A stretch of DNA of 63,482 nt, filler included, from Craspedostauros australis (Eukaryota), in NCBI GenBank assembly GCA_030167865.1. It is 15 parts of 15 records of this genome, joined end to end, with 100 filler letters (N's around TTAATTAATTAA, not from the genome) between each part and the next. Parts side by side here need not be neighbours in the genome. Positions count along the whole stretch, not along the records: positions 40,671 to 44,705 come from JALAGF010000177.1; 14 more parts are not named here. One strand, 5' to 3'. The notes under the pieces were generated by a model. The model saw only the letters and a program-made list of their open reading frames with translations, had not been told where the DNA came from and did not search any database. Position numbers and translations under genes: made by a program. Shown one piece after another: positions 1-63,482 of the stretch; the stretch's first letter is position 1, and every line of letters begins with the position of its first letter.

Positions 1-300
1 CGACACGAAGGTGGCCTGGATGACGCGGTTGTCTCTTGGAGTGAGGGTTCCCTCGATGTTGGAGATGGAGGAGGTGATGCTGGACTCGTACATCTTGCCG
101 AAGGTCAGGTCTTCGAGGCTCATCTTCTTGTCAGCGTGCTTCTTGGTGGCATGCTTCTTGGTGGCGGTGAGCTTGTCAGCGATGGCGTGGAGGGTGTTGG
201 TGTCGTCTTGGACGATGCGGAGGTTTGCGGCACTGGCCATGGTGACATGCTCAGCGGCGGCGAGGAGGGTGATGGTGGTGATGGCGGTGGAGAACTTCAT
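1..300 (-). CDS. Secreted protein, N-terminal part (runs off the window start)
   Basis: My own translation from ATG at 300: MKFSTAITTITLLAAAEHVTMASAANLRIVQDD...QATFVS. It is open to base 1, with a signal-peptide-like start and strongly C-ending codons. Not in the ORF track. Confidence 0.75.
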   Translation of the reverse strand, partial: MKFSTAITTITLLAAAEHVTMASAANLRIVQDDTNTLHAIADKLTATKKHATKKHADKKMSLEDLTFGKMYESSITSSISNIEGTLTPRDNRVIQATFVS

Positions 301-2057
301 GGTTGATAGAGCGTTGATAGAGTGTTGGTTGATTGCGTTTCGTACTTGTGCAAGTTTGGTTTTATGAATGGATGAGCTGATGAATGTCGAAGTTGTTGAT
401 CATGCACTTCGTTACTGCTTCTTGCTCATTGCTCGTTGCTATCATCGTTGCTTTCCTCGTTGGAACTGCTGCAGAGGAATGTGTTGCGAGAGTGCAGAGC
501 GTTTCTGCGTGATTGCGGCTGATGATCAGGTAATTCTCGCGTGTTCATCGTTGTTTGACCTGCGAGCTACATACTGTGTTGTGATCCTGTGACATTGCAC
601 TTCGATTGATGGCAAGGTAGTCTTGGTCTTGGTTTGATTTGGTTTGGTTTTGAGAAGGTGCTCAACGTCTGATCCACAAGTCACACATCCGGCAGCTGCC
701 AATATTGGCGTCATCATCATCGTCGTCTTGGTCTTCTTCACCTTCACCTTCAATGCAAACGTGAATGTGATCGTGAATGATTGTTGGCTGCCTTGGTAGT
801 CGTGTTGGATGTGGGTCGAGAATGGCACATTCCCATGCATCTGCGTGGCACCTTCTCACACATGCAAGACTTCGTTGAGCCAAAAAATCAACCAATCGAC
901 CAATGAAACAACCAGCTCTTTCTGTTGGGTGTGTGTTGGGGTTTGAGAAGGTTGCATCTGATAGGCTGATGCAGTCGTCGCATCCTTGTTTCGGTACACA
1001 TCGGTGCGCTCTGGTGAAAGCAACAGATGCAACGGATGTCGCATCGGGTCTCGTCCATGTGCTTGTCTCGCATTCGCCTTCCATCCTTCTCAAAGCATCG
1101 TGCTTCTTATCGCTTATCCTCGTCGTAGTCGTGGTCCATCTCGTTCGTCTCGTGCTCTCGCCTTTTGCCTTCGGTGAAGATGAATCGATCAAATGCCAAC
1201 AAGAATGAACGAAGTACGAAGATGGCGTGGCGTTGCGGGATGGTTTGGTCAGGTCGGACGTTGATCCGATCTGATTTGATCTTCGTGTGGTTGGGAAGGT
1301 GTGTTGTGGTTGGTTGGAATGGTACCTTCTCAAAGCGCGCGCAACGCGTTCGCGTTCTCGTTCTGGTTGTTCGTGGTTCTCGTTCTTGCTGTTTGCATGT
1401 TGAGCCTTTTCCAGTACCTTTTGTATTCCCACATCGCCGATCAGCGGTCTGACGTTCAGACGAAATGCTTGATTTCTTATCAAGTCTATCTATGGAAGGT
1501 AGAACACTCCGCCCTCCTTGCGTTCTGTTGTTACCTCGTTTTGGATTTGGAGAGTAAGATTGTTGTCTTCGCGTGACGTATTCATCTCGTGCCATAGATT
1601 CCATTCGCCTATCACCATGATTGGGACGAAAGCACAGAGAGCAGATTCCAGTGGTGGCACAACGTTGAAGTAGTCTGAGATTAGGATTCTGTAACTGTGG
1701 GTTGTATAACTCGTTTTATATATGTGTTTGCATTTGTTTTTGTATGGTATTCGACGTGGCTTCCTGCAAAGGTTGCGATTGTCGACATCGCATTGCATTT
1801 GAGCCTCTCGTCCAACTGTAACTCTCTGCAGAGGTGCTCCTGCGTCGCTTTTGGCACACCTGTTGTCGTGTACGCCCGCGTGATTTTTGCGGCACGAATT
1901 CTCATGCGAATTGGAGGAGCGATGAATGCAACATCATTGCGGGGAAGGTTATTCAACCGCTGCGTATGTGTATCGACCAAACTGATTCGATTGTAAAGAA
2001 TTCAGTTGCGTACCTCAGATACATTCTGTGTGTGTATGTGTCGATGTGCTCAGGTGT

Positions 2058-3847
2058 TCATGTGTTCTTGACACGGAATCCATGACGCACCTTCCGCCTC
2101 GCCTCATCATCTTTGACTACCTCCCACCCTGTCCCGTCCTCGAGCTGCTTGAGAAATCGCGACCCGCTGTCCAGTGTCAGCATCTTGACCCGCTCAGACA
2201 GCTTTGCCTTGAGCGCCTTTGTTGATGCAGCATGCTCTTCACGGAAGGAATCAATCAGCTGCAAGAACCGAATGTTGCCTGGGTGATTCTGGAACGGACG
2301 CCCACGTCCAATCAGTACGTCCATCTCGGTAGGTACAATGTCGCTGGATATCCCCTTTGATGCTTCTCGCTCGCGTCGAAGGGAGATCAGCTCCTCCAGC
2401 CTTTCCGCTCGGAGGCTCCCCGTGGAATCCAATGGGAATATGGACTCGTCGATGCCGAAGGTTGATAGGTAGTATTGCGTCTCCATGTAGGAACCAATAA
2501 ATGTCCGCACTCTCACCCTGGCTTTGGGAGCCCCGGAAACCTGGAAAAGCGACGCAGCACCAATCAACGATGTGTGATCCGTGCACATGTGACAGCCGGC
2601 GACGCGCAACGGGACGACCTTGCAGATTGCAATCGATCGCGTCAGCGTACTCCAAAAGTTCACTGGAGCAGTTGTCACATTGACGTGATGTCCAACTCCA
2701 ACAAAGCCCCTGGCATGCTCTTCCAGAGTCATTTCGTACACTCCATTCATCAATGTGTAAAAGAACGCCTCCTCCTGATCGAAAAAGTGGTGTGCGTTGC
2801 CCATATTGAAGGTTGGTGTGGAGTCGCAGCATTGTCGTCGTGCACGTGCGAACGAGCGTACATGTGAGATGGTGTGAGCAAGCAGAAAAAGGACGTCGCG
2901 AAAGATGTACGGAGACAAGACTATCATTATGGGCAACGCAGCTTGCAGCCCGCATGCAACCACTTTTTCATGCACCTGTTGTACAAGGTACGAGTAGAGC
3001 ATGAGCAGCATGGATGACGAGTGAAAGGGAGAAAACCAAGCATTGCACGAGTTTGCACCCCCAGGATTTCGAACGAACGGCATTGTAAACTCACCGCATG
3101 CTCCACCTTGTACATAGGATCGTTCACGCTGCCGGTCACAAAGACCACTGGTCGGCCTGATCGATCTCGCACGTCTTTGGGGTAGAATTGCAGGGGTCCT
3201 GCCTTGTAAAATTTCAGCGCAGATGGCGAAAGATCCTCCAACGTGATGACTTTGCCGAGCTTGTTGCGACCGAAGATATCCAGCTTTTTCTGAAACATGT
3301 TCACGATCTTCTTCGCTGAAAAATCGACATCGAACTGCGTGGCGTAGAGATACATCAACCGGAGTTTGGGATCCCTGACGTGCTTCGGAAAGAGAAAGAG
3401 CGCTAGATTGTACGCATTCTTTTCACGTATCTTTGTCAGCTTTGCATCCAATGCCAAGAGCGCGTTGGCGACGAAGTCGGGATCATTCGGTAGATCGAAA
3501 TCTGTCGCGACACCGTGGATATCGTCGAACACTCTCTCACGCTCTTGCATGGACAGACTTTCTAGGTCCTTTGCAAGAAGCATCTCCCCTTCTGTCAGAA
3601 TCTGCCCCTTCCGGATGTATGCGGATTCCCTCCCAACACTGGCGCTGCCGCTGCTGACGCTGACGCTTCCGTCGCTGCCGCTATTGCGTGATTGGAAGGC
3701 GTAACCGTTTTTGATGTCGGCGCCAAAGCTGTTGAAGACGCTGCTCTTTTGGATGACGGGTGTATTGGAGCTGAGTATTGGGAGGCACGGTCGGCAGCCC
3801 ATAGAGCAGTTGCTGCTGCTATCTTCGGTAAGCTCGTCGATGTTCAT
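2058..3847 (-). CDS. Diatom DUF6824-domain protein with an upstream CRAL-TRIO-N-like helical region; two exons (~3847-3095 and ~2774-2058)
   Basis: C-terminal DVLIGRGRPFQNHPGNIRF...SRFLKQ...WEVV...ARRKVRHGFR is the DUF6824 pattern. The N-terminal LSMQERERVFDDIHGV is typical of this diatom family. GTGAG donor at 3094 and TTTTTCGATCAG acceptor at 2775 join KVEHA to EEAFFY in frame; an alternative acceptor lies at 2976. Confidence 0.8.
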
Positions 3848-5592
3848 GTTGGTGCTGCTGTCTTTGTTGTCCAAGATGGAGATCCGCGAGCAGTATGCGT
3901 CTTCTATTTCGGAGTCTCTGAAGAGATGATCGTTGGTATGGCTTCTGTGCGACAGAATGCAAAAGATACCACCTTCGAGCAAGTGTGATGACAATTGTAC
4001 TGGTAGTGGCAATTGTGACGGCAAGGTTAGGTTGAATGGTGGTGTTGTGGGAAGATGTTGCGCAACCCGCCACTCCCATCGTTTCTGTTGCTGCTTTATT
4101 GCTGTTCTTGTCGCTGTCGGCGGCACTCCAGAGCTGTGGTTTCGTGCCTAGTACCCATGCTGTGCAGTCGAGTACGGCGCCAATGACAGTCCTTCTTTCC
4201 CTCTCCGAAACGAATAGCGGTTGTGACCTGTCGACGGAGGAAGGGAGAAGCACAGAAGGTCGTACGCGAGCACAACCTCCGAGGAGTCGAATGCGATTCG
4301 AGACACACACAAGATAAAATTCCAATCGTGAGCGAAGGCATATCATAGGTCTTCATGTGTTGGAATGTCTGCGTTGTGTTCACGGTGGGCACAGACCAAC
4401 ACTCACATTTAACTGTTGGAGAAGTCATCGATTGATTGAAGGGACTTCGCCAGGCACATTTAACTTACAATAGTTCGGCGCTATAAACACCCATTTCGGA
4501 ATGGTGTCACAACATCGCAGAATTCCGGTGCTGTGGCTATGTTGCCTTTGCGATGGCACAGCGTGGGCTCCTCCTAGACTGATGGACCTGTGGCTCAATT
4601 CTCCTCCCATCCAGGATGAGGAGGCGTCGTCAAGTTGTTCCTCGTGATGACACACTCTCTACTCTCTATAATAGTATTCCATTCTATTACATGCTAGCCA
4701 AGCCGCTCCTCTTCTCTGCACCACCATCGTTGACAGCAAATGGCTTGTGTGCGTGTGTGTGTGTGTGGGGGACAACAGCTCACAGTGGCCGCAAATGGGA
4801 ACATCATAGCATTTCTCAGGCAGACGAATATATGTAATACAAACGCCACAACACAGGCTGAGCACACACATTACATCTGCTTCACAACAAGAATGGTGAG
4901 CATCTTGAATGAGCCAGACCCACCAAGATCCAACACGACAGTCATGCTGCGCCCGTGAAACAAAGCTACGCCCTGTGCAAGACTTGCTGTTGGAACCTGC
5001 GACTTGCGAGCAATTGTGACCGTCCGCACTCCGTGACAGAATGCCTTGAATTGGCTGCGACGAACAACGCGTGTCCTGATTGTTTAGATGGACACGAACC
5101 AAATAGGCTATTTGTTCTTGAAACGAAGACCACGTGCAACCCAACAACTCTCTTTGTCGTGGGAGAATACTTACTATGAAAAGTCAATGGTTTTCGGCGA
5201 CTCTCTGGTGCCAACCGGCTTTCACATGTATCGCTCTCTAGGTATGTAATTGCAGTTGGCGGTTCCATTCGTTGGCGATATGCTCGCCAATTAGTAGTTG
5301 TGGACAGCGTCAGAAGATTAGTGGCATTGGTGGTGATACAGCATCCACCTTGCTACGTTACCTATGTTATGTTGTGCTGCGCAGTGCAGTGGCTGTCACA
5401 GGAAGAATGGCATGCTCGTAGCTCGTGCACTACAGCCACTATCGTTCGTTCTTCCTGCTCATGTTCTGCACGAAACTTCACGGTCGTATTGCAGGTTGCA
5501 CTCATCTCTTACATATTGCTTGTATCTCCATTATATTATATAGTGTTACAGTATACATCATCCTGTGCATGTATCTTGTGCCTCCTCGCATG

Positions 5593-8500
5593 TCATGTCT
5601 GCGTCGTCTGGCCGTTTTGTTGTTTGTTCGTTTGTTCATCAGGAAGCATGACGGGTCGGATCGGCTTGCCTCTTGCAGTCCTCTGACATTTGGAGGGATG
5701 TGCCGTCTTCGACATGTCGTGCATGATGTTGCCATCGCGATTCTCTTGTTCGGCGGCCATCTTCCCATCATCGCCATCACCAGCCTTACCGTCACCATGG
5801 CGCTTGGAGCGTGAGCGCTTCGCGATGCTTGCAAGCGGCCGTTTGCGGACCTGGAAGCGGGGGAAGATGCTGGATTGACTGGGTGTTCCACTGTTGTTGT
5901 TGTTGTTGCTGCTGCTGCTGCTCTTGGCATTGGTGTTCAGGCGAGATTCATGACCAGAGGTTGGGATGTTGGTGGCGAGCCAGTCACTCCCGTGGACCTT
6001 TCGTTTGGTCCTCCTTCTCTTTGTGCTTCTCGTGCGCTGGAACATCTTGGATGTCGTGGGAGACTGTACGCTTGCCGTCGTTGCTGCTGTCGTTGCTGCT
6101 GCAGCGGTTGCTGATTGATTCAGATCCTTCTGCATCTCTTGAGACTCGATGGCAGTGTGCGGCAACTTGTCCGGCGAATCCTGAATCTCGATCACTTCAA
6201 TCTCAGCTGCTTCAGCGCCTCTCTCTTTCGCAGAATCATCGGAGTCGTCATCAGCGCCACTGTCATCACTGTCAGATGAATCGCTGCTGACGGATATCGT
6301 GTCTTGGCTTGTGACGGGCGTTGGTTTGGTCGACGCTGTCGTTTTGGACGCACAAGTAACCGATGCAACCCGATTCTTCTGCGACTGTTCAGGGTTGACT
6401 TTGCTGCCATCGTTGCTCTTGTTGCCAGTGGCTATGCTTGGACCTTCATCCGTCTTGCGACGGTAGGATGCTGATGTTGCCAATCCCTTCGTGTCAAGCA
6501 AGTCGTCTTCATCTTCTTCATCGGAACTGGGCATGTCCGTGTTGATACGCGAATTGGTTCCTCTGTTGGTCATTTGCAATCGTGACGGATCCTCAATACC
6601 AGTTGCATCAGCTCCCTTGGTGTCCTTGTGCTTGTCTGTGATCTTCGTGTTGCTAGTACTGCTGTTGTTGACACCGACAACCTTCTCGCCCTTCGCTGCC
6701 TGTTGCACCTCCTCTTCGCCCATACACGAAGCCATCAAGTCTTCATCGAGCCGTCTGCCCACCGTCGTCTTCGGTTTGAGCGAGGCTGCTTTGATTTGTT
6801 TGGATACGGCGGGTCTGGAAGGTGGGAAGAGACGCTGCTTGCAAGTTAGCAGTCCGTCATGTGCATGTGCGGCTTGTCCTGGAGACAGAGACAATGGCGA
6901 TTGATGGCTGCGCCTGCTGGTTGATGGCGATCTCGGATTCCTGCTCTTTGGTGTGATGGGGCTGGATGTTGGACTTCGCTTGCGTGAAACGGGGACGAAT
7001 TGCAGCGGGGTGTAACTCAAGCGTCTTGCCTTGCGCCTGCCGCTGCGTGGTGATGTGGATCTTGGGGTTTGCGGAATCTTGTGCGGTTTGGTGTTGGTTG
7101 GTGGAGTGGAGACAGAACGCACCTTGCTTGATGTGGCGGCAGCCGCAGCTGCAGCTACCGTGTTGTGAATTCCACCGACGCCGGGAACGAGAGAATCTGC
7201 ACTGTCCTCGATGCTGTCGGTCGTGCCCTTGTCTTCAGCGGCGGATGCTGCTGCTGCTCCTTTCACTTCTGTCAGTTGCTTTGCTTGTTGCTCTGCGTCA
7301 TAGTCTCTGCCTTCTGCCATCGCCAACAAGCGCTGGGCAGTTTCAGTATCCGCGGGTCCTGATGGGAACAACGGGCGCATTTCTTGGATGGTGTTTCGTG
7401 GAAACACTTGGCGAGGGACGAAGGGAGGTTCTGGTTTGCTTGTTGGTGCGGGTGCAGATGTGGTTGCAGATGCGGTTGCAGATGCAGTTGCATTGATGGT
7501 GGATGGTAATTCTGGCAATGGAATCGATGGCACGCCGGACTTCTGTGGCTTCCCTTCGTCTCGCGACCGCGCCTTTTGCTTGTGGGTGACTCTGCGATTC
7601 TTCATGTCTTCAGCATCAGCATCGGTATCACTGTCCAAGTCCAGCAAGAGCGATTCATGGTACTTCTCTTTGCGGGTCTTCGTGCTCTTCGCAGTTTGTG
7701 GTAATGCGCTGCTGGTGTTGGCACCAAAGGCGCTCGCCTGCTTCTCCTTCTTTCGATTTGGCGACATTGGCAATGGAAGCGACTCGTCCTCACTGCTGCT
7801 GCTGCTGCTGCTGCTGTCATCCAATGGGTGCGAATGTTCGGAGTGTGCATCGGTCTTTGTTGTCGTGGTTGCTTCTGCAGCCTGCAGAATGCTTCGTTGG
7901 TCGCCATCACTACCATCATCACTACCATCACTACCATCATCGCCATCGATCATTATCACATCACCATCGTCACCATCATCACCACCGTCATCGTTGGCTT
8001 CTTTTCCTTTTCCTTTTCCGTTTGGGTTTTCGTGTTCATTCGTGGTTTCATCTCTCTGTTCGATTGTGTCACGTACCGCCGCCTTGTTGGCGTCAGCAAC
8101 ATCGCTCTTTGGTGCACGACCAGCGTCGCCATCAACACCATGATCACACTTCTTTTCATTCACACCACCATCTCCTCCTGCTGTCACCGCCACATTCTCA
8201 TGGCCGCAAGGATGATCGAATTCACCGGCGTTCAATTTGCTCCACGCTTCCCCCATCACCTTGTCTTTGATGGCCCGCAACTGCTTCACCTTTTGGTCGA
8301 TGCCAGCGGAAGTGTGGGCCGTGCTATCCAACAGCAGACTTCCCGATCTCAGCGAGTACCATCCCAGCGGTTTGTACATGCCGCCCAAATGATGCAGCCA
8401 GTCGCGTAGTTTGGCATCGTACTCGTAGATGCGTCGGATGGATGTATCTCGTGGGATTGTATCGCCGTTGTTGAGAGCCAAGGGATATCGGCACAACGAT

Positions 8501-10722
8501 GGACTTTCCTGCATGCTGTCAGTGTCCGTGCCCGAAGGCGCACCAGCTGAGCTCCTCTGATCGTTCAGGATCTGCTTCTTGGGTGGAAGCTGACTTGGTG
8601 ATCGTGGCACATCATTCTGCCGTCTCCCCACATTCGATTTGCGAGTACCAGTGGGTTTGCTGTCGTCATGATCCTTCACGCTCATTACCATGGCGATGCG
8701 ATGGCCTTGTGCACTGCCAAGGACGAACAGTGGATGCGTGTACTCGACGATGTCTCCTGGTCGCAACGGTTCCCTGCCATACTGTTTGTGTCTGAGTCGG
8801 TTGGATCCGGTTGGACCCACTTGCACAATCTGGGATGGTGACCAGCCAGTTTCATCTTCGCTGCTGGTATCCGTGCTGCTGCTGGTCGTGTTGCTGGCGT
8901 TGTTGGCGCTGCTGGCTTGGCTGTCGCTTTCGTTTGGACAGCGATTGTCGTTGTGACTGCGGTTGTGACTGCGGTTGGTGCTGCGGTTGCGGGTTGTTGG
9001 CGCTTGTCTGTCTTCCTTCTCGCGGTTGCTGTGTTTGCTGTGGCGATTATTTGGAGTCGACAAGTTGCTGGTGGTGCTGGCGGTGCTGGCTGCCTTCTTG
9101 ATGCTTTGTGTCTTCTTCTGCTTCGTTTCGCCGTCGTTGTGCTCGCTCTTTCGCTTGTGTTGGTGTTTACTTGTGTGCGCGCCTTTGCGCTTGTGTCTGG
9201 CATACTTCTTGCCTCGGCGATGGCCATGACCACGGTCACGACCACCATCAATATCATCTTCATCTTCACCTTCATCGTCATCCATGTCTGACCATTTCAT
9301 GCGGTATGGAATCTCCAAGTCTTCATCGGCAATGTCGCATCCATGGGCATGCTCTTTGGTATCCGCCTTGTGTTCCTTTCGCTGTTGTTGCTGTTGCACT
9401 TGGGCTTGTAGTTGGCGTCTCTGCTGCCTTGCAAGTCTCCGTTCCATCACAGTATCCTCACTTTCCGATGACGAAAGAGAAGAGGACTTGGCGAACTTGC
9501 CGTGATCATGCCCATGCCTCCTCGACAGTGAGAATCTCTTCTTCTTCTTCTTCTTCTTCTTCTTCTTCTTCTCCGAACAGTGGGTGTGCAACTTCGTTGA
9601 GGTTGGGGATGGTGCTGGCGATTCTTCTTCTTCATTATCGTTGTCTGATCCATCGAATGAATTGCTGTGAAGTTGGGACAAGGAGAAGGGATAGTCCTCA
9701 GAGTCTGACGATGAACTGCCATGATCACTTGGCATTCCAGTCTTCGATTCTGAATCAGAGCGCTCCGGATTTCGTGCTGATAACTGCTCTGATAGCTGCG
9801 CAGAAGAATCTGACGAAGGCGAAGATGGTGGGACGCACACGTCGGCAGATGATTCTGCACTGGATTCGTCGCTGCTGGAGCATAGCGAAACTCTTAGCAC
9901 AATCGTCTTCTGCTTAGTCTTCTTCTTCTTCTTCGGCTGCGGGTGCTGTTGTTGCTTCTGGTGCTGTTTGTTTGATGCGTATGAGCTTCTCTGGATCTGC
10001 TTCATCTTGTTCCTTTCGTCTGCGTTAGCACTCTTTTTGCTGGTGCGGATGCTCGTGCGGATTGGAGATTTCTTCAGTGTCACTTTGGATTGGCGGTATC
10101 TTCGTACGGTCTGGCGTGTCTCTCCCTCCGCGCAGCTCACACTGGTGTCGCTATCGCCATCGCCATCACTGTTGCTATCGCCGTCGCTGTTGATGCTGAT
10201 GTTGATGATCCGGTCCAGCTTCCTCCTCTTTTCGCTCTTTCGTTTTCCGTGATCAATCTTGTGCGAGACGTTCTTCATGTCATCATCCCGCTTGTGACGG
10301 CCGCTGATCCTTGCCACATCAGCAGCGTGGTGAGTGCGCTTGCCATCACCTCCACTTGCGTTTGCCAAAATGGATGGACGAGAGCACAACTTGCTGCGAG
10401 AAGAAGAATCTCTCATTCCACTTCTTGATTTGCTCCGTCGCTTTCCACCAGCAGGGCTGCGTGAATTGAACAGAAATGTTTGCTTCACGGACTTGCGGGC
10501 CGAACGCGGCGCCTTCTTCTTCTCCGATGGTGAGGACAGAAGCCTCTTCAGCTTGTTGTTGCTGCGGCTGCGGCTCCTGCTGCTCGTCTTACTCATTGCC
10601 TTGCTTCTAGTTTTGACTTCGATGTCGTCACTTCGACTTGCACGATGCTGAGCAGAGTCCTTGCGGATGCTGGTGCTGGAAGAGCGGTGCCTGCTGTCGG
10701 TCTTTCGGCTGCTTCGTGACAT
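5593..10722 (-). CDS. Large low-complexity S/K/R/D-rich hypothetical protein (1709 aa), probably nuclear
   Basis: Uninterrupted 5.1-kb ORF with poly-K, poly-S and poly-Q tracts. One ordered-looking segment: LRPGDIVEYTHPLFVLG...YPLALNNGDTIPRDTSIRRI. Confidence 0.75.
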   Translation of the reverse strand: MSRSSRKTDSRHRSSSTSIRKDSAQHRASRSDDIEVKTRSKAMSKTSSRSRSRSNNKLKRLLSSPSEKKKAPRSARKSVKQTFLFNSRSPAGGKRRSKSRSGMRDSSSRSKLCSRPSILANASGGDGKRTHHAADVARISGRHKRDDDMKNVSHKIDHGKRKSEKRRKLDRIINISINSDGDSNSDGDGDSDTSVSCAEGETRQTVRRYRQSKVTLKKSPIRTSIRTSKKSANADERNKMKQIQRSSYASNKQHQKQQQHPQPKKKKKTKQKTIVLRVSLCSSSDESSAESSADVCVPPSSPSSDSSAQLSEQLSARNPERSDSESKTGMPSDHGSSSSDSEDYPFSLSQLHSNSFDGSDNDNEEEESPAPSPTSTKLHTHCSEKKKKKKKKKKKRFSLSRRHGHDHGKFAKSSSLSSSESEDTVMERRLARQQRRQLQAQVQQQQQRKEHKADTKEHAHGCDIADEDLEIPYRMKWSDMDDDEGEDEDDIDGGRDRGHGHRRGKKYARHKRKGAHTSKHQHKRKSEHNDGETKQKKTQSIKKAASTASTTSNLSTPNNRHSKHSNREKEDRQAPTTRNRSTNRSHNRSHNDNRCPNESDSQASSANNASNTTSSSTDTSSEDETGWSPSQIVQVGPTGSNRLRHKQYGREPLRPGDIVEYTHPLFVLGSAQGHRIAMVMSVKDHDDSKPTGTRKSNVGRRQNDVPRSPSQLPPKKQILNDQRSSAGAPSGTDTDSMQESPSLCRYPLALNNGDTIPRDTSIRRIYEYDAKLRDWLHHLGGMYKPLGWYSLRSGSLLLDSTAHTSAGIDQKVKQLRAIKDKVMGEAWSKLNAGEFDHPCGHENVAVTAGGDGGVNEKKCDHGVDGDAGRAPKSDVADANKAAVRDTIEQRDETTNEHENPNGKGKGKEANDDGGDDGDDGDVIMIDGDDGSDGSDDGSDGDQRSILQAAEATTTTKTDAHSEHSHPLDDSSSSSSSSEDESLPLPMSPNRKKEKQASAFGANTSSALPQTAKSTKTRKEKYHESLLLDLDSDTDADAEDMKNRRVTHKQKARSRDEGKPQKSGVPSIPLPELPSTINATASATASATTSAPAPTSKPEPPFVPRQVFPRNTIQEMRPLFPSGPADTETAQRLLAMAEGRDYDAEQQAKQLTEVKGAAAASAAEDKGTTDSIEDSADSLVPGVGGIHNTVAAAAAAATSSKVRSVSTPPTNTKPHKIPQTPRSTSPRSGRRKARRLSYTPLQFVPVSRKRSPTSSPITPKSRNPRSPSTSRRSHQSPLSLSPGQAAHAHDGLLTCKQRLFPPSRPAVSKQIKAASLKPKTTVGRRLDEDLMASCMGEEEVQQAAKGEKVVGVNNSSTSNTKITDKHKDTKGADATGIEDPSRLQMTNRGTNSRINTDMPSSDEEDEDDLLDTKGLATSASYRRKTDEGPSIATGNKSNDGSKVNPEQSQKNRVASVTCASKTTASTKPTPVTSQDTISVSSDSSDSDDSGADDDSDDSAKERGAEAAEIEVIEIQDSPDKLPHTAIESQEMQKDLNQSATAAAATTAATTASVQSPTTSKMFQRTRSTKRRRTKRKVHGSDWLATNIPTSGHESRLNTNAKSSSSSNNNNNSGTPSQSSIFPRFQVRKRPLASIAKRSRSKRHGDGKAGDGDDGKMAAEQENRDGNIMHDMSKTAHPSKCQRTARGKPIRPVMLPDEQTNKQQNGQTTQT

Positions 10723-10897
10723 GGTGATGCTGTGGAAAAGTGATAGGATGGGGGCTCTCTATCGGTACTTGTGTGAGTATCTCTATTTGCTGTTATAGTG
10801 CTTGTGTTCACAATGAAGGAGCGTTGCCTGCAGATGAGTGTTGTTAAAGTCTGTGCTTGATGATTATGGGAATGCAATTGATGCTCTCAATGACAAA

Positions 10898-10939
10898 TGG
10901 ATGGATGGATGGATGGATGGATGGATGGATGGATGGATG
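10898..10939. repeat. (TGGA)n microsatellite
   Basis: About 10 tandem tetranucleotide units upstream of the 1709-aa ORF. Confidence 0.9.
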
Positions 10940-11024
10940 AATGATGAAGGAGGGGATTGCGTCAAAGCCTGTTGTCATCCTCCTTGGAACATCACACAAA
11001 AAGTGACTCCTTTCATGGTCACTC

Positions 11025-11124
11025 NNNNNNNNNNNNNNNNNNNNNNNNNNNNNNNNNNNNNNNNNNNNTTAATTAATTAANNNNNNNNNNNNNNNNNNNN
11101 NNNNNNNNNNNNNNNNNNNNNNNN
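11025..11124. other. Artificial contig linker (44N-TTAATTAATTAA-44N); recurs at about 24985, 33186, 34996, 36825, 38809, 40571, 44706, 47285, 48724, 50058, 58776, 60544 and 61895
   Basis: Identical 100-bp N-padded palindrome carrying stop codons in all six frames. Confidence 0.97.
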
Positions 11125-11488
11125 AATGGATTTCATGCAGTCCTCGTACCCGGAGCGTATCACCACGGAATAAACATGAATCCGATCAAAATGGTAGCAA
11201 GCACACCTACCATACGTACAAGCAGTATTCTGCGAGCGGTCTGCATACGATAATACGAGCTATGCGGACGGAGGAGATTGGTAATGTACGTATGTATGTG
11301 CTTCTGTGAAGATGCTATAACATGTATCATATCATGGAGTAGATCGTTCATTCTTCAATCCTCGGGCTTCGATGGTATCCCTCATCCCATGGTCAAGGAT
11401 TGTGACACAGCCTGGTGAGAGACCACCATCTGCCTTCATTGCTGCAACAGGAGCTGGATGCACGAGTATCCATACTCATTGAGTGGTC

Positions 11489-14400
11489 TCATTTGGAGCT
11501 CTTCGGCGACTTGCTTGATTTGGGTGACTTGGATGACTTCGTCTTGCTCTCCTTTGATGACTTTTTCGATTTGTATGATTTCGCCCCCTTGGTGCTGCGC
11601 ATGTAAGATGGTTGAGAGGAAGGGAAGGACGACGGCGTGGATGACGGCATCTTCGAGTTGCCGTTGCAGAATTCCAGTGAACCCATGAAGTACTCAAAGG
11701 CGCCACCGTAGAGAGGAGGAGGATTATCACCGACAACCTCACTCGCCGTTCCCGTAAAGATAGTGAATGGGCAATTGTCGCAATCAAGCCAGTCTGGAGG
11801 GATGGGAATGATGTCTTCCGTGAATTGGTTCCCCGTGCTCGTTAGTGTATCGATGCGGATGGAGATCATGCCGTCGCTTTCGGACACAGCCAAAGGTTGA
11901 TCGAATGAAATCACGTCTGTGAATTCATCATCACCTCTGGCCTCGATCGTTCCCGATGCAAGTTCTGTCCAATTCCCGGGTGCATCCCAAGTACTTGGGC
12001 GATAGAAGATTGTGAAAGTTTGGTTCCCCGTCAATGGCAGGACAAGCCTCATGCCTGTGATGTCGACACTATCCAGAATCTGAATGTCGTGTCGCACTGA
12101 AGCGACCGTGTCGAAATAGAATGATCTTGGGAGACCTGCTGTTTTTGCGTCGCGGCAGGTGTCTGTTGGTGCCTGTGTGGGGCCTGCGGATGGCTGGATT
12201 GTTGGCGATGCTGTCGTAGTGGGGGAAGCAGATCTAGTTGGCATCTCGGTGATCAGCTCCGGACAGAATTTGAGGACGCCGTAAAAGACGGGGAACCCAT
12301 CGCGGTAATTGGGCGGTCTGTTTCCAACTTCGAGGCTACCTTGTCCGGTGAATACCTCGAATGGGCAGTCTGGGCACTCGAAGAATCTCTCTGGGATCAC
12401 AATCGGAAATTCCGAGGCCAAAGTCCTCAACCTGTCGGCCATGTCAATGCGGAAGGATACAATGTCATCCTCCGCAGACACCACCACGGGCTGGTCAAAT
12501 ACGAGGGAGGGGGAGAAGCCAGATGAGTCCTTGTCTCCGTTGTTTCCTGATGCAATCTGAGTCCAGTTGCCATCGGCATCCCAGGTGCTTGGGCGGAAGA
12601 AGATCGTGTATGGCATGTTGGTGAATTCAGCAGCCACGGAGACCTTGATGGCGGTGAATTCGGTGCTGTTCAGTATACGAACATCGAATCTGAATGACTC
12701 AGTGCGCTCAGTTGAGCGAGCTTCGCTGGGCGTTGTGAACTCCCACGCTTCGCAAGTTTCGGTTGGAACATTCGATGGGAGTGATGACATTGATGGTGCC
12801 GCAGAACCGGATGGTGTCGCGGTTGGTGATCGACTGCGGTCCAGTTTCACGCTCACTGTCGCACACATGGGTGTGGCCGAGTCATCATCGATGTTGGATA
12901 CCGAAATATAGATCCCATCCAACACAGACGACTGGGCATCAATTCTGTACGATGGTTCTGTCATGTCCAGGATGGCCTCCAGATGAGAGAATCGCCTCTG
13001 GGTGGTGCCGTGGTCTTGTGCCCTTGTCACGAGGACCTGATCCCTGCCCAGTGGAGAATCGGCGTTGAAGCCAATGGCTCTGTTGAAGGCGATGTAGTAG
13101 TTCAATTCACTCTCAGGATCGTCAATTCGGATGATGACGTCGAAACTGGTGTCAGCGGGGTCATAATCGACCGCTCCGCAGAGCCTTCCCTCGAAGTCGA
13201 TGTCTTGACCTCCGGTGAGCAATGTGGTCTGATCGGAGTACCACCCCATCACCCAGCTCTTGGCACCTATGTGGTGGAGGGGCAGGCGCATGAGTAATGA
13301 TATTGAAGAGGTAGGTTTGCAGCATGAACATGAGGGTGTGAAATGATTTGTCGTGGACGCAAAGAACGAAACGATGGAGAAGGTAACGATTGGTGAGGCA
13401 GTGTACGTAGAGCATCGCATCGCATCGTATCACATCGCGTGCGATGAGGTGACAAGACTCCTCCTGGAACGGAATCATCTGGGCCCTTGCTCTCCACAAA
13501 GCAACGGCACCATAGCACTTACCGTTGTACCCCACCTTATCGGTCAGCGATTCATTAAAAAATGAACTATAAATTGGCCTGCCCATCGTGCCGCTGCGAA
13601 ATAATAGTCGATGTTGGGGTTGGAATCCATTGGCCGAAAACGGCAACAATGAGGAAGAGGATCCACGAAGACTGGGGTTAGATGGGCTTCGAACGAGAAA
13701 GAGGGTACTTGTCATGTGATGAGGACCAGAACATGGCAGACGCCTCCAGTGTGCTCTCTCCGGAGTTCGATTGTGTGCGTTCTTGCGTCCGATCGTCCAT
13801 CCGTCTACAATGGTTGATGCAGAATGTCACAGATCGTCTTCAACCTCTCTCTCTCCTGACGCATTGGCTGCGCTTACCTGGAATCTTCGTACTCTACCCC
13901 ATCCCGATTGGAATGGCCAAGCCCAAAGTTGTGACCGAGTTCGTGGACGATGACGGAAGGGTTGGTTGCCCAGTGCGTGCCTGGATAGTTTCTGATACCG
14001 TTGTACATGCTGATCTTTTCGTCGAAATAAGCGTACGCTGTGAATCAGTGGTGTGTCGGTTCCATCGGTGCGCGCATTGATCATCGGGAGAATTTGATTC
14101 GCACGGAAGAAAGATGGTATTCCACGGTGGAGTGAGATGGGTTGGATAGGAGTATGAGCACGGGCAGAGCTCATTCCGATACCAGTGCGTAATGTTGATA
14201 TGGAAGACACAAGTTGTGTGGTCCTTGTCGGCACTTACCGACCCAACCAGCTCCACCATCATCCGACCCGAACGGGACCATGATCAAGAAGAAATCAAAG
14301 TCATCATAGATCTTGACCTCCTGCTTCAGATATTGCGAGACGAGATTATCAACTGTTGTTGCCTCGAGAGTGGTGGGATCAACGTCAGGGGGGAACTCAA

Positions 14401-15330
14401 TTGTCAGAATCCCATCATCTGTCCCATTCGTGGGCATGGTGGAGAGCCTCAGCTTGTCAAAAGACATGGCCGCGAACTGGTCGGTGAAGTTGGGCTGAGC
14501 GCCAAAAATCTCGTCTTTGATGAGGGATTTGGGAACTGTATAGTCGGTTTGGAAGACGACCTGGATGAGGAGGAACTTCTTGTCACCAGAACCAAAGACA
14601 TCAGGAGTGGTCAGAGAACGACCATGTCCATGTCCATGCCCATCGCTTTGCTGGCTTGGTTGATGATGCTCGATCGTCATGTCATCGATGATCTTCAAGT
14701 CCGGCAGCTTCAAGGAGAAGTCAGTGACATCGACGATGACATCCTCCAGAAACAACGTGGACTTGGAAGAGGGAGTTGGCCATGCATGGTTGTTCTTGGC
14801 CCATTCCAGCGTCAGCCCTTCGATGGCCATATGCACAGGCCCATGTGCTTCCTCATCGGAGCCTTGGAGCATGCAAGATAAGTCAGTTGCATCCGTTCCG
14901 TCGGCAGCGCCAATGATACGTGCCGAGACGAGGCATGGCTCCTGTAGGATACTGTGTTCGCCCGAGGCAGCGTCATGCATCTGAATCGAGTTCGATTCAG
15001 TTGTTGGTATTGTGATGAAGGACGTGACGTGAAGTGACGTGACGTGACGTAATGTGTTGTGATGTATTGCATAATACAAGGTACAGAATCATGGTTGAGT
15101 TGAGGATGAGATCATTGAATTGGATGCACGTACGCGTATGTCTGTGGATGCGGATGCGGCAAGGCGAGAATGCCAGCAAAGAAGGAGCCCCCACACGTCG
15201 AGACAACAGTGACAGTTGCCATCTTGCTCGTACTCACCAGCCACCTTGACATCGGGGATGCCGCTGCCGTAGCGACAAGCGCCGCAAGCAGCACAGCAGC
15301 AAGGATTCGTTGGCAGAAGTGAGGATGCAT
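11489..15330 (-). CDS. Secreted gametolysin-like peptidase M11 metalloprotease; exons ~15330-15238, 14980-14239, 14037-13878, 13593-13523, 13266-11489
   Basis: Signal peptide MHPHFCQRILAAVLLAALVATAAA; GWV|AYAYF; zinc motif HELGHNFGLGH at 13945-13913; Met-turn EDS|SGTMG; KVGYN|GAKSWVMGWY; YIAFNRAIGFN. All four GT-AG introns join in phase. The catalytic region is followed by PT/PS linkers, two repeated domains and a K/S tail. Confidence 0.85.
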
Positions 15331-16363
15331 GGCTTTTCGTCATCAACGAGATGAAGGATTTCTGAGATGATTTGGAGTCCGGGGAAGGAAAGAACGAACA
15401 GCAACAGGAACTGCTGCCATTCCTTCGCCAGCCGCCATCTTCGTTGGTTTTCGCGTGCGGTGAACACTCCCCTCTTGTGTGGGTGGGCTTTTTGGTCGTC
15501 TCTTTTCACAACTGGGGTTGATGGCAGGTTGGGGGTGTGTTCATGATCGGTGGTGGAGCACTCGTATAGGCACGGTATCCATGGAGAAGACGGGGAAGTG
15601 GATGGGCGGGAAAGCATCTGTCGCAGAATAGCAGCCAGGTGTCGCTCGCGCATCACGTGTCATGGTGTGGTATTGTCTCTGTGGCCGTTCGCTGGAACTT
15701 CGTGTGCCGAGGTTCCTCAACCCCATCACGTGATTGTGCGGAGAAGCCACCCCCGACAGTTCGCTCGGAAAGATCTCATCAACACCAATTTTGTGGAAGA
15801 ACAGAACAACGTTGTAGTGTTGATGTCGTCGGAACGATCCGTTTGTGCGCCGGCCTCGTGTCACATGTTGTGAACGGAACTCAAATTTATTGCGGGAACA
15901 ACCTGAGCGCACTTGAGTGACTTTGACATCGGATTTGCGGCTTTTTGCACCCATTGGGTCATCGAAGTGACGATCGGATGACGCCATCCGGGTTTGGGCG
16001 CTTCGCAAAAAATCCGAACGTGTCTCGGACTCCCGCGGACAGATGACTCATTCGACTTTTCTCAGTCGTGGAACGAGCCAAGATCGATGATCTTCGTTCC
16101 GAATTTCATCTTTTTCGGTTCCGCACGTTTGGAGCCGATGTTCTGTTGGTTGGTAATGGAATCCCAATGCTCTCACAAAAGGTCGCAACCACACCACACA
16201 TACAAGTACTTGTAGGTGCATTGCCATAATACTTCCAGGAACGGCACTTCTCTGTCCTGCAACTGGTTCACTCTCTTCCGTGCTCTATCCCATCATATTC
16301 CACAGCATAGTCGTCCAGCATCTCTACCATCCATCCATATTTCCATACATCCGTCCATCCAAC

Positions 16364-17710
16364 ATGAGCCATCATCCAAACTCCCGCAACGGTCAGCGCT
16401 TGACGTTGGAAGCCGAAGAGGATTGGCTGCGCCGCAATGGACTGCGTTCGCACGCGCATCAGCCACCACCATCCGACAAGGTTGATGCTGAGAAGCGTGC
16501 GCAGCAGCAGAGTGACTATGCCAAGGACCGATGGGAGGAGTACTTCGAAGAGACGGATCGCGAAACGAAGCGCAGCGAGGCCATGAAGAAGACGATCCTG
16601 CGTTCATGGCAAGGTAAGGTCGTTGGCATTGAGGTGGAGGATGGTGTGAATGGTGGTGCGAATAGTGGTGCGGAAGCTGATGAAGGCATGATGAAGACAG
16701 CAATCAAGGTGCTGGACTACCCGCTTCCGAATCTCGCAGCGTCATCGGATACCATCTTCGTGCTTGGTAGATCGGGACATATGTATGGTTCCAAGGGCGA
16801 GGCCAAAGATGACGCTGATGGTGACAGTGAATTTGACATCCGTGCACCATCCAGCAGTTCCGCTTCCGATTTGAAGCTCTCGCTGGTGGAATATGACCCG
16901 GATACCGTGCAACGGTTCTTGGATTATCTCTGCGCCAACTACAATGCTGGTGCGGGCGAGGCCAGTCACGACATCAACAACGACAACACCGACGATGGCC
17001 ATTGTGACCATCATTATAAGCATGGCTACGCCACCGATTCCACAGAGGAGGAGGACGGTGAAGACCACTTCGACGACGACTACAAAACCAAAAGAAGCAT
17101 CAAGGTCAGCCTCCCATTCACCTACTGGGCCGAAGCCTGCCGCATCGCCCACTACCTGCAATGCGCAGAGGAAGTGCAGCAGCTCGTCGCGCTTCTCGAG
17201 CAGAACATCACGACGTCCAACTGCCTCTACCTCATCCAGCTGGCCGATCAACTGTCCTTGCACACCCTCTTCGAGGCGGCCTTGCAGTTCATGCTGACGC
17301 AGGTGGGCAACCTGGAGTCGTCGGAATGGTGGTCGCAGATCGAATCGTCCGATCTCAAGGAGAGCCTGCAGACCATGACGAGCCTGCTGCAGACCAGCTT
17401 GCTGCATCGCGGTGGCAAACGTCGCACGAACCTCTTCTTCTCCACGCTCGACGAGTACCTCGCCATCTTCGCGGAGCAGGTGGAGTATTATCAGGAGCGG
17501 CTCGAAGATGCGCGGCGTTCGCAGTCCATGTTGAAGCACCGGATGGAAAATCGAGGACGCCATGGACATACCACAGATGCCTGGCAGTATGCGCAGGACA
17601 AGATCGTGCGGCAAGAGACGCGCGTCCAAACCCTGAAGCAGGCGCTCAAGGATCAGAAGCGGTTGTTTGGGCGTCAAAAGTTGCAGCAGCATGCCAAGTT
17701 ATGTATGTAA
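16364..17710 (+). CDS. BTB/POZ(-BACK)-like domain protein with a C-terminal coiled coil
   Basis: LVEYDPDTVQRFLDYL...ACRIAHYLQC...ITTSNCLYLIQLADQLSLHTLFEAALQF matches the BTB/BACK pattern. Single long ORF. Confidence 0.75.
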   Translation: MSHHPNSRNGQRLTLEAEEDWLRRNGLRSHAHQPPPSDKVDAEKRAQQQSDYAKDRWEEYFEETDRETKRSEAMKKTILRSWQGKVVGIEVEDGVNGGANSGAEADEGMMKTAIKVLDYPLPNLAASSDTIFVLGRSGHMYGSKGEAKDDADGDSEFDIRAPSSSSASDLKLSLVEYDPDTVQRFLDYLCANYNAGAGEASHDINNDNTDDGHCDHHYKHGYATDSTEEEDGEDHFDDDYKTKRSIKVSLPFTYWAEACRIAHYLQCAEEVQQLVALLEQNITTSNCLYLIQLADQLSLHTLFEAALQFMLTQVGNLESSEWWSQIESSDLKESLQTMTSLLQTSLLHRGGKRRTNLFFSTLDEYLAIFAEQVEYYQERLEDARRSQSMLKHRMENRGRHGHTTDAWQYAQDKIVRQETRVQTLKQALKDQKRLFGRQKLQQHAKLCM

Positions 17711-18071
17711 CGCAAGAGCAAGCCGAATGGCAAAGAAGTGAGGGCGCAGCCGGGTGGCATAGCTACTCTTCGCGTAATGCTCCAGAACATCTCGACGGCA
17801 AGGACTGCCGCATCCAAACTTTCCATGCCTCTCTGGAGTACTTCTCTATCATTCAGTCATGCATTCATTCATGCATTCATTCATGCATTCTTTCTAGTTT
17901 AGTACGGTTTATTATGATTGTTGCTTTCGTTGGTTCGCAGTCTATTTCCCTTGTGTGAGTGCACGGCAATGCCCATGCCACACATCGCTGCACGATGCCC
18001 TCCCAACACGCGCCGCCGCGCCGCATTGCATCGTCCGTTCCCCAAAGTCAAAACTCGTGCAGATACGCTGC

Positions 18072-21000
18072 CTACAGCTGGTTGTATCCCGCCAACCGCG
18101 AGCTGCGTTCGACCACCATGGTCACCTTGTTCTGCGCCTCCCAGCACTCGTACAGAAGACACGCCTCGCGGAAGTACTGCCCGGCCTGTTCGATCTTCCC
18201 GTGCCGTTGCAGACATTCGGCGTACCGTTCGCAGGCGATGGCCTGATCTGTGACGAGATCCATCTGCTTGGCGCGGTTGATGGCGGCTTCGAAGTGCTGC
18301 GCCGCCGTTTGCAGGCACTCATCTGAATGTTGTTCGCCGTCGAGGATGTCGAGATGGTGCTGCACGTTGGGGTTGCCCTTGTCGATCCATTGGATGATGG
18401 TCTTGCGGCACTTCTTGGCCAACGTGGCGCACGCGTCGCTGGTGTGGTCCTTGCGGCTGCTGCCGACGACGACGTAGCATGCCAGCGCCGTCATGAAGGT
18501 GACGTACATGCAGCAGGTCTGGCCGGCTAGCATCTTCATCATCTTGGGGTAGTGCTTGATGCCGAGCCTGCTGGCCTCCTTGTAGTCGCCGATCACGGCG
18601 GCGAGGTACAGCTTGAGAGCGTTGATGGACTGCACGAGCATCTTGTCGTTCTTCGACTTTTCGTATGTCTGCAGCGTGCGGACCTCGTCGAATCGTCGGC
18701 CGACGAGGTTGGCGGGGTTCTTGCTGTTGCCAGACAAGTTGATGGCGGCTTGCCAGATCATGGAGGCGCGGTCGAAGGTGTGCATACAGTCGTAGTCGAT
18801 GCAGAGCTGCGAGTAGTTGAGCAGGTCCTTGCGGAGGCTGGGCAATCGGCGGCCGGTGAAGAAGGCGTCCTGCAACGAGAAGTACATGGCCGTCAGCGCC
18901 GACGGGATGTCGCCGACGCTCATGCCCTTGTTGAATGCCATGGTGAGCTGCTTCTCGCACCGGTCGAGCGGGATGGCCCAGTTGGATGAGAAGGCGTAGC
19001 ACACCATGACGCTGCGTGGCACCATGAGCGCACCGCCCTGGATGCGATGCATGGTGGACTCCGCGTGCTGCGAGCACAGCTTGCCCAGCTCCAGGTTGCC
19101 GAGGGTGGTGACAAGCAGGAAGGCCATCATGGAGAAGGCATGCGGCGTCCATGGCGTGATGCCTGCCTTCATGGCGCGCTGCACGCTCTTCACAACGATG
19201 AGCGGAAGCATCTCGGAATGGCTCTTGTGCATCATGACGATGAGCTTGTGCAGCGTCTTGGCGATGGCGAACTCCTTGTTGTCGGTGGAGATGGGGACGT
19301 CGTGCACCACATCCGGCGTCCACTTGGCGAGCGTGACCTTGATCTTGGCCATCTCGCAGCTGGACGTCACCGTCTGGACGAGCCTGTTGGTGGGGACGCG
19401 GTATCCCAGCTGGCTGAGCAGATCGAAGGCCTGATCCTTGGCGTCGGATGAGGACATGCCCGGGACGACGGTGTTGCTGGCGGCGTCCATGAGGATGTGG
19501 CAGGCGCGCACCATGTCGACGGCAGTCTTGGCATGCGAGCGGACGTCCTTGCCGTAGGTCTTGAGGACCTTGTAGTTGGAACTGAGGTAGGCGCATTCCA
19601 TGGCGCTCGTGTACAGCTTGAGGCTCAACGCGTAATGCTCAGTCCAATGATCGGACGGGAGCAACGCAATCGCAGTCTCAAAGTAGGACAGTGCGATGGG
19701 GAACGCGGATGCCTGCGCTGCCTTGGTGCCGGCCTCGGAATTGAGGCGCGCGACCTGGATCCGGCTTTCGCAGTTGCCGGACGCCTTGGGTGTGTCCTTG
19801 CGGGCGCTGAGGAGTCCCACGATGAGATATTGCGACTGATGCAGATCCTTGGGTGAGATCTCCTCCATGAGACACTGGCCGATGTGTTGCTTGAGCTCGT
19901 CGATCTTGTCCTGCGGCAGGAGGGCCAGGGCGGCGTTGCGGATCTCGCTGTGCACGAAGGCGTAATCCATCTTGTGGCCCCCAAAGTCGAAGTGATTCTC
20001 TAGCAGGTTGGCCTCCTCGCATCCCTCCAAGACCTGGACGAAGACGACGTCGCTGGATGGTGGCTCGTTCTGGAAGCACTCCCAGTAGAACTTCTTGTGA
20101 TACGACTTGCGCCCGAATCCCGAGATGACGATGCGCAGGAAGTTGCTGGAGAAGTTGGATCCCATGCATGCCGCGAGGGGCAGGATGCCGTTGGCGTTAG
20201 GGATGGTGTCCATCGTCTTGCGCAGGAGGGCGGCGGGTGTGGGGTTGCTGGGCAGGCTCTGCACGATGTCGACGTCATCCCATAGCCACTTGTGCTGGTG
20301 CTGGCTGTATCGGAAGAGTCCCTGTCGCACGAGGTCCCTGAGGACAAGGTTGACGCGGAGGGGATTGCCGTGCGTCTTTTCGTAGAGCGCGATGCCGAAC
20401 TCGTGGACGTCGTTGATGTTGGAGGTGTCGAAGAAGTGCATGAGGACGTCGTTGACGTCGTCGAGTCCCAGGTTGGCCGTTGCCAGATCGAATATCTCCA
20501 CGCAGCGGTCGCCACGGAATTTCTCCACGTCCTTGACGAAGGCATCGAAGTTGGTGGGATTGGCGCGTCGTCCGCCTTCGGGCAGTTGGTGTGGATGTCC
20601 GCTGCCATGGCACAGGATCATGGTGAAGGCGCTGATCTCGCTGTCGGTGAGCAGGGACTTGAGGTAGTCGAAGGTTGGCGCATCGCAGGACTGCGCATCT
20701 TCCATGACCCATACGATGGGACAGTACGAGGTGACGATGCGGATGAGGCGTCGCATGGCGTACTTCATGCTGCTGTGGTAGTCCTGGTAGGGCGCCGTCT
20801 CGGCCAGCAGGAAGGCCGTGTTTCCCTTCTTGCGCTTGGCCTTCTTGCGGATCTTCTCGTCCTTGGCCGGCGAGTTGGGCCCCAGGGCGGAGAACATGCA
20901 CGGAACGAGCTCGCAGATGAGCCACTGCTCGCGCACGCTGAGACCGCGCAGCAGCATCTCTCGCAGCGTCTCGCGGTCTCTGGGATCGTCGTTGTTGGTG

Positions 21001-22178
21001 GAGGAGTGCGACGAATGCGACGAGCATGCCGAGAGTTCCGGCAGGGAGGACATGCCCGATGTGAGGGAGGCGCCGCTGCTGGCGCCCATGTCCTGCGTGT
21101 AGGCGCCCTCGCTGTTGGACGGCAGGATGAAGATCTGGCGGCACAGATCGATGATGGCCGTCGTGAAGCCGAACATGGGCTCGTCCTGATTGGCCTTGCC
21201 GCGGATGTAGAAGATGGAGTCCTTGTCGCATCTGGACTTGAGGTGGTGGGCCAGCGTGGTCTTGCCCGTGCCGACGTCGCCCGAGATGAGGACGAGGTTC
21301 TTGTGGTTGTCCTTGGCGCAGGCAGGTCCCGCGAAGGAGTCGTCGTCGTCGTCGTTGGCGGTGTCGTCATGGTAGCCTCCCAGGTTGTGCACGAAGGAGG
21401 CGTCGGACATGGCGCAGGAGTAGGTGGAGCTGTCCCTCTGCAGGCCGCGCTGGATGGGATCTTCCGTCCTGTGCGTGCTGGTGTAGGTGGCCACAGTGTC
21501 GCCGTCCGACAGATCGAAGCCGGGTCCGTTGCTGGGGCCGTCGGCCTTCTTCTGGAAGAGGAAGTGATGCAACGGTGACTGCTGCACCGTCTGCTCGTAG
21601 ATGGCGTCCAGCACCTGCTGGGCGTTGCTGCGTCCCACCACGGCAAAGTCTTGGAAGTCCAGCTCCATCTTCGCCCTCTTCATGGCGGCCTTCATCGTTG
21701 GTTGCTGGTCGTCCTCGGCTTCCTTCTGTGTCTGCGTCTGCGTCTGTTCTGATTGAGACTGTGGCACTTCCTGTTTCTGTGGTTGCTGTTCCAACTGCTG
21801 TTCCAACTGCTGTTCCAACTCCTCCGATTGAGGCTCCGGCGCAGCGATGGAGGCGGTAGCAGCCGGGATTGCAGAGCTCGCCCTGTCTTCGACGATGATC
21901 GTCGCTGCGGCTCCCTTCTTCTTTCCCCTCTTCTTGGGCTTGGCGCTGCCGGTGCTGGAGGAAGTCTTCGTGTCCAACGTCTCCACCGAGTCAAAGCTCT
22001 CCCCCTTCTTCACGTGTCTCCATTTCGATCCAAACCCCAGTCCTCCTTTCTTCGACTTGCTAGTGGACTTGCCTGTGGACTTGCTTGTGGACTTGCCTGT
22101 GGACTTGCTAGTGGACTTGCTAGTGGACTTGCCTGTGGACTTGGACTTTGTCTTGCTTCGAGGCTCCACCTCCGCCAT
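18072..22178 (-). CDS. STAND-type AAA ATPase (AAA_16-like) with C-terminal TPR-like helical repeats
   Basis: Walker A ISGDVGTGKT, Walker-B-like VMEDAQSCD, KTHGNPL, YAFVHSEIR; C-terminal QAIACERYA...YECWEAQNKV. Intronless, 1368 aa. Confidence 0.85.
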   Translation of the reverse strand: MAEVEPRSKTKSKSTGKSTSKSTSKSTGKSTSKSTGKSTSKSKKGGLGFGSKWRHVKKGESFDSVETLDTKTSSSTGSAKPKKRGKKKGAAATIIVEDRASSAIPAATASIAAPEPQSEELEQQLEQQLEQQPQKQEVPQSQSEQTQTQTQKEAEDDQQPTMKAAMKRAKMELDFQDFAVVGRSNAQQVLDAIYEQTVQQSPLHHFLFQKKADGPSNGPGFDLSDGDTVATYTSTHRTEDPIQRGLQRDSSTYSCAMSDASFVHNLGGYHDDTANDDDDDSFAGPACAKDNHKNLVLISGDVGTGKTTLAHHLKSRCDKDSIFYIRGKANQDEPMFGFTTAIIDLCRQIFILPSNSEGAYTQDMGASSGASLTSGMSSLPELSACSSHSSHSSTNNDDPRDRETLREMLLRGLSVREQWLICELVPCMFSALGPNSPAKDEKIRKKAKRKKGNTAFLLAETAPYQDYHSSMKYAMRRLIRIVTSYCPIVWVMEDAQSCDAPTFDYLKSLLTDSEISAFTMILCHGSGHPHQLPEGGRRANPTNFDAFVKDVEKFRGDRCVEIFDLATANLGLDDVNDVLMHFFDTSNINDVHEFGIALYEKTHGNPLRVNLVLRDLVRQGLFRYSQHQHKWLWDDVDIVQSLPSNPTPAALLRKTMDTIPNANGILPLAACMGSNFSSNFLRIVISGFGRKSYHKKFYWECFQNEPPSSDVVFVQVLEGCEEANLLENHFDFGGHKMDYAFVHSEIRNAALALLPQDKIDELKQHIGQCLMEEISPKDLHQSQYLIVGLLSARKDTPKASGNCESRIQVARLNSEAGTKAAQASAFPIALSYFETAIALLPSDHWTEHYALSLKLYTSAMECAYLSSNYKVLKTYGKDVRSHAKTAVDMVRACHILMDAASNTVVPGMSSSDAKDQAFDLLSQLGYRVPTNRLVQTVTSSCEMAKIKVTLAKWTPDVVHDVPISTDNKEFAIAKTLHKLIVMMHKSHSEMLPLIVVKSVQRAMKAGITPWTPHAFSMMAFLLVTTLGNLELGKLCSQHAESTMHRIQGGALMVPRSVMVCYAFSSNWAIPLDRCEKQLTMAFNKGMSVGDIPSALTAMYFSLQDAFFTGRRLPSLRKDLLNYSQLCIDYDCMHTFDRASMIWQAAINLSGNSKNPANLVGRRFDEVRTLQTYEKSKNDKMLVQSINALKLYLAAVIGDYKEASRLGIKHYPKMMKMLAGQTCCMYVTFMTALACYVVVGSSRKDHTSDACATLAKKCRKTIIQWIDKGNPNVQHHLDILDGEQHSDECLQTAAQHFEAAINRAKQMDLVTDQAIACERYAECLQRHGKIEQAGQYFREACLLYECWEAQNKVTMVVERSSRLAGYNQL
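22060..22146. repeat. 12-bp coding minisatellite (KSTG/KSTS repeats)
   Basis: GTGGACTTGCCT/GCTA units at the N-terminus of the ATPase ORF. Confidence 0.85.
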
Positions 22179-24364
22179 CTCCGCGATTCTACGGTATTAT
22201 ATGTATGATATGCAATAACTATATGCGCGTTGGTCTATGAGTGTACTTCTCGACTCTACGATGCTCTTCGAGCCATGTACTCTGCAATATAATGCGTATG
22301 CAGGCTATGTATCCGCGAGTTTGGTATCGTCAACACGATCTCTCGATTGCAGTCTCCACTTGATGTCTGTTGCTGGTTTGTGCGCAATTGGGTCGCAAGG
22401 AAGTGAGCGGCGCGCAAATCATCCACACCGTTTCGTCTCGTCGGTGGGATGTGGTGGCCGTTGCTTCTCCTGGCCAACGATGCAACCTGTGTACTCGTGC
22501 GCACACAGAGACAGACAGAGAGAAGGATGGAGCAAGAGAGGTCGCGAGAAGTACAAGGGGTTTATTGTCACGCAAAGCAACATCGTCGTAGCTCAGCCAT
22601 GACCTTACCAACATGACACTGGGATTCTTCATCCCGTCCGCGAACCCAATTACCGCACCTGCGCATGTGATCGTGTATCCAGGGACAAGGCATCAAAGAT
22701 CTATCGGACATTGCGGGGAGGAGGCATTCCGCCTCTCTCCCTGTCCGAGCTTTACAACCGGTCGATGCCATGCGCTGTATTGGCCGTGTGCGCTTCGCTT
22801 CTCAATCCAGGAGGATTCGGCCCGGCCCCGCGCGAGCCCTTCAACCCGGCGTTTGGCATGTATGACTAATACGACTATATAAAAGCAATCACGTCAATGA
22901 CGCGAACACTTTCTCAAATGTGATACAGCTAAGGTACTGTCGTTCTTCGTGACCAGTTGCTAAATACGCCATGTGCTTCTTTGGAGATCGGTAACAGCAC
23001 AACAAATATCACAATCGTAGAGAGGCCGCACTATCAAAATACGGCATTGAAGAGTGCGACAAAAGATATCCTCACCAAAGAACACGAAAAAACCAACACT
23101 TGGAATGGAAGGCGAAACAGTTCACAGAAAACCGAACATGAAAAACGGAAGAACATCATCGGGAACGAAACGGGCAACCGCATCAACATCCGCAAAGGAA
23201 CACACAAACAGACACAGCAACGAGGACATCACACCAATGCCAATGCCAATGCCACGACAAACATGTATCGATACGTGCCGAACACCAAGAAGGGGAGGTG
23301 CTCCTTCTCCGCGCGGCCATAATTTCAGGTGTCCTCGATCCGATCGCCATCAGCAACACCCCAACGAATTATCATCCGAGCATTGTCGATTCCATCAACT
23401 CGGCACTTGCGCACTGGTGGCCAGGATCTGCTTGTCGCAACAGATACGTCCGTGACTTTCTCTGGGCTCTGGATGCAAGATGCATGCTCCAGCATGCAAT
23501 CTCTTGTCGTCCTGCGCCAGATGGTGCTTCCAGCCCGTGAATGATCAGACATGGTGTAAGTGGGTGAAAAAGCGCCATTCCGCATTCTGTATGCTTGCAA
23601 ACCCTTTCGTATTTATTACGCGGCACCATCGTACCTTGAAGATAGATGGAAGGGTGGACGTATGTGTGGAATGGCAGCACCTTGCTCCGTGTTGTTGCAG
23701 CGACCCTCCGAAGCGCACCGTGTTGGTGGGTTGGTTGCGGATCTGATTCGCGAAAGCCATCTGGAAGTGAATTTGTCTTCTGCGTGTGCTCTATTGAGTG
23801 CAGAACACGCGTGGGCGTGGTGGATGTTGTGTTGGTGCGGTCGTTCCACACCATTGCAAGATCGGATCTGCCTTGCGTGTCCGCGTTCAGGTATTCTTCC
23901 GCTTTGGAAGCTCGCCGTTTGTCGATTTGTTGCCAGGACAGGGATGTCTTGTGTCTCGACTGCCATAGTAAATACTTCTGTCATCGCTGTGTCATCGTCA
24001 TGCGTCGAGTCTTTTCCAACAACGGTCACAACCTGGAAGTCTTGCGGTCTGGTGTTGGAGCGACAACCAACTCGTTCCTTGTATCATCGTCGTCGGCGAC
24101 ACTTTGTCAAGCGAAGGCAACAAAGGCGAACTGCGACGAAAAGCATTCGAGGAGGCCGAAGAGAAGCGGGGGCAAGATCCAGATTCCTGCTTCGGCCAGG
24201 AACACCCAACATTTTGTCCGATTTCCACTTTTCTAGCTCGTGATCTAATTTACCGGGACTTAATACACTGCGTTGAGACAGAATAGTGGATCGCCTGAAA
24301 TCCTGAAAATCGTAGATAGGGTTACGCTATTGCTATTCAATTGTCGTTGGTCCAGGCACGAGAG

Positions 24365-24535
24365 AGACCGGACAAAACCGGAGAAACTAGGTCAGACCGG
24401 ACAGACCGGACAAAACGACCGGACAGACCGGACAAAATGACCGGACAAACCGGACAAACCGGACAGACCGGACAAAACGACCGGACAGACCGGACAGACC
24501 GGACAAACCGGACAAACCGGACAGACCGGACAAAA
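24365..24535. repeat. Tandem array of ACCGGACA(A/G) ~9-mers
   Basis: More than 15 imperfect copies, directly visible. Confidence 0.9.
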
Positions 24536-24786
24536 CTCAATAATTTATCGAACTAGTTAACGGACGGTTAATCGAATATAACGGACATTTGGATCGTGAA
24601 GAAACAGACAAAACTACTTCGCACGGAGTGACGCAAGCCAACCCAAACCACAAGAACAGATNNNNNNNNNNNNNNNNNNNNNNNNNNNNNNNNNNNNNNN
24701 NNNNNNNNNNNNNNNNNNNNNNNNNNNNNNNNNNNNNNNNNNNNNNNNNNNNNNNNNNNNNNNNNNNNNNNNNNNNNNNNNNNNNN

Positions 24787-24984
24787 AAGAGTTCTGCTCC
24801 ATCATCCTGATGGTATTGCACAATGACACAAATGGCTTCAAACACATGCTTCTGCTTTTCTGTGCCATGCAAAAAGTGATCTCCAGCACGCTGAAGAACC
24901 CCAGTCTCTCATTGAAGGTCTCATGATGCAACCGTGCTCTGCTCTTGAAGTTTTCAAGTTCTGGCCCATCGAGCTCATTTGGTG
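24787..24984 (-). pseudogene. PIF/Harbinger-like (DDE_Tnp_4) transposase C-terminus, frameshifted
   Basis: PNELDGPELENFKSRARLHHETFNERLGFFSVL/HGTEKQKHVFEAICVIVQYHQDDGAEL; homologous to 44502-44705. Confidence 0.75.
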
Positions 24985-25402
24985 NNNNNNNNNNNNNNNN
25001 NNNNNNNNNNNNNNNNNNNNNNNNNNNNTTAATTAATTAANNNNNNNNNNNNNNNNNNNNNNNNNNNNNNNNNNNNNNNNNNNNGCATTTCGCTGGTTCG
25101 TCACCAGCTTCATCCATTATCACCGGAGGGTTCTCTCACGATCCTTTTTGTACTTCGTGGTAATGGAACATTCCCGCTCCTCGGTTCTTTGTTCGTCATT
25201 ACTTGAGGGCTGTATTCGCTTGTACCTGATGGTGGTCACGAATGCATCATTGCAGCCCCGTGTGACATGCAACTGTGTATTGGATGATTGCATTACCCTT
25301 CACAGTCATCATCATCCGATCNACACTTGTCATTCGCCACTTGTCTCATGGTACCATTCGCCCTGTCATGTACCTCACATTTTGGTGTTCACAATGTCAT
25401 TG

Positions 25403-25496
25403 TGGGAGGTGCGGTAATACGGTGTTTCATGGCACTTGTCTTCTCACTCTTGGGAGGTGCGGCAATCATGCGTTTCATAACACCCGATTCCTGACA
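25403..25496 (+). repeat. Two ~48-bp direct repeat units (TGGGAGGTGCGGYAAT...) shared with 28947-29096
   Basis: Cores at 25403 and 25451; ends in CACCCGATTCCTGACA, as does the 29081 copy. Confidence 0.75.
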
Positions 25497-26230
25497 GACT
25501 CCTCGATGTCAAACAGTCGACTCTGCTCTATTCTGGACTGCTCTTGTGTGCTAAGGCTAACCAAGGGATCATTGCTCTCCCAAGCAGGATGGACGCAACG
25601 ATACACATGCATCCAAGTTGCTGTTGCCAAGACGGTTGCTGGTGTACGGAATTCTGGAGTAGAACTAAAACGCTATTGCAGAAGCAATCAACCACAAACA
25701 ACTACAATGCAATGCGATGAACGAAGTCGCAATGGATGATATCAGGATATAGGGAACTGATCATAGCATGTGAAGAACACATCGGTTGGCACCACAATGT
25801 TTTGTGATCATTTCCACCGCGTGTTAACACGCGCTGGGGCACACAGAAATTCGCCACGATACATCGCGGTGATTGGCATTCGTGAATGGGATCAACGAGT
25901 GCCTGCTCCAAAGAAACAAACAGATCTCGACTACTACCCAACCAATCGCCACCATAGTTGGAGTGTGTGATTACAAGCCACACTTGAGAGTGCTCACCAA
26001 AGGAGAGCCCAAACAAACGGAGCGGCATGGACTTGCCGAGGAGGTTTGTGTCAAAAATGATGGTTTTGGGGCTGGTTTGCGTGGGACTGACGTACAAAAT
26101 GTACCAGCGTCTACGTCAAAATTGACTCATGCGACTAGTTACCAATAATTACCAATGGTTACCAAAAAAATTGGCCTCCACTCAAGCCACGAGACACTGG
26201 TTGTGGAGTGTTTTTTGAGTTTTGCGGGCA

Positions 26231-26571
26231 ATGACTCGTGTTAAAGTAGACTAAAATAGAGCACATCAAAAACCATCCAAACAACTGCGTATCATGCTAT
26301 ATCTCAACAACACACCATTTAAAATTAAAAATAGACAGTTCATACAGAAGCTTGGCTATCGTTTATTCTGAATATCGAAGTTAAATTTGTATGAACTTTA
26401 TTTTTAATGTCGTTTTGGCTTGCTGTCTGTCAGGTGGTGGATGCTAAAATTCTCGATGGCACCATGCTGCCCTACCTTCAGCACCCATGATCATCATTAT
26501 CATCCCTGGCATTTTCACAATCTGCGCACCACATTGGCTCCGGATACCCCCCATCTATCCACTCCATGAAG
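26231..26571. repeat. Dispersed ~340-bp repeat; inverted copy at 48854-49196
   Basis: Long matches such as AAAGTAGACTAAAATAGAGCAC and TGAATATCGAAGTTAAATTTGTATGAACTTTATTTTTAATGTCGTTTTGGCTTGCTGTCTGTCAGGTGGTGG occur as reverse complement in the other contig. Confidence 0.85.
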
Positions 26572-27149
26572 ATCCTGCGCAGATAGCCGCATCTCATACT
26601 CCAAAGTCTCCCTGCACTGAAAAGCAGAAATGTTGAAAATGCTTTCGATGCGGATGCCATTCGTATTTGGATCCGTATCTCGTCAATACGATCCTTGCAG
26701 CTCCTCCACATGCCCCTCATGCGTTCCCACATTCGCTGGTGACACACTGATGTGTTCAGAATGGGCGGGGCGTTCATGCCTCCAAAGGTACATCTCCATG
26801 TGATGATGCCATCATGAAGTTTTTGCGACACCCCAAAAAACCCTTTCGTGTGCATCCCAGCTTGCAGCCTCTTCCAGACCATGTCCGCGCAGGATACTTC
26901 GCCATGGCCATCTTGAGTTGATTCTGGACACATCTTGTATGGGTGGCTTGGCGATTTGGGTGACTTGCCAGTGACACCCATCACCACCCAAGTCATGTGA
27001 TGTGTTTGCTGCCACCCACCAAAAAACTCTTGGCCCCCACTTGTTTCTTGCCCTCTGTTGGAAATCCAGGGTACCCCAGTTTCTAGTAGTAGTCTCTGGA
27101 TACCTATTCATGTTATTGCATTGTTGGAACTGTGAGTACAACATCTTCA

Positions 27150-27800
27150 TCTCTTTCAATTCCATTTGCCAAAGCATACATGATCCACAGTAGCACACAG
27201 TCTTGCCCTTGCTCATGCAGTGCTGTCCTCCTGCTTCATCATGTCATTCAGCCTGTACTCCACGTACATCTCATCTTGCAGTATTGGTTCATCTCTGCTA
27301 TCTTGTTATGGTACACAGCAAAATCACACGAGTCCTTCAAGAGAGATCAAGTCTTTCAGGACGATGGTGATGAGCTGGTGAAGTGAAGACACTGATTGGG
27401 TTGAGTGATTTCTGGTTCTATGTTATCTTCATTGAGCTGTATCTCATGTTGCTGTCTTCAAGGACAGCTTTCCGTCATTGCACCTTTGCAATCTTGTTCT
27501 GATGTGGAGATGACCCATGATGTGGCGATGATGTCTCCTGTGCCGACGTCACTCATCACCATTCCATGGCTCTGTCGATTCCACATTCCATTGATGATGC
27601 TTGAGGTCGTCGAGGGTGGTGTCACTTCAGGTTTAGTTGGGAAGTATATCAGGTCGAATTGGACATCACATGTTTGCCGGGTGGTGGCCAGACCGAATCT
27701 CTGATGCTCCCTAGTGTGTCCCTTATGCCGAAAACATTTGCCTGAGGAAAGCATCGTTTCAGCACATACCAGGACGGACTAATCAGAAAACGAATCAGGT
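27150..27800 (-). mobile_element. Highly degraded copia-like pol remnant (integrase end / RT start)
   Basis: TRQTCDVQFDLIYFP resembles the copia integrase tail RDVxFxExxFP, and DEMYVE resembles EEIYM. A diverged copy of 27500-27648 is at about 28535-28677. Many stops. Confidence 0.35.
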
Positions 27801-28946
27801 GAATAAGCATTGTGCTAACAATCTCATCATGCATCTCTGTTGGAAATCCGGGGTGATAGTTAGTACTAAATTCTAATCTGCTGTTAGAAACTGTACCGTT
27901 TTAGAACTGTGTGCACAATCTCACTTTCTCTTCCGATTTCGTTTTCTTGGCAGGCATCTGTCGCGGTAACGACACGGGGCGTCCTGTTGTCTCTTAGGTG
28001 CTTCCCCCCTTCATTCATCATGCTCTGTTCTTGCTTCCTTGTCTCCGCACTGTCGTAGCTGTCTACGTTTGCATGGTAGGGATCTGCAGTCCTGAGCACT
28101 TGCCTGTCTCATGTTTCCATCGTTGATCTCATGACACTGTCTCTTGGCAAGTTCCGCTCACGGTAACCTACGATCGTGGAAGATGGTGTTGGTTGATAGT
28201 CGTTCGTTTGCTATTTCATTAGTTGGCTACTCCGATCCTCTCGGTGTACGCCGTTCTCTCGCCTGATGCTCTTGGTGCTTCAATCTGTTTCGTAGATTCG
28301 GTCTCCGACTATGAGTCGGTACGCGAGATGCTCTCTCGCTCTTCTCTCTTTACTCTCTCTCTTCTCAGCATCGTGTATTTGCACTACACGATACTCCGTG
28401 TTCGATGCGTACTCCACATTCGACACTTCGTTCATTCAGTACTGGCTCCTACTCCATGAGTACTCGCCATTTGAAGTTCACCTTCAGTATCCATGATCTT
28501 CATGGGTCATCGGATCTTCGCCTCCTGCTCTGACTTGGAGACAGATGTCGACGTGGTGACATGATGACATCCTGTCGACGTCAGTAGGTGTCCTTCTGCT
28601 CTCCAGATGTCATGTTCCATTGGTGATGCAGCAGTCTGTCAGATGATATCGTCATCTGAGGTTTAGTTGGGAAGTACCTNNNNNNNNNNNNNNNNNNNNN
28701 NNNNNNNNNNNNNNNNNNNNNNNNNNNNNNNNNNNNNNNNNNNNNTTGCAAATTTCCTCCAGAAATCTTGCCCCTTTTCGTGTGTTCCGTTTCCCCTGTA
28801 ATTCTGACGAATCACAGCATACTATCGACACGAATGTAGTTATACCGTCCAAGTACGAATGAGAGAATAACGGGTGAACGATGCACATATACACGTACAT
28901 CTCGACATATACTCATATGTACATCTCGACATACAATGGTCAAAGG

Positions 28947-29096
28947 TGGGAGTTGCGGTAATGTAGCATTTCATGACATTCGACTCCTGACTCTTGACTT
29001 ATTGGGAGGTGCGGTAATGTAGCATTCCACGATGTTCAACTCCACATTCTTGGGACGTGCGGCAATTCGGTGTTTCACAACACCCGATTCCTGACA
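28947..29096 (+). repeat. Three direct repeat units (TGGGA[G/C][G/T]TGCGGYAAT core)
   Basis: Cores at 28947, 29003 and 29051. Confidence 0.75.
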
Positions 29097-30993
29097 AGCA
29101 CTGTCGATCGCAACATCAAGAAATTCCAACAGAACAGGCTGGAACGGAAGAAGCGCAGCGACGCGGGGAGCACCATCTTCACCTGCTCCAAGAAGCAACA
29201 GCAATCCTTCACGCCGCGTGCCATCTTCGTGAAACAACTGCGGCTTAAACATCCACAACAACGGTTGACGACTGAGGACAGCTCTTATGCCTTTGACCAT
29301 GCTTCGCCTGAAGAGCTGGCATCCGCAAAAGTGCTGGCTGATTTGTGGTTGGAGCGTGGTCCCTTCCTGCAATTTGAGCTCCAGGATGTGTTGCAACGAT
29401 GCAATGGCACAATCTTGTGGGACGATGTTGCACGCAAACTAGCAGGAAGGGGCAATGTCCAATGTGTCTGCAAAGACACCATTCGACCATACATGATGGG
29501 ATTGGAGGGCAGCGAATACCGTTCTACAACAATGCTCCCCAAGATCAAGGGCGTCATCAAGGTGAAGCGCGAAATCTGGGCCAAGGACTTCTGTGTGTTC
29601 TGGGAATCAGCTAAGCTGTTCCCGAATACGCAAGTTGGTGTTGTCCACATAGATGAGAAGCGGCTCTACTCTATCGTCGCTTGGAAGCATCTCAAACATG
29701 TGCCCCAGATGGGAGTTAAGCCTATCGAACACCCTGTGCACCACAAGTGCCACATTGAAAAGACCATGGCAATTGCATCAACAGCGTTCGCTCCAACAGA
29801 CAACTGCTTTGAGAACGGAGGAAAGGTATTGGGTCAGCTTCGAACGTGTTGGGCGCATGGCTCGGGCGCAGAAGGCCACGTACGAGCGAACTTGGGTCTC
29901 GCCAACCCAGTACAAGCACCTTCCTGATAAGAACAAAATCTCTCGCAAGAAGGGTGAACTGTACTTTCAACCCCTGGAGATCACAGGCAGCAAGGAAACA
30001 GATGGTCATCGTGATAAGCCCAAGCCGAAATACAGCCTCAAGAATTTCTTCCGCGAAAAAGAAATCCCCGCACTGGATTCGCTTGCCAACAAACTCAGGG
30101 ACAAAACGGGAAAGAACGTGGTGATTCGGTACCAGATGGATGGCGCAGGGCCACACAGAGACACGGAACTACTCAGGTTCATCAACGAGCAGTTCGACAG
30201 TCGCGGATGGCACTTCCGACTGCAACCACCAAATTCTCCCATCACGAATGTGAAAGACGATGCGATATTCCCAGCGATGTCGAAACACGTGTCAGCACAT
30301 CAAGGTAAGCACCACGGGAGTCGCATGTTCACCACCGAGGCGTTGTGGGGTGCTTGTGAAACCTGTTGGGAGCAATTCGAGCTGGACAAGGTGGCGCATG
30401 CGTATGTTCGCCACCATCAGATCGCCTACACAATTTGTGCTGCGGAAGGAGGTGACGAATTTGTGACGGAGTGCAAAGGACTGAGCATGAACGTGCGGAA
30501 ACAAACGTTCACTGAATTTGACGAGGATAGCAACAAGATCGGCGTTACTGTCTCACACGGACTTCGCGTTGGAGAAGGAGGCACCAACACGACCACCAAG
30601 AAACCAGCTGCAACAGGCAAGAAAGACAAATCAGCTGGCTTCAAGTACACCAATCCCGACATCAAAGGTATGTATGATCATTCCCTCAAGGTGATGGCTG
30701 TCAGTGGACTGCAGTGCCTGAAAACGAACTTGCCAACAACCAGCAGCCTCATTCCGTTGCTGGAGAAGCAAATCGTCGCAACCACCAAAGCCAACGAGGA
30801 GGATGAGCAACAGAACAAAGGCAAGAAGAAGAAGACGCCCAGCACGAGCAAAGCCGAGGTCATTGAGCCTCGCAACAGCAATAGCAAAGCCGAAGCAGCA
30901 CCCACCATGAACACATTCGAAGTGGCCATGTTCGCTGGCAAGGACGAGCATCACAGCAAAGCAGGGCAGGATACCAACACAGCAGAGATGTAA
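29097..30993 (+). mobile_element. Tc1/mariner superfamily transposase (DD39D/plant-mariner-like), frameshifted near 29825 and apparently 5'-truncated
   Basis: VHIDEK, QMDGAGPH and QPPNSPITNVKD motifs, split across ORFs 29070-29927 and 29653-30993. Confidence 0.85.
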
Positions 30994-31701
30994 CTGCAAG
31001 TCGAAGTAGTAGTATTATATGTTTTAGACACACCTGTGATTGGAGTGCCTGTGTGCGCATCGTCTGTTTGATGGCATGGAGGATTGTGATGTGTGGTGTG
31101 TGTTTTGTGTTTTGTGATGAGTGATGTGATTTTGTGACGAGGACCGTTATTTTTGTGTCGTGAATGGTGTGCGTTGTGGAGCCATCGCGTTGTGTCGTGC
31201 CGCTCTGGTCGGAAAAATTCCAGCCGAACCACACACAAAAAACGCTCCAAGGCCTCAACTGCGTCGATCGGAGCGCCAGCACAATGGGTGTGTTGCGCAA
31301 ACCAATCGAATGGCAAAGGCTCCTCTTTGTTGGTACCGCACTCGTACGTCTGTACCACATCGTGCCATGCCAGTACTCCACTTACTTTTCATCACACATG
31401 TGCAACCCTCGCGATCTTTGCTGCCATCAAGTCCACGCGTCTGTACTCGTCACTGGTGCACCAACGATGCATCCTCTGATCATTCATCTCTGCTCGTGCC
31501 CTGCCGACGACACTGCCACTAGCACGATCGTCATGTATTGGTGGAGCAGAGTAGAGTAGAGCGCAACGAATACACACCATACAATGCTCGTATGCTATAC
31601 TATGCTATGTTGTGATGTGATGTGCTCGTGCAGCTCCTATAATACGCTACATACGACTATGCATTGTGCCCATTGCACCCACTGCACCTTTCTTGTGTAA
31701 T

Positions 31702-31975
31702 CTATCTATTCCACCACATTTCGGAGGCATCCAAACCCCGAACATTGGTGATCTTCTTGATGCATATCATGTTGTTGCGCTTGGTATCGTACGTGCTGTG
31801 ATGGCTGGGTGACAGCCAGCTGACATCGACCTCGTCAAATCCGCATTCGATGAACCATTCCGTCGTCTGCGCGCTGAGGACAAAGACACNNNNNNNNNNN
31901 NNNNNNNNNNNNNNNCCCCCCCCCCTGCAGACACAGACATTCCAGGTAGCCAAGCATGGCATCACCGAGTCTTCG
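31702..31975 (-). pseudogene. argA: C-terminal fragment of an ArgA-type N-acetylglutamate synthase (GNAT domain)
   Basis: LGDAMLGYLECLC...VFVLSAQTTEWFIECGFDEVDVSWLSPSHHSTYDTKRN...LDASEMWWNR. No upstream kinase domain is visible. Confidence 0.65.
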
Positions 31976-33285
31976 TTTTAGTTCGCACATAACGCTTCCT
32001 CGATGAGCTGGCCTCGAACAAGACAAGTTCAAAGTACTCCGCGAGTTGTACGACAAGAACGCAAGTGCACTCGTATGGATGTCTGGACGGAGTGGTTGAG
32101 ACTGCAGTCAAGTTGTGTAGTTCATCTTTGGATATGCTCCCTTGAAGTCATGGGCAAAGGTACCATATCATACTATACTAGTACATGGAAGTACAAGAAT
32201 GCACAACTGGCAAGGCGCGGCGCAGCACAGGATGCAAACGATTGTTCCACGACCGTATTGTAACGTGTAAAGATGTACTCTTAATTCGTTATCTTGATGA
32301 TGTTTCCGGATCACATCGATATGTGGTGATGCGATGTGATCGAGATATCTTCTCATTGTTGGCCTTTCTGTCCTCCATCTGTTCTTCAGTGTTTGTGTGC
32401 CAGCATGTGTGTGTGTGTGCAGCAAGGAAGTGGAATTCTCCTCATCCGTCATCTCCGCAGAACGACGCCGCTCTTGTTTGGTGACGATGTGCGATGGCTC
32501 TCAGCGTGCTTGAGGAACCTGCCATGCCTTGTTGTGCCTGCGCCTGTGTCTGCAAATTCTGAGATGTGCCGATCGGCGCTCCGGATGTGACGAGATCATC
32601 GTCGGACATTTTCTCGCGTGGATCGTAGAATTCGTCGTCACTGTTGTTGTTGTCAGCCTCCATGCTTATATCCACAAGGATTTTTCGTCGCACAAAAGTC
32701 GAAAAATTGCGTCAGGACGCAACAGTCCGACACAACCTCCAAAACCTTGCGTCCTGACGCAACCCCAAAATTAACGCGTAAATTTTACACGAGACTTGTT
32801 TCTGATTGACCACATCGAATGGTCGCAATCTAAATCGGTTTATTTAGAGAGTTTTCTGTTCAGTCTTTTGCTCGCAATGAGCCGTCCATTGTCGATCCTC
32901 ATGCAGTTTCAAAGGGATGTACTTGTGTTATTCCATCAACAACTGCTAGTATGTTTAGAGTTTACATCTCTGACGTTTCCCTTGGGATTCTTCCTTCCGC
33001 TCCACCTCTCGTTTCATCGCCGCTTCAAAAATGCCTTGTTGATTGCGCAGGGAGCGCCGGGGTGATGCTTTCGCAGCCTCCAGAGTCCTTTCACGCTTCC
33101 GAGATGCCGTCTCTTCGGCTGTTGCTCTCGATCTTGTTGTTATGCCGTGTGGTATCTTCATTGTGCGACGGTTGCTTGCCTTTCGNNNNNNNNNNNNNNN
33201 NNNNNNNNNNNNNNNNNNNNNNNNNNNNNTTAATTAATTAANNNNNNNNNNNNNNNNNNNNNNNNNNNNNNNNNNNNNNNNNNNN

Positions 33286-34995
33286 TGGGTTCAACGCCAT
33301 CCCATGTTGTGGATGCGGTCGTTGTACGAGTAGCTCGGCCATGCAGCTGCCTAGGATGAGGTGGTGCTCGAGGTCAGCCATTCTCTGAATTCCTCGTAGT
33401 TCGAAGATGTCGGGAAGGATGGCACCGTTTGCTAGGATGTGTTCGATGGAGAACAATCCTGCCGCTGTGAAGAGCGAGACCATGTTGCTCATCCAGGCGC
33501 TCTGGTTCCCTGGGTCGTCTGGGAAGAGGTGCATTGCCGCGGCGATTGCTGCGTTTGCGATGTGTTGTCGCTGCATAGTCCTGGCGGTTGGACTCGGATC
33601 CGGGAGGATCTGGTGTCGGCCGGTCCGTCCTTGCTCGAAGTACGGCGCAAGGGATCCGAGGATCACCTGCGTTGGGTATTGGACCCTCTCGTTAGGGTCG
33701 AAAGTGGCATCGTTGTTGCTGTGGTTGTCGTTGTCTGATGCCAAATCCTCGTCTGGTTCGATGTTGCTCTGCGAGCCATCCACATCGCAGTTGGATGCAC
33801 TCGATTCCGAACCGCTGTCGGTCTCATCGAAGATGCCTCGTCTTCTGTTGGGACGATGGTCAGTCGCTGCGCGACTGTCGCTCTCATTGGTGTCACCGCC
33901 CATTTCTTCTTCATCTGAATCGTCTTGAGCATTCATGCAGAACTCGAAGTTGAAGTCGAAGTCGAGGCCTCGGCTGGGATCCACCTCGTGGATGATTGGT
34001 TCGTGCAGCCACTCAGGGGTGGAGCTGTCGTCGTGGACTTCTTCGGGTTCGCTGGAGTAGGTGAAGGAGTCAAAGAAGGAGTCGTCGATCTCCCCTGTTC
34101 CCTCCACACAGTATGGTTCGTCGATCATCGTAAAGACGATGTCGTTCGAGTCTTCGTCGCTCGAGTCGCGAGTCGTGTTTGCATTTTCTTGTTCTTTCTT
34201 CATGCGCTCGTCATATTTCTTCTTTCTGCATTCTGACTCTCGATGATAGGCAATCCCACAGTAGTGACAGTTGCCCTTGAAGCCACGGCCCTTGCCTCTG
34301 CCTCCGTTACGGCCTCTGCCACCGTTTCGGCCTCTGCCTCCGGTGTTGCCTTTCTGTCCGCCACTGTGGCCCTTGGCGTTGTTGTCTTGTTTCTTGTTGG
34401 GACAGTTGTTGGCGGTGTGACCCTGTGCGCCACAGTTGTAGCAGTTGCCTCTGAAGCCGCCTGTGGTTGTCAGGCCGGTATCATCTTGGTTGGACTCCTC
34501 GCTCGCGAAGTCATCCACATAAGCCTTGCCTCCAGTTTTGCGGGAGTAGGTCAGGTTGAACAGGGACCGGATGGTTTCGATGGTCACCTTGGTTGGGTCG
34601 AGGCGAAGCTGTTGTTCGATGGTTCGCACATCTGGACGGTACTCACCGCTCACGGTGTTCAGCACCTGCATGATCAGTTCGTCATCGTCGATGGTGTGAT
34701 TGACTTCTTCAAGTCGGGTTCGAAGTAGCTCCAGTTGCGTGATGTAGTCGTCGGGGTCAGTGTCACGCTTCATCTTCTCAGCATTGAATTGGTACTTCAA
34801 TCGCATCTTGGTCGAAGTGTCGATTGGCTTGAACTTCGCCATCAGCAACTTCCAAGCCTCAGCTGGATTGCCGTCCGGATAGTTGGTGGTGACACACTTC
34901 GTGATCATTTGGAGGGCCTTCTTGCCCGTTCCCTTTGTCGTGTCCATCATCAGCACGAGGTCTCCGAAGCAGTCGCCGGCCAACTCGTGGGTCTT
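33286..34995 (-). mobile_element. Ty1/copia Gag(-pol) fragment with two CCHC zinc knuckles
   Basis: AWKLLMAKF...DPDDYITQLELLR gag core; CYNCGAQGHTANNC and CHYCGIAYHRESEC; the ORF is open through the whole contig. Confidence 0.85.
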
Positions 34996-35095
34996 NNNNN
35001 NNNNNNNNNNNNNNNNNNNNNNNNNNNNNNNNNNNNNNNTTAATTAATTAANNNNNNNNNNNNNNNNNNNNNNNNNNNNNNNNNNNNNNNNNNNN

Positions 35096-35306
35096 TTACA
35101 CGGGAGATGCTGCTGACCCTGCAACTTGCATTCTGACAGAACAACATCTCGTCATCATCTCATAAACCGAGAGTTCAATCAACTCAACAACGCAAACCAA
35201 CTAAATCGACAACTAACGATTACCAATTTACCTCCAAACCAGAGCCCACGATNTCACCACTGCACACGCCGGTCTCACAGTGCTGACATCTGGAACCAAT
35301 ATCACA
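35096..35306 (+). repeat. Putative 5' LTR (3' part) ending ...AATATCACA
   Basis: 35223-35308 is near-identical to the reverse complement of 49662-49747. It ends in CA and precedes a PBS-like motif and gag. Confidence 0.65.
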
Positions 35307-35320
35307 CGCTTCCTCTGCGC
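35305..35320 (+). promoter_or_regulatory. Putative primer-binding site complementary to the initiator tRNA-Met D-arm
   Basis: CACGCTTCCTCTGCGC; its reverse complement GCGCAGAGGAAGCGTG matches the recalled eukaryotic iMet GCGCAGCGGAAGCGTG at 15/16. Confidence 0.55.
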
Positions 35321-35467
35321 AACGTCAAGGCAAGTCACCTCTCGTAGCGCTATTCTACTGCAGGCCCAGGACACGACAACACATTGCAATCCACAATCTC
35401 GTCTCCAGGCCCCACAAACAATCAAGTGTACCTATTTAACGACTGGTCAAACCAACTGGACGGAATC

Positions 35468-36824
35468 ATGGTCGCCACAGCAACAACTCGCTCAAGAGCG
35501 AGACAATCCAACACCGCAGCCAACACAGTTGCCAACACGAGCGCCGCATCCAACACAGATGCAGGCCGAGGCAATGCGGGCAATCAAGCCGCAGCCAGCA
35601 ACCAACCGTCCAACCCAGGCGGCAACGACCCAAACGCCATGGCAACCAACCAAGGCAACCTGAAGCCACCCGCGCAGAACGTTCCACAGGGCAACCCCAA
35701 CCCAGGAGGCAACGGCGGCGGGGACGGCGGAGGCGATGGCGGAGGCGGGGGCGACCCGTACGAAGAGGACGACGCCTTCTTCGACAACTTCGGAGGAGAC
35801 AGTGGGGGCGACGACGAGGACGATGAAGAGGTCGTGGATGCACAGCCTGCATTCCAGTACGCCTTGACCCCAGCCCGCATACACAATCGGCTGCTCGACT
35901 ACAGCAAGACATCTGTGGCGAAGCTGTACTACAAGGCCGTCGAGGCACTCCCAGTGGAGTTCGACATGACCTCGAACCTCGTCCACAAGTTCACCAATCT
36001 CCTCAACGCCCGAGCAATGGAGTTCAACTGGCTCCAAACAGTCATCATCAACATCCGCGGCGAAAAGCGAAACCTGTTCCTCGAACACAGCACAATCAGC
36101 TACAAGGAGGTTCGGGAATACGCCGAACGCTACTCTAGCCGACAGACCAGGCATGCCCAGAACGCAATGCAAATCGCAAAATGCATTCAGGAGTCTCTCA
36201 CGCAAGATGCAAGGTCCCGCATGCAGCTGGAGTCAGAGAAGTACTCCCTGAGCACAGCCGAAGGAAAAGTCCATGATGGTCTGTTGATGTTCAAGGTCCT
36301 GATGGAGAAGTCATTGGTCAACACCAACGCAACCATCAGCATGCTGCGAAGCAACCTGGCCAACCTGCCAAGCAAGATCGGCGATCTCTCGGACAACATC
36401 ACCGAACTCAACGAGTATGCAAAATTGCAACGCAACGGATTGACGGCACGTGGACAAGTCACCCACGACCTGCTGATCTACCTCTTCGACGCCTACAAGC
36501 AGGTGAACGATGAGACCTTCCGCCGGTACATCGAAAGCAAGGAGGACCAGCACAACGAAGGGATCGCGATTGACGCCGACGAACTCATGGATCTGGTAGA
36601 CAAGAAATACAAGACCATGGTGGAGCGCGGAACGTGGAAGGCCCAGACAGAGGACCAGAAACACATCGTGGCGCTGACGGCAGAACTCGAGAAGATGAAG
36701 AAAGCCAACAAGGGCGGCAACGGAAAGAAGGGCAAGGACAGCAAGGACGGCAAGGGCAAGAAGGGCAAGAAGGGCAAAGAGAAGGACGGAAAGAAAGGAG
36801 GATCTGGGGACACCCCATGGTTCT
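35468..36824 (+). mobile_element. CoDi-I-type copia ORF1/Gag (3'-truncated)
   Basis: YALTPA...LDYS...KLYYKA...FD...RA...W; HDGLLMFKVL; DLLIYLFDAY; KYKTMVERGTW...IVAL followed by a K/G-rich tract. This is the diatom CoDi ORF1 pattern. Confidence 0.75.
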
Positions 36825-39800
36825 NNNNNNNNNNNNNNNNNNNNNNNNNNNNNNNNNNNNNNNNNNNNTTAATTAATTAANNNNNNNNNNNNNNNNNNNN
36901 NNNNNNNNNNNNNNNNNNNNNNNNATATCGACCGTCAAAGACGTCATCAATTCTGTCTATGGCGAAGACAAGTCAGCCAGGTATTTGTGTCGTAGAAGCT
37001 AGCTAAATGTATCTAACCCTAATGGACAACACGAAAAATCATGTTCTAAAAATATCACGTGTTACGATGTCAAATCCGCAAAAACGTACGATTCTATCCT
37101 GAATGGGGCCATACGATCTCGCCTGCGAAGCTTGCCTCCGACAGTAGCGAAGCATCACGTTTCGCAGTTCGCAGTTCGCTGAATGCCTTGCGCTGCACTG
37201 TTGTTGGTTCGGATTCACACTTGTCCAAACTCTGGATCGCACTATACTCCAGAGAAGAGTGCGCATTTGCACTGATCTACTCTATTCGTACTCTTGCTCT
37301 GTCGCGGTATTATGCCCGTGTAACTCCTGTCGATGATCCTTCGTTCTGTGTGAAGGCGCCTCAGCACGTTGCTCGTCATCAGGCGAACGTTGCTCTCGTG
37401 ACCTCCAACAGCTTCGTAGCTTGTGCTTGCGCTCGCAGCAAGTTCAAACACCCAACAGGAAGCCAATCGCTATTCTATTCGTACTCTGCCATACAACTCA
37501 GATCTCTCCACTGTTCGTGCCCTGTGGAGCACAGTGTCCACGATCGATGTACAGCCTCCCTCAATCCCGAGGATGGATCTGGGAGCGCGAATGTCAAGCA
37601 GACATTGAGCCTCAGATCTTGATTCCAGGATTGCGCGGTCCAGCACCGAAGTTTGGTGTGGGGCGTATTTGCGACATGCTCTGATTTGTTCCCGAGGTGT
37701 ACTGGTATAGGGTAGAGAGAGCAGAGAGGATCCTCTCAGATTCATTCACGCAGCTCTAGCCAATCTCATCATTTCTGCCAATGTCTCTCCACGAGTACAG
37801 AGCAGAGAGAGAGAGAGAGGGCTCGCTCTTGTTGGAGTCTTCCGATCTCGCAGTCTCTCATGTTCAGACCAGGTATCCGTCAGCGCAACCTCCTTCCAGT
37901 CTTTTTTCGGGAGCATCTTGCGTGTGATGTTAGCGGCTGTACGGAAACTGGAGCAACTGTGTCCAAATTGTGAGAGAGCAGCGATAGGAGGGCACTATTA
38001 GTACATGTGCCTTCACTTCTACCCGAGTGAGTTTTCCGTGCATGATTGTGTCCGAAGCGTCACATAACGAACGGCATTCAACTTCATCTGCGCGTGCCCA
38101 GCCCGGTTGTTGACGTGCCAACATCGCCGAACGCCGATGACAGAGGACTAGTTGTTGATGCGTGCGCTTCTTCTGCTGTCGAACCTCAAGCGAAAGTGTG
38201 TTGGGCGTAACACTCGATTCACAACGATCAAAACTGCATGACGAGGCAACACTGGTGCGAACATCAACGACGACTCTGTGCCGACGAGTGACGAACAATC
38301 GGACACACTCAAACGACCACGATTGATGCATCCACGAATAGACACCTGTGGGGGGCAGTTCAAAATGCAATAATTGGCTCTATTTCATAGCGTTTAAGTC
38401 ATAAATCGCTTGTTTCCGCCTAGTTCTTATCCTCGACGGAATAATATGGCATTTTTGTTCTTTTTTGGATAATTGGTGCTTTCCCCCCAAAATTCGCCCG
38501 AGTTGCTTTCGCTCTTCGTCATTGCTCCATTTCCCCACTTTACACTGTGTCGGTGTTTGCTGAGCGTGTTTTCGTCTCCGGTCCGCGCAAAACAAGGCTG
38601 CTGTCTTGGGCCAGCGCAGAGCACACAAAACTCACAACCCCAACACTCTCCACAGAGATCATTGCTCCACAGAGCACTTCGTTCCTGTTACAATCACAAT
38701 CACAACCACAACCACAACAATAACAACAACAACAACAGGTACACCAACATCACCACTGCAACAGTGTTTCGTCCATGGGTGGCTCCTGTATGCGATGCAA
38801 CTGGAATTNNNNNNNNNNNNNNNNNNNNNNNNNNNNNNNNNNNNNNNNNNNNTTAATTAATTAANNNNNNNNNNNNNNNNNNNNNNNNNNNNNNNNNNNN
38901 NNNNNNNNTTCGGAATGCTAGTTTCATCATCACTAGCATCTCATAAAAACTATCATCAGCACGACAAGGACGACTCAACATTGCTGCAAATGAAGAGAAA
39001 TGATTGGNNNNNNNNNNNNNNNNNNNNNNNNNNNNNNNNNNNNNNNNNNNNNNNNNNNNNNNNNNNNNNNNTGTTTTTGGCTCCTAAAACGCAATCGAGT
39101 TTCACTTTCCGAGGGGGAAGTTCGCATGTTGCCCCTCTAAAAATGTCATTATCAGGTTATTTTGTACCGTGGGACTCGCAATGTGAAATGCGATATCCCC
39201 CTAATGTGCCACTTGTACGAGTATGAGTGTTTGTGTCAACTCTGCATCCAACTGGTTCGTTGGGAAAGGCCACGATCTATGAGCCCCTCGAGCGAGTCGA
39301 CCAACTGTTTGAAATGAAGAGTCTAGTCGTTTTTCTGGGATTTTAAAACTAATTACATATACATAATCCTCGTAGTCTATTTACATGTGGTGGACCCTTT
39401 CAGCTTCTACTTGGTTTCATTTTAAGTTTTATGGAGTGATCTATGTGTACAATGCAGTCGCGTTGATCCAACAGCAGCAAATTCGTTAGTTTCTGCCGAA
39501 GGTTCGATAATGTTCTCATGCATTTATCGTGAGGTGACCAGTCACGGACCTGCTTCCGAAGGTGCCGGTCGTTTGGTACGCGTTAATTACACGTTAGCAT
39601 GTGGTACGTGATTCCACATTCTGCTCGTCACAAAACACATGACACAAAACACATCACACAAAACACATCATCTCCATCATTTCGCAAAATCGCGCCACAC
39701 GTTCGCTCCATTTCACAACTTGGCTCGCCAATGCCATGCATACTCGCCCTTTCGCTCAATGCCCGTTCTCATCAGAGTAGTAGTAGTTGTAGTAGTAGTT

Positions 39801-39925
39801 GTTGTTGTTGTTGCTGAATGGCCCACCTATCGTTGCATGCTCTCCGTTCGTCACTTCGTCTCACACCAGTGCAGTTCGTCACATCCAACCAGCAAACCAC
39901 ACTACTCCACAGAAACAACTGCATC

Positions 39926-40570
39926 ATGCCTTTCTCTACCACCGCCAAGGCCCTCTCCAAGGATGGCAACCCCTCCCCTAGTAAGAAACCTCGCGCTCAC
40001 CCTGTGTCTGCTCCTCCTGTCGATTCGAAGGGGGGATTGCTGCCTACTGCTGAACAACTGTTGCCTGACAAGCCGTCCGCTGCGTTGAGGAAGCCGAGCA
40101 CCATCACGCAAGTGATCGATGTGAAGCCGATGCATGCAGCGGATGGCAGCCTTGTCCCGAACGGTACGCATGCGCACGCTCGCGAGCTGCATGTGTACGT
40201 TCACATCCTCCACGACAATGGAGGCGTCTTTGATGACTCCAACGTCAAGGTGCGATCGGAGGGACGAGGTGTCGGCGATGGGGCTACAGTGAGCGTTATC
40301 GTGAACGCACCCTCCCTGCCTGCTGCAGCTGATGTTGCACCCCCTGTGAAGCCTACCCCACCAGGGAGGCTTCCCCGGCGTTGCAACACTGTTGTTGCTG
40401 GGGGGTACGCAGATCCCTCTATTGACAGCGACAGCACGTTCGTTGACGATGAGGAGGAACAGACGCGCGCCGGCTGGGGCAGGAGAGGCGGCAAGCTCGG
40501 GTGTGATCTGGAGGAGGAGGAGAGCTGGAGGCGTGGTGCCATCGTTCGTGCGATGGCGGCGCTTGGGTCT
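39926..40570 (+). CDS. Repeated orphan ORF, copy 1 (truncated by linker)
   Basis: Near-identical protein segments with 60862-61894, e.g. LRKPSTITQVIDVKPM.AADGSLVPNGTHAHARELHVYVHIL. Confidence 0.55.
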
Positions 40571-40675
40571 NNNNNNNNNNNNNNNNNNNNNNNNNNNNNN
40601 NNNNNNNNNNNNNNTTAATTAATTAANNNNNNNNNNNNNNNNNNNNNNNNNNNNNNNNNNNNNNNNNNNNTGTCA

Positions 40676-41149
40676 TCATTTTGCCTTCTTTTTGTCCTTC
40701 CTCCGTTGTTGCCAATACAACGACTCGTACTTCCATCGCTTTGCTGCATGAAAATGCTTCCTAAATTGTTCCATTGGGAACTCTTGATAGCACGGTCTCC
40801 TTTGGTACAGCTGTCTGGGGGTGAGAGACTTCAATAGTTCATCTTTGAAGTCGCTTCTCATCATGTTCTGTGCTTCAGAACCATCCCATCTCAGTTTGCC
40901 AGTTGGCTTCGAAGTAATTGTCATTTTCTTGAAAGCAGCGAGTGCTTTCTCTGCATCGGCAGCATCCGCTTCATTTTGCTTCCACTTTTTCCGAAGGCGA
41001 TTCAAATTGCTGCGAAAGTTGGTGTAGCTCACATCTGCAAATTCAGCGTGGCTTTCGTAGATCTCCTTTGGTTTCATTTCTTGTGTAATGGTCCCTGCCT
41101 TCAATTCCTCCTCCAGGATCTTTTTTGCATCAGCCCATTTGAATGGCAT
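40676..41149 (-). CDS. 157-aa basic helical protein with an internal duplication; probable Harbinger accessory DNA-binding protein
   Basis: Two related modules: W-ADAKKIL...KPKEIYESHAEF...FR and W-DGSEAQNMM...TPRQLYQRRPCYQEF...FR; basic C-terminus. Same contig as the Harbinger transposase end. Confidence 0.65.
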   Translation of the reverse strand: MPFKWADAKKILEEELKAGTITQEMKPKEIYESHAEFADVSYTNFRSNLNRLRKKWKQNEADAADAEKALAAFKKMTITSKPTGKLRWDGSEAQNMMRSDFKDELLKSLTPRQLYQRRPCYQEFPMEQFRKHFHAAKRWKYESLYWQQRRKDKKKAK

Positions 41150-41154
41150 CTTTG

Positions 41155-41990
41155 TTGACGTTGATGCTGATGCTGATGCTGATGATGCCAATGTTGATGC
41201 CGCCGACGATGCCACTGATGATGCCACTGATGATGCCGCGTATGATCCAGTTGCTGCTACCAATGCTGATACCAATGCGGATACGGATGCTGATGACGCC
41301 AATGCCGATGCCGCGGCAGCTGTTTCTGATACCTTTCTGATGCCACCGACGATGCCGCTGATGATGCCGTGTATGATACCGGTGCTGATGCCGATGCTGA
41401 TGCTGCTGCGGCCGTTTCTGATACCGATGCGGATGCTGATACCGATGCGGATGCTGATACCGATGTGGATGCTGATACCAATGCGGATGCTGTTACGGAT
41501 GCTGATGTGGATGATGATACCGATGCGGATGCTGATACCGATGCGGATGCTGGTACGGCGGCGGATGCGGATGCTGATGCCGATGTTGATGCTGCTGCGG
41601 CCGTTTCTGATACCGATGCTGATACCGATGCTGATACGGATGCGGATGTCGATACGGATGCGGATGCTGATACGGATGCGGATGCTGATGTGGATGCTGA
41701 TGCCGATGTTGATGCTGCTGCGGCCGTTTTTGATACCAATGCGGATGCTGATACGGATGCGGATGCTGATACCGATGCGGATGCTGATACCGATGTGGAT
41801 GCTGTTGCGGATGCTGATGCGGATGATGATACCGATGCTGATACCAATGCTGATACGGATGCTGATACCGATGCTGATGCCGATGCGAATGCTTATGCAG
41901 ATGCGGCCGTTGGAGATGCCGCTGCTATTGCCACTGATGATGATGATGATGCTGATACCATCACTGTTGCTGATGCCTTTGCTGATGCTG
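41155..41990. repeat. Degenerate GAT-GCT/GCG/ACC hexamer low-complexity array
   Basis: Gives poly-(DA/DT) on + and poly-(SA/SV) on -, with higher-order GCTGCTGCGGCCGTTT units. Confidence 0.9.
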
Positions 41991-42564
41991 TGGCAAAGCT
42001 CCTTCAGGCGTTACCACACGCGCTGATACGAATGCTGGTATGTAGTGTTGTGGAAGTTGTTGTGGCGGATACTGTTGTCATTGCCGTGGTCTCGTTGTTA
42101 TCTGTTGATGTGCAAGTTGAGCTGTGTTCAGTTGTGTCGGATGAGACAGTCATGCCCTGCTCGCCGCCTCCCTGTCGCAAATGGGTCCTCTGTTGTCCCT
42201 GTTGCTGTTACCATCAGCATTGCCGTTGGTTTGGGTCCGCGTGGCTTGTATTCCGCAGTTGATTGATCTATTGATTGACCCATCGAGGGCTGCCGTTGCC
42301 TGCGGTGTTCTCAGAGTCTCTTGTTTGTAGTTGTTGCCGTTGCAGTGTTCGTTTGTTGTTCTAAATTGGTGGGGCTGTGGCTGTGCTCATCCTCGACTGT
42401 GGGAGATTGTGTGGAATTGCCATGAGTTTCGTCCTTGGGTGTTGTGTGTGTGTGTGTCGCGAGGCTTCGGCAATGACGCCACCTATCTCGATTGGTCGTG
42501 TGAGTTCGCCCAAAATGGAAAATGTGTGTTCGCCCTTCATCCGTCGTCACAAAACAACACAAGG

Positions 42565-43677
42565 ATGAGCAACCAAGCCACCAACACCACTGCTTCTGGT
42601 ACTCCTGGATCGCGTCTCCCTCGTGGAGCAACTCCCACCCGCTCAAATTCAAAATCGATGCGAGCGGAAGTCGACATCGCCATCTTGGACTTCCTCCTTG
42701 GTGCAAGGCGCTTCGATACATTCAAACGGCACTGTGACGAGTTTGAACATCTCCTCGGCAAGGCTGGTTCTGCACAGCGAGACGCCAGCAGACAACGAAA
42801 GTACTACCTTCAAAAGTACCTCGACAAGGCAGGGTTACAAGCATTGCGGACGACTCTGCAACAATCATTGAGTGGGAATGGTCCGAAACCGCCATGTGCA
42901 GCCACAACACCCAACACAAACTCAAAAGCTGCAGCTCTTACAACTCCATCGACATCAACATCGACATCCACGCTCTCGCCACAACGACAACGCAAAATCC
43001 TCTTCTCTGCTGAGACCAACATGGCAACCAACGACGAAACCAGCACGAACGTCACCGAGATCGAAGAAGGCGAGCACTACAACATCGACCTCGACCATCC
43101 ATTCCACCATGTGGAAAGCACCATGATCTACCAAATGGATGATGTGATCCTCGAAGGTCGATCGTTTGACTGCCTCGTCATCCGCAAGTTGTTCGTCGAC
43201 AAAGACGATATCGAGGAAATCAAGGCCTCCATCTGTGAGGGCGGCACCTGCATCAAGATAAAGGAGCCAGCAATCCCATCGTTGATGCTGGAGACGAGCA
43301 CAGACGCCATGTTCGCCCAGAAGAAGGGGGTGCCCGATGCCAACCTTGCAAGGGAGAAGCTCCTTTTCCACAAGTTGGTCAACCGCGAGACCACGAGGGG
43401 AGTCGGCTCGAAGTATACATACTTCCATTGCCCAGAAGGAATGACCCTCTCCGCCAACTTCTTTCAAAATGAGGCTGAGTGCCTCATGAAGACATACTGC
43501 CCAACACCAAAGGTGTTGGTTCACAAGGCAACAAAGGCGCAGCTCAAGATCCCAACAAACGTGGTCTGCTGGAGAGTTGCCATCGACGGATTTCATGGCA
43601 GGGTTGGTCTCAGCAGCAACGACACCGAGAATGTCGACGATGCATTCTTTGGCATGTTGACTACCACTGGTGAGTAG
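42565..43677 (+). CDS. Hypothetical protein (~370 aa), probable transposon accessory ORF
   Basis: Long open frame: an N-terminal helical domain (CDEFEHLLGKAGSAQRDASRQRKYYL), a T/S linker and a C-terminal beta-rich region ending VCWRVA. Confidence 0.6.
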   Translation: MSNQATNTTASGTPGSRLPRGATPTRSNSKSMRAEVDIAILDFLLGARRFDTFKRHCDEFEHLLGKAGSAQRDASRQRKYYLQKYLDKAGLQALRTTLQQSLSGNGPKPPCAATTPNTNSKAAALTTPSTSTSTSTLSPQRQRKILFSAETNMATNDETSTNVTEIEEGEHYNIDLDHPFHHVESTMIYQMDDVILEGRSFDCLVIRKLFVDKDDIEEIKASICEGGTCIKIKEPAIPSLMLETSTDAMFAQKKGVPDANLAREKLLFHKLVNRETTRGVGSKYTYFHCPEGMTLSANFFQNEAECLMKTYCPTPKVLVHKATKAQLKIPTNVVCWRVAIDGFHGRVGLSSNDTENVDDAFFGMLTTTGE

Positions 43678-43827
43678 CCATCACGATCACTGACTCTCTT
43701 TCAATTTACTTGCATTGAGTATGACAATGCTGAATCAACTAATACACACTACTGTAGACGACCGACTAACATTCCACACCAATTCTCTGTCTCCTACTTC
43801 GTCCAAACAACTCAATACATAGCAAAC

Positions 43828-44439
43828 ATGACCATCGGGGCCAGAAGTTCTGATACCATGGACATTGACGCCCCAACACCGTCCACAGCTCGTTCCAGCA
43901 TCACGACTGACACACCTGTTGCATACGGAGGGGAAGGTGTGACCCCTTTCATGGTCGAGAGCAACCATGGGGTTGTGCACAACCCAAGTCCTCCCCAAAG
44001 TGGCCCGGCGGTTCAAGATCCCGGATTGGACGGGATGAACTACCCGGACGTCCCGAAGTCTGCATTGGACGTTCCCCTCCCTGGTCAGGATGGATTGGAT
44101 GAGTTGAACTTTCCTGATGTCCCATCATCCGCGGTGGACCTTGTTGATTCCAACCTGCTTGTCTTGGCCACAGGCGCAACAATCCATCGCGAAGTTGTTG
44201 CTTGTGCTGGTCCTCCAGATGCTGCTGCCCTCGTGGTTCATGCAAATGACGCTGTCATGGGCGACGAAGGCCATCACCTGAAGCGCGCAACACTTGGGAC
44301 CAGCGGAAGCACCCCAAAGAAGATGAAGTCTGCAGCAGATGGCGAGCCAACGATCGCAGATGGACCTGACCTGGAGCAGTCACCAGATTCCTATGATTTC
44401 GATGACAGCGCCGATGATCCTCTCTCTGAGTACTTCTAA
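43828..44439 (+). CDS. Acidic low-complexity hypothetical protein (203 aa)
   Basis: AAACATG start context; internal duplication PGLDGMNYPDVP / GLDELNFPDVP; convergent with the transposase. Confidence 0.4.
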   Translation: MTIGARSSDTMDIDAPTPSTARSSITTDTPVAYGGEGVTPFMVESNHGVVHNPSPPQSGPAVQDPGLDGMNYPDVPKSALDVPLPGQDGLDELNFPDVPSSAVDLVDSNLLVLATGATIHREVVACAGPPDAAALVVHANDAVMGDEGHHLKRATLGTSGSTPKKMKSAADGEPTIADGPDLEQSPDSYDFDDSADDPLSEYF

Positions 44440-44501
44440 GATGGCAATATTGACAGATAAGAGTACAGGAATGACTTGCTCTAATAGTATTTAGGAATGA
44501 T

Positions 44502-44705
44502 TCATATCTCAAATATTGGATGCCCGTTGTCCAGCTCGTATTGAATCAATACACAGCAGGCTTCAAAAACACATTGATGCTTCTCAATATCATTCCGATA
44601 GTCATGCACCAGCGCCTTGAAGTTCTTTATTCTCCCATTAAAACTCTCGTGTCGAGCCCTTGCTCGATTCTTGAACTTTTTCACAGCAGCAGAATCGAGT
44701 GGATT
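44502..44705 (-). mobile_element. PIF/Harbinger-like (DDE_Tnp_4) transposase C-terminus
   Basis: NPLDSAAVKKFKNRARARHESFNGRIKNFKAL...HQCVFEACCVLIQYELDNGHPIFEI*; carries the R-x-x-x-E catalytic Glu motif. Confidence 0.8.
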
Positions 44706-45649
44706 NNNNNNNNNNNNNNNNNNNNNNNNNNNNNNNNNNNNNNNNNNNNTTAATTAATTAANNNNNNNNNNNNNNNNNNNNNNNNNNNNNNNNNNNNNNN
44801 NNNNNTCGGGATGGGGTTGTTCGTTCACTCAGTCAGCTCGGGACGTAGAGTATTGCGACTGTTAATCTGTTAGACTTGAGGAATTGGTGAGAATGTAGGG
44901 GAGAACGCGTCCTTCTGCAATTGATCAGATCGAGAAGGGGGAGTTCACTGGAAGTCTGTTGGGAACTCAAATGTTATTACAAACTTAAGAGTTGTGAGCT
45001 TACTCTCTGACCTCTGTTCATGTCCATGCCTCTGCTCTTGCATTCCTCTGTTCTGCAAGCATCGGATAGGATCTTTACATCTCTTCAGGTTCAACTGGTT
45101 TGGGTCAGTAGCTATCTCACAGTATCGTTCTTGTATCGTGGTACCTTTTCTCTGATACCCAGTACCTTGGTACTTCTTTAGTTTCGTTTCTCGTCGAGCT
45201 ATTCGCTCGTAATGTGACCATTTCATGGTCCGTGTTGGTTCAGGATACGATTCATACGCACAACTAAGCTGGAACACGAGAGAGAGCTGTGCGGAATAAA
45301 GCATAATGCTAATACAGAGGGTGCTCGTAAGTGGGCTCACCAGTCCACTTACGTAACTGGATTGGTGAGTCCACTTACCCAGCAACAAAGATGCCAAGTG
45401 GATTGGTGGGTCCACTTAACGCTAAGCGAACTCACGAGTTCTTGTATTTTCCTCACGGATATCCATTGACGGATGGGAGAACTCACAAAGCATCATAGAG
45501 CATGAGTCGGGATGACTTCATTTTGTGGTTGTGTCACCGTGCATGTTTAATATTCGTCGTGAGTGTCGGGAGATTATTCACCTTCAGCTTCAACCTCGAC
45601 CTCAGCATCATCCTTATCCCCTTCTGCATCCTTGTCTTCCTGAACATCT

Positions 45650-46963
45650 TCAAGGATTTCCTTTCGGGGCCGTTTGGAAGGGATCCGTTTCAGGAGTAAC
45701 GAGTGTTCCCCAATGTTTCGGGCCCTTCTCGAATTCTTCGTCAGTGAGCAAGCACGCGCGAATAGCATCCATAACACGTTCCTTGTCTTCCAATTGTCCA
45801 ATGACTACGAGCTCTTGTCGTCGATCGCCATAGGGCTCAGTCCAAAGGGGAGTGACAGCTTCTTCAACGCCTTTGGGCCACTGCTTCGGATTGATTGCCG
45901 CCCACCATGGATCGCCAAGAGTGACCCCGAACCGATGGCCAGCTAGAGAGAGCTCTGATCGATATTGAGCACGGTTTGCCAACCAACAGAATCCCTTAAC
46001 TCGCATGACGATGGACTTGTCAAACGGTTCGTTGCCTTTCAAGATATTGAGGAACAAATATCCCAGCTTGGCAGGATGGAAAGGTTTGCTGGACTGGAAG
46101 GTCAAGCTGCTGATTCCGTACTCTTCTGTCTCGGGAGTGTGCTCGCCGATGCGTGCCTCTTCGAGCCAGCCTTTGTGTTGCTCAGCTTTCGCCATGGAAA
46201 ACAGACCGGTTCCCAAGACAGATTTCAATGGCACCTTGGAAAAAGATGATTCCACAACCTTGGCATTGGGGTTCATCACGCTGATCAAGCGACGGACGCA
46301 GTTTCGTTCACCGTCTTCGATCAAATCGCACTTGTTGAGAACGAGGACATTGGCGAATTCAACTTGATCGCACAGCAAATGCGAGATAGTACGGGCATCA
46401 TCCGGATCAGACTGCCAATCCCGCTGCTGCAGAGACTCCAGGCTGTCCAGCTAGGAGAAGAAGCGGGAGCCATCCACGACTGTGACCAGGGTATCAAGAC
46501 TGGCCACGTCGCCCAAGGTCACGCCCGTCGAGTCTTTGAAGGTGAAGGTTTCGGCGACAGGCATGGGTTCAGAGATACCGCTCGATTCGATCAGGAGGTA
46601 GTCGAAGGTGCCCTTGGCTGCGATGGCGGAGACTTCGGTCAACAAGTCTTCTCGCAGGGTACAGCAGATGCAACCGTTTGACATTTCCACCATGTGTTCT
46701 TCTCGTTGGACGATGCTCGTCTTTTTCAGCAAGGCTGCATCGATGTTGATGGTGCCCATGTCATTGACGAGGACAGCCACGGTGAAACCTTCGTAGTTGG
46801 CCAGGATGTGTGACAAGAGGGTGGTCTTGCCAGATCCCAAGAAGCCAGACAGGAGGGTGACCTTCAATTTGGGTTCTGGTTTCTCGCCATCCTTGGAGAT
46901 ACCTCGCTCTGGCTCCGCGGTTTTGGCTTCGTCTGAGTGTTTTGGTTCATTGACGTCCTTCAT
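45650..46963 (-). pseudogene. cobW: COG0523/CobW-family (ZNG1/YciC-like) metallochaperone GTPase interrupted by an in-frame TAG at 46451-46453
   Basis: [45 protein letters not shown]; CobW_C region PFHP...RVKGFCW...GDRRQELVVIG. Reads SRFFS*LDSLESL across the stop in the same frame. Confidence 0.85.
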
Positions 46964-47384
46964 GGCAGCGATCATCTGTTGGCATGGGTTGGTTGGTTGG
47001 TTGGACTTCGATACTGGCGGCAGAAGATTGAATGCAACGATAGATGGCAGGTGGTGTCTCAGGATGGGTGGATGGGAGAGCTGCGAGAATGTATGAGCAT
47101 GGTGCACAAGATCTGGCCGTACGAGGATGACACACAATGATTGGTGGGAGGCCATCAACAAGATCTCGCTGGAGTTGCTCACTCTCACATTACTGACATC
47201 TCGAAATGCACACAGATCGTGGCGGCAGAAGTCTGGATTTGGGTTGGGTGATGATGTGAGAATACAGCCTTCAAAGGCCTCTGTNNNNNNNNNNNNNNNN
47301 NNNNNNNNNNNNNNNNNNNNNNNNNNNNTTAATTAATTAANNNNNNNNNNNNNNNNNNNNNNNNNNNNNNNNNNNNNNNNNNNN

Positions 47385-48723
47385 CAAGGACCGGGTCTGG
47401 AAGATTGACTACATCTACCCGCATCGGACGTACAACATCGTCGGTGCCGTGGCCAGCACGATGAGGAAAAACAACCTCGCGGTGGTAGACGCAAGTATCA
47501 AGGCCAGGACCAGAGAAGGCAATGAAGTGATCCTCCGGATCTACGAAGCCGCTCTGAACGTCGACAGTCGGGTGACGCTGCTATCCGACCACCAAATTCG
47601 GGCCAGTGGANCCGTCCTCGATACGGTTTCGTCGGAACACCGGGCATCGTTCGCGACACCAGGCACAGGCCGACAATGCCTAATGCCTGACGAAGACACG
47701 ACAATCAACTTGGAAATGCGAGACGCGCTGATGACATTCGACGTCTTCCCCATCATGGAGGACGATGAGGACCTGCCCACCTTTGACATCACCCCAAAGC
47801 AAGGATGGAACCCTTCGGATCATCAAGGAGGACACGTATGCAACGTGCCCATGGGTTGCTACCTTACCAGGGACCCAATCGGAGGAGACAAGGTAGTCGA
47901 CTGGAATGACCAATCTGATGCACCGCATGACGTTGGAGCGATGGACCCAAGCGCCCACAACGCATCGAAGGATCCCATGGAACCCGGAACACGCCAGACC
48001 AAGGACGGTATCCCGGACAATCCCATGGAAAGACGAGAACCCATGAAACCCAACGCCCGTCATCCAGATGAGCTCGCCCCAGGAGACCCCAACCGTGTAC
48101 ACGAAGAGTACCCCAAGGTGGACGCATTCCTTGACACTCTAAGTCTCGAGGAGCTCATNGGAATGTCACANGCAATNGACACNGTAACGTTCGCGAAATC
48201 GGCTACCGACACGGCCATCTCGATCCAAGGCACCCTTTTCGACATGGTGGACAATCTCTCAGCGGGAGACATCGACCACCTATGCAGGGAGCTGGGCATC
48301 GATCGCGAGGCCAACGTGGTAGGAACGGACCAAAAGGGATACACCGAGCCAACCAAGGTTCCATCGACAAAGGTATCGGACCCGGATGACGAGGCAGACA
48401 GCGTCATCTCATCCTTACACTCGGTAGGATCCGAACCGGCGTTCCAGAGAAATCGGGAGACTTTTCGTATCCCCAACGAGATCGGCGTGACCAAGGCAAC
48501 ACATGTCGACACCCTCCGGGGAGACCCGCGAAGCGCACCTGAATACCACGGACACATCAAGGGCGAGAACCCCGTTGGGATCGATGACCTAGGAAAGGAC
48601 AATCCCATGGACACCATGGACCGACACCCTGCGGAAGCTATGACCGAGTACAGCCACCAAGGGTTCCCCTTCCGAGCCAAATGGAAGTCCATCGATCTTC
48701 ACAAGATCCGACCGTACCTCGGG
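47385..48723 (+). mobile_element. CoDi-type copia pol fragment (protease to pre-integrase region)
   Basis: VILRIYEAA...TLLSDHQIRASG.VLDTVS..H...LPTFDIT...WNP; ends ...IRPYLG. Open through the contig. Confidence 0.6.
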
Positions 48724-48853
48724 NNNNNNNNNNNNNNNNNNNNNNNNNNNNNNNNNNNNNNNNNNNNTTAATTAATTAANNNNNNNNNNNNNNNNNNNNN
48801 NNNNNNNNNNNNNNNNNNNNNNNGGAGTGTGAAATGCACATTGGACTCGGAGC

Positions 48854-49196
48854 GCTTCATGGAGTGGATAGATGGGGGGTATCCGGAGCCAGTGTGGTGC
48901 GCAGATTATGAAAATGCCAGGGATGATAATGATGATCATGGGCGCTGGAGGTAGGGCAGCATGGTGCCATCGAGAATTTTTCGCACCCACCACCTGACAG
49001 ACAGCAAGCCAAAACGACATTAAAAATAAAGTTCATACAAATTTAACTTCGATATTCAGAATCACTGATAGCCAAGCGTCCGAATGCACTGTCTAGTTTT
49101 AATTTTAAATGGTGTGGTGTCGAGATATAACATCATAAGCAGTTGTTTGGATGGTTTTGGGTGTGCTCTATTTTAGTCTACTTTGTCACGACTCAT
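48854..49196. repeat. Inverted copy of the 26231-26571 repeat
   Basis: Direct sequence comparison. Confidence 0.85.
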
Positions 49197-49661
49197 CACG
49201 AGTAAAACTCCACAACTAGTGCTATCGTGCCCCATTTTACATTCTCTGCAGGTCGTACAATGACACCAGTGGTACTTGTGGACGAGTAAATGCAGGGCCA
49301 GCCTCGCCACTGGAACTGTTGCATCAACGATGGGGGCAAAAGAGGCACAGGATCACATCCCGAGAACGAAAATACTATCACCAGAGCACTTCCAGTTCGN
49401 NNNNNNNNNNNNNNNNGAGTTCACTTGACGAGCTTTCGCTGCATTCCGCTTCATGATACCACTGCAACGCGAGAGGCGCTCCGAAAGTTGCCAGCAAGAG
49501 ATTGTGCATCCGCTCTCGAGCCGTACGATACATGGGGCTCGTCCTCTCCATGCACGCATGCACACACAACACAAACCTACGGCCATAGATGCTCTTCTCG
49601 CGCTTCTTCGTGGATGAAGTTTGCTCGTCGCAGCTCACTCCTCGTCCTCACAAAAAGCATT

Positions 49662-49747
49662 CGTGTGATATTGGTTCCAGATGTCAGCACTGTGAGACCG
49701 GCGTGTGCAGTGGTGAGATCGTGGGCTCTGGTTTGGAGGTAAATTGG
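49662..49747 (-). repeat. LTR 3' end (3' or solo LTR) matching 35223-35308
   Basis: Near-identical reverse complement; diverges right after TATCACACG and has no PBS motif. Confidence 0.7.
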
Positions 49748-50339
49748 NNNNNNNNNNNNNNNNNNNNNNNNNNNNNNNNNNNNNNNNNNNNNNNNNNNNN
49801 NNNNNNNNNNNNNNNNNNNNNNNNNNNNNNNNNNNNNNNNNNNNNNNNNNNNNNNNNNNNNNNNNNNNNNNNNNNNNNNNNNNNNTCATCATCCTCATTC
49901 GATTTGGGTCCTCGCAATACACCGTGTTGTACTTCATTTGGTCTTGGGTTGCGATGGCACTCCGAGGTCGTGTTCGGTTGGTCGATAGTTATCCAGATCC
50001 ACGATCGATCCAGAATCTTCGCCGTGTTTTGATTGAACATAACACACAAGGAACATTNNNNNNNNNNNNNNNNNNNNNNNNNNNNNNNNNNNNNNNNNNN
50101 NTTAATTAATTAANNNNNNNNNNNNNNNNNNNNNNNNNNNNNNNNNNNNNNNNNNNNCATGTTGTTGTTGTGTCACATAGACTATAGTTTTACCTATGCG
50201 CCGATGGCGCTTTTGTACCGCCTCGTTTATTCTGCATGTATCATACAGCGGGAACGGATAAAGTAGAGGTCGTGCAGTCGGAGCCTGTTCGTGTCGCGAT
50301 GCTGGCCGGGTGGCGCTGTCGAGCCGCGGCGTATGCAAG

Positions 50340-53300
50340 CTAGCAAGGCGGGGCTGCCGACGAGGCGGGCCGCCCGGACTGGTGGGATTCTGACACAGCG
50401 CGCCTCAGCCATGCCACTTGCGTTGGGGGGATGGTGTCGGCCACGTGAGGCATGGCATGGAGCATCACGAGCAGCCACTCTGCCTTCTTGGGCGTCGTGC
50501 TTGGCACCTGCTGTGCGATCTGGCGAAGATGCACCGGAAGCGAGGCGAGCGGGAGCTCCCTTAGCGCCGTGGAGTACGACTCCATGCGTTGGGCCATCAG
50601 GCTGCGCGTTCCATCCTCATGCAGCTGGCGGTTCCTGGACGTCCACTGCTGAAGGATCATGAGCCACAGCTCGTGAGTCACATCAGCCTGCCAGTGGACT
50701 GGCCGTCTCCGCGCTGCTGTTGGCTCCGGATTCGGGCTGAACTGCTCCCATGCGGTGGACCACCCTCCCCAAAGAAGTCCGTCCCAACCGACACCATGCT
50801 GCGCCACCTCAATGCCATGCGTCGCCGTGCGCCGAATGCCTTGCGGCGGGTTGCCGCCTTGCTGGAGGATGCGGAGGGCTTTGACCAGCAGTTGGGCCGC
50901 CTCTCGTCGGACCCGAGGAGGCTGGATCACTTTCCGAATTCGTTGAACTGCGTCTTCCCATATGGCCTTGCTGTCATCGCTTGGGCAGCGCACCACATGC
51001 CAATTGTCTTCGACGGCCCCGCACCTGGGGCAGGCCCCGGAGGCAGACTGCCCACGCCGGCACATGTTCCTGCCGGACGCCGCGTTCCCGGACGCCAACT
51101 TGAGGATGGCCCGTTGCTGGCCGCCTCTCCATCGGGACGACGCCCTCATCATGGGCCTCCAATCGACTGCGTGGCTTGCGGCGGACCCCCAGCGCTGGCG
51201 CCACTTGTTGCGCAGGCCCTGAGTTGCCGCCGCTTGGGAGACGGCCTCGTAGCTGGCCTCTGAAACTGGCCCGCTGAGGTCTGCAACTACCCAGCCCGCT
51301 GACTGTGGCGCCCCGGAGACCGAGCCCCACGATTGGGCTTGGTCGATGGCCCGCCAATGTCTGCCGGCCTCGTGATCCGCCACGACATTGAGAACCTCCC
51401 AGTCCGACAACTGGTGGTTCGCCCGTGCGTCCGCATGCCCCTTGACGTGCTGGACCTTGAACCGCACTGCTGTCGACTGCAGCTGACGCTGGATCTCCTG
51501 CCGCAGATCGAAGTCGGCTTCGTCGGATGGGATGAGCCGTGCCCTCGCGCTGGACCGTATTGCTTGCATGTTGTCACACGCAATGGTGGCAGACCCCTTC
51601 ACGTCCGCCCACGCTGCGAAGGCCCGCAGGAACTGCATGGCCAGTAGCACTCCCGCTGTCTCGGCTCTGTTCGACGTCATTGGCTGGGAACCTTCCGGGA
51701 CCTCAGAGCAGAGCAAGATACCTGAAGTGGGTTGGACGAGGCTGTCCTGAATCACCACCGCAGCGGCGCCTCTGTTGTCTTTGGCCGACGCATCGCAGCA
51801 TGCCACGCACTGCCCGCTTGCGATGGCAGTCGAGATGGATGCTGTCGACCCGTGGATGCGCACGTGGCGGAGCATTTGGTCTGCGAGGCCTCCCATGCCG
51901 ACGATGTGCTCTCGGAGCGTGGTCGCCAGCGCAGGGCGCAGGACTTGTCCCAGCGAGAGCACCACCGTGGTGCCTCGGTGTGCATGGGCGTCTGCGACGG
52001 CCTCCCCGCGGACTCGACGACATCTGTACTCCGTGTGGAGAATTTGCTGCGGCGATTGCCTTGGCCGATGGCTCTCGAGCAGGCCGGACTGGCTCTGCCG
52101 CACGCGGAATCTGTCCGCGCTGTGCCACGGCCCCAGAGGCTTGCGCAGTGCGGCGCCCGGCCGGTCCCTGGCCAGCAAGTGCAACACCAAGGCATCCCAC
52201 GCGTGCCACGCAGCTTGTGACGGGGGCACCGTCTTCGGCCATGGGAGGTCACTGTCCGCACGTGTAGCGGGTAGATGGCGCAGCACCATGGGGTGTATCT
52301 TGCCCCCTTCGGCATCGCAGATGTCCGACAGCCACAGTGCTTGCAGATGCACCCGGACTGCGTTGGCCTTGCGGAGCTCCACTTCGTCGCTCGTGCAGTC
52401 GAGGAACCGGCTCATGATAGTGACATCGCCCACGCGAGGGGGCTGTAAGGCTGGTGACACCTGTCGCATGTGAAGCTCGGACTGGCTCATCATGTCAAAG
52501 GTATGTGACCACCACGTGTCGTGGGTCCACTTCCGCCAACGGCGATGGAGCTGCTGGATCCGATCGACGACTCCAGACCACAGTTGAAGCTGCAATAGAG
52601 ATGACCGTAGGAGCCGTCCTGTGGTGGTGTCAGCCTCAAAGTGTCGCCAAACCAGCTCCAAGTGCGCTTTGCATTGCACTGTGAACAGGTGAGGTATGCC
52701 AAGGCCATTCAGCCGCCGGGGCCCGTGCACATACGGCCTTGCAATGGACCTCACGATCCCCATGTGTGGAAGCGCCACACTGAGCGCGGGCCTCATTATG
52801 GTCTCGCACTGGCCGCGGGTGAGCGTGGTGGCAGCTAGCGAGTATGTGAGGGCCGGCCACAGGACCGCCTTGAGCGCAATCTCGGTGTCCTGCTTCGAAA
52901 TCCGGGCCGTCTGGATGTGGGCAGCCCACTCGGCAGCCTTCGCCCGAAGATATTCGGCGTGCTCCCTCTGGTTGCCGTCACGGCGCGACATCATTCCAAG
53001 GTATTTGCTGGCCTCGTCCACTGGCTTGTGTTGGAGAACCTGCCCTTGCTCGCCGTCGCCCCGCATTGTTATGTCTTGGGGCTGGGTTCGCCTGTCGTAT
53101 TGCCATCTGTAGTTGCCCCACCGGAAGCGGACAAGCTGCCAGAAGCTTTTCTCAGGTGCCAGGCAGCCTCCTGAAGCGGAGAGCATGTTCTCCCACAAGG
53201 AAACCATGTGTTGGAACTCGCGTGACTGCGATGCTGCGTCGGAACTCTCGAGCGAGTGAACGAGATTGGTGTCGTCCACATATGCGAAGCAGACCACCCG

Positions 53301-55934
53301 GTGCTCCCTTTGGCCCGTCTCGCCGTACTGGAACCCATAGCCTTTGTTCTGCATTCGCTCGATCAGCGCCGAGCTGATCATGAGCCATCCCGTGGGGGCA
53401 GCTCCCAGGCCTTGGACGAGGCCTTGGATCGGGTTGGAGAGACCTGCACCCGAATAGCTGGTATTGGATACACCTGACCCCATGCTGATGCGATGCTCCA
53501 TGCGCTGCAGTGTGCGCAGCACGCTTTCAATGGGAGCTTTGGGGACGCCTTGGCGGCGCATGGCCATGCCGAACGCGGGGTGTGAGATGCGGTCGTAACA
53601 CCCTTTGGCATCGTTGGAGCATACCGCCGTCGCTCTCCCAGAGATCCTCATAATGTCGTCCGCCATGCAGACGTTGGCGAGCACCTCCTGAGCGGTATGG
53701 TTCTGGCGGCTGCCGTATTGGTCCTCGGCAATGGTCCCAGTGAGCTCAGCGTGGCCCCTGGCAGCCCGGCCAAGCTGCCTGGTGTTCATATTGAAGTCCC
53801 CTTCCATTAGCCCTATCGTGCGGGTCTTGGTGACAGACAGATTTCCTGGCTGCTTGCGCAACTGAATGTCGGTGCACTGTTGCCACCTCCGCAGACTGTA
53901 GCCTGTGCAGTACGGAATCGACCGCATGATCGCGTCGATGGCCGCCAGCTCTGGGCGCCTTGTGTTCGCCTTCCAACAACCAAAATGAATGCCGGACGGA
54001 CCGGAAGACGTGCGCTCCTTGATCTTCCGCCACCCGTCTGTGTGGCACTCCGTGGAGATGACGGTGTCGGACGGGCGCCACGGAGTGACTCGAGGCGACT
54101 GCTGGAGAGCTATGAGAAGCTCTGACGTGCCGTGCTGGACTTGTGTCGGCACCAGCCCCATGATGATGGCGTCGGCGCCCGCGGTCGTGCCGTACTTGCC
54201 CACGAGTTGGCTCAGGCCTGGCTGGCACAGTTCGGAGGACCACGCTTGTTGGTATTTGGCGATGTTCGTCGCACAGCATGCTCCTGCTACCTCTTCGGAG
54301 TCTGTGAGAATCTCCCCGCTGCCGCCTGGCCCGTCGTGGACGACCATGCTGACCTGTGAGTCGCTGGCCGTGCCTGCCAGAGCTTGCTTGATGCGTCTGA
54401 ACGTCGCACGGGTCTCCTCCCGTTCGGCCATCTGCTTCCTGTATTTTAGGGGATCCCCGCCACCTTCTTGGATGAATCCCTCATTCGCTCGGAGGAAATC
54501 GACTCGGTGTTGCGCCGCCAGCCGTTTCTCCTTCTTGAGCTGACGCCACGTCTTGTTTCGCTCGACTGTCATGTCTGCCGTGCTCATGTCACGGGTGCGG
54601 ACGTGCTCCAGGTGCGCCTTCTTCTTCAGCCTGTCGATGGTGGATCCTTTGACCTGGTGGCCCGACCTTCGCCGCAGGGACTCGGTCCAGAACTGATGGG
54701 CTTTCTGAATGCGGTTCACCAGTGGCGAGTACGGGACGTTTCCCACTCGGATTTTGCGGCACGATCGCTCTGCTTTGAGCATAGCCTTCGTGCGATCCGC
54801 ATCAATGTCCTCGATTGCTCTCGCTTGCTCCTGGGTGAGGGGCGCCCCTGTCACCTCCCGCTCCAGCGCGTTGGCGCGCTCCAGCAACCTGCTCTGTCGA
54901 GCCGCTTCGGCGTACGAGTCGAGATACCGGCTGACCGTGGCCGGCCTTTGCAGCTGAAGCCTGCGACCGCGGAATGGTTGTGTTGGACTGCGGCCTCTGC
55001 CCATGAGCTGTTGGGTTGCGTAGTCCACCCATACCATGCGATGGTCCCACGGACCGAATGGTGTGGCCCCTGATTGAGTAGCCATCGCCTCCGGAGTGGA
55101 CCAGATGCCATCGATCTGTACGTTGCTGCGGTTCCGAATGTGGGTGGCTGCTGACTGTGGGTGCTGCGTGGAAAGTGCCTCTGTCATTCCTTCGTCAGCC
55201 AACATCGCACTCACTCGGGACTTCCTCACGTCCATATTGACATCGCCACCCAGGATGATCGTCTCACCCGCTTGACGCCATTGATGAAGCTGGCTTTGCA
55301 ACTCACTCAGGTGGAGGTCGATGGGATCCGCGTCGATGCCCACTGCAGCCGCATTGGACGCCTGTTGGTTGTACACCGTTCCTGGGGTTTTGGTTGACCG
55401 GTTTGCTACGTAGGTAGCCACCAGCCGCACCTTGATGTGGCCTTTGCCCTGTAGAAGCACGCTGACCCATCTGCCCCATTGGTGGGTGTCTTTCTCGCTT
55501 GTCAATATGCGGCCTCGGGTGCTGCCTTTGATAAGGATTGCTGTCCCACCCCACTGCCTCACCCGCATCGGGTTGGACTGATTGTGCGACGTGACGGTGC
55601 GTGACTGGGGTACGTTCTGCTGGACGATTTCGTGGAGCCGTTTGTGCCGCGGCACCTTGCTCCAGTTGATACCAACCTCGGTTAGGAGCATGACGTCGAC
55701 GTTGTACTTGCGGATTGTCTCCCAGAGGTCCTGATACTTGGGGTCGGTCTCGTCCATGGGTAGGCCGCCGAGGTTGAGCGCTGCGACCCGAATGTGACCT
55801 GGGACGATGTTTTGGGTGTCCCCACCTATGGAGGCGAATTGATCGATCACCTCTTCCGTGCCTGATCGATCGGTGTTGTCTTGCCTGTTGCTCTGCCGGC
55901 CGGACTGCGCGCGGCTTGCAGTGCTTGCTAACAT
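50340..55934 (-). CDS. ORF2: AP endonuclease, reverse transcriptase, RNase H and C-terminal Cys/His finger (1864 aa)
   Basis: APE: LNLGG, LTEVG, GGDVN, QIDGIW, DHR. RT: NDAKGCYDRI, GLVQG, FAYVDD, KYLG. RNase H: CDAS, RAE, CDN, HVKGH, ADHEA. Finger: CPRCGAVEDNWHVVRC. Confidence 0.92.
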   Translation of the reverse strand: MLASTASRAQSGRQSNRQDNTDRSGTEEVIDQFASIGGDTQNIVPGHIRVAALNLGGLPMDETDPKYQDLWETIRKYNVDVMLLTEVGINWSKVPRHKRLHEIVQQNVPQSRTVTSHNQSNPMRVRQWGGTAILIKGSTRGRILTSEKDTHQWGRWVSVLLQGKGHIKVRLVATYVANRSTKTPGTVYNQQASNAAAVGIDADPIDLHLSELQSQLHQWRQAGETIILGGDVNMDVRKSRVSAMLADEGMTEALSTQHPQSAATHIRNRSNVQIDGIWSTPEAMATQSGATPFGPWDHRMVWVDYATQQLMGRGRSPTQPFRGRRLQLQRPATVSRYLDSYAEAARQSRLLERANALEREVTGAPLTQEQARAIEDIDADRTKAMLKAERSCRKIRVGNVPYSPLVNRIQKAHQFWTESLRRRSGHQVKGSTIDRLKKKAHLEHVRTRDMSTADMTVERNKTWRQLKKEKRLAAQHRVDFLRANEGFIQEGGGDPLKYRKQMAEREETRATFRRIKQALAGTASDSQVSMVVHDGPGGSGEILTDSEEVAGACCATNIAKYQQAWSSELCQPGLSQLVGKYGTTAGADAIIMGLVPTQVQHGTSELLIALQQSPRVTPWRPSDTVISTECHTDGWRKIKERTSSGPSGIHFGCWKANTRRPELAAIDAIMRSIPYCTGYSLRRWQQCTDIQLRKQPGNLSVTKTRTIGLMEGDFNMNTRQLGRAARGHAELTGTIAEDQYGSRQNHTAQEVLANVCMADDIMRISGRATAVCSNDAKGCYDRISHPAFGMAMRRQGVPKAPIESVLRTLQRMEHRISMGSGVSNTSYSGAGLSNPIQGLVQGLGAAPTGWLMISSALIERMQNKGYGFQYGETGQREHRVVCFAYVDDTNLVHSLESSDAASQSREFQHMVSLWENMLSASGGCLAPEKSFWQLVRFRWGNYRWQYDRRTQPQDITMRGDGEQGQVLQHKPVDEASKYLGMMSRRDGNQREHAEYLRAKAAEWAAHIQTARISKQDTEIALKAVLWPALTYSLAATTLTRGQCETIMRPALSVALPHMGIVRSIARPYVHGPRRLNGLGIPHLFTVQCKAHLELVWRHFEADTTTGRLLRSSLLQLQLWSGVVDRIQQLHRRWRKWTHDTWWSHTFDMMSQSELHMRQVSPALQPPRVGDVTIMSRFLDCTSDEVELRKANAVRVHLQALWLSDICDAEGGKIHPMVLRHLPATRADSDLPWPKTVPPSQAAWHAWDALVLHLLARDRPGAALRKPLGPWHSADRFRVRQSQSGLLESHRPRQSPQQILHTEYRCRRVRGEAVADAHAHRGTTVVLSLGQVLRPALATTLREHIVGMGGLADQMLRHVRIHGSTASISTAIASGQCVACCDASAKDNRGAAAVVIQDSLVQPTSGILLCSEVPEGSQPMTSNRAETAGVLLAMQFLRAFAAWADVKGSATIACDNMQAIRSSARARLIPSDEADFDLRQEIQRQLQSTAVRFKVQHVKGHADARANHQLSDWEVLNVVADHEAGRHWRAIDQAQSWGSVSGAPQSAGWVVADLSGPVSEASYEAVSQAAATQGLRNKWRQRWGSAASHAVDWRPMMRASSRWRGGQQRAILKLASGNAASGRNMCRRGQSASGACPRCGAVEDNWHVVRCPSDDSKAIWEDAVQRIRKVIQPPRVRREAAQLLVKALRILQQGGNPPQGIRRTATHGIEVAQHGVGWDGLLWGGWSTAWEQFSPNPEPTAARRRPVHWQADVTHELWLMILQQWTSRNRQLHEDGTRSLMAQRMESYSTALRELPLASLPVHLRQIAQQVPSTTPKKAEWLLVMLHAMPHVADTIPPTQVAWLRRAVSESHQSGRPASSAAPPC

Positions 55935-58540
55935 TGCGGGAGAGCCCCGGCCCCGGGGTTGGCGTTGCTGCGCTGGGCGTCGAGCTCCTTGCGTAGCTTG
56001 TCGATCTCCGCGCGCTGAATTTCGAGCCTGGCCTGGTTGAGGGACTCCTTTCTTTGTCGTTCCTGCTCTCGCGCCGCTGCTCTAGTGGCCTCCCTGCGTT
56101 TCTCGGAGTCTGTTGTCGCGATGGACGCTGCGTCGCCTGAGCCGGGAACTCCTGTCACTGCGGAGTTCATGGTCATGTGGGATCCCACCGTAGTTCCTGA
56201 ACCAAACAGGCTTCTGTAGTCGAGCGCTGCCGGTCGGTGATTCTCCACGGAGGCAAGGTCTGGTGGTAGATTGGTGATGACCACACTCGCCGGAAACTCC
56301 TCCTCAAGGAGGTGCTCGAGGTTGCTGTGGTCTGGCGCATTGTATTCTTTAGTCGTGCTGTCATACGTGACGTTGAGATTTGCATGCCACGCATCGACGC
56401 TGAACCACTTCTCTGTCTTGGTGCCCAGCTGAATGCGCGCAACGGCTGGCAGGAGGCTCATGATGGCAGAGGCTTGGGCCATGTTCTCCTCAAACACGTG
56501 GCCAATGAGCTGGTCGTCATGTGCACGTGCCATGTCAAGGCTTTGAAAGATCGGCCGTCCTTGATCATCCCGCATGCTCATTATATGGGACCGGAGCGTG
56601 ACGTGCTCCCGGTTGTCCCCATGAACTGGGTCGTCCAGCTTGGTGACCCCCGCCGTGTCCACGTACTTGAGACTCGACAGCACTGCCTGATGTTTTTGCA
56701 CCAGGTTTGTACGGTGCCGTCGCTTCTTCTCCGTCATCTGCTCGTACCTGGCTTCCGGAAGGAACCGGAGGCGGAGCCCTGCTGGCCGGTTGTCGTCTTC
56801 GTTGAGGAGCGCACACATTCGCTCCACCGCGATGGCTGCTTGCGAACTCTCCGTTTCGACCTTGATAGCACGCCAGGGCTGCATCGTCCAATGCTTGCCG
56901 CTGTTCTTGTAGGCTTCTCTTGTGCTGTCGCACACCATGACTATGTTTTTGAGCTTCCCGCCGACTCTGGTGTTCTTGTGGCGTCTGCGGAACTCGCGGT
57001 TGAGTAGCTCCATGGTGCCCTTGACATCGTTGAAGCCTCCAGAATATAGCAGGAACCCGATCTCCTTGGTACTCTCGACCTGTAGCATGCTGATGTACAG
57101 TCCTTCCTGGTGCTTGTAGTAGTACGGATTCATCTCCGCATCTCTTTCCGCAGTGATGTTGGTGGGGTGCATGTCTGTTGTGATTCTGACGTTGGTATAT
57201 GCCAGGCCACTGTCCATCGTGGATGCTCGAATGCCTTTGAAGAACACGCGGAGATCCTGTAGTTCCACTGGGATTTGACCCACGTGCTGGATGTACCGAC
57301 GCTCGTCGAGTGTATCTTTCCACGGCAGGATGATGGCCGATGGATCAACAATTCTGACCTGCCGGAACCATGCCACAATTCTGTCACGGAGTGCTTTGGT
57401 GGTGTCAGGCTCAGTTTGGTCAGCCTTGATCTTGAACATGAACCTGGTGGTGTGCTGGAGGCTGGGCAGCCCGATCAGGATTTGGCTTGTGTCGGATTCC
57501 GAGGACTGGTCGTCCATGGCAATTGTGGAGGCCACCTGGCTGAACGTGACGCCTGCGCGTCGTGCTGCCGTCTTCCGGCTGCCGCTTGGGGCAGGGGCTG
57601 TTGGTGCGTGCGCCGCTGGTTGCGGGGGTTGTTTGGAGCCTTCATCGTTCAGTTGCATTGGCACGTCACTGGTTGGCTCCGGCTGCGTTTCTGGCTCTTC
57701 GCCCGCTAGTGCCGCGAATCTGTTGGTGCTTGTGCCCAGCACTGATGTGCTGCGATTCGGAGATTTCGAGATCTTGGACCGTTTGGCCGGGTTGGGGCCG
57801 CCTGGGGATCCTTTGGATGCATCTTGGCCTGCCATGACTGGCAGCTTTGGCACGTTGTCTGGGTCCCGTTCTTCATCCTCACTGTCAGTAAGGCTTGTGA
57901 CGGAGAGATCTGGGGCCGTTCCCACGTCGTAGTTGGTGCCCAGCACCCTACGCGCTGCCTCCCAAGCTCTGGCTGGCCTGGATCTGGAGCTGACGCCCCC
58001 ACTTGGCTTGACCTGGAAGACTTTCCGTGGATCGGTGGACGCCATCCGCATGATCGCCATGCACACTCGCTTGCGCCTTGGGTCGTCGGACGGGAGACTC
58101 ATCGGGCCGTACTGCGTGTGTCGCCCATTGAGAACTCGCCGGAAAAACAGTTCCCAATCCTTGACTGAGGGGTTTGCGGCTGTTGCCTCCGTCTCGTCTT
58201 TGCCGTACCATTTGGCTCTGGCGCTCCACATCTGTCCTGCCATGTAGTCAATAGAATGGGCACCAGAGGCTGTCGCGAACGGCTCGATGTTGTCGCCGTA
58301 TTTCCTCAGCGTCGTTTTCCACGTGCTTGTTCTGGGCTTGTACTCGGTGGTGAACTCTTCGGGAGCCAGTTCAACCATTACTCCACCGTTTGCCTCCGCT
58401 CTTTTGGCTGTGACACTGGTGCGATGAGGTGGTTCCTGAGCATGGGGGATACTGTGTGGAGGCTGCTCCGTATCGCCGTTGTTGCGGCTGGAAGGTGGCC
58501 CTTTTTCGAGGTCCGCCATGGTCGGTTCGTTGCTTGACAT
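55928..58540 (-). CDS. ORF1 of the non-LTR element (870 aa)
   Basis: Long ORF immediately upstream of ORF2 on the same strand, overlapping it by 7 nt (ATGTTAG); C-terminal coiled coil. Confidence 0.85.
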   Translation of the reverse strand: MSSNEPTMADLEKGPPSSRNNGDTEQPPHSIPHAQEPPHRTSVTAKRAEANGGVMVELAPEEFTTEYKPRTSTWKTTLRKYGDNIEPFATASGAHSIDYMAGQMWSARAKWYGKDETEATAANPSVKDWELFFRRVLNGRHTQYGPMSLPSDDPRRKRVCMAIMRMASTDPRKVFQVKPSGGVSSRSRPARAWEAARRVLGTNYDVGTAPDLSVTSLTDSEDEERDPDNVPKLPVMAGQDASKGSPGGPNPAKRSKISKSPNRSTSVLGTSTNRFAALAGEEPETQPEPTSDVPMQLNDEGSKQPPQPAAHAPTAPAPSGSRKTAARRAGVTFSQVASTIAMDDQSSESDTSQILIGLPSLQHTTRFMFKIKADQTEPDTTKALRDRIVAWFRQVRIVDPSAIILPWKDTLDERRYIQHVGQIPVELQDLRVFFKGIRASTMDSGLAYTNVRITTDMHPTNITAERDAEMNPYYYKHQEGLYISMLQVESTKEIGFLLYSGGFNDVKGTMELLNREFRRRHKNTRVGGKLKNIVMVCDSTREAYKNSGKHWTMQPWRAIKVETESSQAAIAVERMCALLNEDDNRPAGLRLRFLPEARYEQMTEKKRRHRTNLVQKHQAVLSSLKYVDTAGVTKLDDPVHGDNREHVTLRSHIMSMRDDQGRPIFQSLDMARAHDDQLIGHVFEENMAQASAIMSLLPAVARIQLGTKTEKWFSVDAWHANLNVTYDSTTKEYNAPDHSNLEHLLEEEFPASVVITNLPPDLASVENHRPAALDYRSLFGSGTTVGSHMTMNSAVTGVPGSGDAASIATTDSEKRREATRAAAREQERQRKESLNQARLEIQRAEIDKLRKELDAQRSNANPGAGALPQC

Positions 58541-59329
58541 CGTGATGACTTTCGTGTTGTTTGCTGTCTTTTTGGTACTGATTTAGATTTTATTTGTGTG
58601 CTGTTCGAGTTGTCGGAGTTCCGAAACTATCACAAGGGAGGACCATGTGCCCATCCACATACATGAGGGTTGACTGGGAAAGAGGATGGTCCCGCCAGTG
58701 CCTGTGCCACTGCCGTCTCCAAAGCTGCTGACAAGGATGCCGGTGCGGGTTGCGCGGCCGCTTCGAGCGGTGTCGNNNNNNNNNNNNNNNNNNNNNNNNN
58801 NNNNNNNNNNNNNNNNNNNTTAATTAATTAANNNNNNNNNNNNNNNNNNNNNNNNNNNNNNNNNNNNNNNNNNNNGCATGCATCACCTCTGACGATGTTG
58901 TTCTGGATCCTAAATGTTGTTGCCACGTGCTCGATGATGCACTCGGCTAGGCTAGACAGATCAGCGTACCATGACTAAAACATAATCTCGATTCCGAGGA
59001 TCACAATGACCGATCTTCTGACGTCATTGATGATGTCAGTGCCTACGTCAGGTTCGATGACTGTAGTGACTGAATCTGAATCGTGTATCAAGACTCATCC
59101 GACTATACTCTCAAATCGAGTCGAATCAGAAAATATTGAATCACATTTCAGTCATGGGAGATGGGTACCTAATTTCGATCTAGATGTTGATAGATGCCAC
59201 GGATGACACGCGGCTTGGCACCGCACAACAATGCGCCAGAACACCACTCCAACTCAGATTCAAGCGGTGGAGGTGGTGAGTCAGCTGAGGAAATGGAGAA
59301 GACCCCAGCAACAGCGAGAGAGGGAATGA

Positions 59330-60200
59330 GACGTCCGAGCATGCATACACAGCTATGATGCTGGACCCCACCACATCCGAAGAATGCAGGGATCATGCGG
59401 ATCCAGCGAAGCGAAGTGAAAGAGATGGCAGGAGGCCATCAACAAGGAGTTCTACGAAATGATCAGACGAGGAGTCTGGCAGAAGATCAAGACGAGCAAG
59501 ATGCCGAGGGATCGGCAGTGAGTGAAGACGAAGTGGGTCTTCAAGGAGAAGAGATCTACATGCAGTGTCCCAAGAGAAAGGAACACGAACCGGATGAATG
59601 CCTGCCGCTGAAGAAGACCATCTACGGGTCAGTGCAGAGCGCGAAGCAATGAAACGAGGAGCTTGTGAACACATTGACCAAGCTTGGCTTCTGGCAGAGC
59701 AAGGCGGGTCCATGTCTGCTAATCCGGAATCGGGAAGGGAGCCTCGTCCTCATCAGGACGTACGCCGACGATCGCCTGTGCATCGGAAGCACATGCGAGC
59801 TGAAGCAATCGGTGAAGAACATCAAGGGAGAGCGATTCGGAATCAAGATCGAGAATGGTCTCGAGGACTACTTGAATTGCCGCATCGGATCCAATGAGAG
59901 CAAGACCAACTGCTGGGTGAACCAGCCATTCATCATTCAAGAGGAACAACAAAGCTACAGATATATGGAACACCTGGCATACGTGGCCAAGGGATCCGGA
60001 GGAACAACGAAGCACCCAAGGTCGATACGGATCGACACAGCAGATACCACAGTGGTGTGGGCATGCTGCTATACCTGGTGAAGCGTTCGAGACCAGACAT
60101 CGCGAATGCCATCCGAGAACTGACGAAGGTGTTGGATGGGCCAACGACCACAACATACGAGGAGATGCTAAGAGTGATGAAGCTCGTGTCGGACATGTTA
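59330..60200 (+). pseudogene. Degenerate copia reverse transcriptase remnant
   Basis: WQEAINKEF...VKTKWVFK, EEIYM, LKKTIYGSVQSAKQ, YADD, GMLLYLVKRSRPDIANAIRELTK; stops, frameshifts and internal deletions. Confidence 0.85.
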
Positions 60201-60861
60201 GAACGTAATCGTAGATGGGTGTGAAGGATACCGCACCGAGAACGTAGAGTGATCAAGTCGTTGTTGTTGATGAGGAGAGTGTTTGTTTACTGTATTATTC
60301 GTATGGTAGTAGGAATGCTGTCGAGCTCACAAGATTGTCTTCTTGGAACTGTGAGCATGAGAGAGGCATGACATGATCTCATGCAATTGCAAGTAGAATT
60401 AACACGGAGACAACACGACAAATGTGCGTGTTACTGCGTGAAGATGAGGTGCAAAAGGCCAATGAACAAAACACCGCGATAGCCCGTGTTGTGAATTACG
60501 TCTTCTCACGATGTTGCTAGTAGTACGATCACACGATTGATCGNNNNNNNNNNNNNNNNNNNNNNNNNNNNNNNNNNNNNNNNNNNNTTAATTAATTAAN
60601 NNNNNNNNNNNNNNNNNNNNNNNNNNNNNNNNNNNNNNNNNNNTTTCCTCGCCAATTCCATGCGTGCTCGCTCTTGTGTTCAATGTTAGTGCTCGTTCTG
60701 GTAGTGTGGTGGTAGTGTAGTAGTAGTTGTTGTTGTTGTTGTTGTTGTCAACGAATGGTCGACCTGTCATCCTGTGCTCTCCTTCCTCACTTCATCTCAG
60801 ACCAGTGCAGTTCATCACATCCAACCAGCCAACAACTATACTCTACAGCAACAACTTCACC

Positions 60862-61894
60862 ATGTCTACCTCTACCGCTGCCAAGGCCCACTCCAAGGAT
60901 GCTAACCCCTCCCCCAGTAAGAAACTGCGTTCTGCTCACCGTGTGCCTGCTCCTCCTGTCGATTCGAAGGGGTTCCTGTTGCCAACCGCCGATCAACTGT
61001 TGCCTGACAAGCCGTCCGCTACGTTGAGGAAGCCGAGCACCATCACGCAAGTGATCGATGTGAAGCCGATGCTCGCAGCAGATGGCAGCCTCGTCCCGAA
61101 CGGTACGCATGCGCACGCTCGCGAGCTACATGTGTACGTTCACATCCTCGACAACAATGGAGGCGCCTACGACAACTCCAACGTCAGGGTGCGATCCGAG
61201 GGACGAGGTGTTGGCAATGGGACTTCAGTGAGCGTTGTCGTGAACGCGCCACCCCCGCCTGCTGTGGCCGACGTTGCACCACCTGTCGAGCCTGCCCCAC
61301 CAGCGAGGCTTCCCCGGCGTTGCAACACTGTTGTTGCTGGTGGCTACGCGGATCCCTCCCATGACAGTGACAGCACCTACATGGACGACAAGGAGGAACA
61401 GATGCGCGCCGGCAGGGACAGGAGGGGCGGCAAGTTCGAGGGTGATACATCAGAGGAGGGGAGCTGGAGGCGTGATGCTGTGATCCGCGTGATGAAGGAG
61501 CTCACCGATGACATCGACATGGACGTGTTTAATTCCATGCCTCCCACGGGATTCATGCTTGGCGGCCAGCGTGACAGGCAAACATGGTGGGACGTGACAC
61601 GCGTATGGGTTACTGTGGTTACTGCACTCTGGGGTGTCTTGCTCCCTTGTGAGGCATTGCCAACTCGCCAGATGCAACAGGTGGTGGCGTTTGTCCGTGC
61701 TCGCGTGGACCTTCCACCAACTACACTCGGTCCGAATCTATACACCCTCTGTGTGAGGGGGGAAAAGACACTGGCTAACGCATCCAGGGCTGTGCTTGCT
61801 GCGTCTACGTCATTCACTAACAGCTCTGCAATCCTGTCTCATCACGTGGAGACTCTTCCAGAGGAACAACGTATTCATGTCAAGCCTGCACGCG
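60862..61894 (+). CDS. Repeated orphan ORF, copy 2 (truncated by linker)
   Basis: Paralog of 39926-40570; frame stays open for more than 340 codons. Confidence 0.55.
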
Positions 61895-61994
61895 NNNNNN
61901 NNNNNNNNNNNNNNNNNNNNNNNNNNNNNNNNNNNNNNTTAATTAATTAANNNNNNNNNNNNNNNNNNNNNNNNNNNNNNNNNNNNNNNNNNNN

Positions 61995-63482
61995 TGAACA
62001 TTTGTGCATCCGACACCCCACTCATCGATGAGAAGCCAAGCTCCCACAAGATCAGAGTTGGGAATGGAGAATGCGTCGTGGCCCAAAGCGAAGGATTCGT
62101 GGATATGGTTGATGCCGAGACTGGCAACCCAATCCGCATCCGTGTGGTCAAGGCACCGCAGTTCACCAAGAACCTCATCAGCATCAAGAAGTTGAAGCAA
62201 GGGGGATACAAGGTGGAGTTCGATGACGACGTCGCAATTGTCACTCACAAGGCATCAGACAAGACAGCCTTCAAGTGTACCACTGCCGAGGATGGCATGT
62301 ACTACCTCAACCCTGACTTGGACCAAGCACATTGTGCCCAGCTGATCACTACGGCACGAGCTCGATACCACCAGGNNNNNNNNNNNNNNNNNNNNNNNNN
62401 NNNNNNNNNGTCGAAGGAGGTTGATACCACCATGAACACTGAACATGATGTTCCCACCGATGCACCCAACATGGTACCACCCAGAGGTGTTCCCACCGAT
62501 GATCCATCGAGAAACCCCATCGCGGTACCACCGGCTGACGTTCCTACCAATGACCCACCGAACACACCAAACGACGTCACCCCAGTCCGATCCAAACACA
62601 TGGACATCAACGAAGCCCATGACAAGTTCGGACACATCGGCCGCCGTCTCCTTGAGAAGACTGCACAGCAGTGCAACATCAAGTTGACAGGAGAGTGGAA
62701 GGCATGCGTCGCATGTGGGTTGATGAAGGGCAAGCAGAAGAACGTGCCTAAGTCCACAGCGACTCGATCGGTTGTCAAAGGGGAGAGAATCTTCGTCGAT
62801 ACCACTGGACCTTTTTCACCAGGGATCGCAGGCAATCGGTATGCATACGTGATGGTCGATGACTGTACCCGATACAGCTGGGTATACTACAGCTCACACA
62901 AGACTGAGATGTCTTCGCATGTGGAGCAAGTCTCACTCGACATCCGACGTGTAGGAGGCCAATTGAAGTACATTCGTGCTGACAATGCCGGAGAGAACGT
63001 GGCGCCATTGGAGAAGTGGAGTCAACGCACCGGAGTCACACTTGAGCTGACAGCCCCGTCCACACCGCAGATGAATGGAGTCGTGGAGCGAAGCATTGCA
63101 CTGTTGACCGAGAAGGCCAGAACGCTGGTCACAGCTGCCAAGTTCACCACAGAGGCTCGGACAAAGCTCTGGACTGAGGCCTACACCGTGGCCAACATCC
63201 TCACGAACATCACCAGCACCAATGCCGACGACGTCTCATCCTTTCAGAAGTGGACTGGCAAGCCATCCAAGCTGGTACCTCACCTCGTCCAATTTGGCAG
63301 GATTGGCATGGTCGCGGATCGGGAACTGATCAAGGGCAAGTTTCGCCACAGAGCCAGGAAGATGGTGATGGTAGGGTATGCACCTCATCATACGGCTAAT
63401 ACCTACCGCTTCTTCAATCCGGCAACGAAGATGATCAAGCTATCTCGCGATGTACAATGGCTGGACTGGGAGCGAATCCATC
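61995..63482 (+). mobile_element. Copia pol fragment: protease end, pre-integrase region and integrase
   Basis: My own translation: IRVGNG...KNLISI; HDKFGH...CVAC; IFVDTTGP, IRADNAGE, PQMNGVVER; MVGY...YRFFNP...SRDVQW. Runs off the window. Confidence 0.9.

What the first reader, a model, noticed from the sequence alone, without database searches (positions are those of the whole stretch)
40676..44705. Harbinger-like transposase linked to a cassette of three accessory ORFs
One contig holds the transposase 3' end (-), a convergent acidic 203-aa ORF (+), a ~370-aa two-domain ORF (+) and a divergent 157-aa basic protein built from two W...P..[IL]Y....F...FR helical modules (-). Canonical PIF/Harbingers encode only a transposase and one Myb/SANT protein. 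The inference is a larger multi-gene diatom Harbinger system with non-canonical DNA-binding or targeting factors.
Basis: partly seen in the sequence, partly recalled or inferred. Interest (0 to 1): 0.7.

Follow-up and report, generated by a model that had tools for sequence, protein, structure and literature searches.

The report
Diatom transposon with crystallin-fold helper
This is the middle of a mobile diatom DNA transposon of the Harbinger group that carries two helper genes instead of the usual one, and one helper joins a DNA-binding-type domain to a small-heat-shock-protein-like fold, a pairing that may help the element assemble on its own DNA or resist silencing.

Summary
The four ORFs are real and lie inside one mobile element. 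Sister copies supply the missing ends: 24-bp terminal inverted repeats, 20-bp subterminal tandem repeats and a 3-bp CWG target duplication confirmed by empty sites. The transposase is DDE_Tnp_4.

The 'three accessory ORFs' are probably two genes. A (157 aa) is a tandem pair of three-helix HTH-like modules. B and C look like two exons of one 573-aa protein, joined by a conserved phase-1 intron (inferred from DNA only). That protein has a helical domain, a predicted HSP20/alpha-crystallin-like sandwich and an acidic disordered tail.

All parts are under purifying selection. In metagenome contigs picked by the transposase alone, A or B occurs in 18 of 19 loci with enough flank.

The parts
40676..41149 (-). 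Gene A: 157-aa basic protein of two homologous three-helix HTH-like modules; predicted binder of the subterminal repeats
41153..41994 (.). Low-complexity tandem-repeat tract in the divergent A/B spacer; spacer length varies between copies (1415, 1185, 856, 726 bp); its long open frames are by-products of the repeat
42565..43669 (+). Gene B exon 1 (ORF B): helical HTH/Myb-like domain (about 42664-42873), disordered linker, HSP20/alpha-crystallin-like domain with a helical insertion (about 43072-43614)
43670..43822 (+). Inferred 153-nt phase-1 intron (GTGAGT donor, CTAAC branch motif, TAG acceptor) joining ORF B to ORF C
   Evidence: DNA only
43823..44439 (+). Gene B exon 2 (ORF C): acidic, proline-rich disordered tail with short conserved motifs
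44502..44705 (-). 3' end of the DDE_Tnp_4 transposase (holds the catalytic E); the rest of the gene and both TIRs lie off this contig and were read from sister copies C601, C3456, C6334, C2320

Best explanation
A cut-and-paste PHIS/Harbinger-type transposon of diatoms, 6.2-6.4 kb in complete relatives. Shown: TIRs, a CWG target duplication, an intact-looking DDE transposase, and a divergent pair of accessory genes that travels with this transposase clade under purifying selection. Inferred from DNA: B and C splice into one 573-aa HTH / crystallin-like / acidic-tail protein. Inferred mechanism: the job of the single Myb/SANT partner of canonical Harbingers is split over two proteins. A (two HTH modules) and the helical domain of B bind the 20-bp subterminal repeats, which share an inner motif with the TIR. 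The crystallin-like domain multimerises these DNA-bound proteins, or docks them on the transposase, to build the transpososome at both ends. The variable tail is an interaction surface for host factors.
Confidence: 0.6

Rival explanations
1. Anti-silencing module: A is the transposase partner, while B-C is a chromatin factor. It binds the element's repeats, forms crystallin-driven assemblies and recruits or blocks host silencing machinery, working like Arabidopsis IDM2/IDM3 or ACD15/ACD21, or like VANC proteins.
For: Harbinger-derived HDP1/HDP2 sit in one complex with the alpha-crystallin proteins IDM2/IDM3 (PMC5339849, passages). ACD15/21 drive multimerisation on chromatin with a J-domain partner (PMC10651127, abstract). 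Related loci carry chromatin-type cargo next to the transposase: SET (E 6e-7) plus a weak HhH-GPD in L138, HhH-GPD (E 2e-11) in L198, MYND in L161, a J-domain with HPD motif downstream of B in L186 and L179.
Against: The cargo is sporadic and was not shown to lie inside TIRs. L179 and L186 are close relatives, so they count as one case. This family has no such enzyme. No sequence link to plant ACD proteins was tested.
Confidence: 0.25
2. B's C-domain acts as a CS/p23-like co-chaperone that helps fold or stabilise the transposase through host Hsp90/Hsp70, with DNA binding a minor role.
Against: The domain is fused to a conserved HTH-like domain in 38 of 52 long homologues, which points to work on DNA.
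Confidence: 0.1
3. Three separate accessory genes, or C is a non-functional open frame.
For: C has its own ATG in this family and in C584; its dN/dS is the highest.
Against: Conserved phase-1 donor and similar junction peptides across families. The C frames of distant families lack a conserved start.
Confidence: 0.12
4. The ORFs are captured host genes or a chance neighbourhood (passenger cargo).
For: None found beyond the sporadic cargo in other loci.
Against: Linkage across transposases only about 40-55% identical, purifying selection, and conserved divergent layout.
Confidence: 0.02

Closest known systems
Canonical PIF/Harbinger (Harbinger3_DR, Ping/Pong)
   Same: DDE_Tnp_4 transposase, short TIRs, 3-bp duplication, subterminal repeats, separate HTH-type partner gene
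   Different: CWG not TWA target; TIR starts with C; two partner genes; no Pfam Myb/SANT hit; crystallin-like domain
NuwaI (Han et al. 2015, PMC4482050)
   Same: CWG target duplication, TIR length in range
   Different: NuwaI TIRs usually start GGG, it has two ORFs with a Myb/SANT partner, and it was reported from animals only; tree position against Nuwa not tested
HarbingerS (Phytophthora) and PHISTA (rust fungi) (PMC12730594, passages)
   Same: Harbinger-group elements with extra genes (SET; TET/JBP plus a third protein without Myb/SANT)
   Different: No SET or TET in this family; PHISTA makes TA duplications; SET was seen in one related metagenome locus only
Thalassiosira pseudonana Harbinger1-4_TP (Repbase)
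   Same: Diatom Harbinger-group elements
   Different: Harbinger4_TP is about 3.8 kb with GGG termini (supplement passage); I could not see the Repbase entries, so their ORF content is unchecked
Arabidopsis IDM complex (HDP1/HDP2 + IDM2/IDM3) and MBD5/6-ACD15/ACD21-SLN
   Same: Harbinger proteins or DNA readers working with alpha-crystallin-domain proteins on chromatin
   Different: Those are host complexes of separate proteins; here the crystallin-like fold is fused to an HTH-like domain and encoded by a mobile element; analogy only

Membership tests
PHIS/Harbinger superfamily | DDE_Tnp_4 transposase with D, D, E | tested here: met
   PF13359 E 1.7e-15, above cut-off; residues present in sister copy C601
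PHIS/Harbinger superfamily | TIRs and a short target duplication | tested here: met
   24-bp TIR, 3-bp CWG
PHIS/Harbinger superfamily | Second gene for a partner protein | tested here: met
   A and B inside the TIRs
Canonical PIF/Harbinger | TWA target duplication | tested here: not met
   CWG at 15 of 17 readable ends, none TWA
Canonical PIF/Harbinger | Partner with a Myb/SANT domain | tested here: inconclusive
NuwaI | CWG target duplication | tested here: met
   definition
NuwaI | TIR usually starting GGG; two ORFs | tested here: not met
   TIR starts CAAGG; three genes
NuwaI | Transposase inside the Nuwa clade | not tested
HarbingerS | SET-domain gene | tested here: not met
   No SET hit in ORFs A, B or C, and the complete relative C2320 has no further gene; SET only in L138
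HSP20/alpha-crystallin-like fold | Compact beta sandwich with ACD/CS topology | tested here: met
Small heat-shock protein family (PF00011) | Sequence-profile match | tested here: not met
Small heat-shock protein family (PF00011) | Oligomerisation and holdase activity | not testable with these tools
   needs purified protein

The most novel reading that the evidence does not exclude
A widespread diatom transposon lineage encodes its own DNA-targeted alpha-crystallin scaffold. It builds higher-order assemblies on the element's subterminal repeats to counter host silencing, and its last exon is a swappable cargo slot that in some elements supplies a J-domain. This would be a selfish counterpart of the plant ACD/J-domain and Harbinger/ACD chromatin complexes.
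Probability: 0.22. Interest if true: 0.85.

Novelty: new variant of a known kind. Interest (0 to 1): 0.64.

Why it matters
It defines a large lineage of diatom DNA transposons with its own target rule and gene set, which explains several hundred orphan 'hypothetical proteins' (347 clusters match B's C-domain). A transposon-encoded crystallin-like domain fused to an HTH-like domain did not turn up in my literature searches. In plants, Harbinger-derived proteins and alpha-crystallin proteins meet in chromatin complexes, so these elements give a compact, testable system for asking what that fold does on DNA. Young, intact-looking copies could also serve as a native tagging tool in diatoms.

Tried and rejected
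Pfam on A, B, C: nothing above cut-off. Single-sequence search with B: no hit; profiles were needed. ESM Atlas for A and for B's C-domain: no usable hit. PDB sequence-profile searches: nothing significant. Foldseek against PDB (A, B) and viral structures (B): no match at E<=0.001.

Complex prediction with transposase, A and B C-domain from family C863: verdict 'no answer', because a control scored as high; not evidence either way. RNA runs: no RNA holder listed, so no reads were laid.

Viral contigs: no relative. Prokaryote genomes: 3 MAG contigs only, which look like mis-binned eukaryotic DNA (intron-split transposase, eukaryotic neighbours). NCBIfam: only weak IS5 hits far under cut-off.

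An exact-seed TIR search in 24 metagenome loci gave no convincing full ends. An empty-site search for C5614 found only itself. The long Asp/Ala and Ile/Ser frames in the A/B spacer were rejected as repeat by-products. No profile similarity was found between A modules and B's helical domain, or between B's sandwich and the clade-2 sandwich. Kojima's review, asked for by DOI, is not held.

Full report
OBSERVATION. The window is a string of small contigs joined by linkers. The finding is one of them, 40671-44705, which is G000:C177. A is basic and C acidic, and none of A, B or C has a Pfam hit above cut-off. The genome holds 92 silicon-transporter matches, so the host is a diatom. That many matches also warns that the assembly may hold both haplotypes or more than one strain.

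IT IS A REPEAT FAMILY. Own-genome searches gave 35 matches for A, 16 for B, 13 for C and 120 for the transposase end (lower bounds). B matches lie on 14 contigs. Eleven of these carry the transposase end just downstream, and the other three end within 0.5 kb of the match. Profiles built from fetched stretches find A with both B domains in families whose transposases are only about 40% identical, for example C863, C6630, C3155 and C5161, with gene order varying.

ENDS. The window contig lacks the ends, but near-identical copies supply them. C3456 (A 99%, B 98% identical to the window) extends left, and C601 (100% identical to C3456 over 650 bp) extends right. Both end in the same 24-bp repeat starting CAAGGCACGGG, followed by arrays of a 20-bp unit that share an inner TTGAAAC motif with the TIR. 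The pattern has 18 matches at up to one mismatch, and the reversed control has none. Fifteen of 17 readable flanks are CAG or CTG; the exceptions are CCG and TTG. Three two-ended insertions have matching duplications (C1687, C6334, C5614). The C6334 copy is a 1.45-kb deletion derivative that joins this family's left and right ends. It sits in another repeat, and 4 paralogues examined (of 40 matches) show a single CTG at the empty site. Complete relatives are 6.2-6.4 kb (C5614, C2320). In a sister family four contigs share 4.3-5.1 kb at 100% identity, and the two ends read at each side have different flanks. That suggests recent movement, though an assembler can duplicate collapsed repeats.

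TRANSPOSASE. The catalytic exon matches DDE_Tnp_4 at E 1.7e-15, with D, D and E present. A profile search finds 480 relatives at E<=1e-10; one listed hit is named from Nitzschia inconspicua and one from a bacterial MAG. No viral relative was confirmed. The 3 hits in prokaryote genomes look like mis-binned eukaryotic contigs.

LINKAGE ELSEWHERE. I scanned metagenomes with transposase patterns only and received the best 80 of 210 loci. The patterns came from cassette-bearing families, so the test concerns this clade. Among the 19 loci with at least 3 kb beyond the transposase, A was found in 14, B in 16, both in 12 and either in 18; L137 had neither. Over all 80 mostly short loci the counts were A 26, B helical 19 and B sandwich 23. 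Reversed-protein controls gave no hit. A and B are head to head in 14 of 16 loci that have both. A tree of 67 transposases used 30 own-genome and 37 metagenome rows; 43 short or unlabelled metagenome loci were left out, and the root is midpoint only. It puts the A/B-bearing elements in one group of 49 rows with support 100/100. The other group includes elements whose upstream gene pairs one A-type module with a different beta-rich domain (8 loci). That domain has a weak profile match to host HSP20s (E 0.0014, probability 17%) and none to B.

TWO GENES, NOT THREE. ORF B ends on a splice donor, G|GTGAGT at 43670. An in-frame acceptor with a CTAAC branch motif lies just before C's ATG. Removing 43670-43822 gives one 573-aa frame. 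A phase-1 donor sits at this place in 10 of 10 own-genome copies tested, which represent about six families, and the junction peptides are similar. Among 21 metagenome B ends, 10 have a listed donor motif near the stop and all 10 are phase 1. In the background set only 1 of 55 window ORFs, a set that includes B itself, has such a motif there. In 18 of 18 loci tested a phase-1 splice can reach a downstream exon of 71-1715 aa; this test is permissive and shows compatibility only. The intron is inferred from DNA. Pairwise dN/dS, over pairs with unsaturated dS: transposase 0.02-0.08 (7 of 10 pairs), A 0.08-0.20 (5 of 10), B sandwich 0.09-0.29 (10 of 10), B helical 0.15-0.38 (6 of 10), C 0.25-0.61 (10 of 10).

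HOW IT LIKELY WORKS. The element, its ends, its target rule, the linkage and the selection are shown. The splice and folds are predicted, and the functions are inferred. In zebrafish Harbinger3_DR the Myb-like partner binds a subterminal motif and the transposase (PMC9710019, passages). By analogy, A and B's helical domain read the 20-bp arrays, whose sequence differs between families. The crystallin-like domain would then multimerise or dock them for end pairing (0.6). The main rival is anti-silencing (0.25). Arabidopsis Harbinger-derived HDP1/HDP2 co-purify with the alpha-crystallin proteins IDM2/IDM3 (PMC5339849, passages), and ACD15/21 with a J-domain protein build assemblies on methylated DNA (PMC10651127, abstract). 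Related loci carry SET, HhH-GPD, MYND or J-domain ORFs beside the transposase (50 of 134 candidate ORFs plus controls were chosen by eye). These are sporadic and not shown to be inside TIRs.

COMPARISON AND NOVELTY. It meets the PHIS tests. It fails canonical PIF on the target and NuwaI on termini and gene count (Han 2015, PMC4482050: parts 1-2 of 4 and supplement passages). Harbingers with extra genes are known: HarbingerS and PHISTA (PMC12730594, passages and supplement passages). Diatom Harbinger-like elements are mentioned without anatomy in PMC2806351 (passages). PMC13668399 (passages) gave no third-ORF case. Searches listed no paper whose title or abstract reports a transposon-encoded crystallin-like domain or this gene set. 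Repbase entries and Repbase Reports are not in the library and may describe these families. Two earlier notes of this scan, on other diatom genomes, describe a Harbinger helper with a helical domain, a possible HSP20 fold and a membrane tail; one called the fold probable and one found no support. I formed my reading before seeing them and did not see their sequences. Verdict: a new variant of a known kind, interest 0.64.

Noticed in passing
L037:1929-2312 (+), L061:1412-1804 (-), L063:780-1166 (-), L175:332-718 (-), L198:615-1004 (-): A further conserved 130-aa ORF ('D') in one transposase subclade, next to the transposase 5' end; no Pfam hit; its N-terminal part looks KOW/SH3-like by eye (recalled motif, no call).
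   Followed up: partly
L114:3622-5861 (-), L121:5423-7460 (-), L119, L124: Second transposase clade: one A-type module followed, probably across an intron, by a beta-rich domain with a weak HSP20 profile match. L114 has an 18-bp inverted repeat at 3421 and 9439 with an ambiguous target duplication.
   Followed up: partly
L186:884-4237 (-), L179:2518-7704 (-): Long ORFs directly downstream of B on the same strand, with fasciclin and J-domain (HPD intact) matches; compatible with being B's tail exon. The two loci are close relatives.
   Followed up: partly
L138:1190-1660 (-) and 2876-3469 (+); L198:3092-3616 (+); L161:2469-3110 (-); L143:1504-2061 (+): HhH-GPD glycosylase, SET, MYND and helicase-associated ORFs beside related transposases.
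   Followed up: partly
L032:6550-7600 (+), L030:4860-5914 (-), L025:4029-4790 (+): The transposase frame is open for 250-350 codons of basic repeats upstream of the conserved start region, with no nearby Met; it may have a long repetitive N-terminal arm.
   Followed up: no
L035:1-874 and 4922-5899: Family C863 has about 900-bp imperfect inverted repeats at both ends, running up to the A and transposase starts.
   Followed up: no
window 45650-46963 (-): CobW-family gene (PF02492 + PF07683) interrupted by one in-frame TAG at about 46451.
   Followed up: partly
window 39724-40539 and 60648-61478: Two 83%-identical copies of an unknown low-complexity ORF region on separate small contigs; no Pfam hit for the first; probably another repeat.
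   Followed up: no
window 50343-58582 (-): Non-LTR retrotransposon: endonuclease plus reverse transcriptase ORF of about 1860 aa with an 870-aa upstream ORF.
   Followed up: partly
L232, L233, L234: Bacterial MAG records that hold eukaryote-type contigs with this transposon (L232 has transposase, B and A); likely binning contamination.
   Followed up: yes
G000 whole genome: 92 silicon-transporter matches, many near full length: a large family or a mixed assembly.
   Followed up: no
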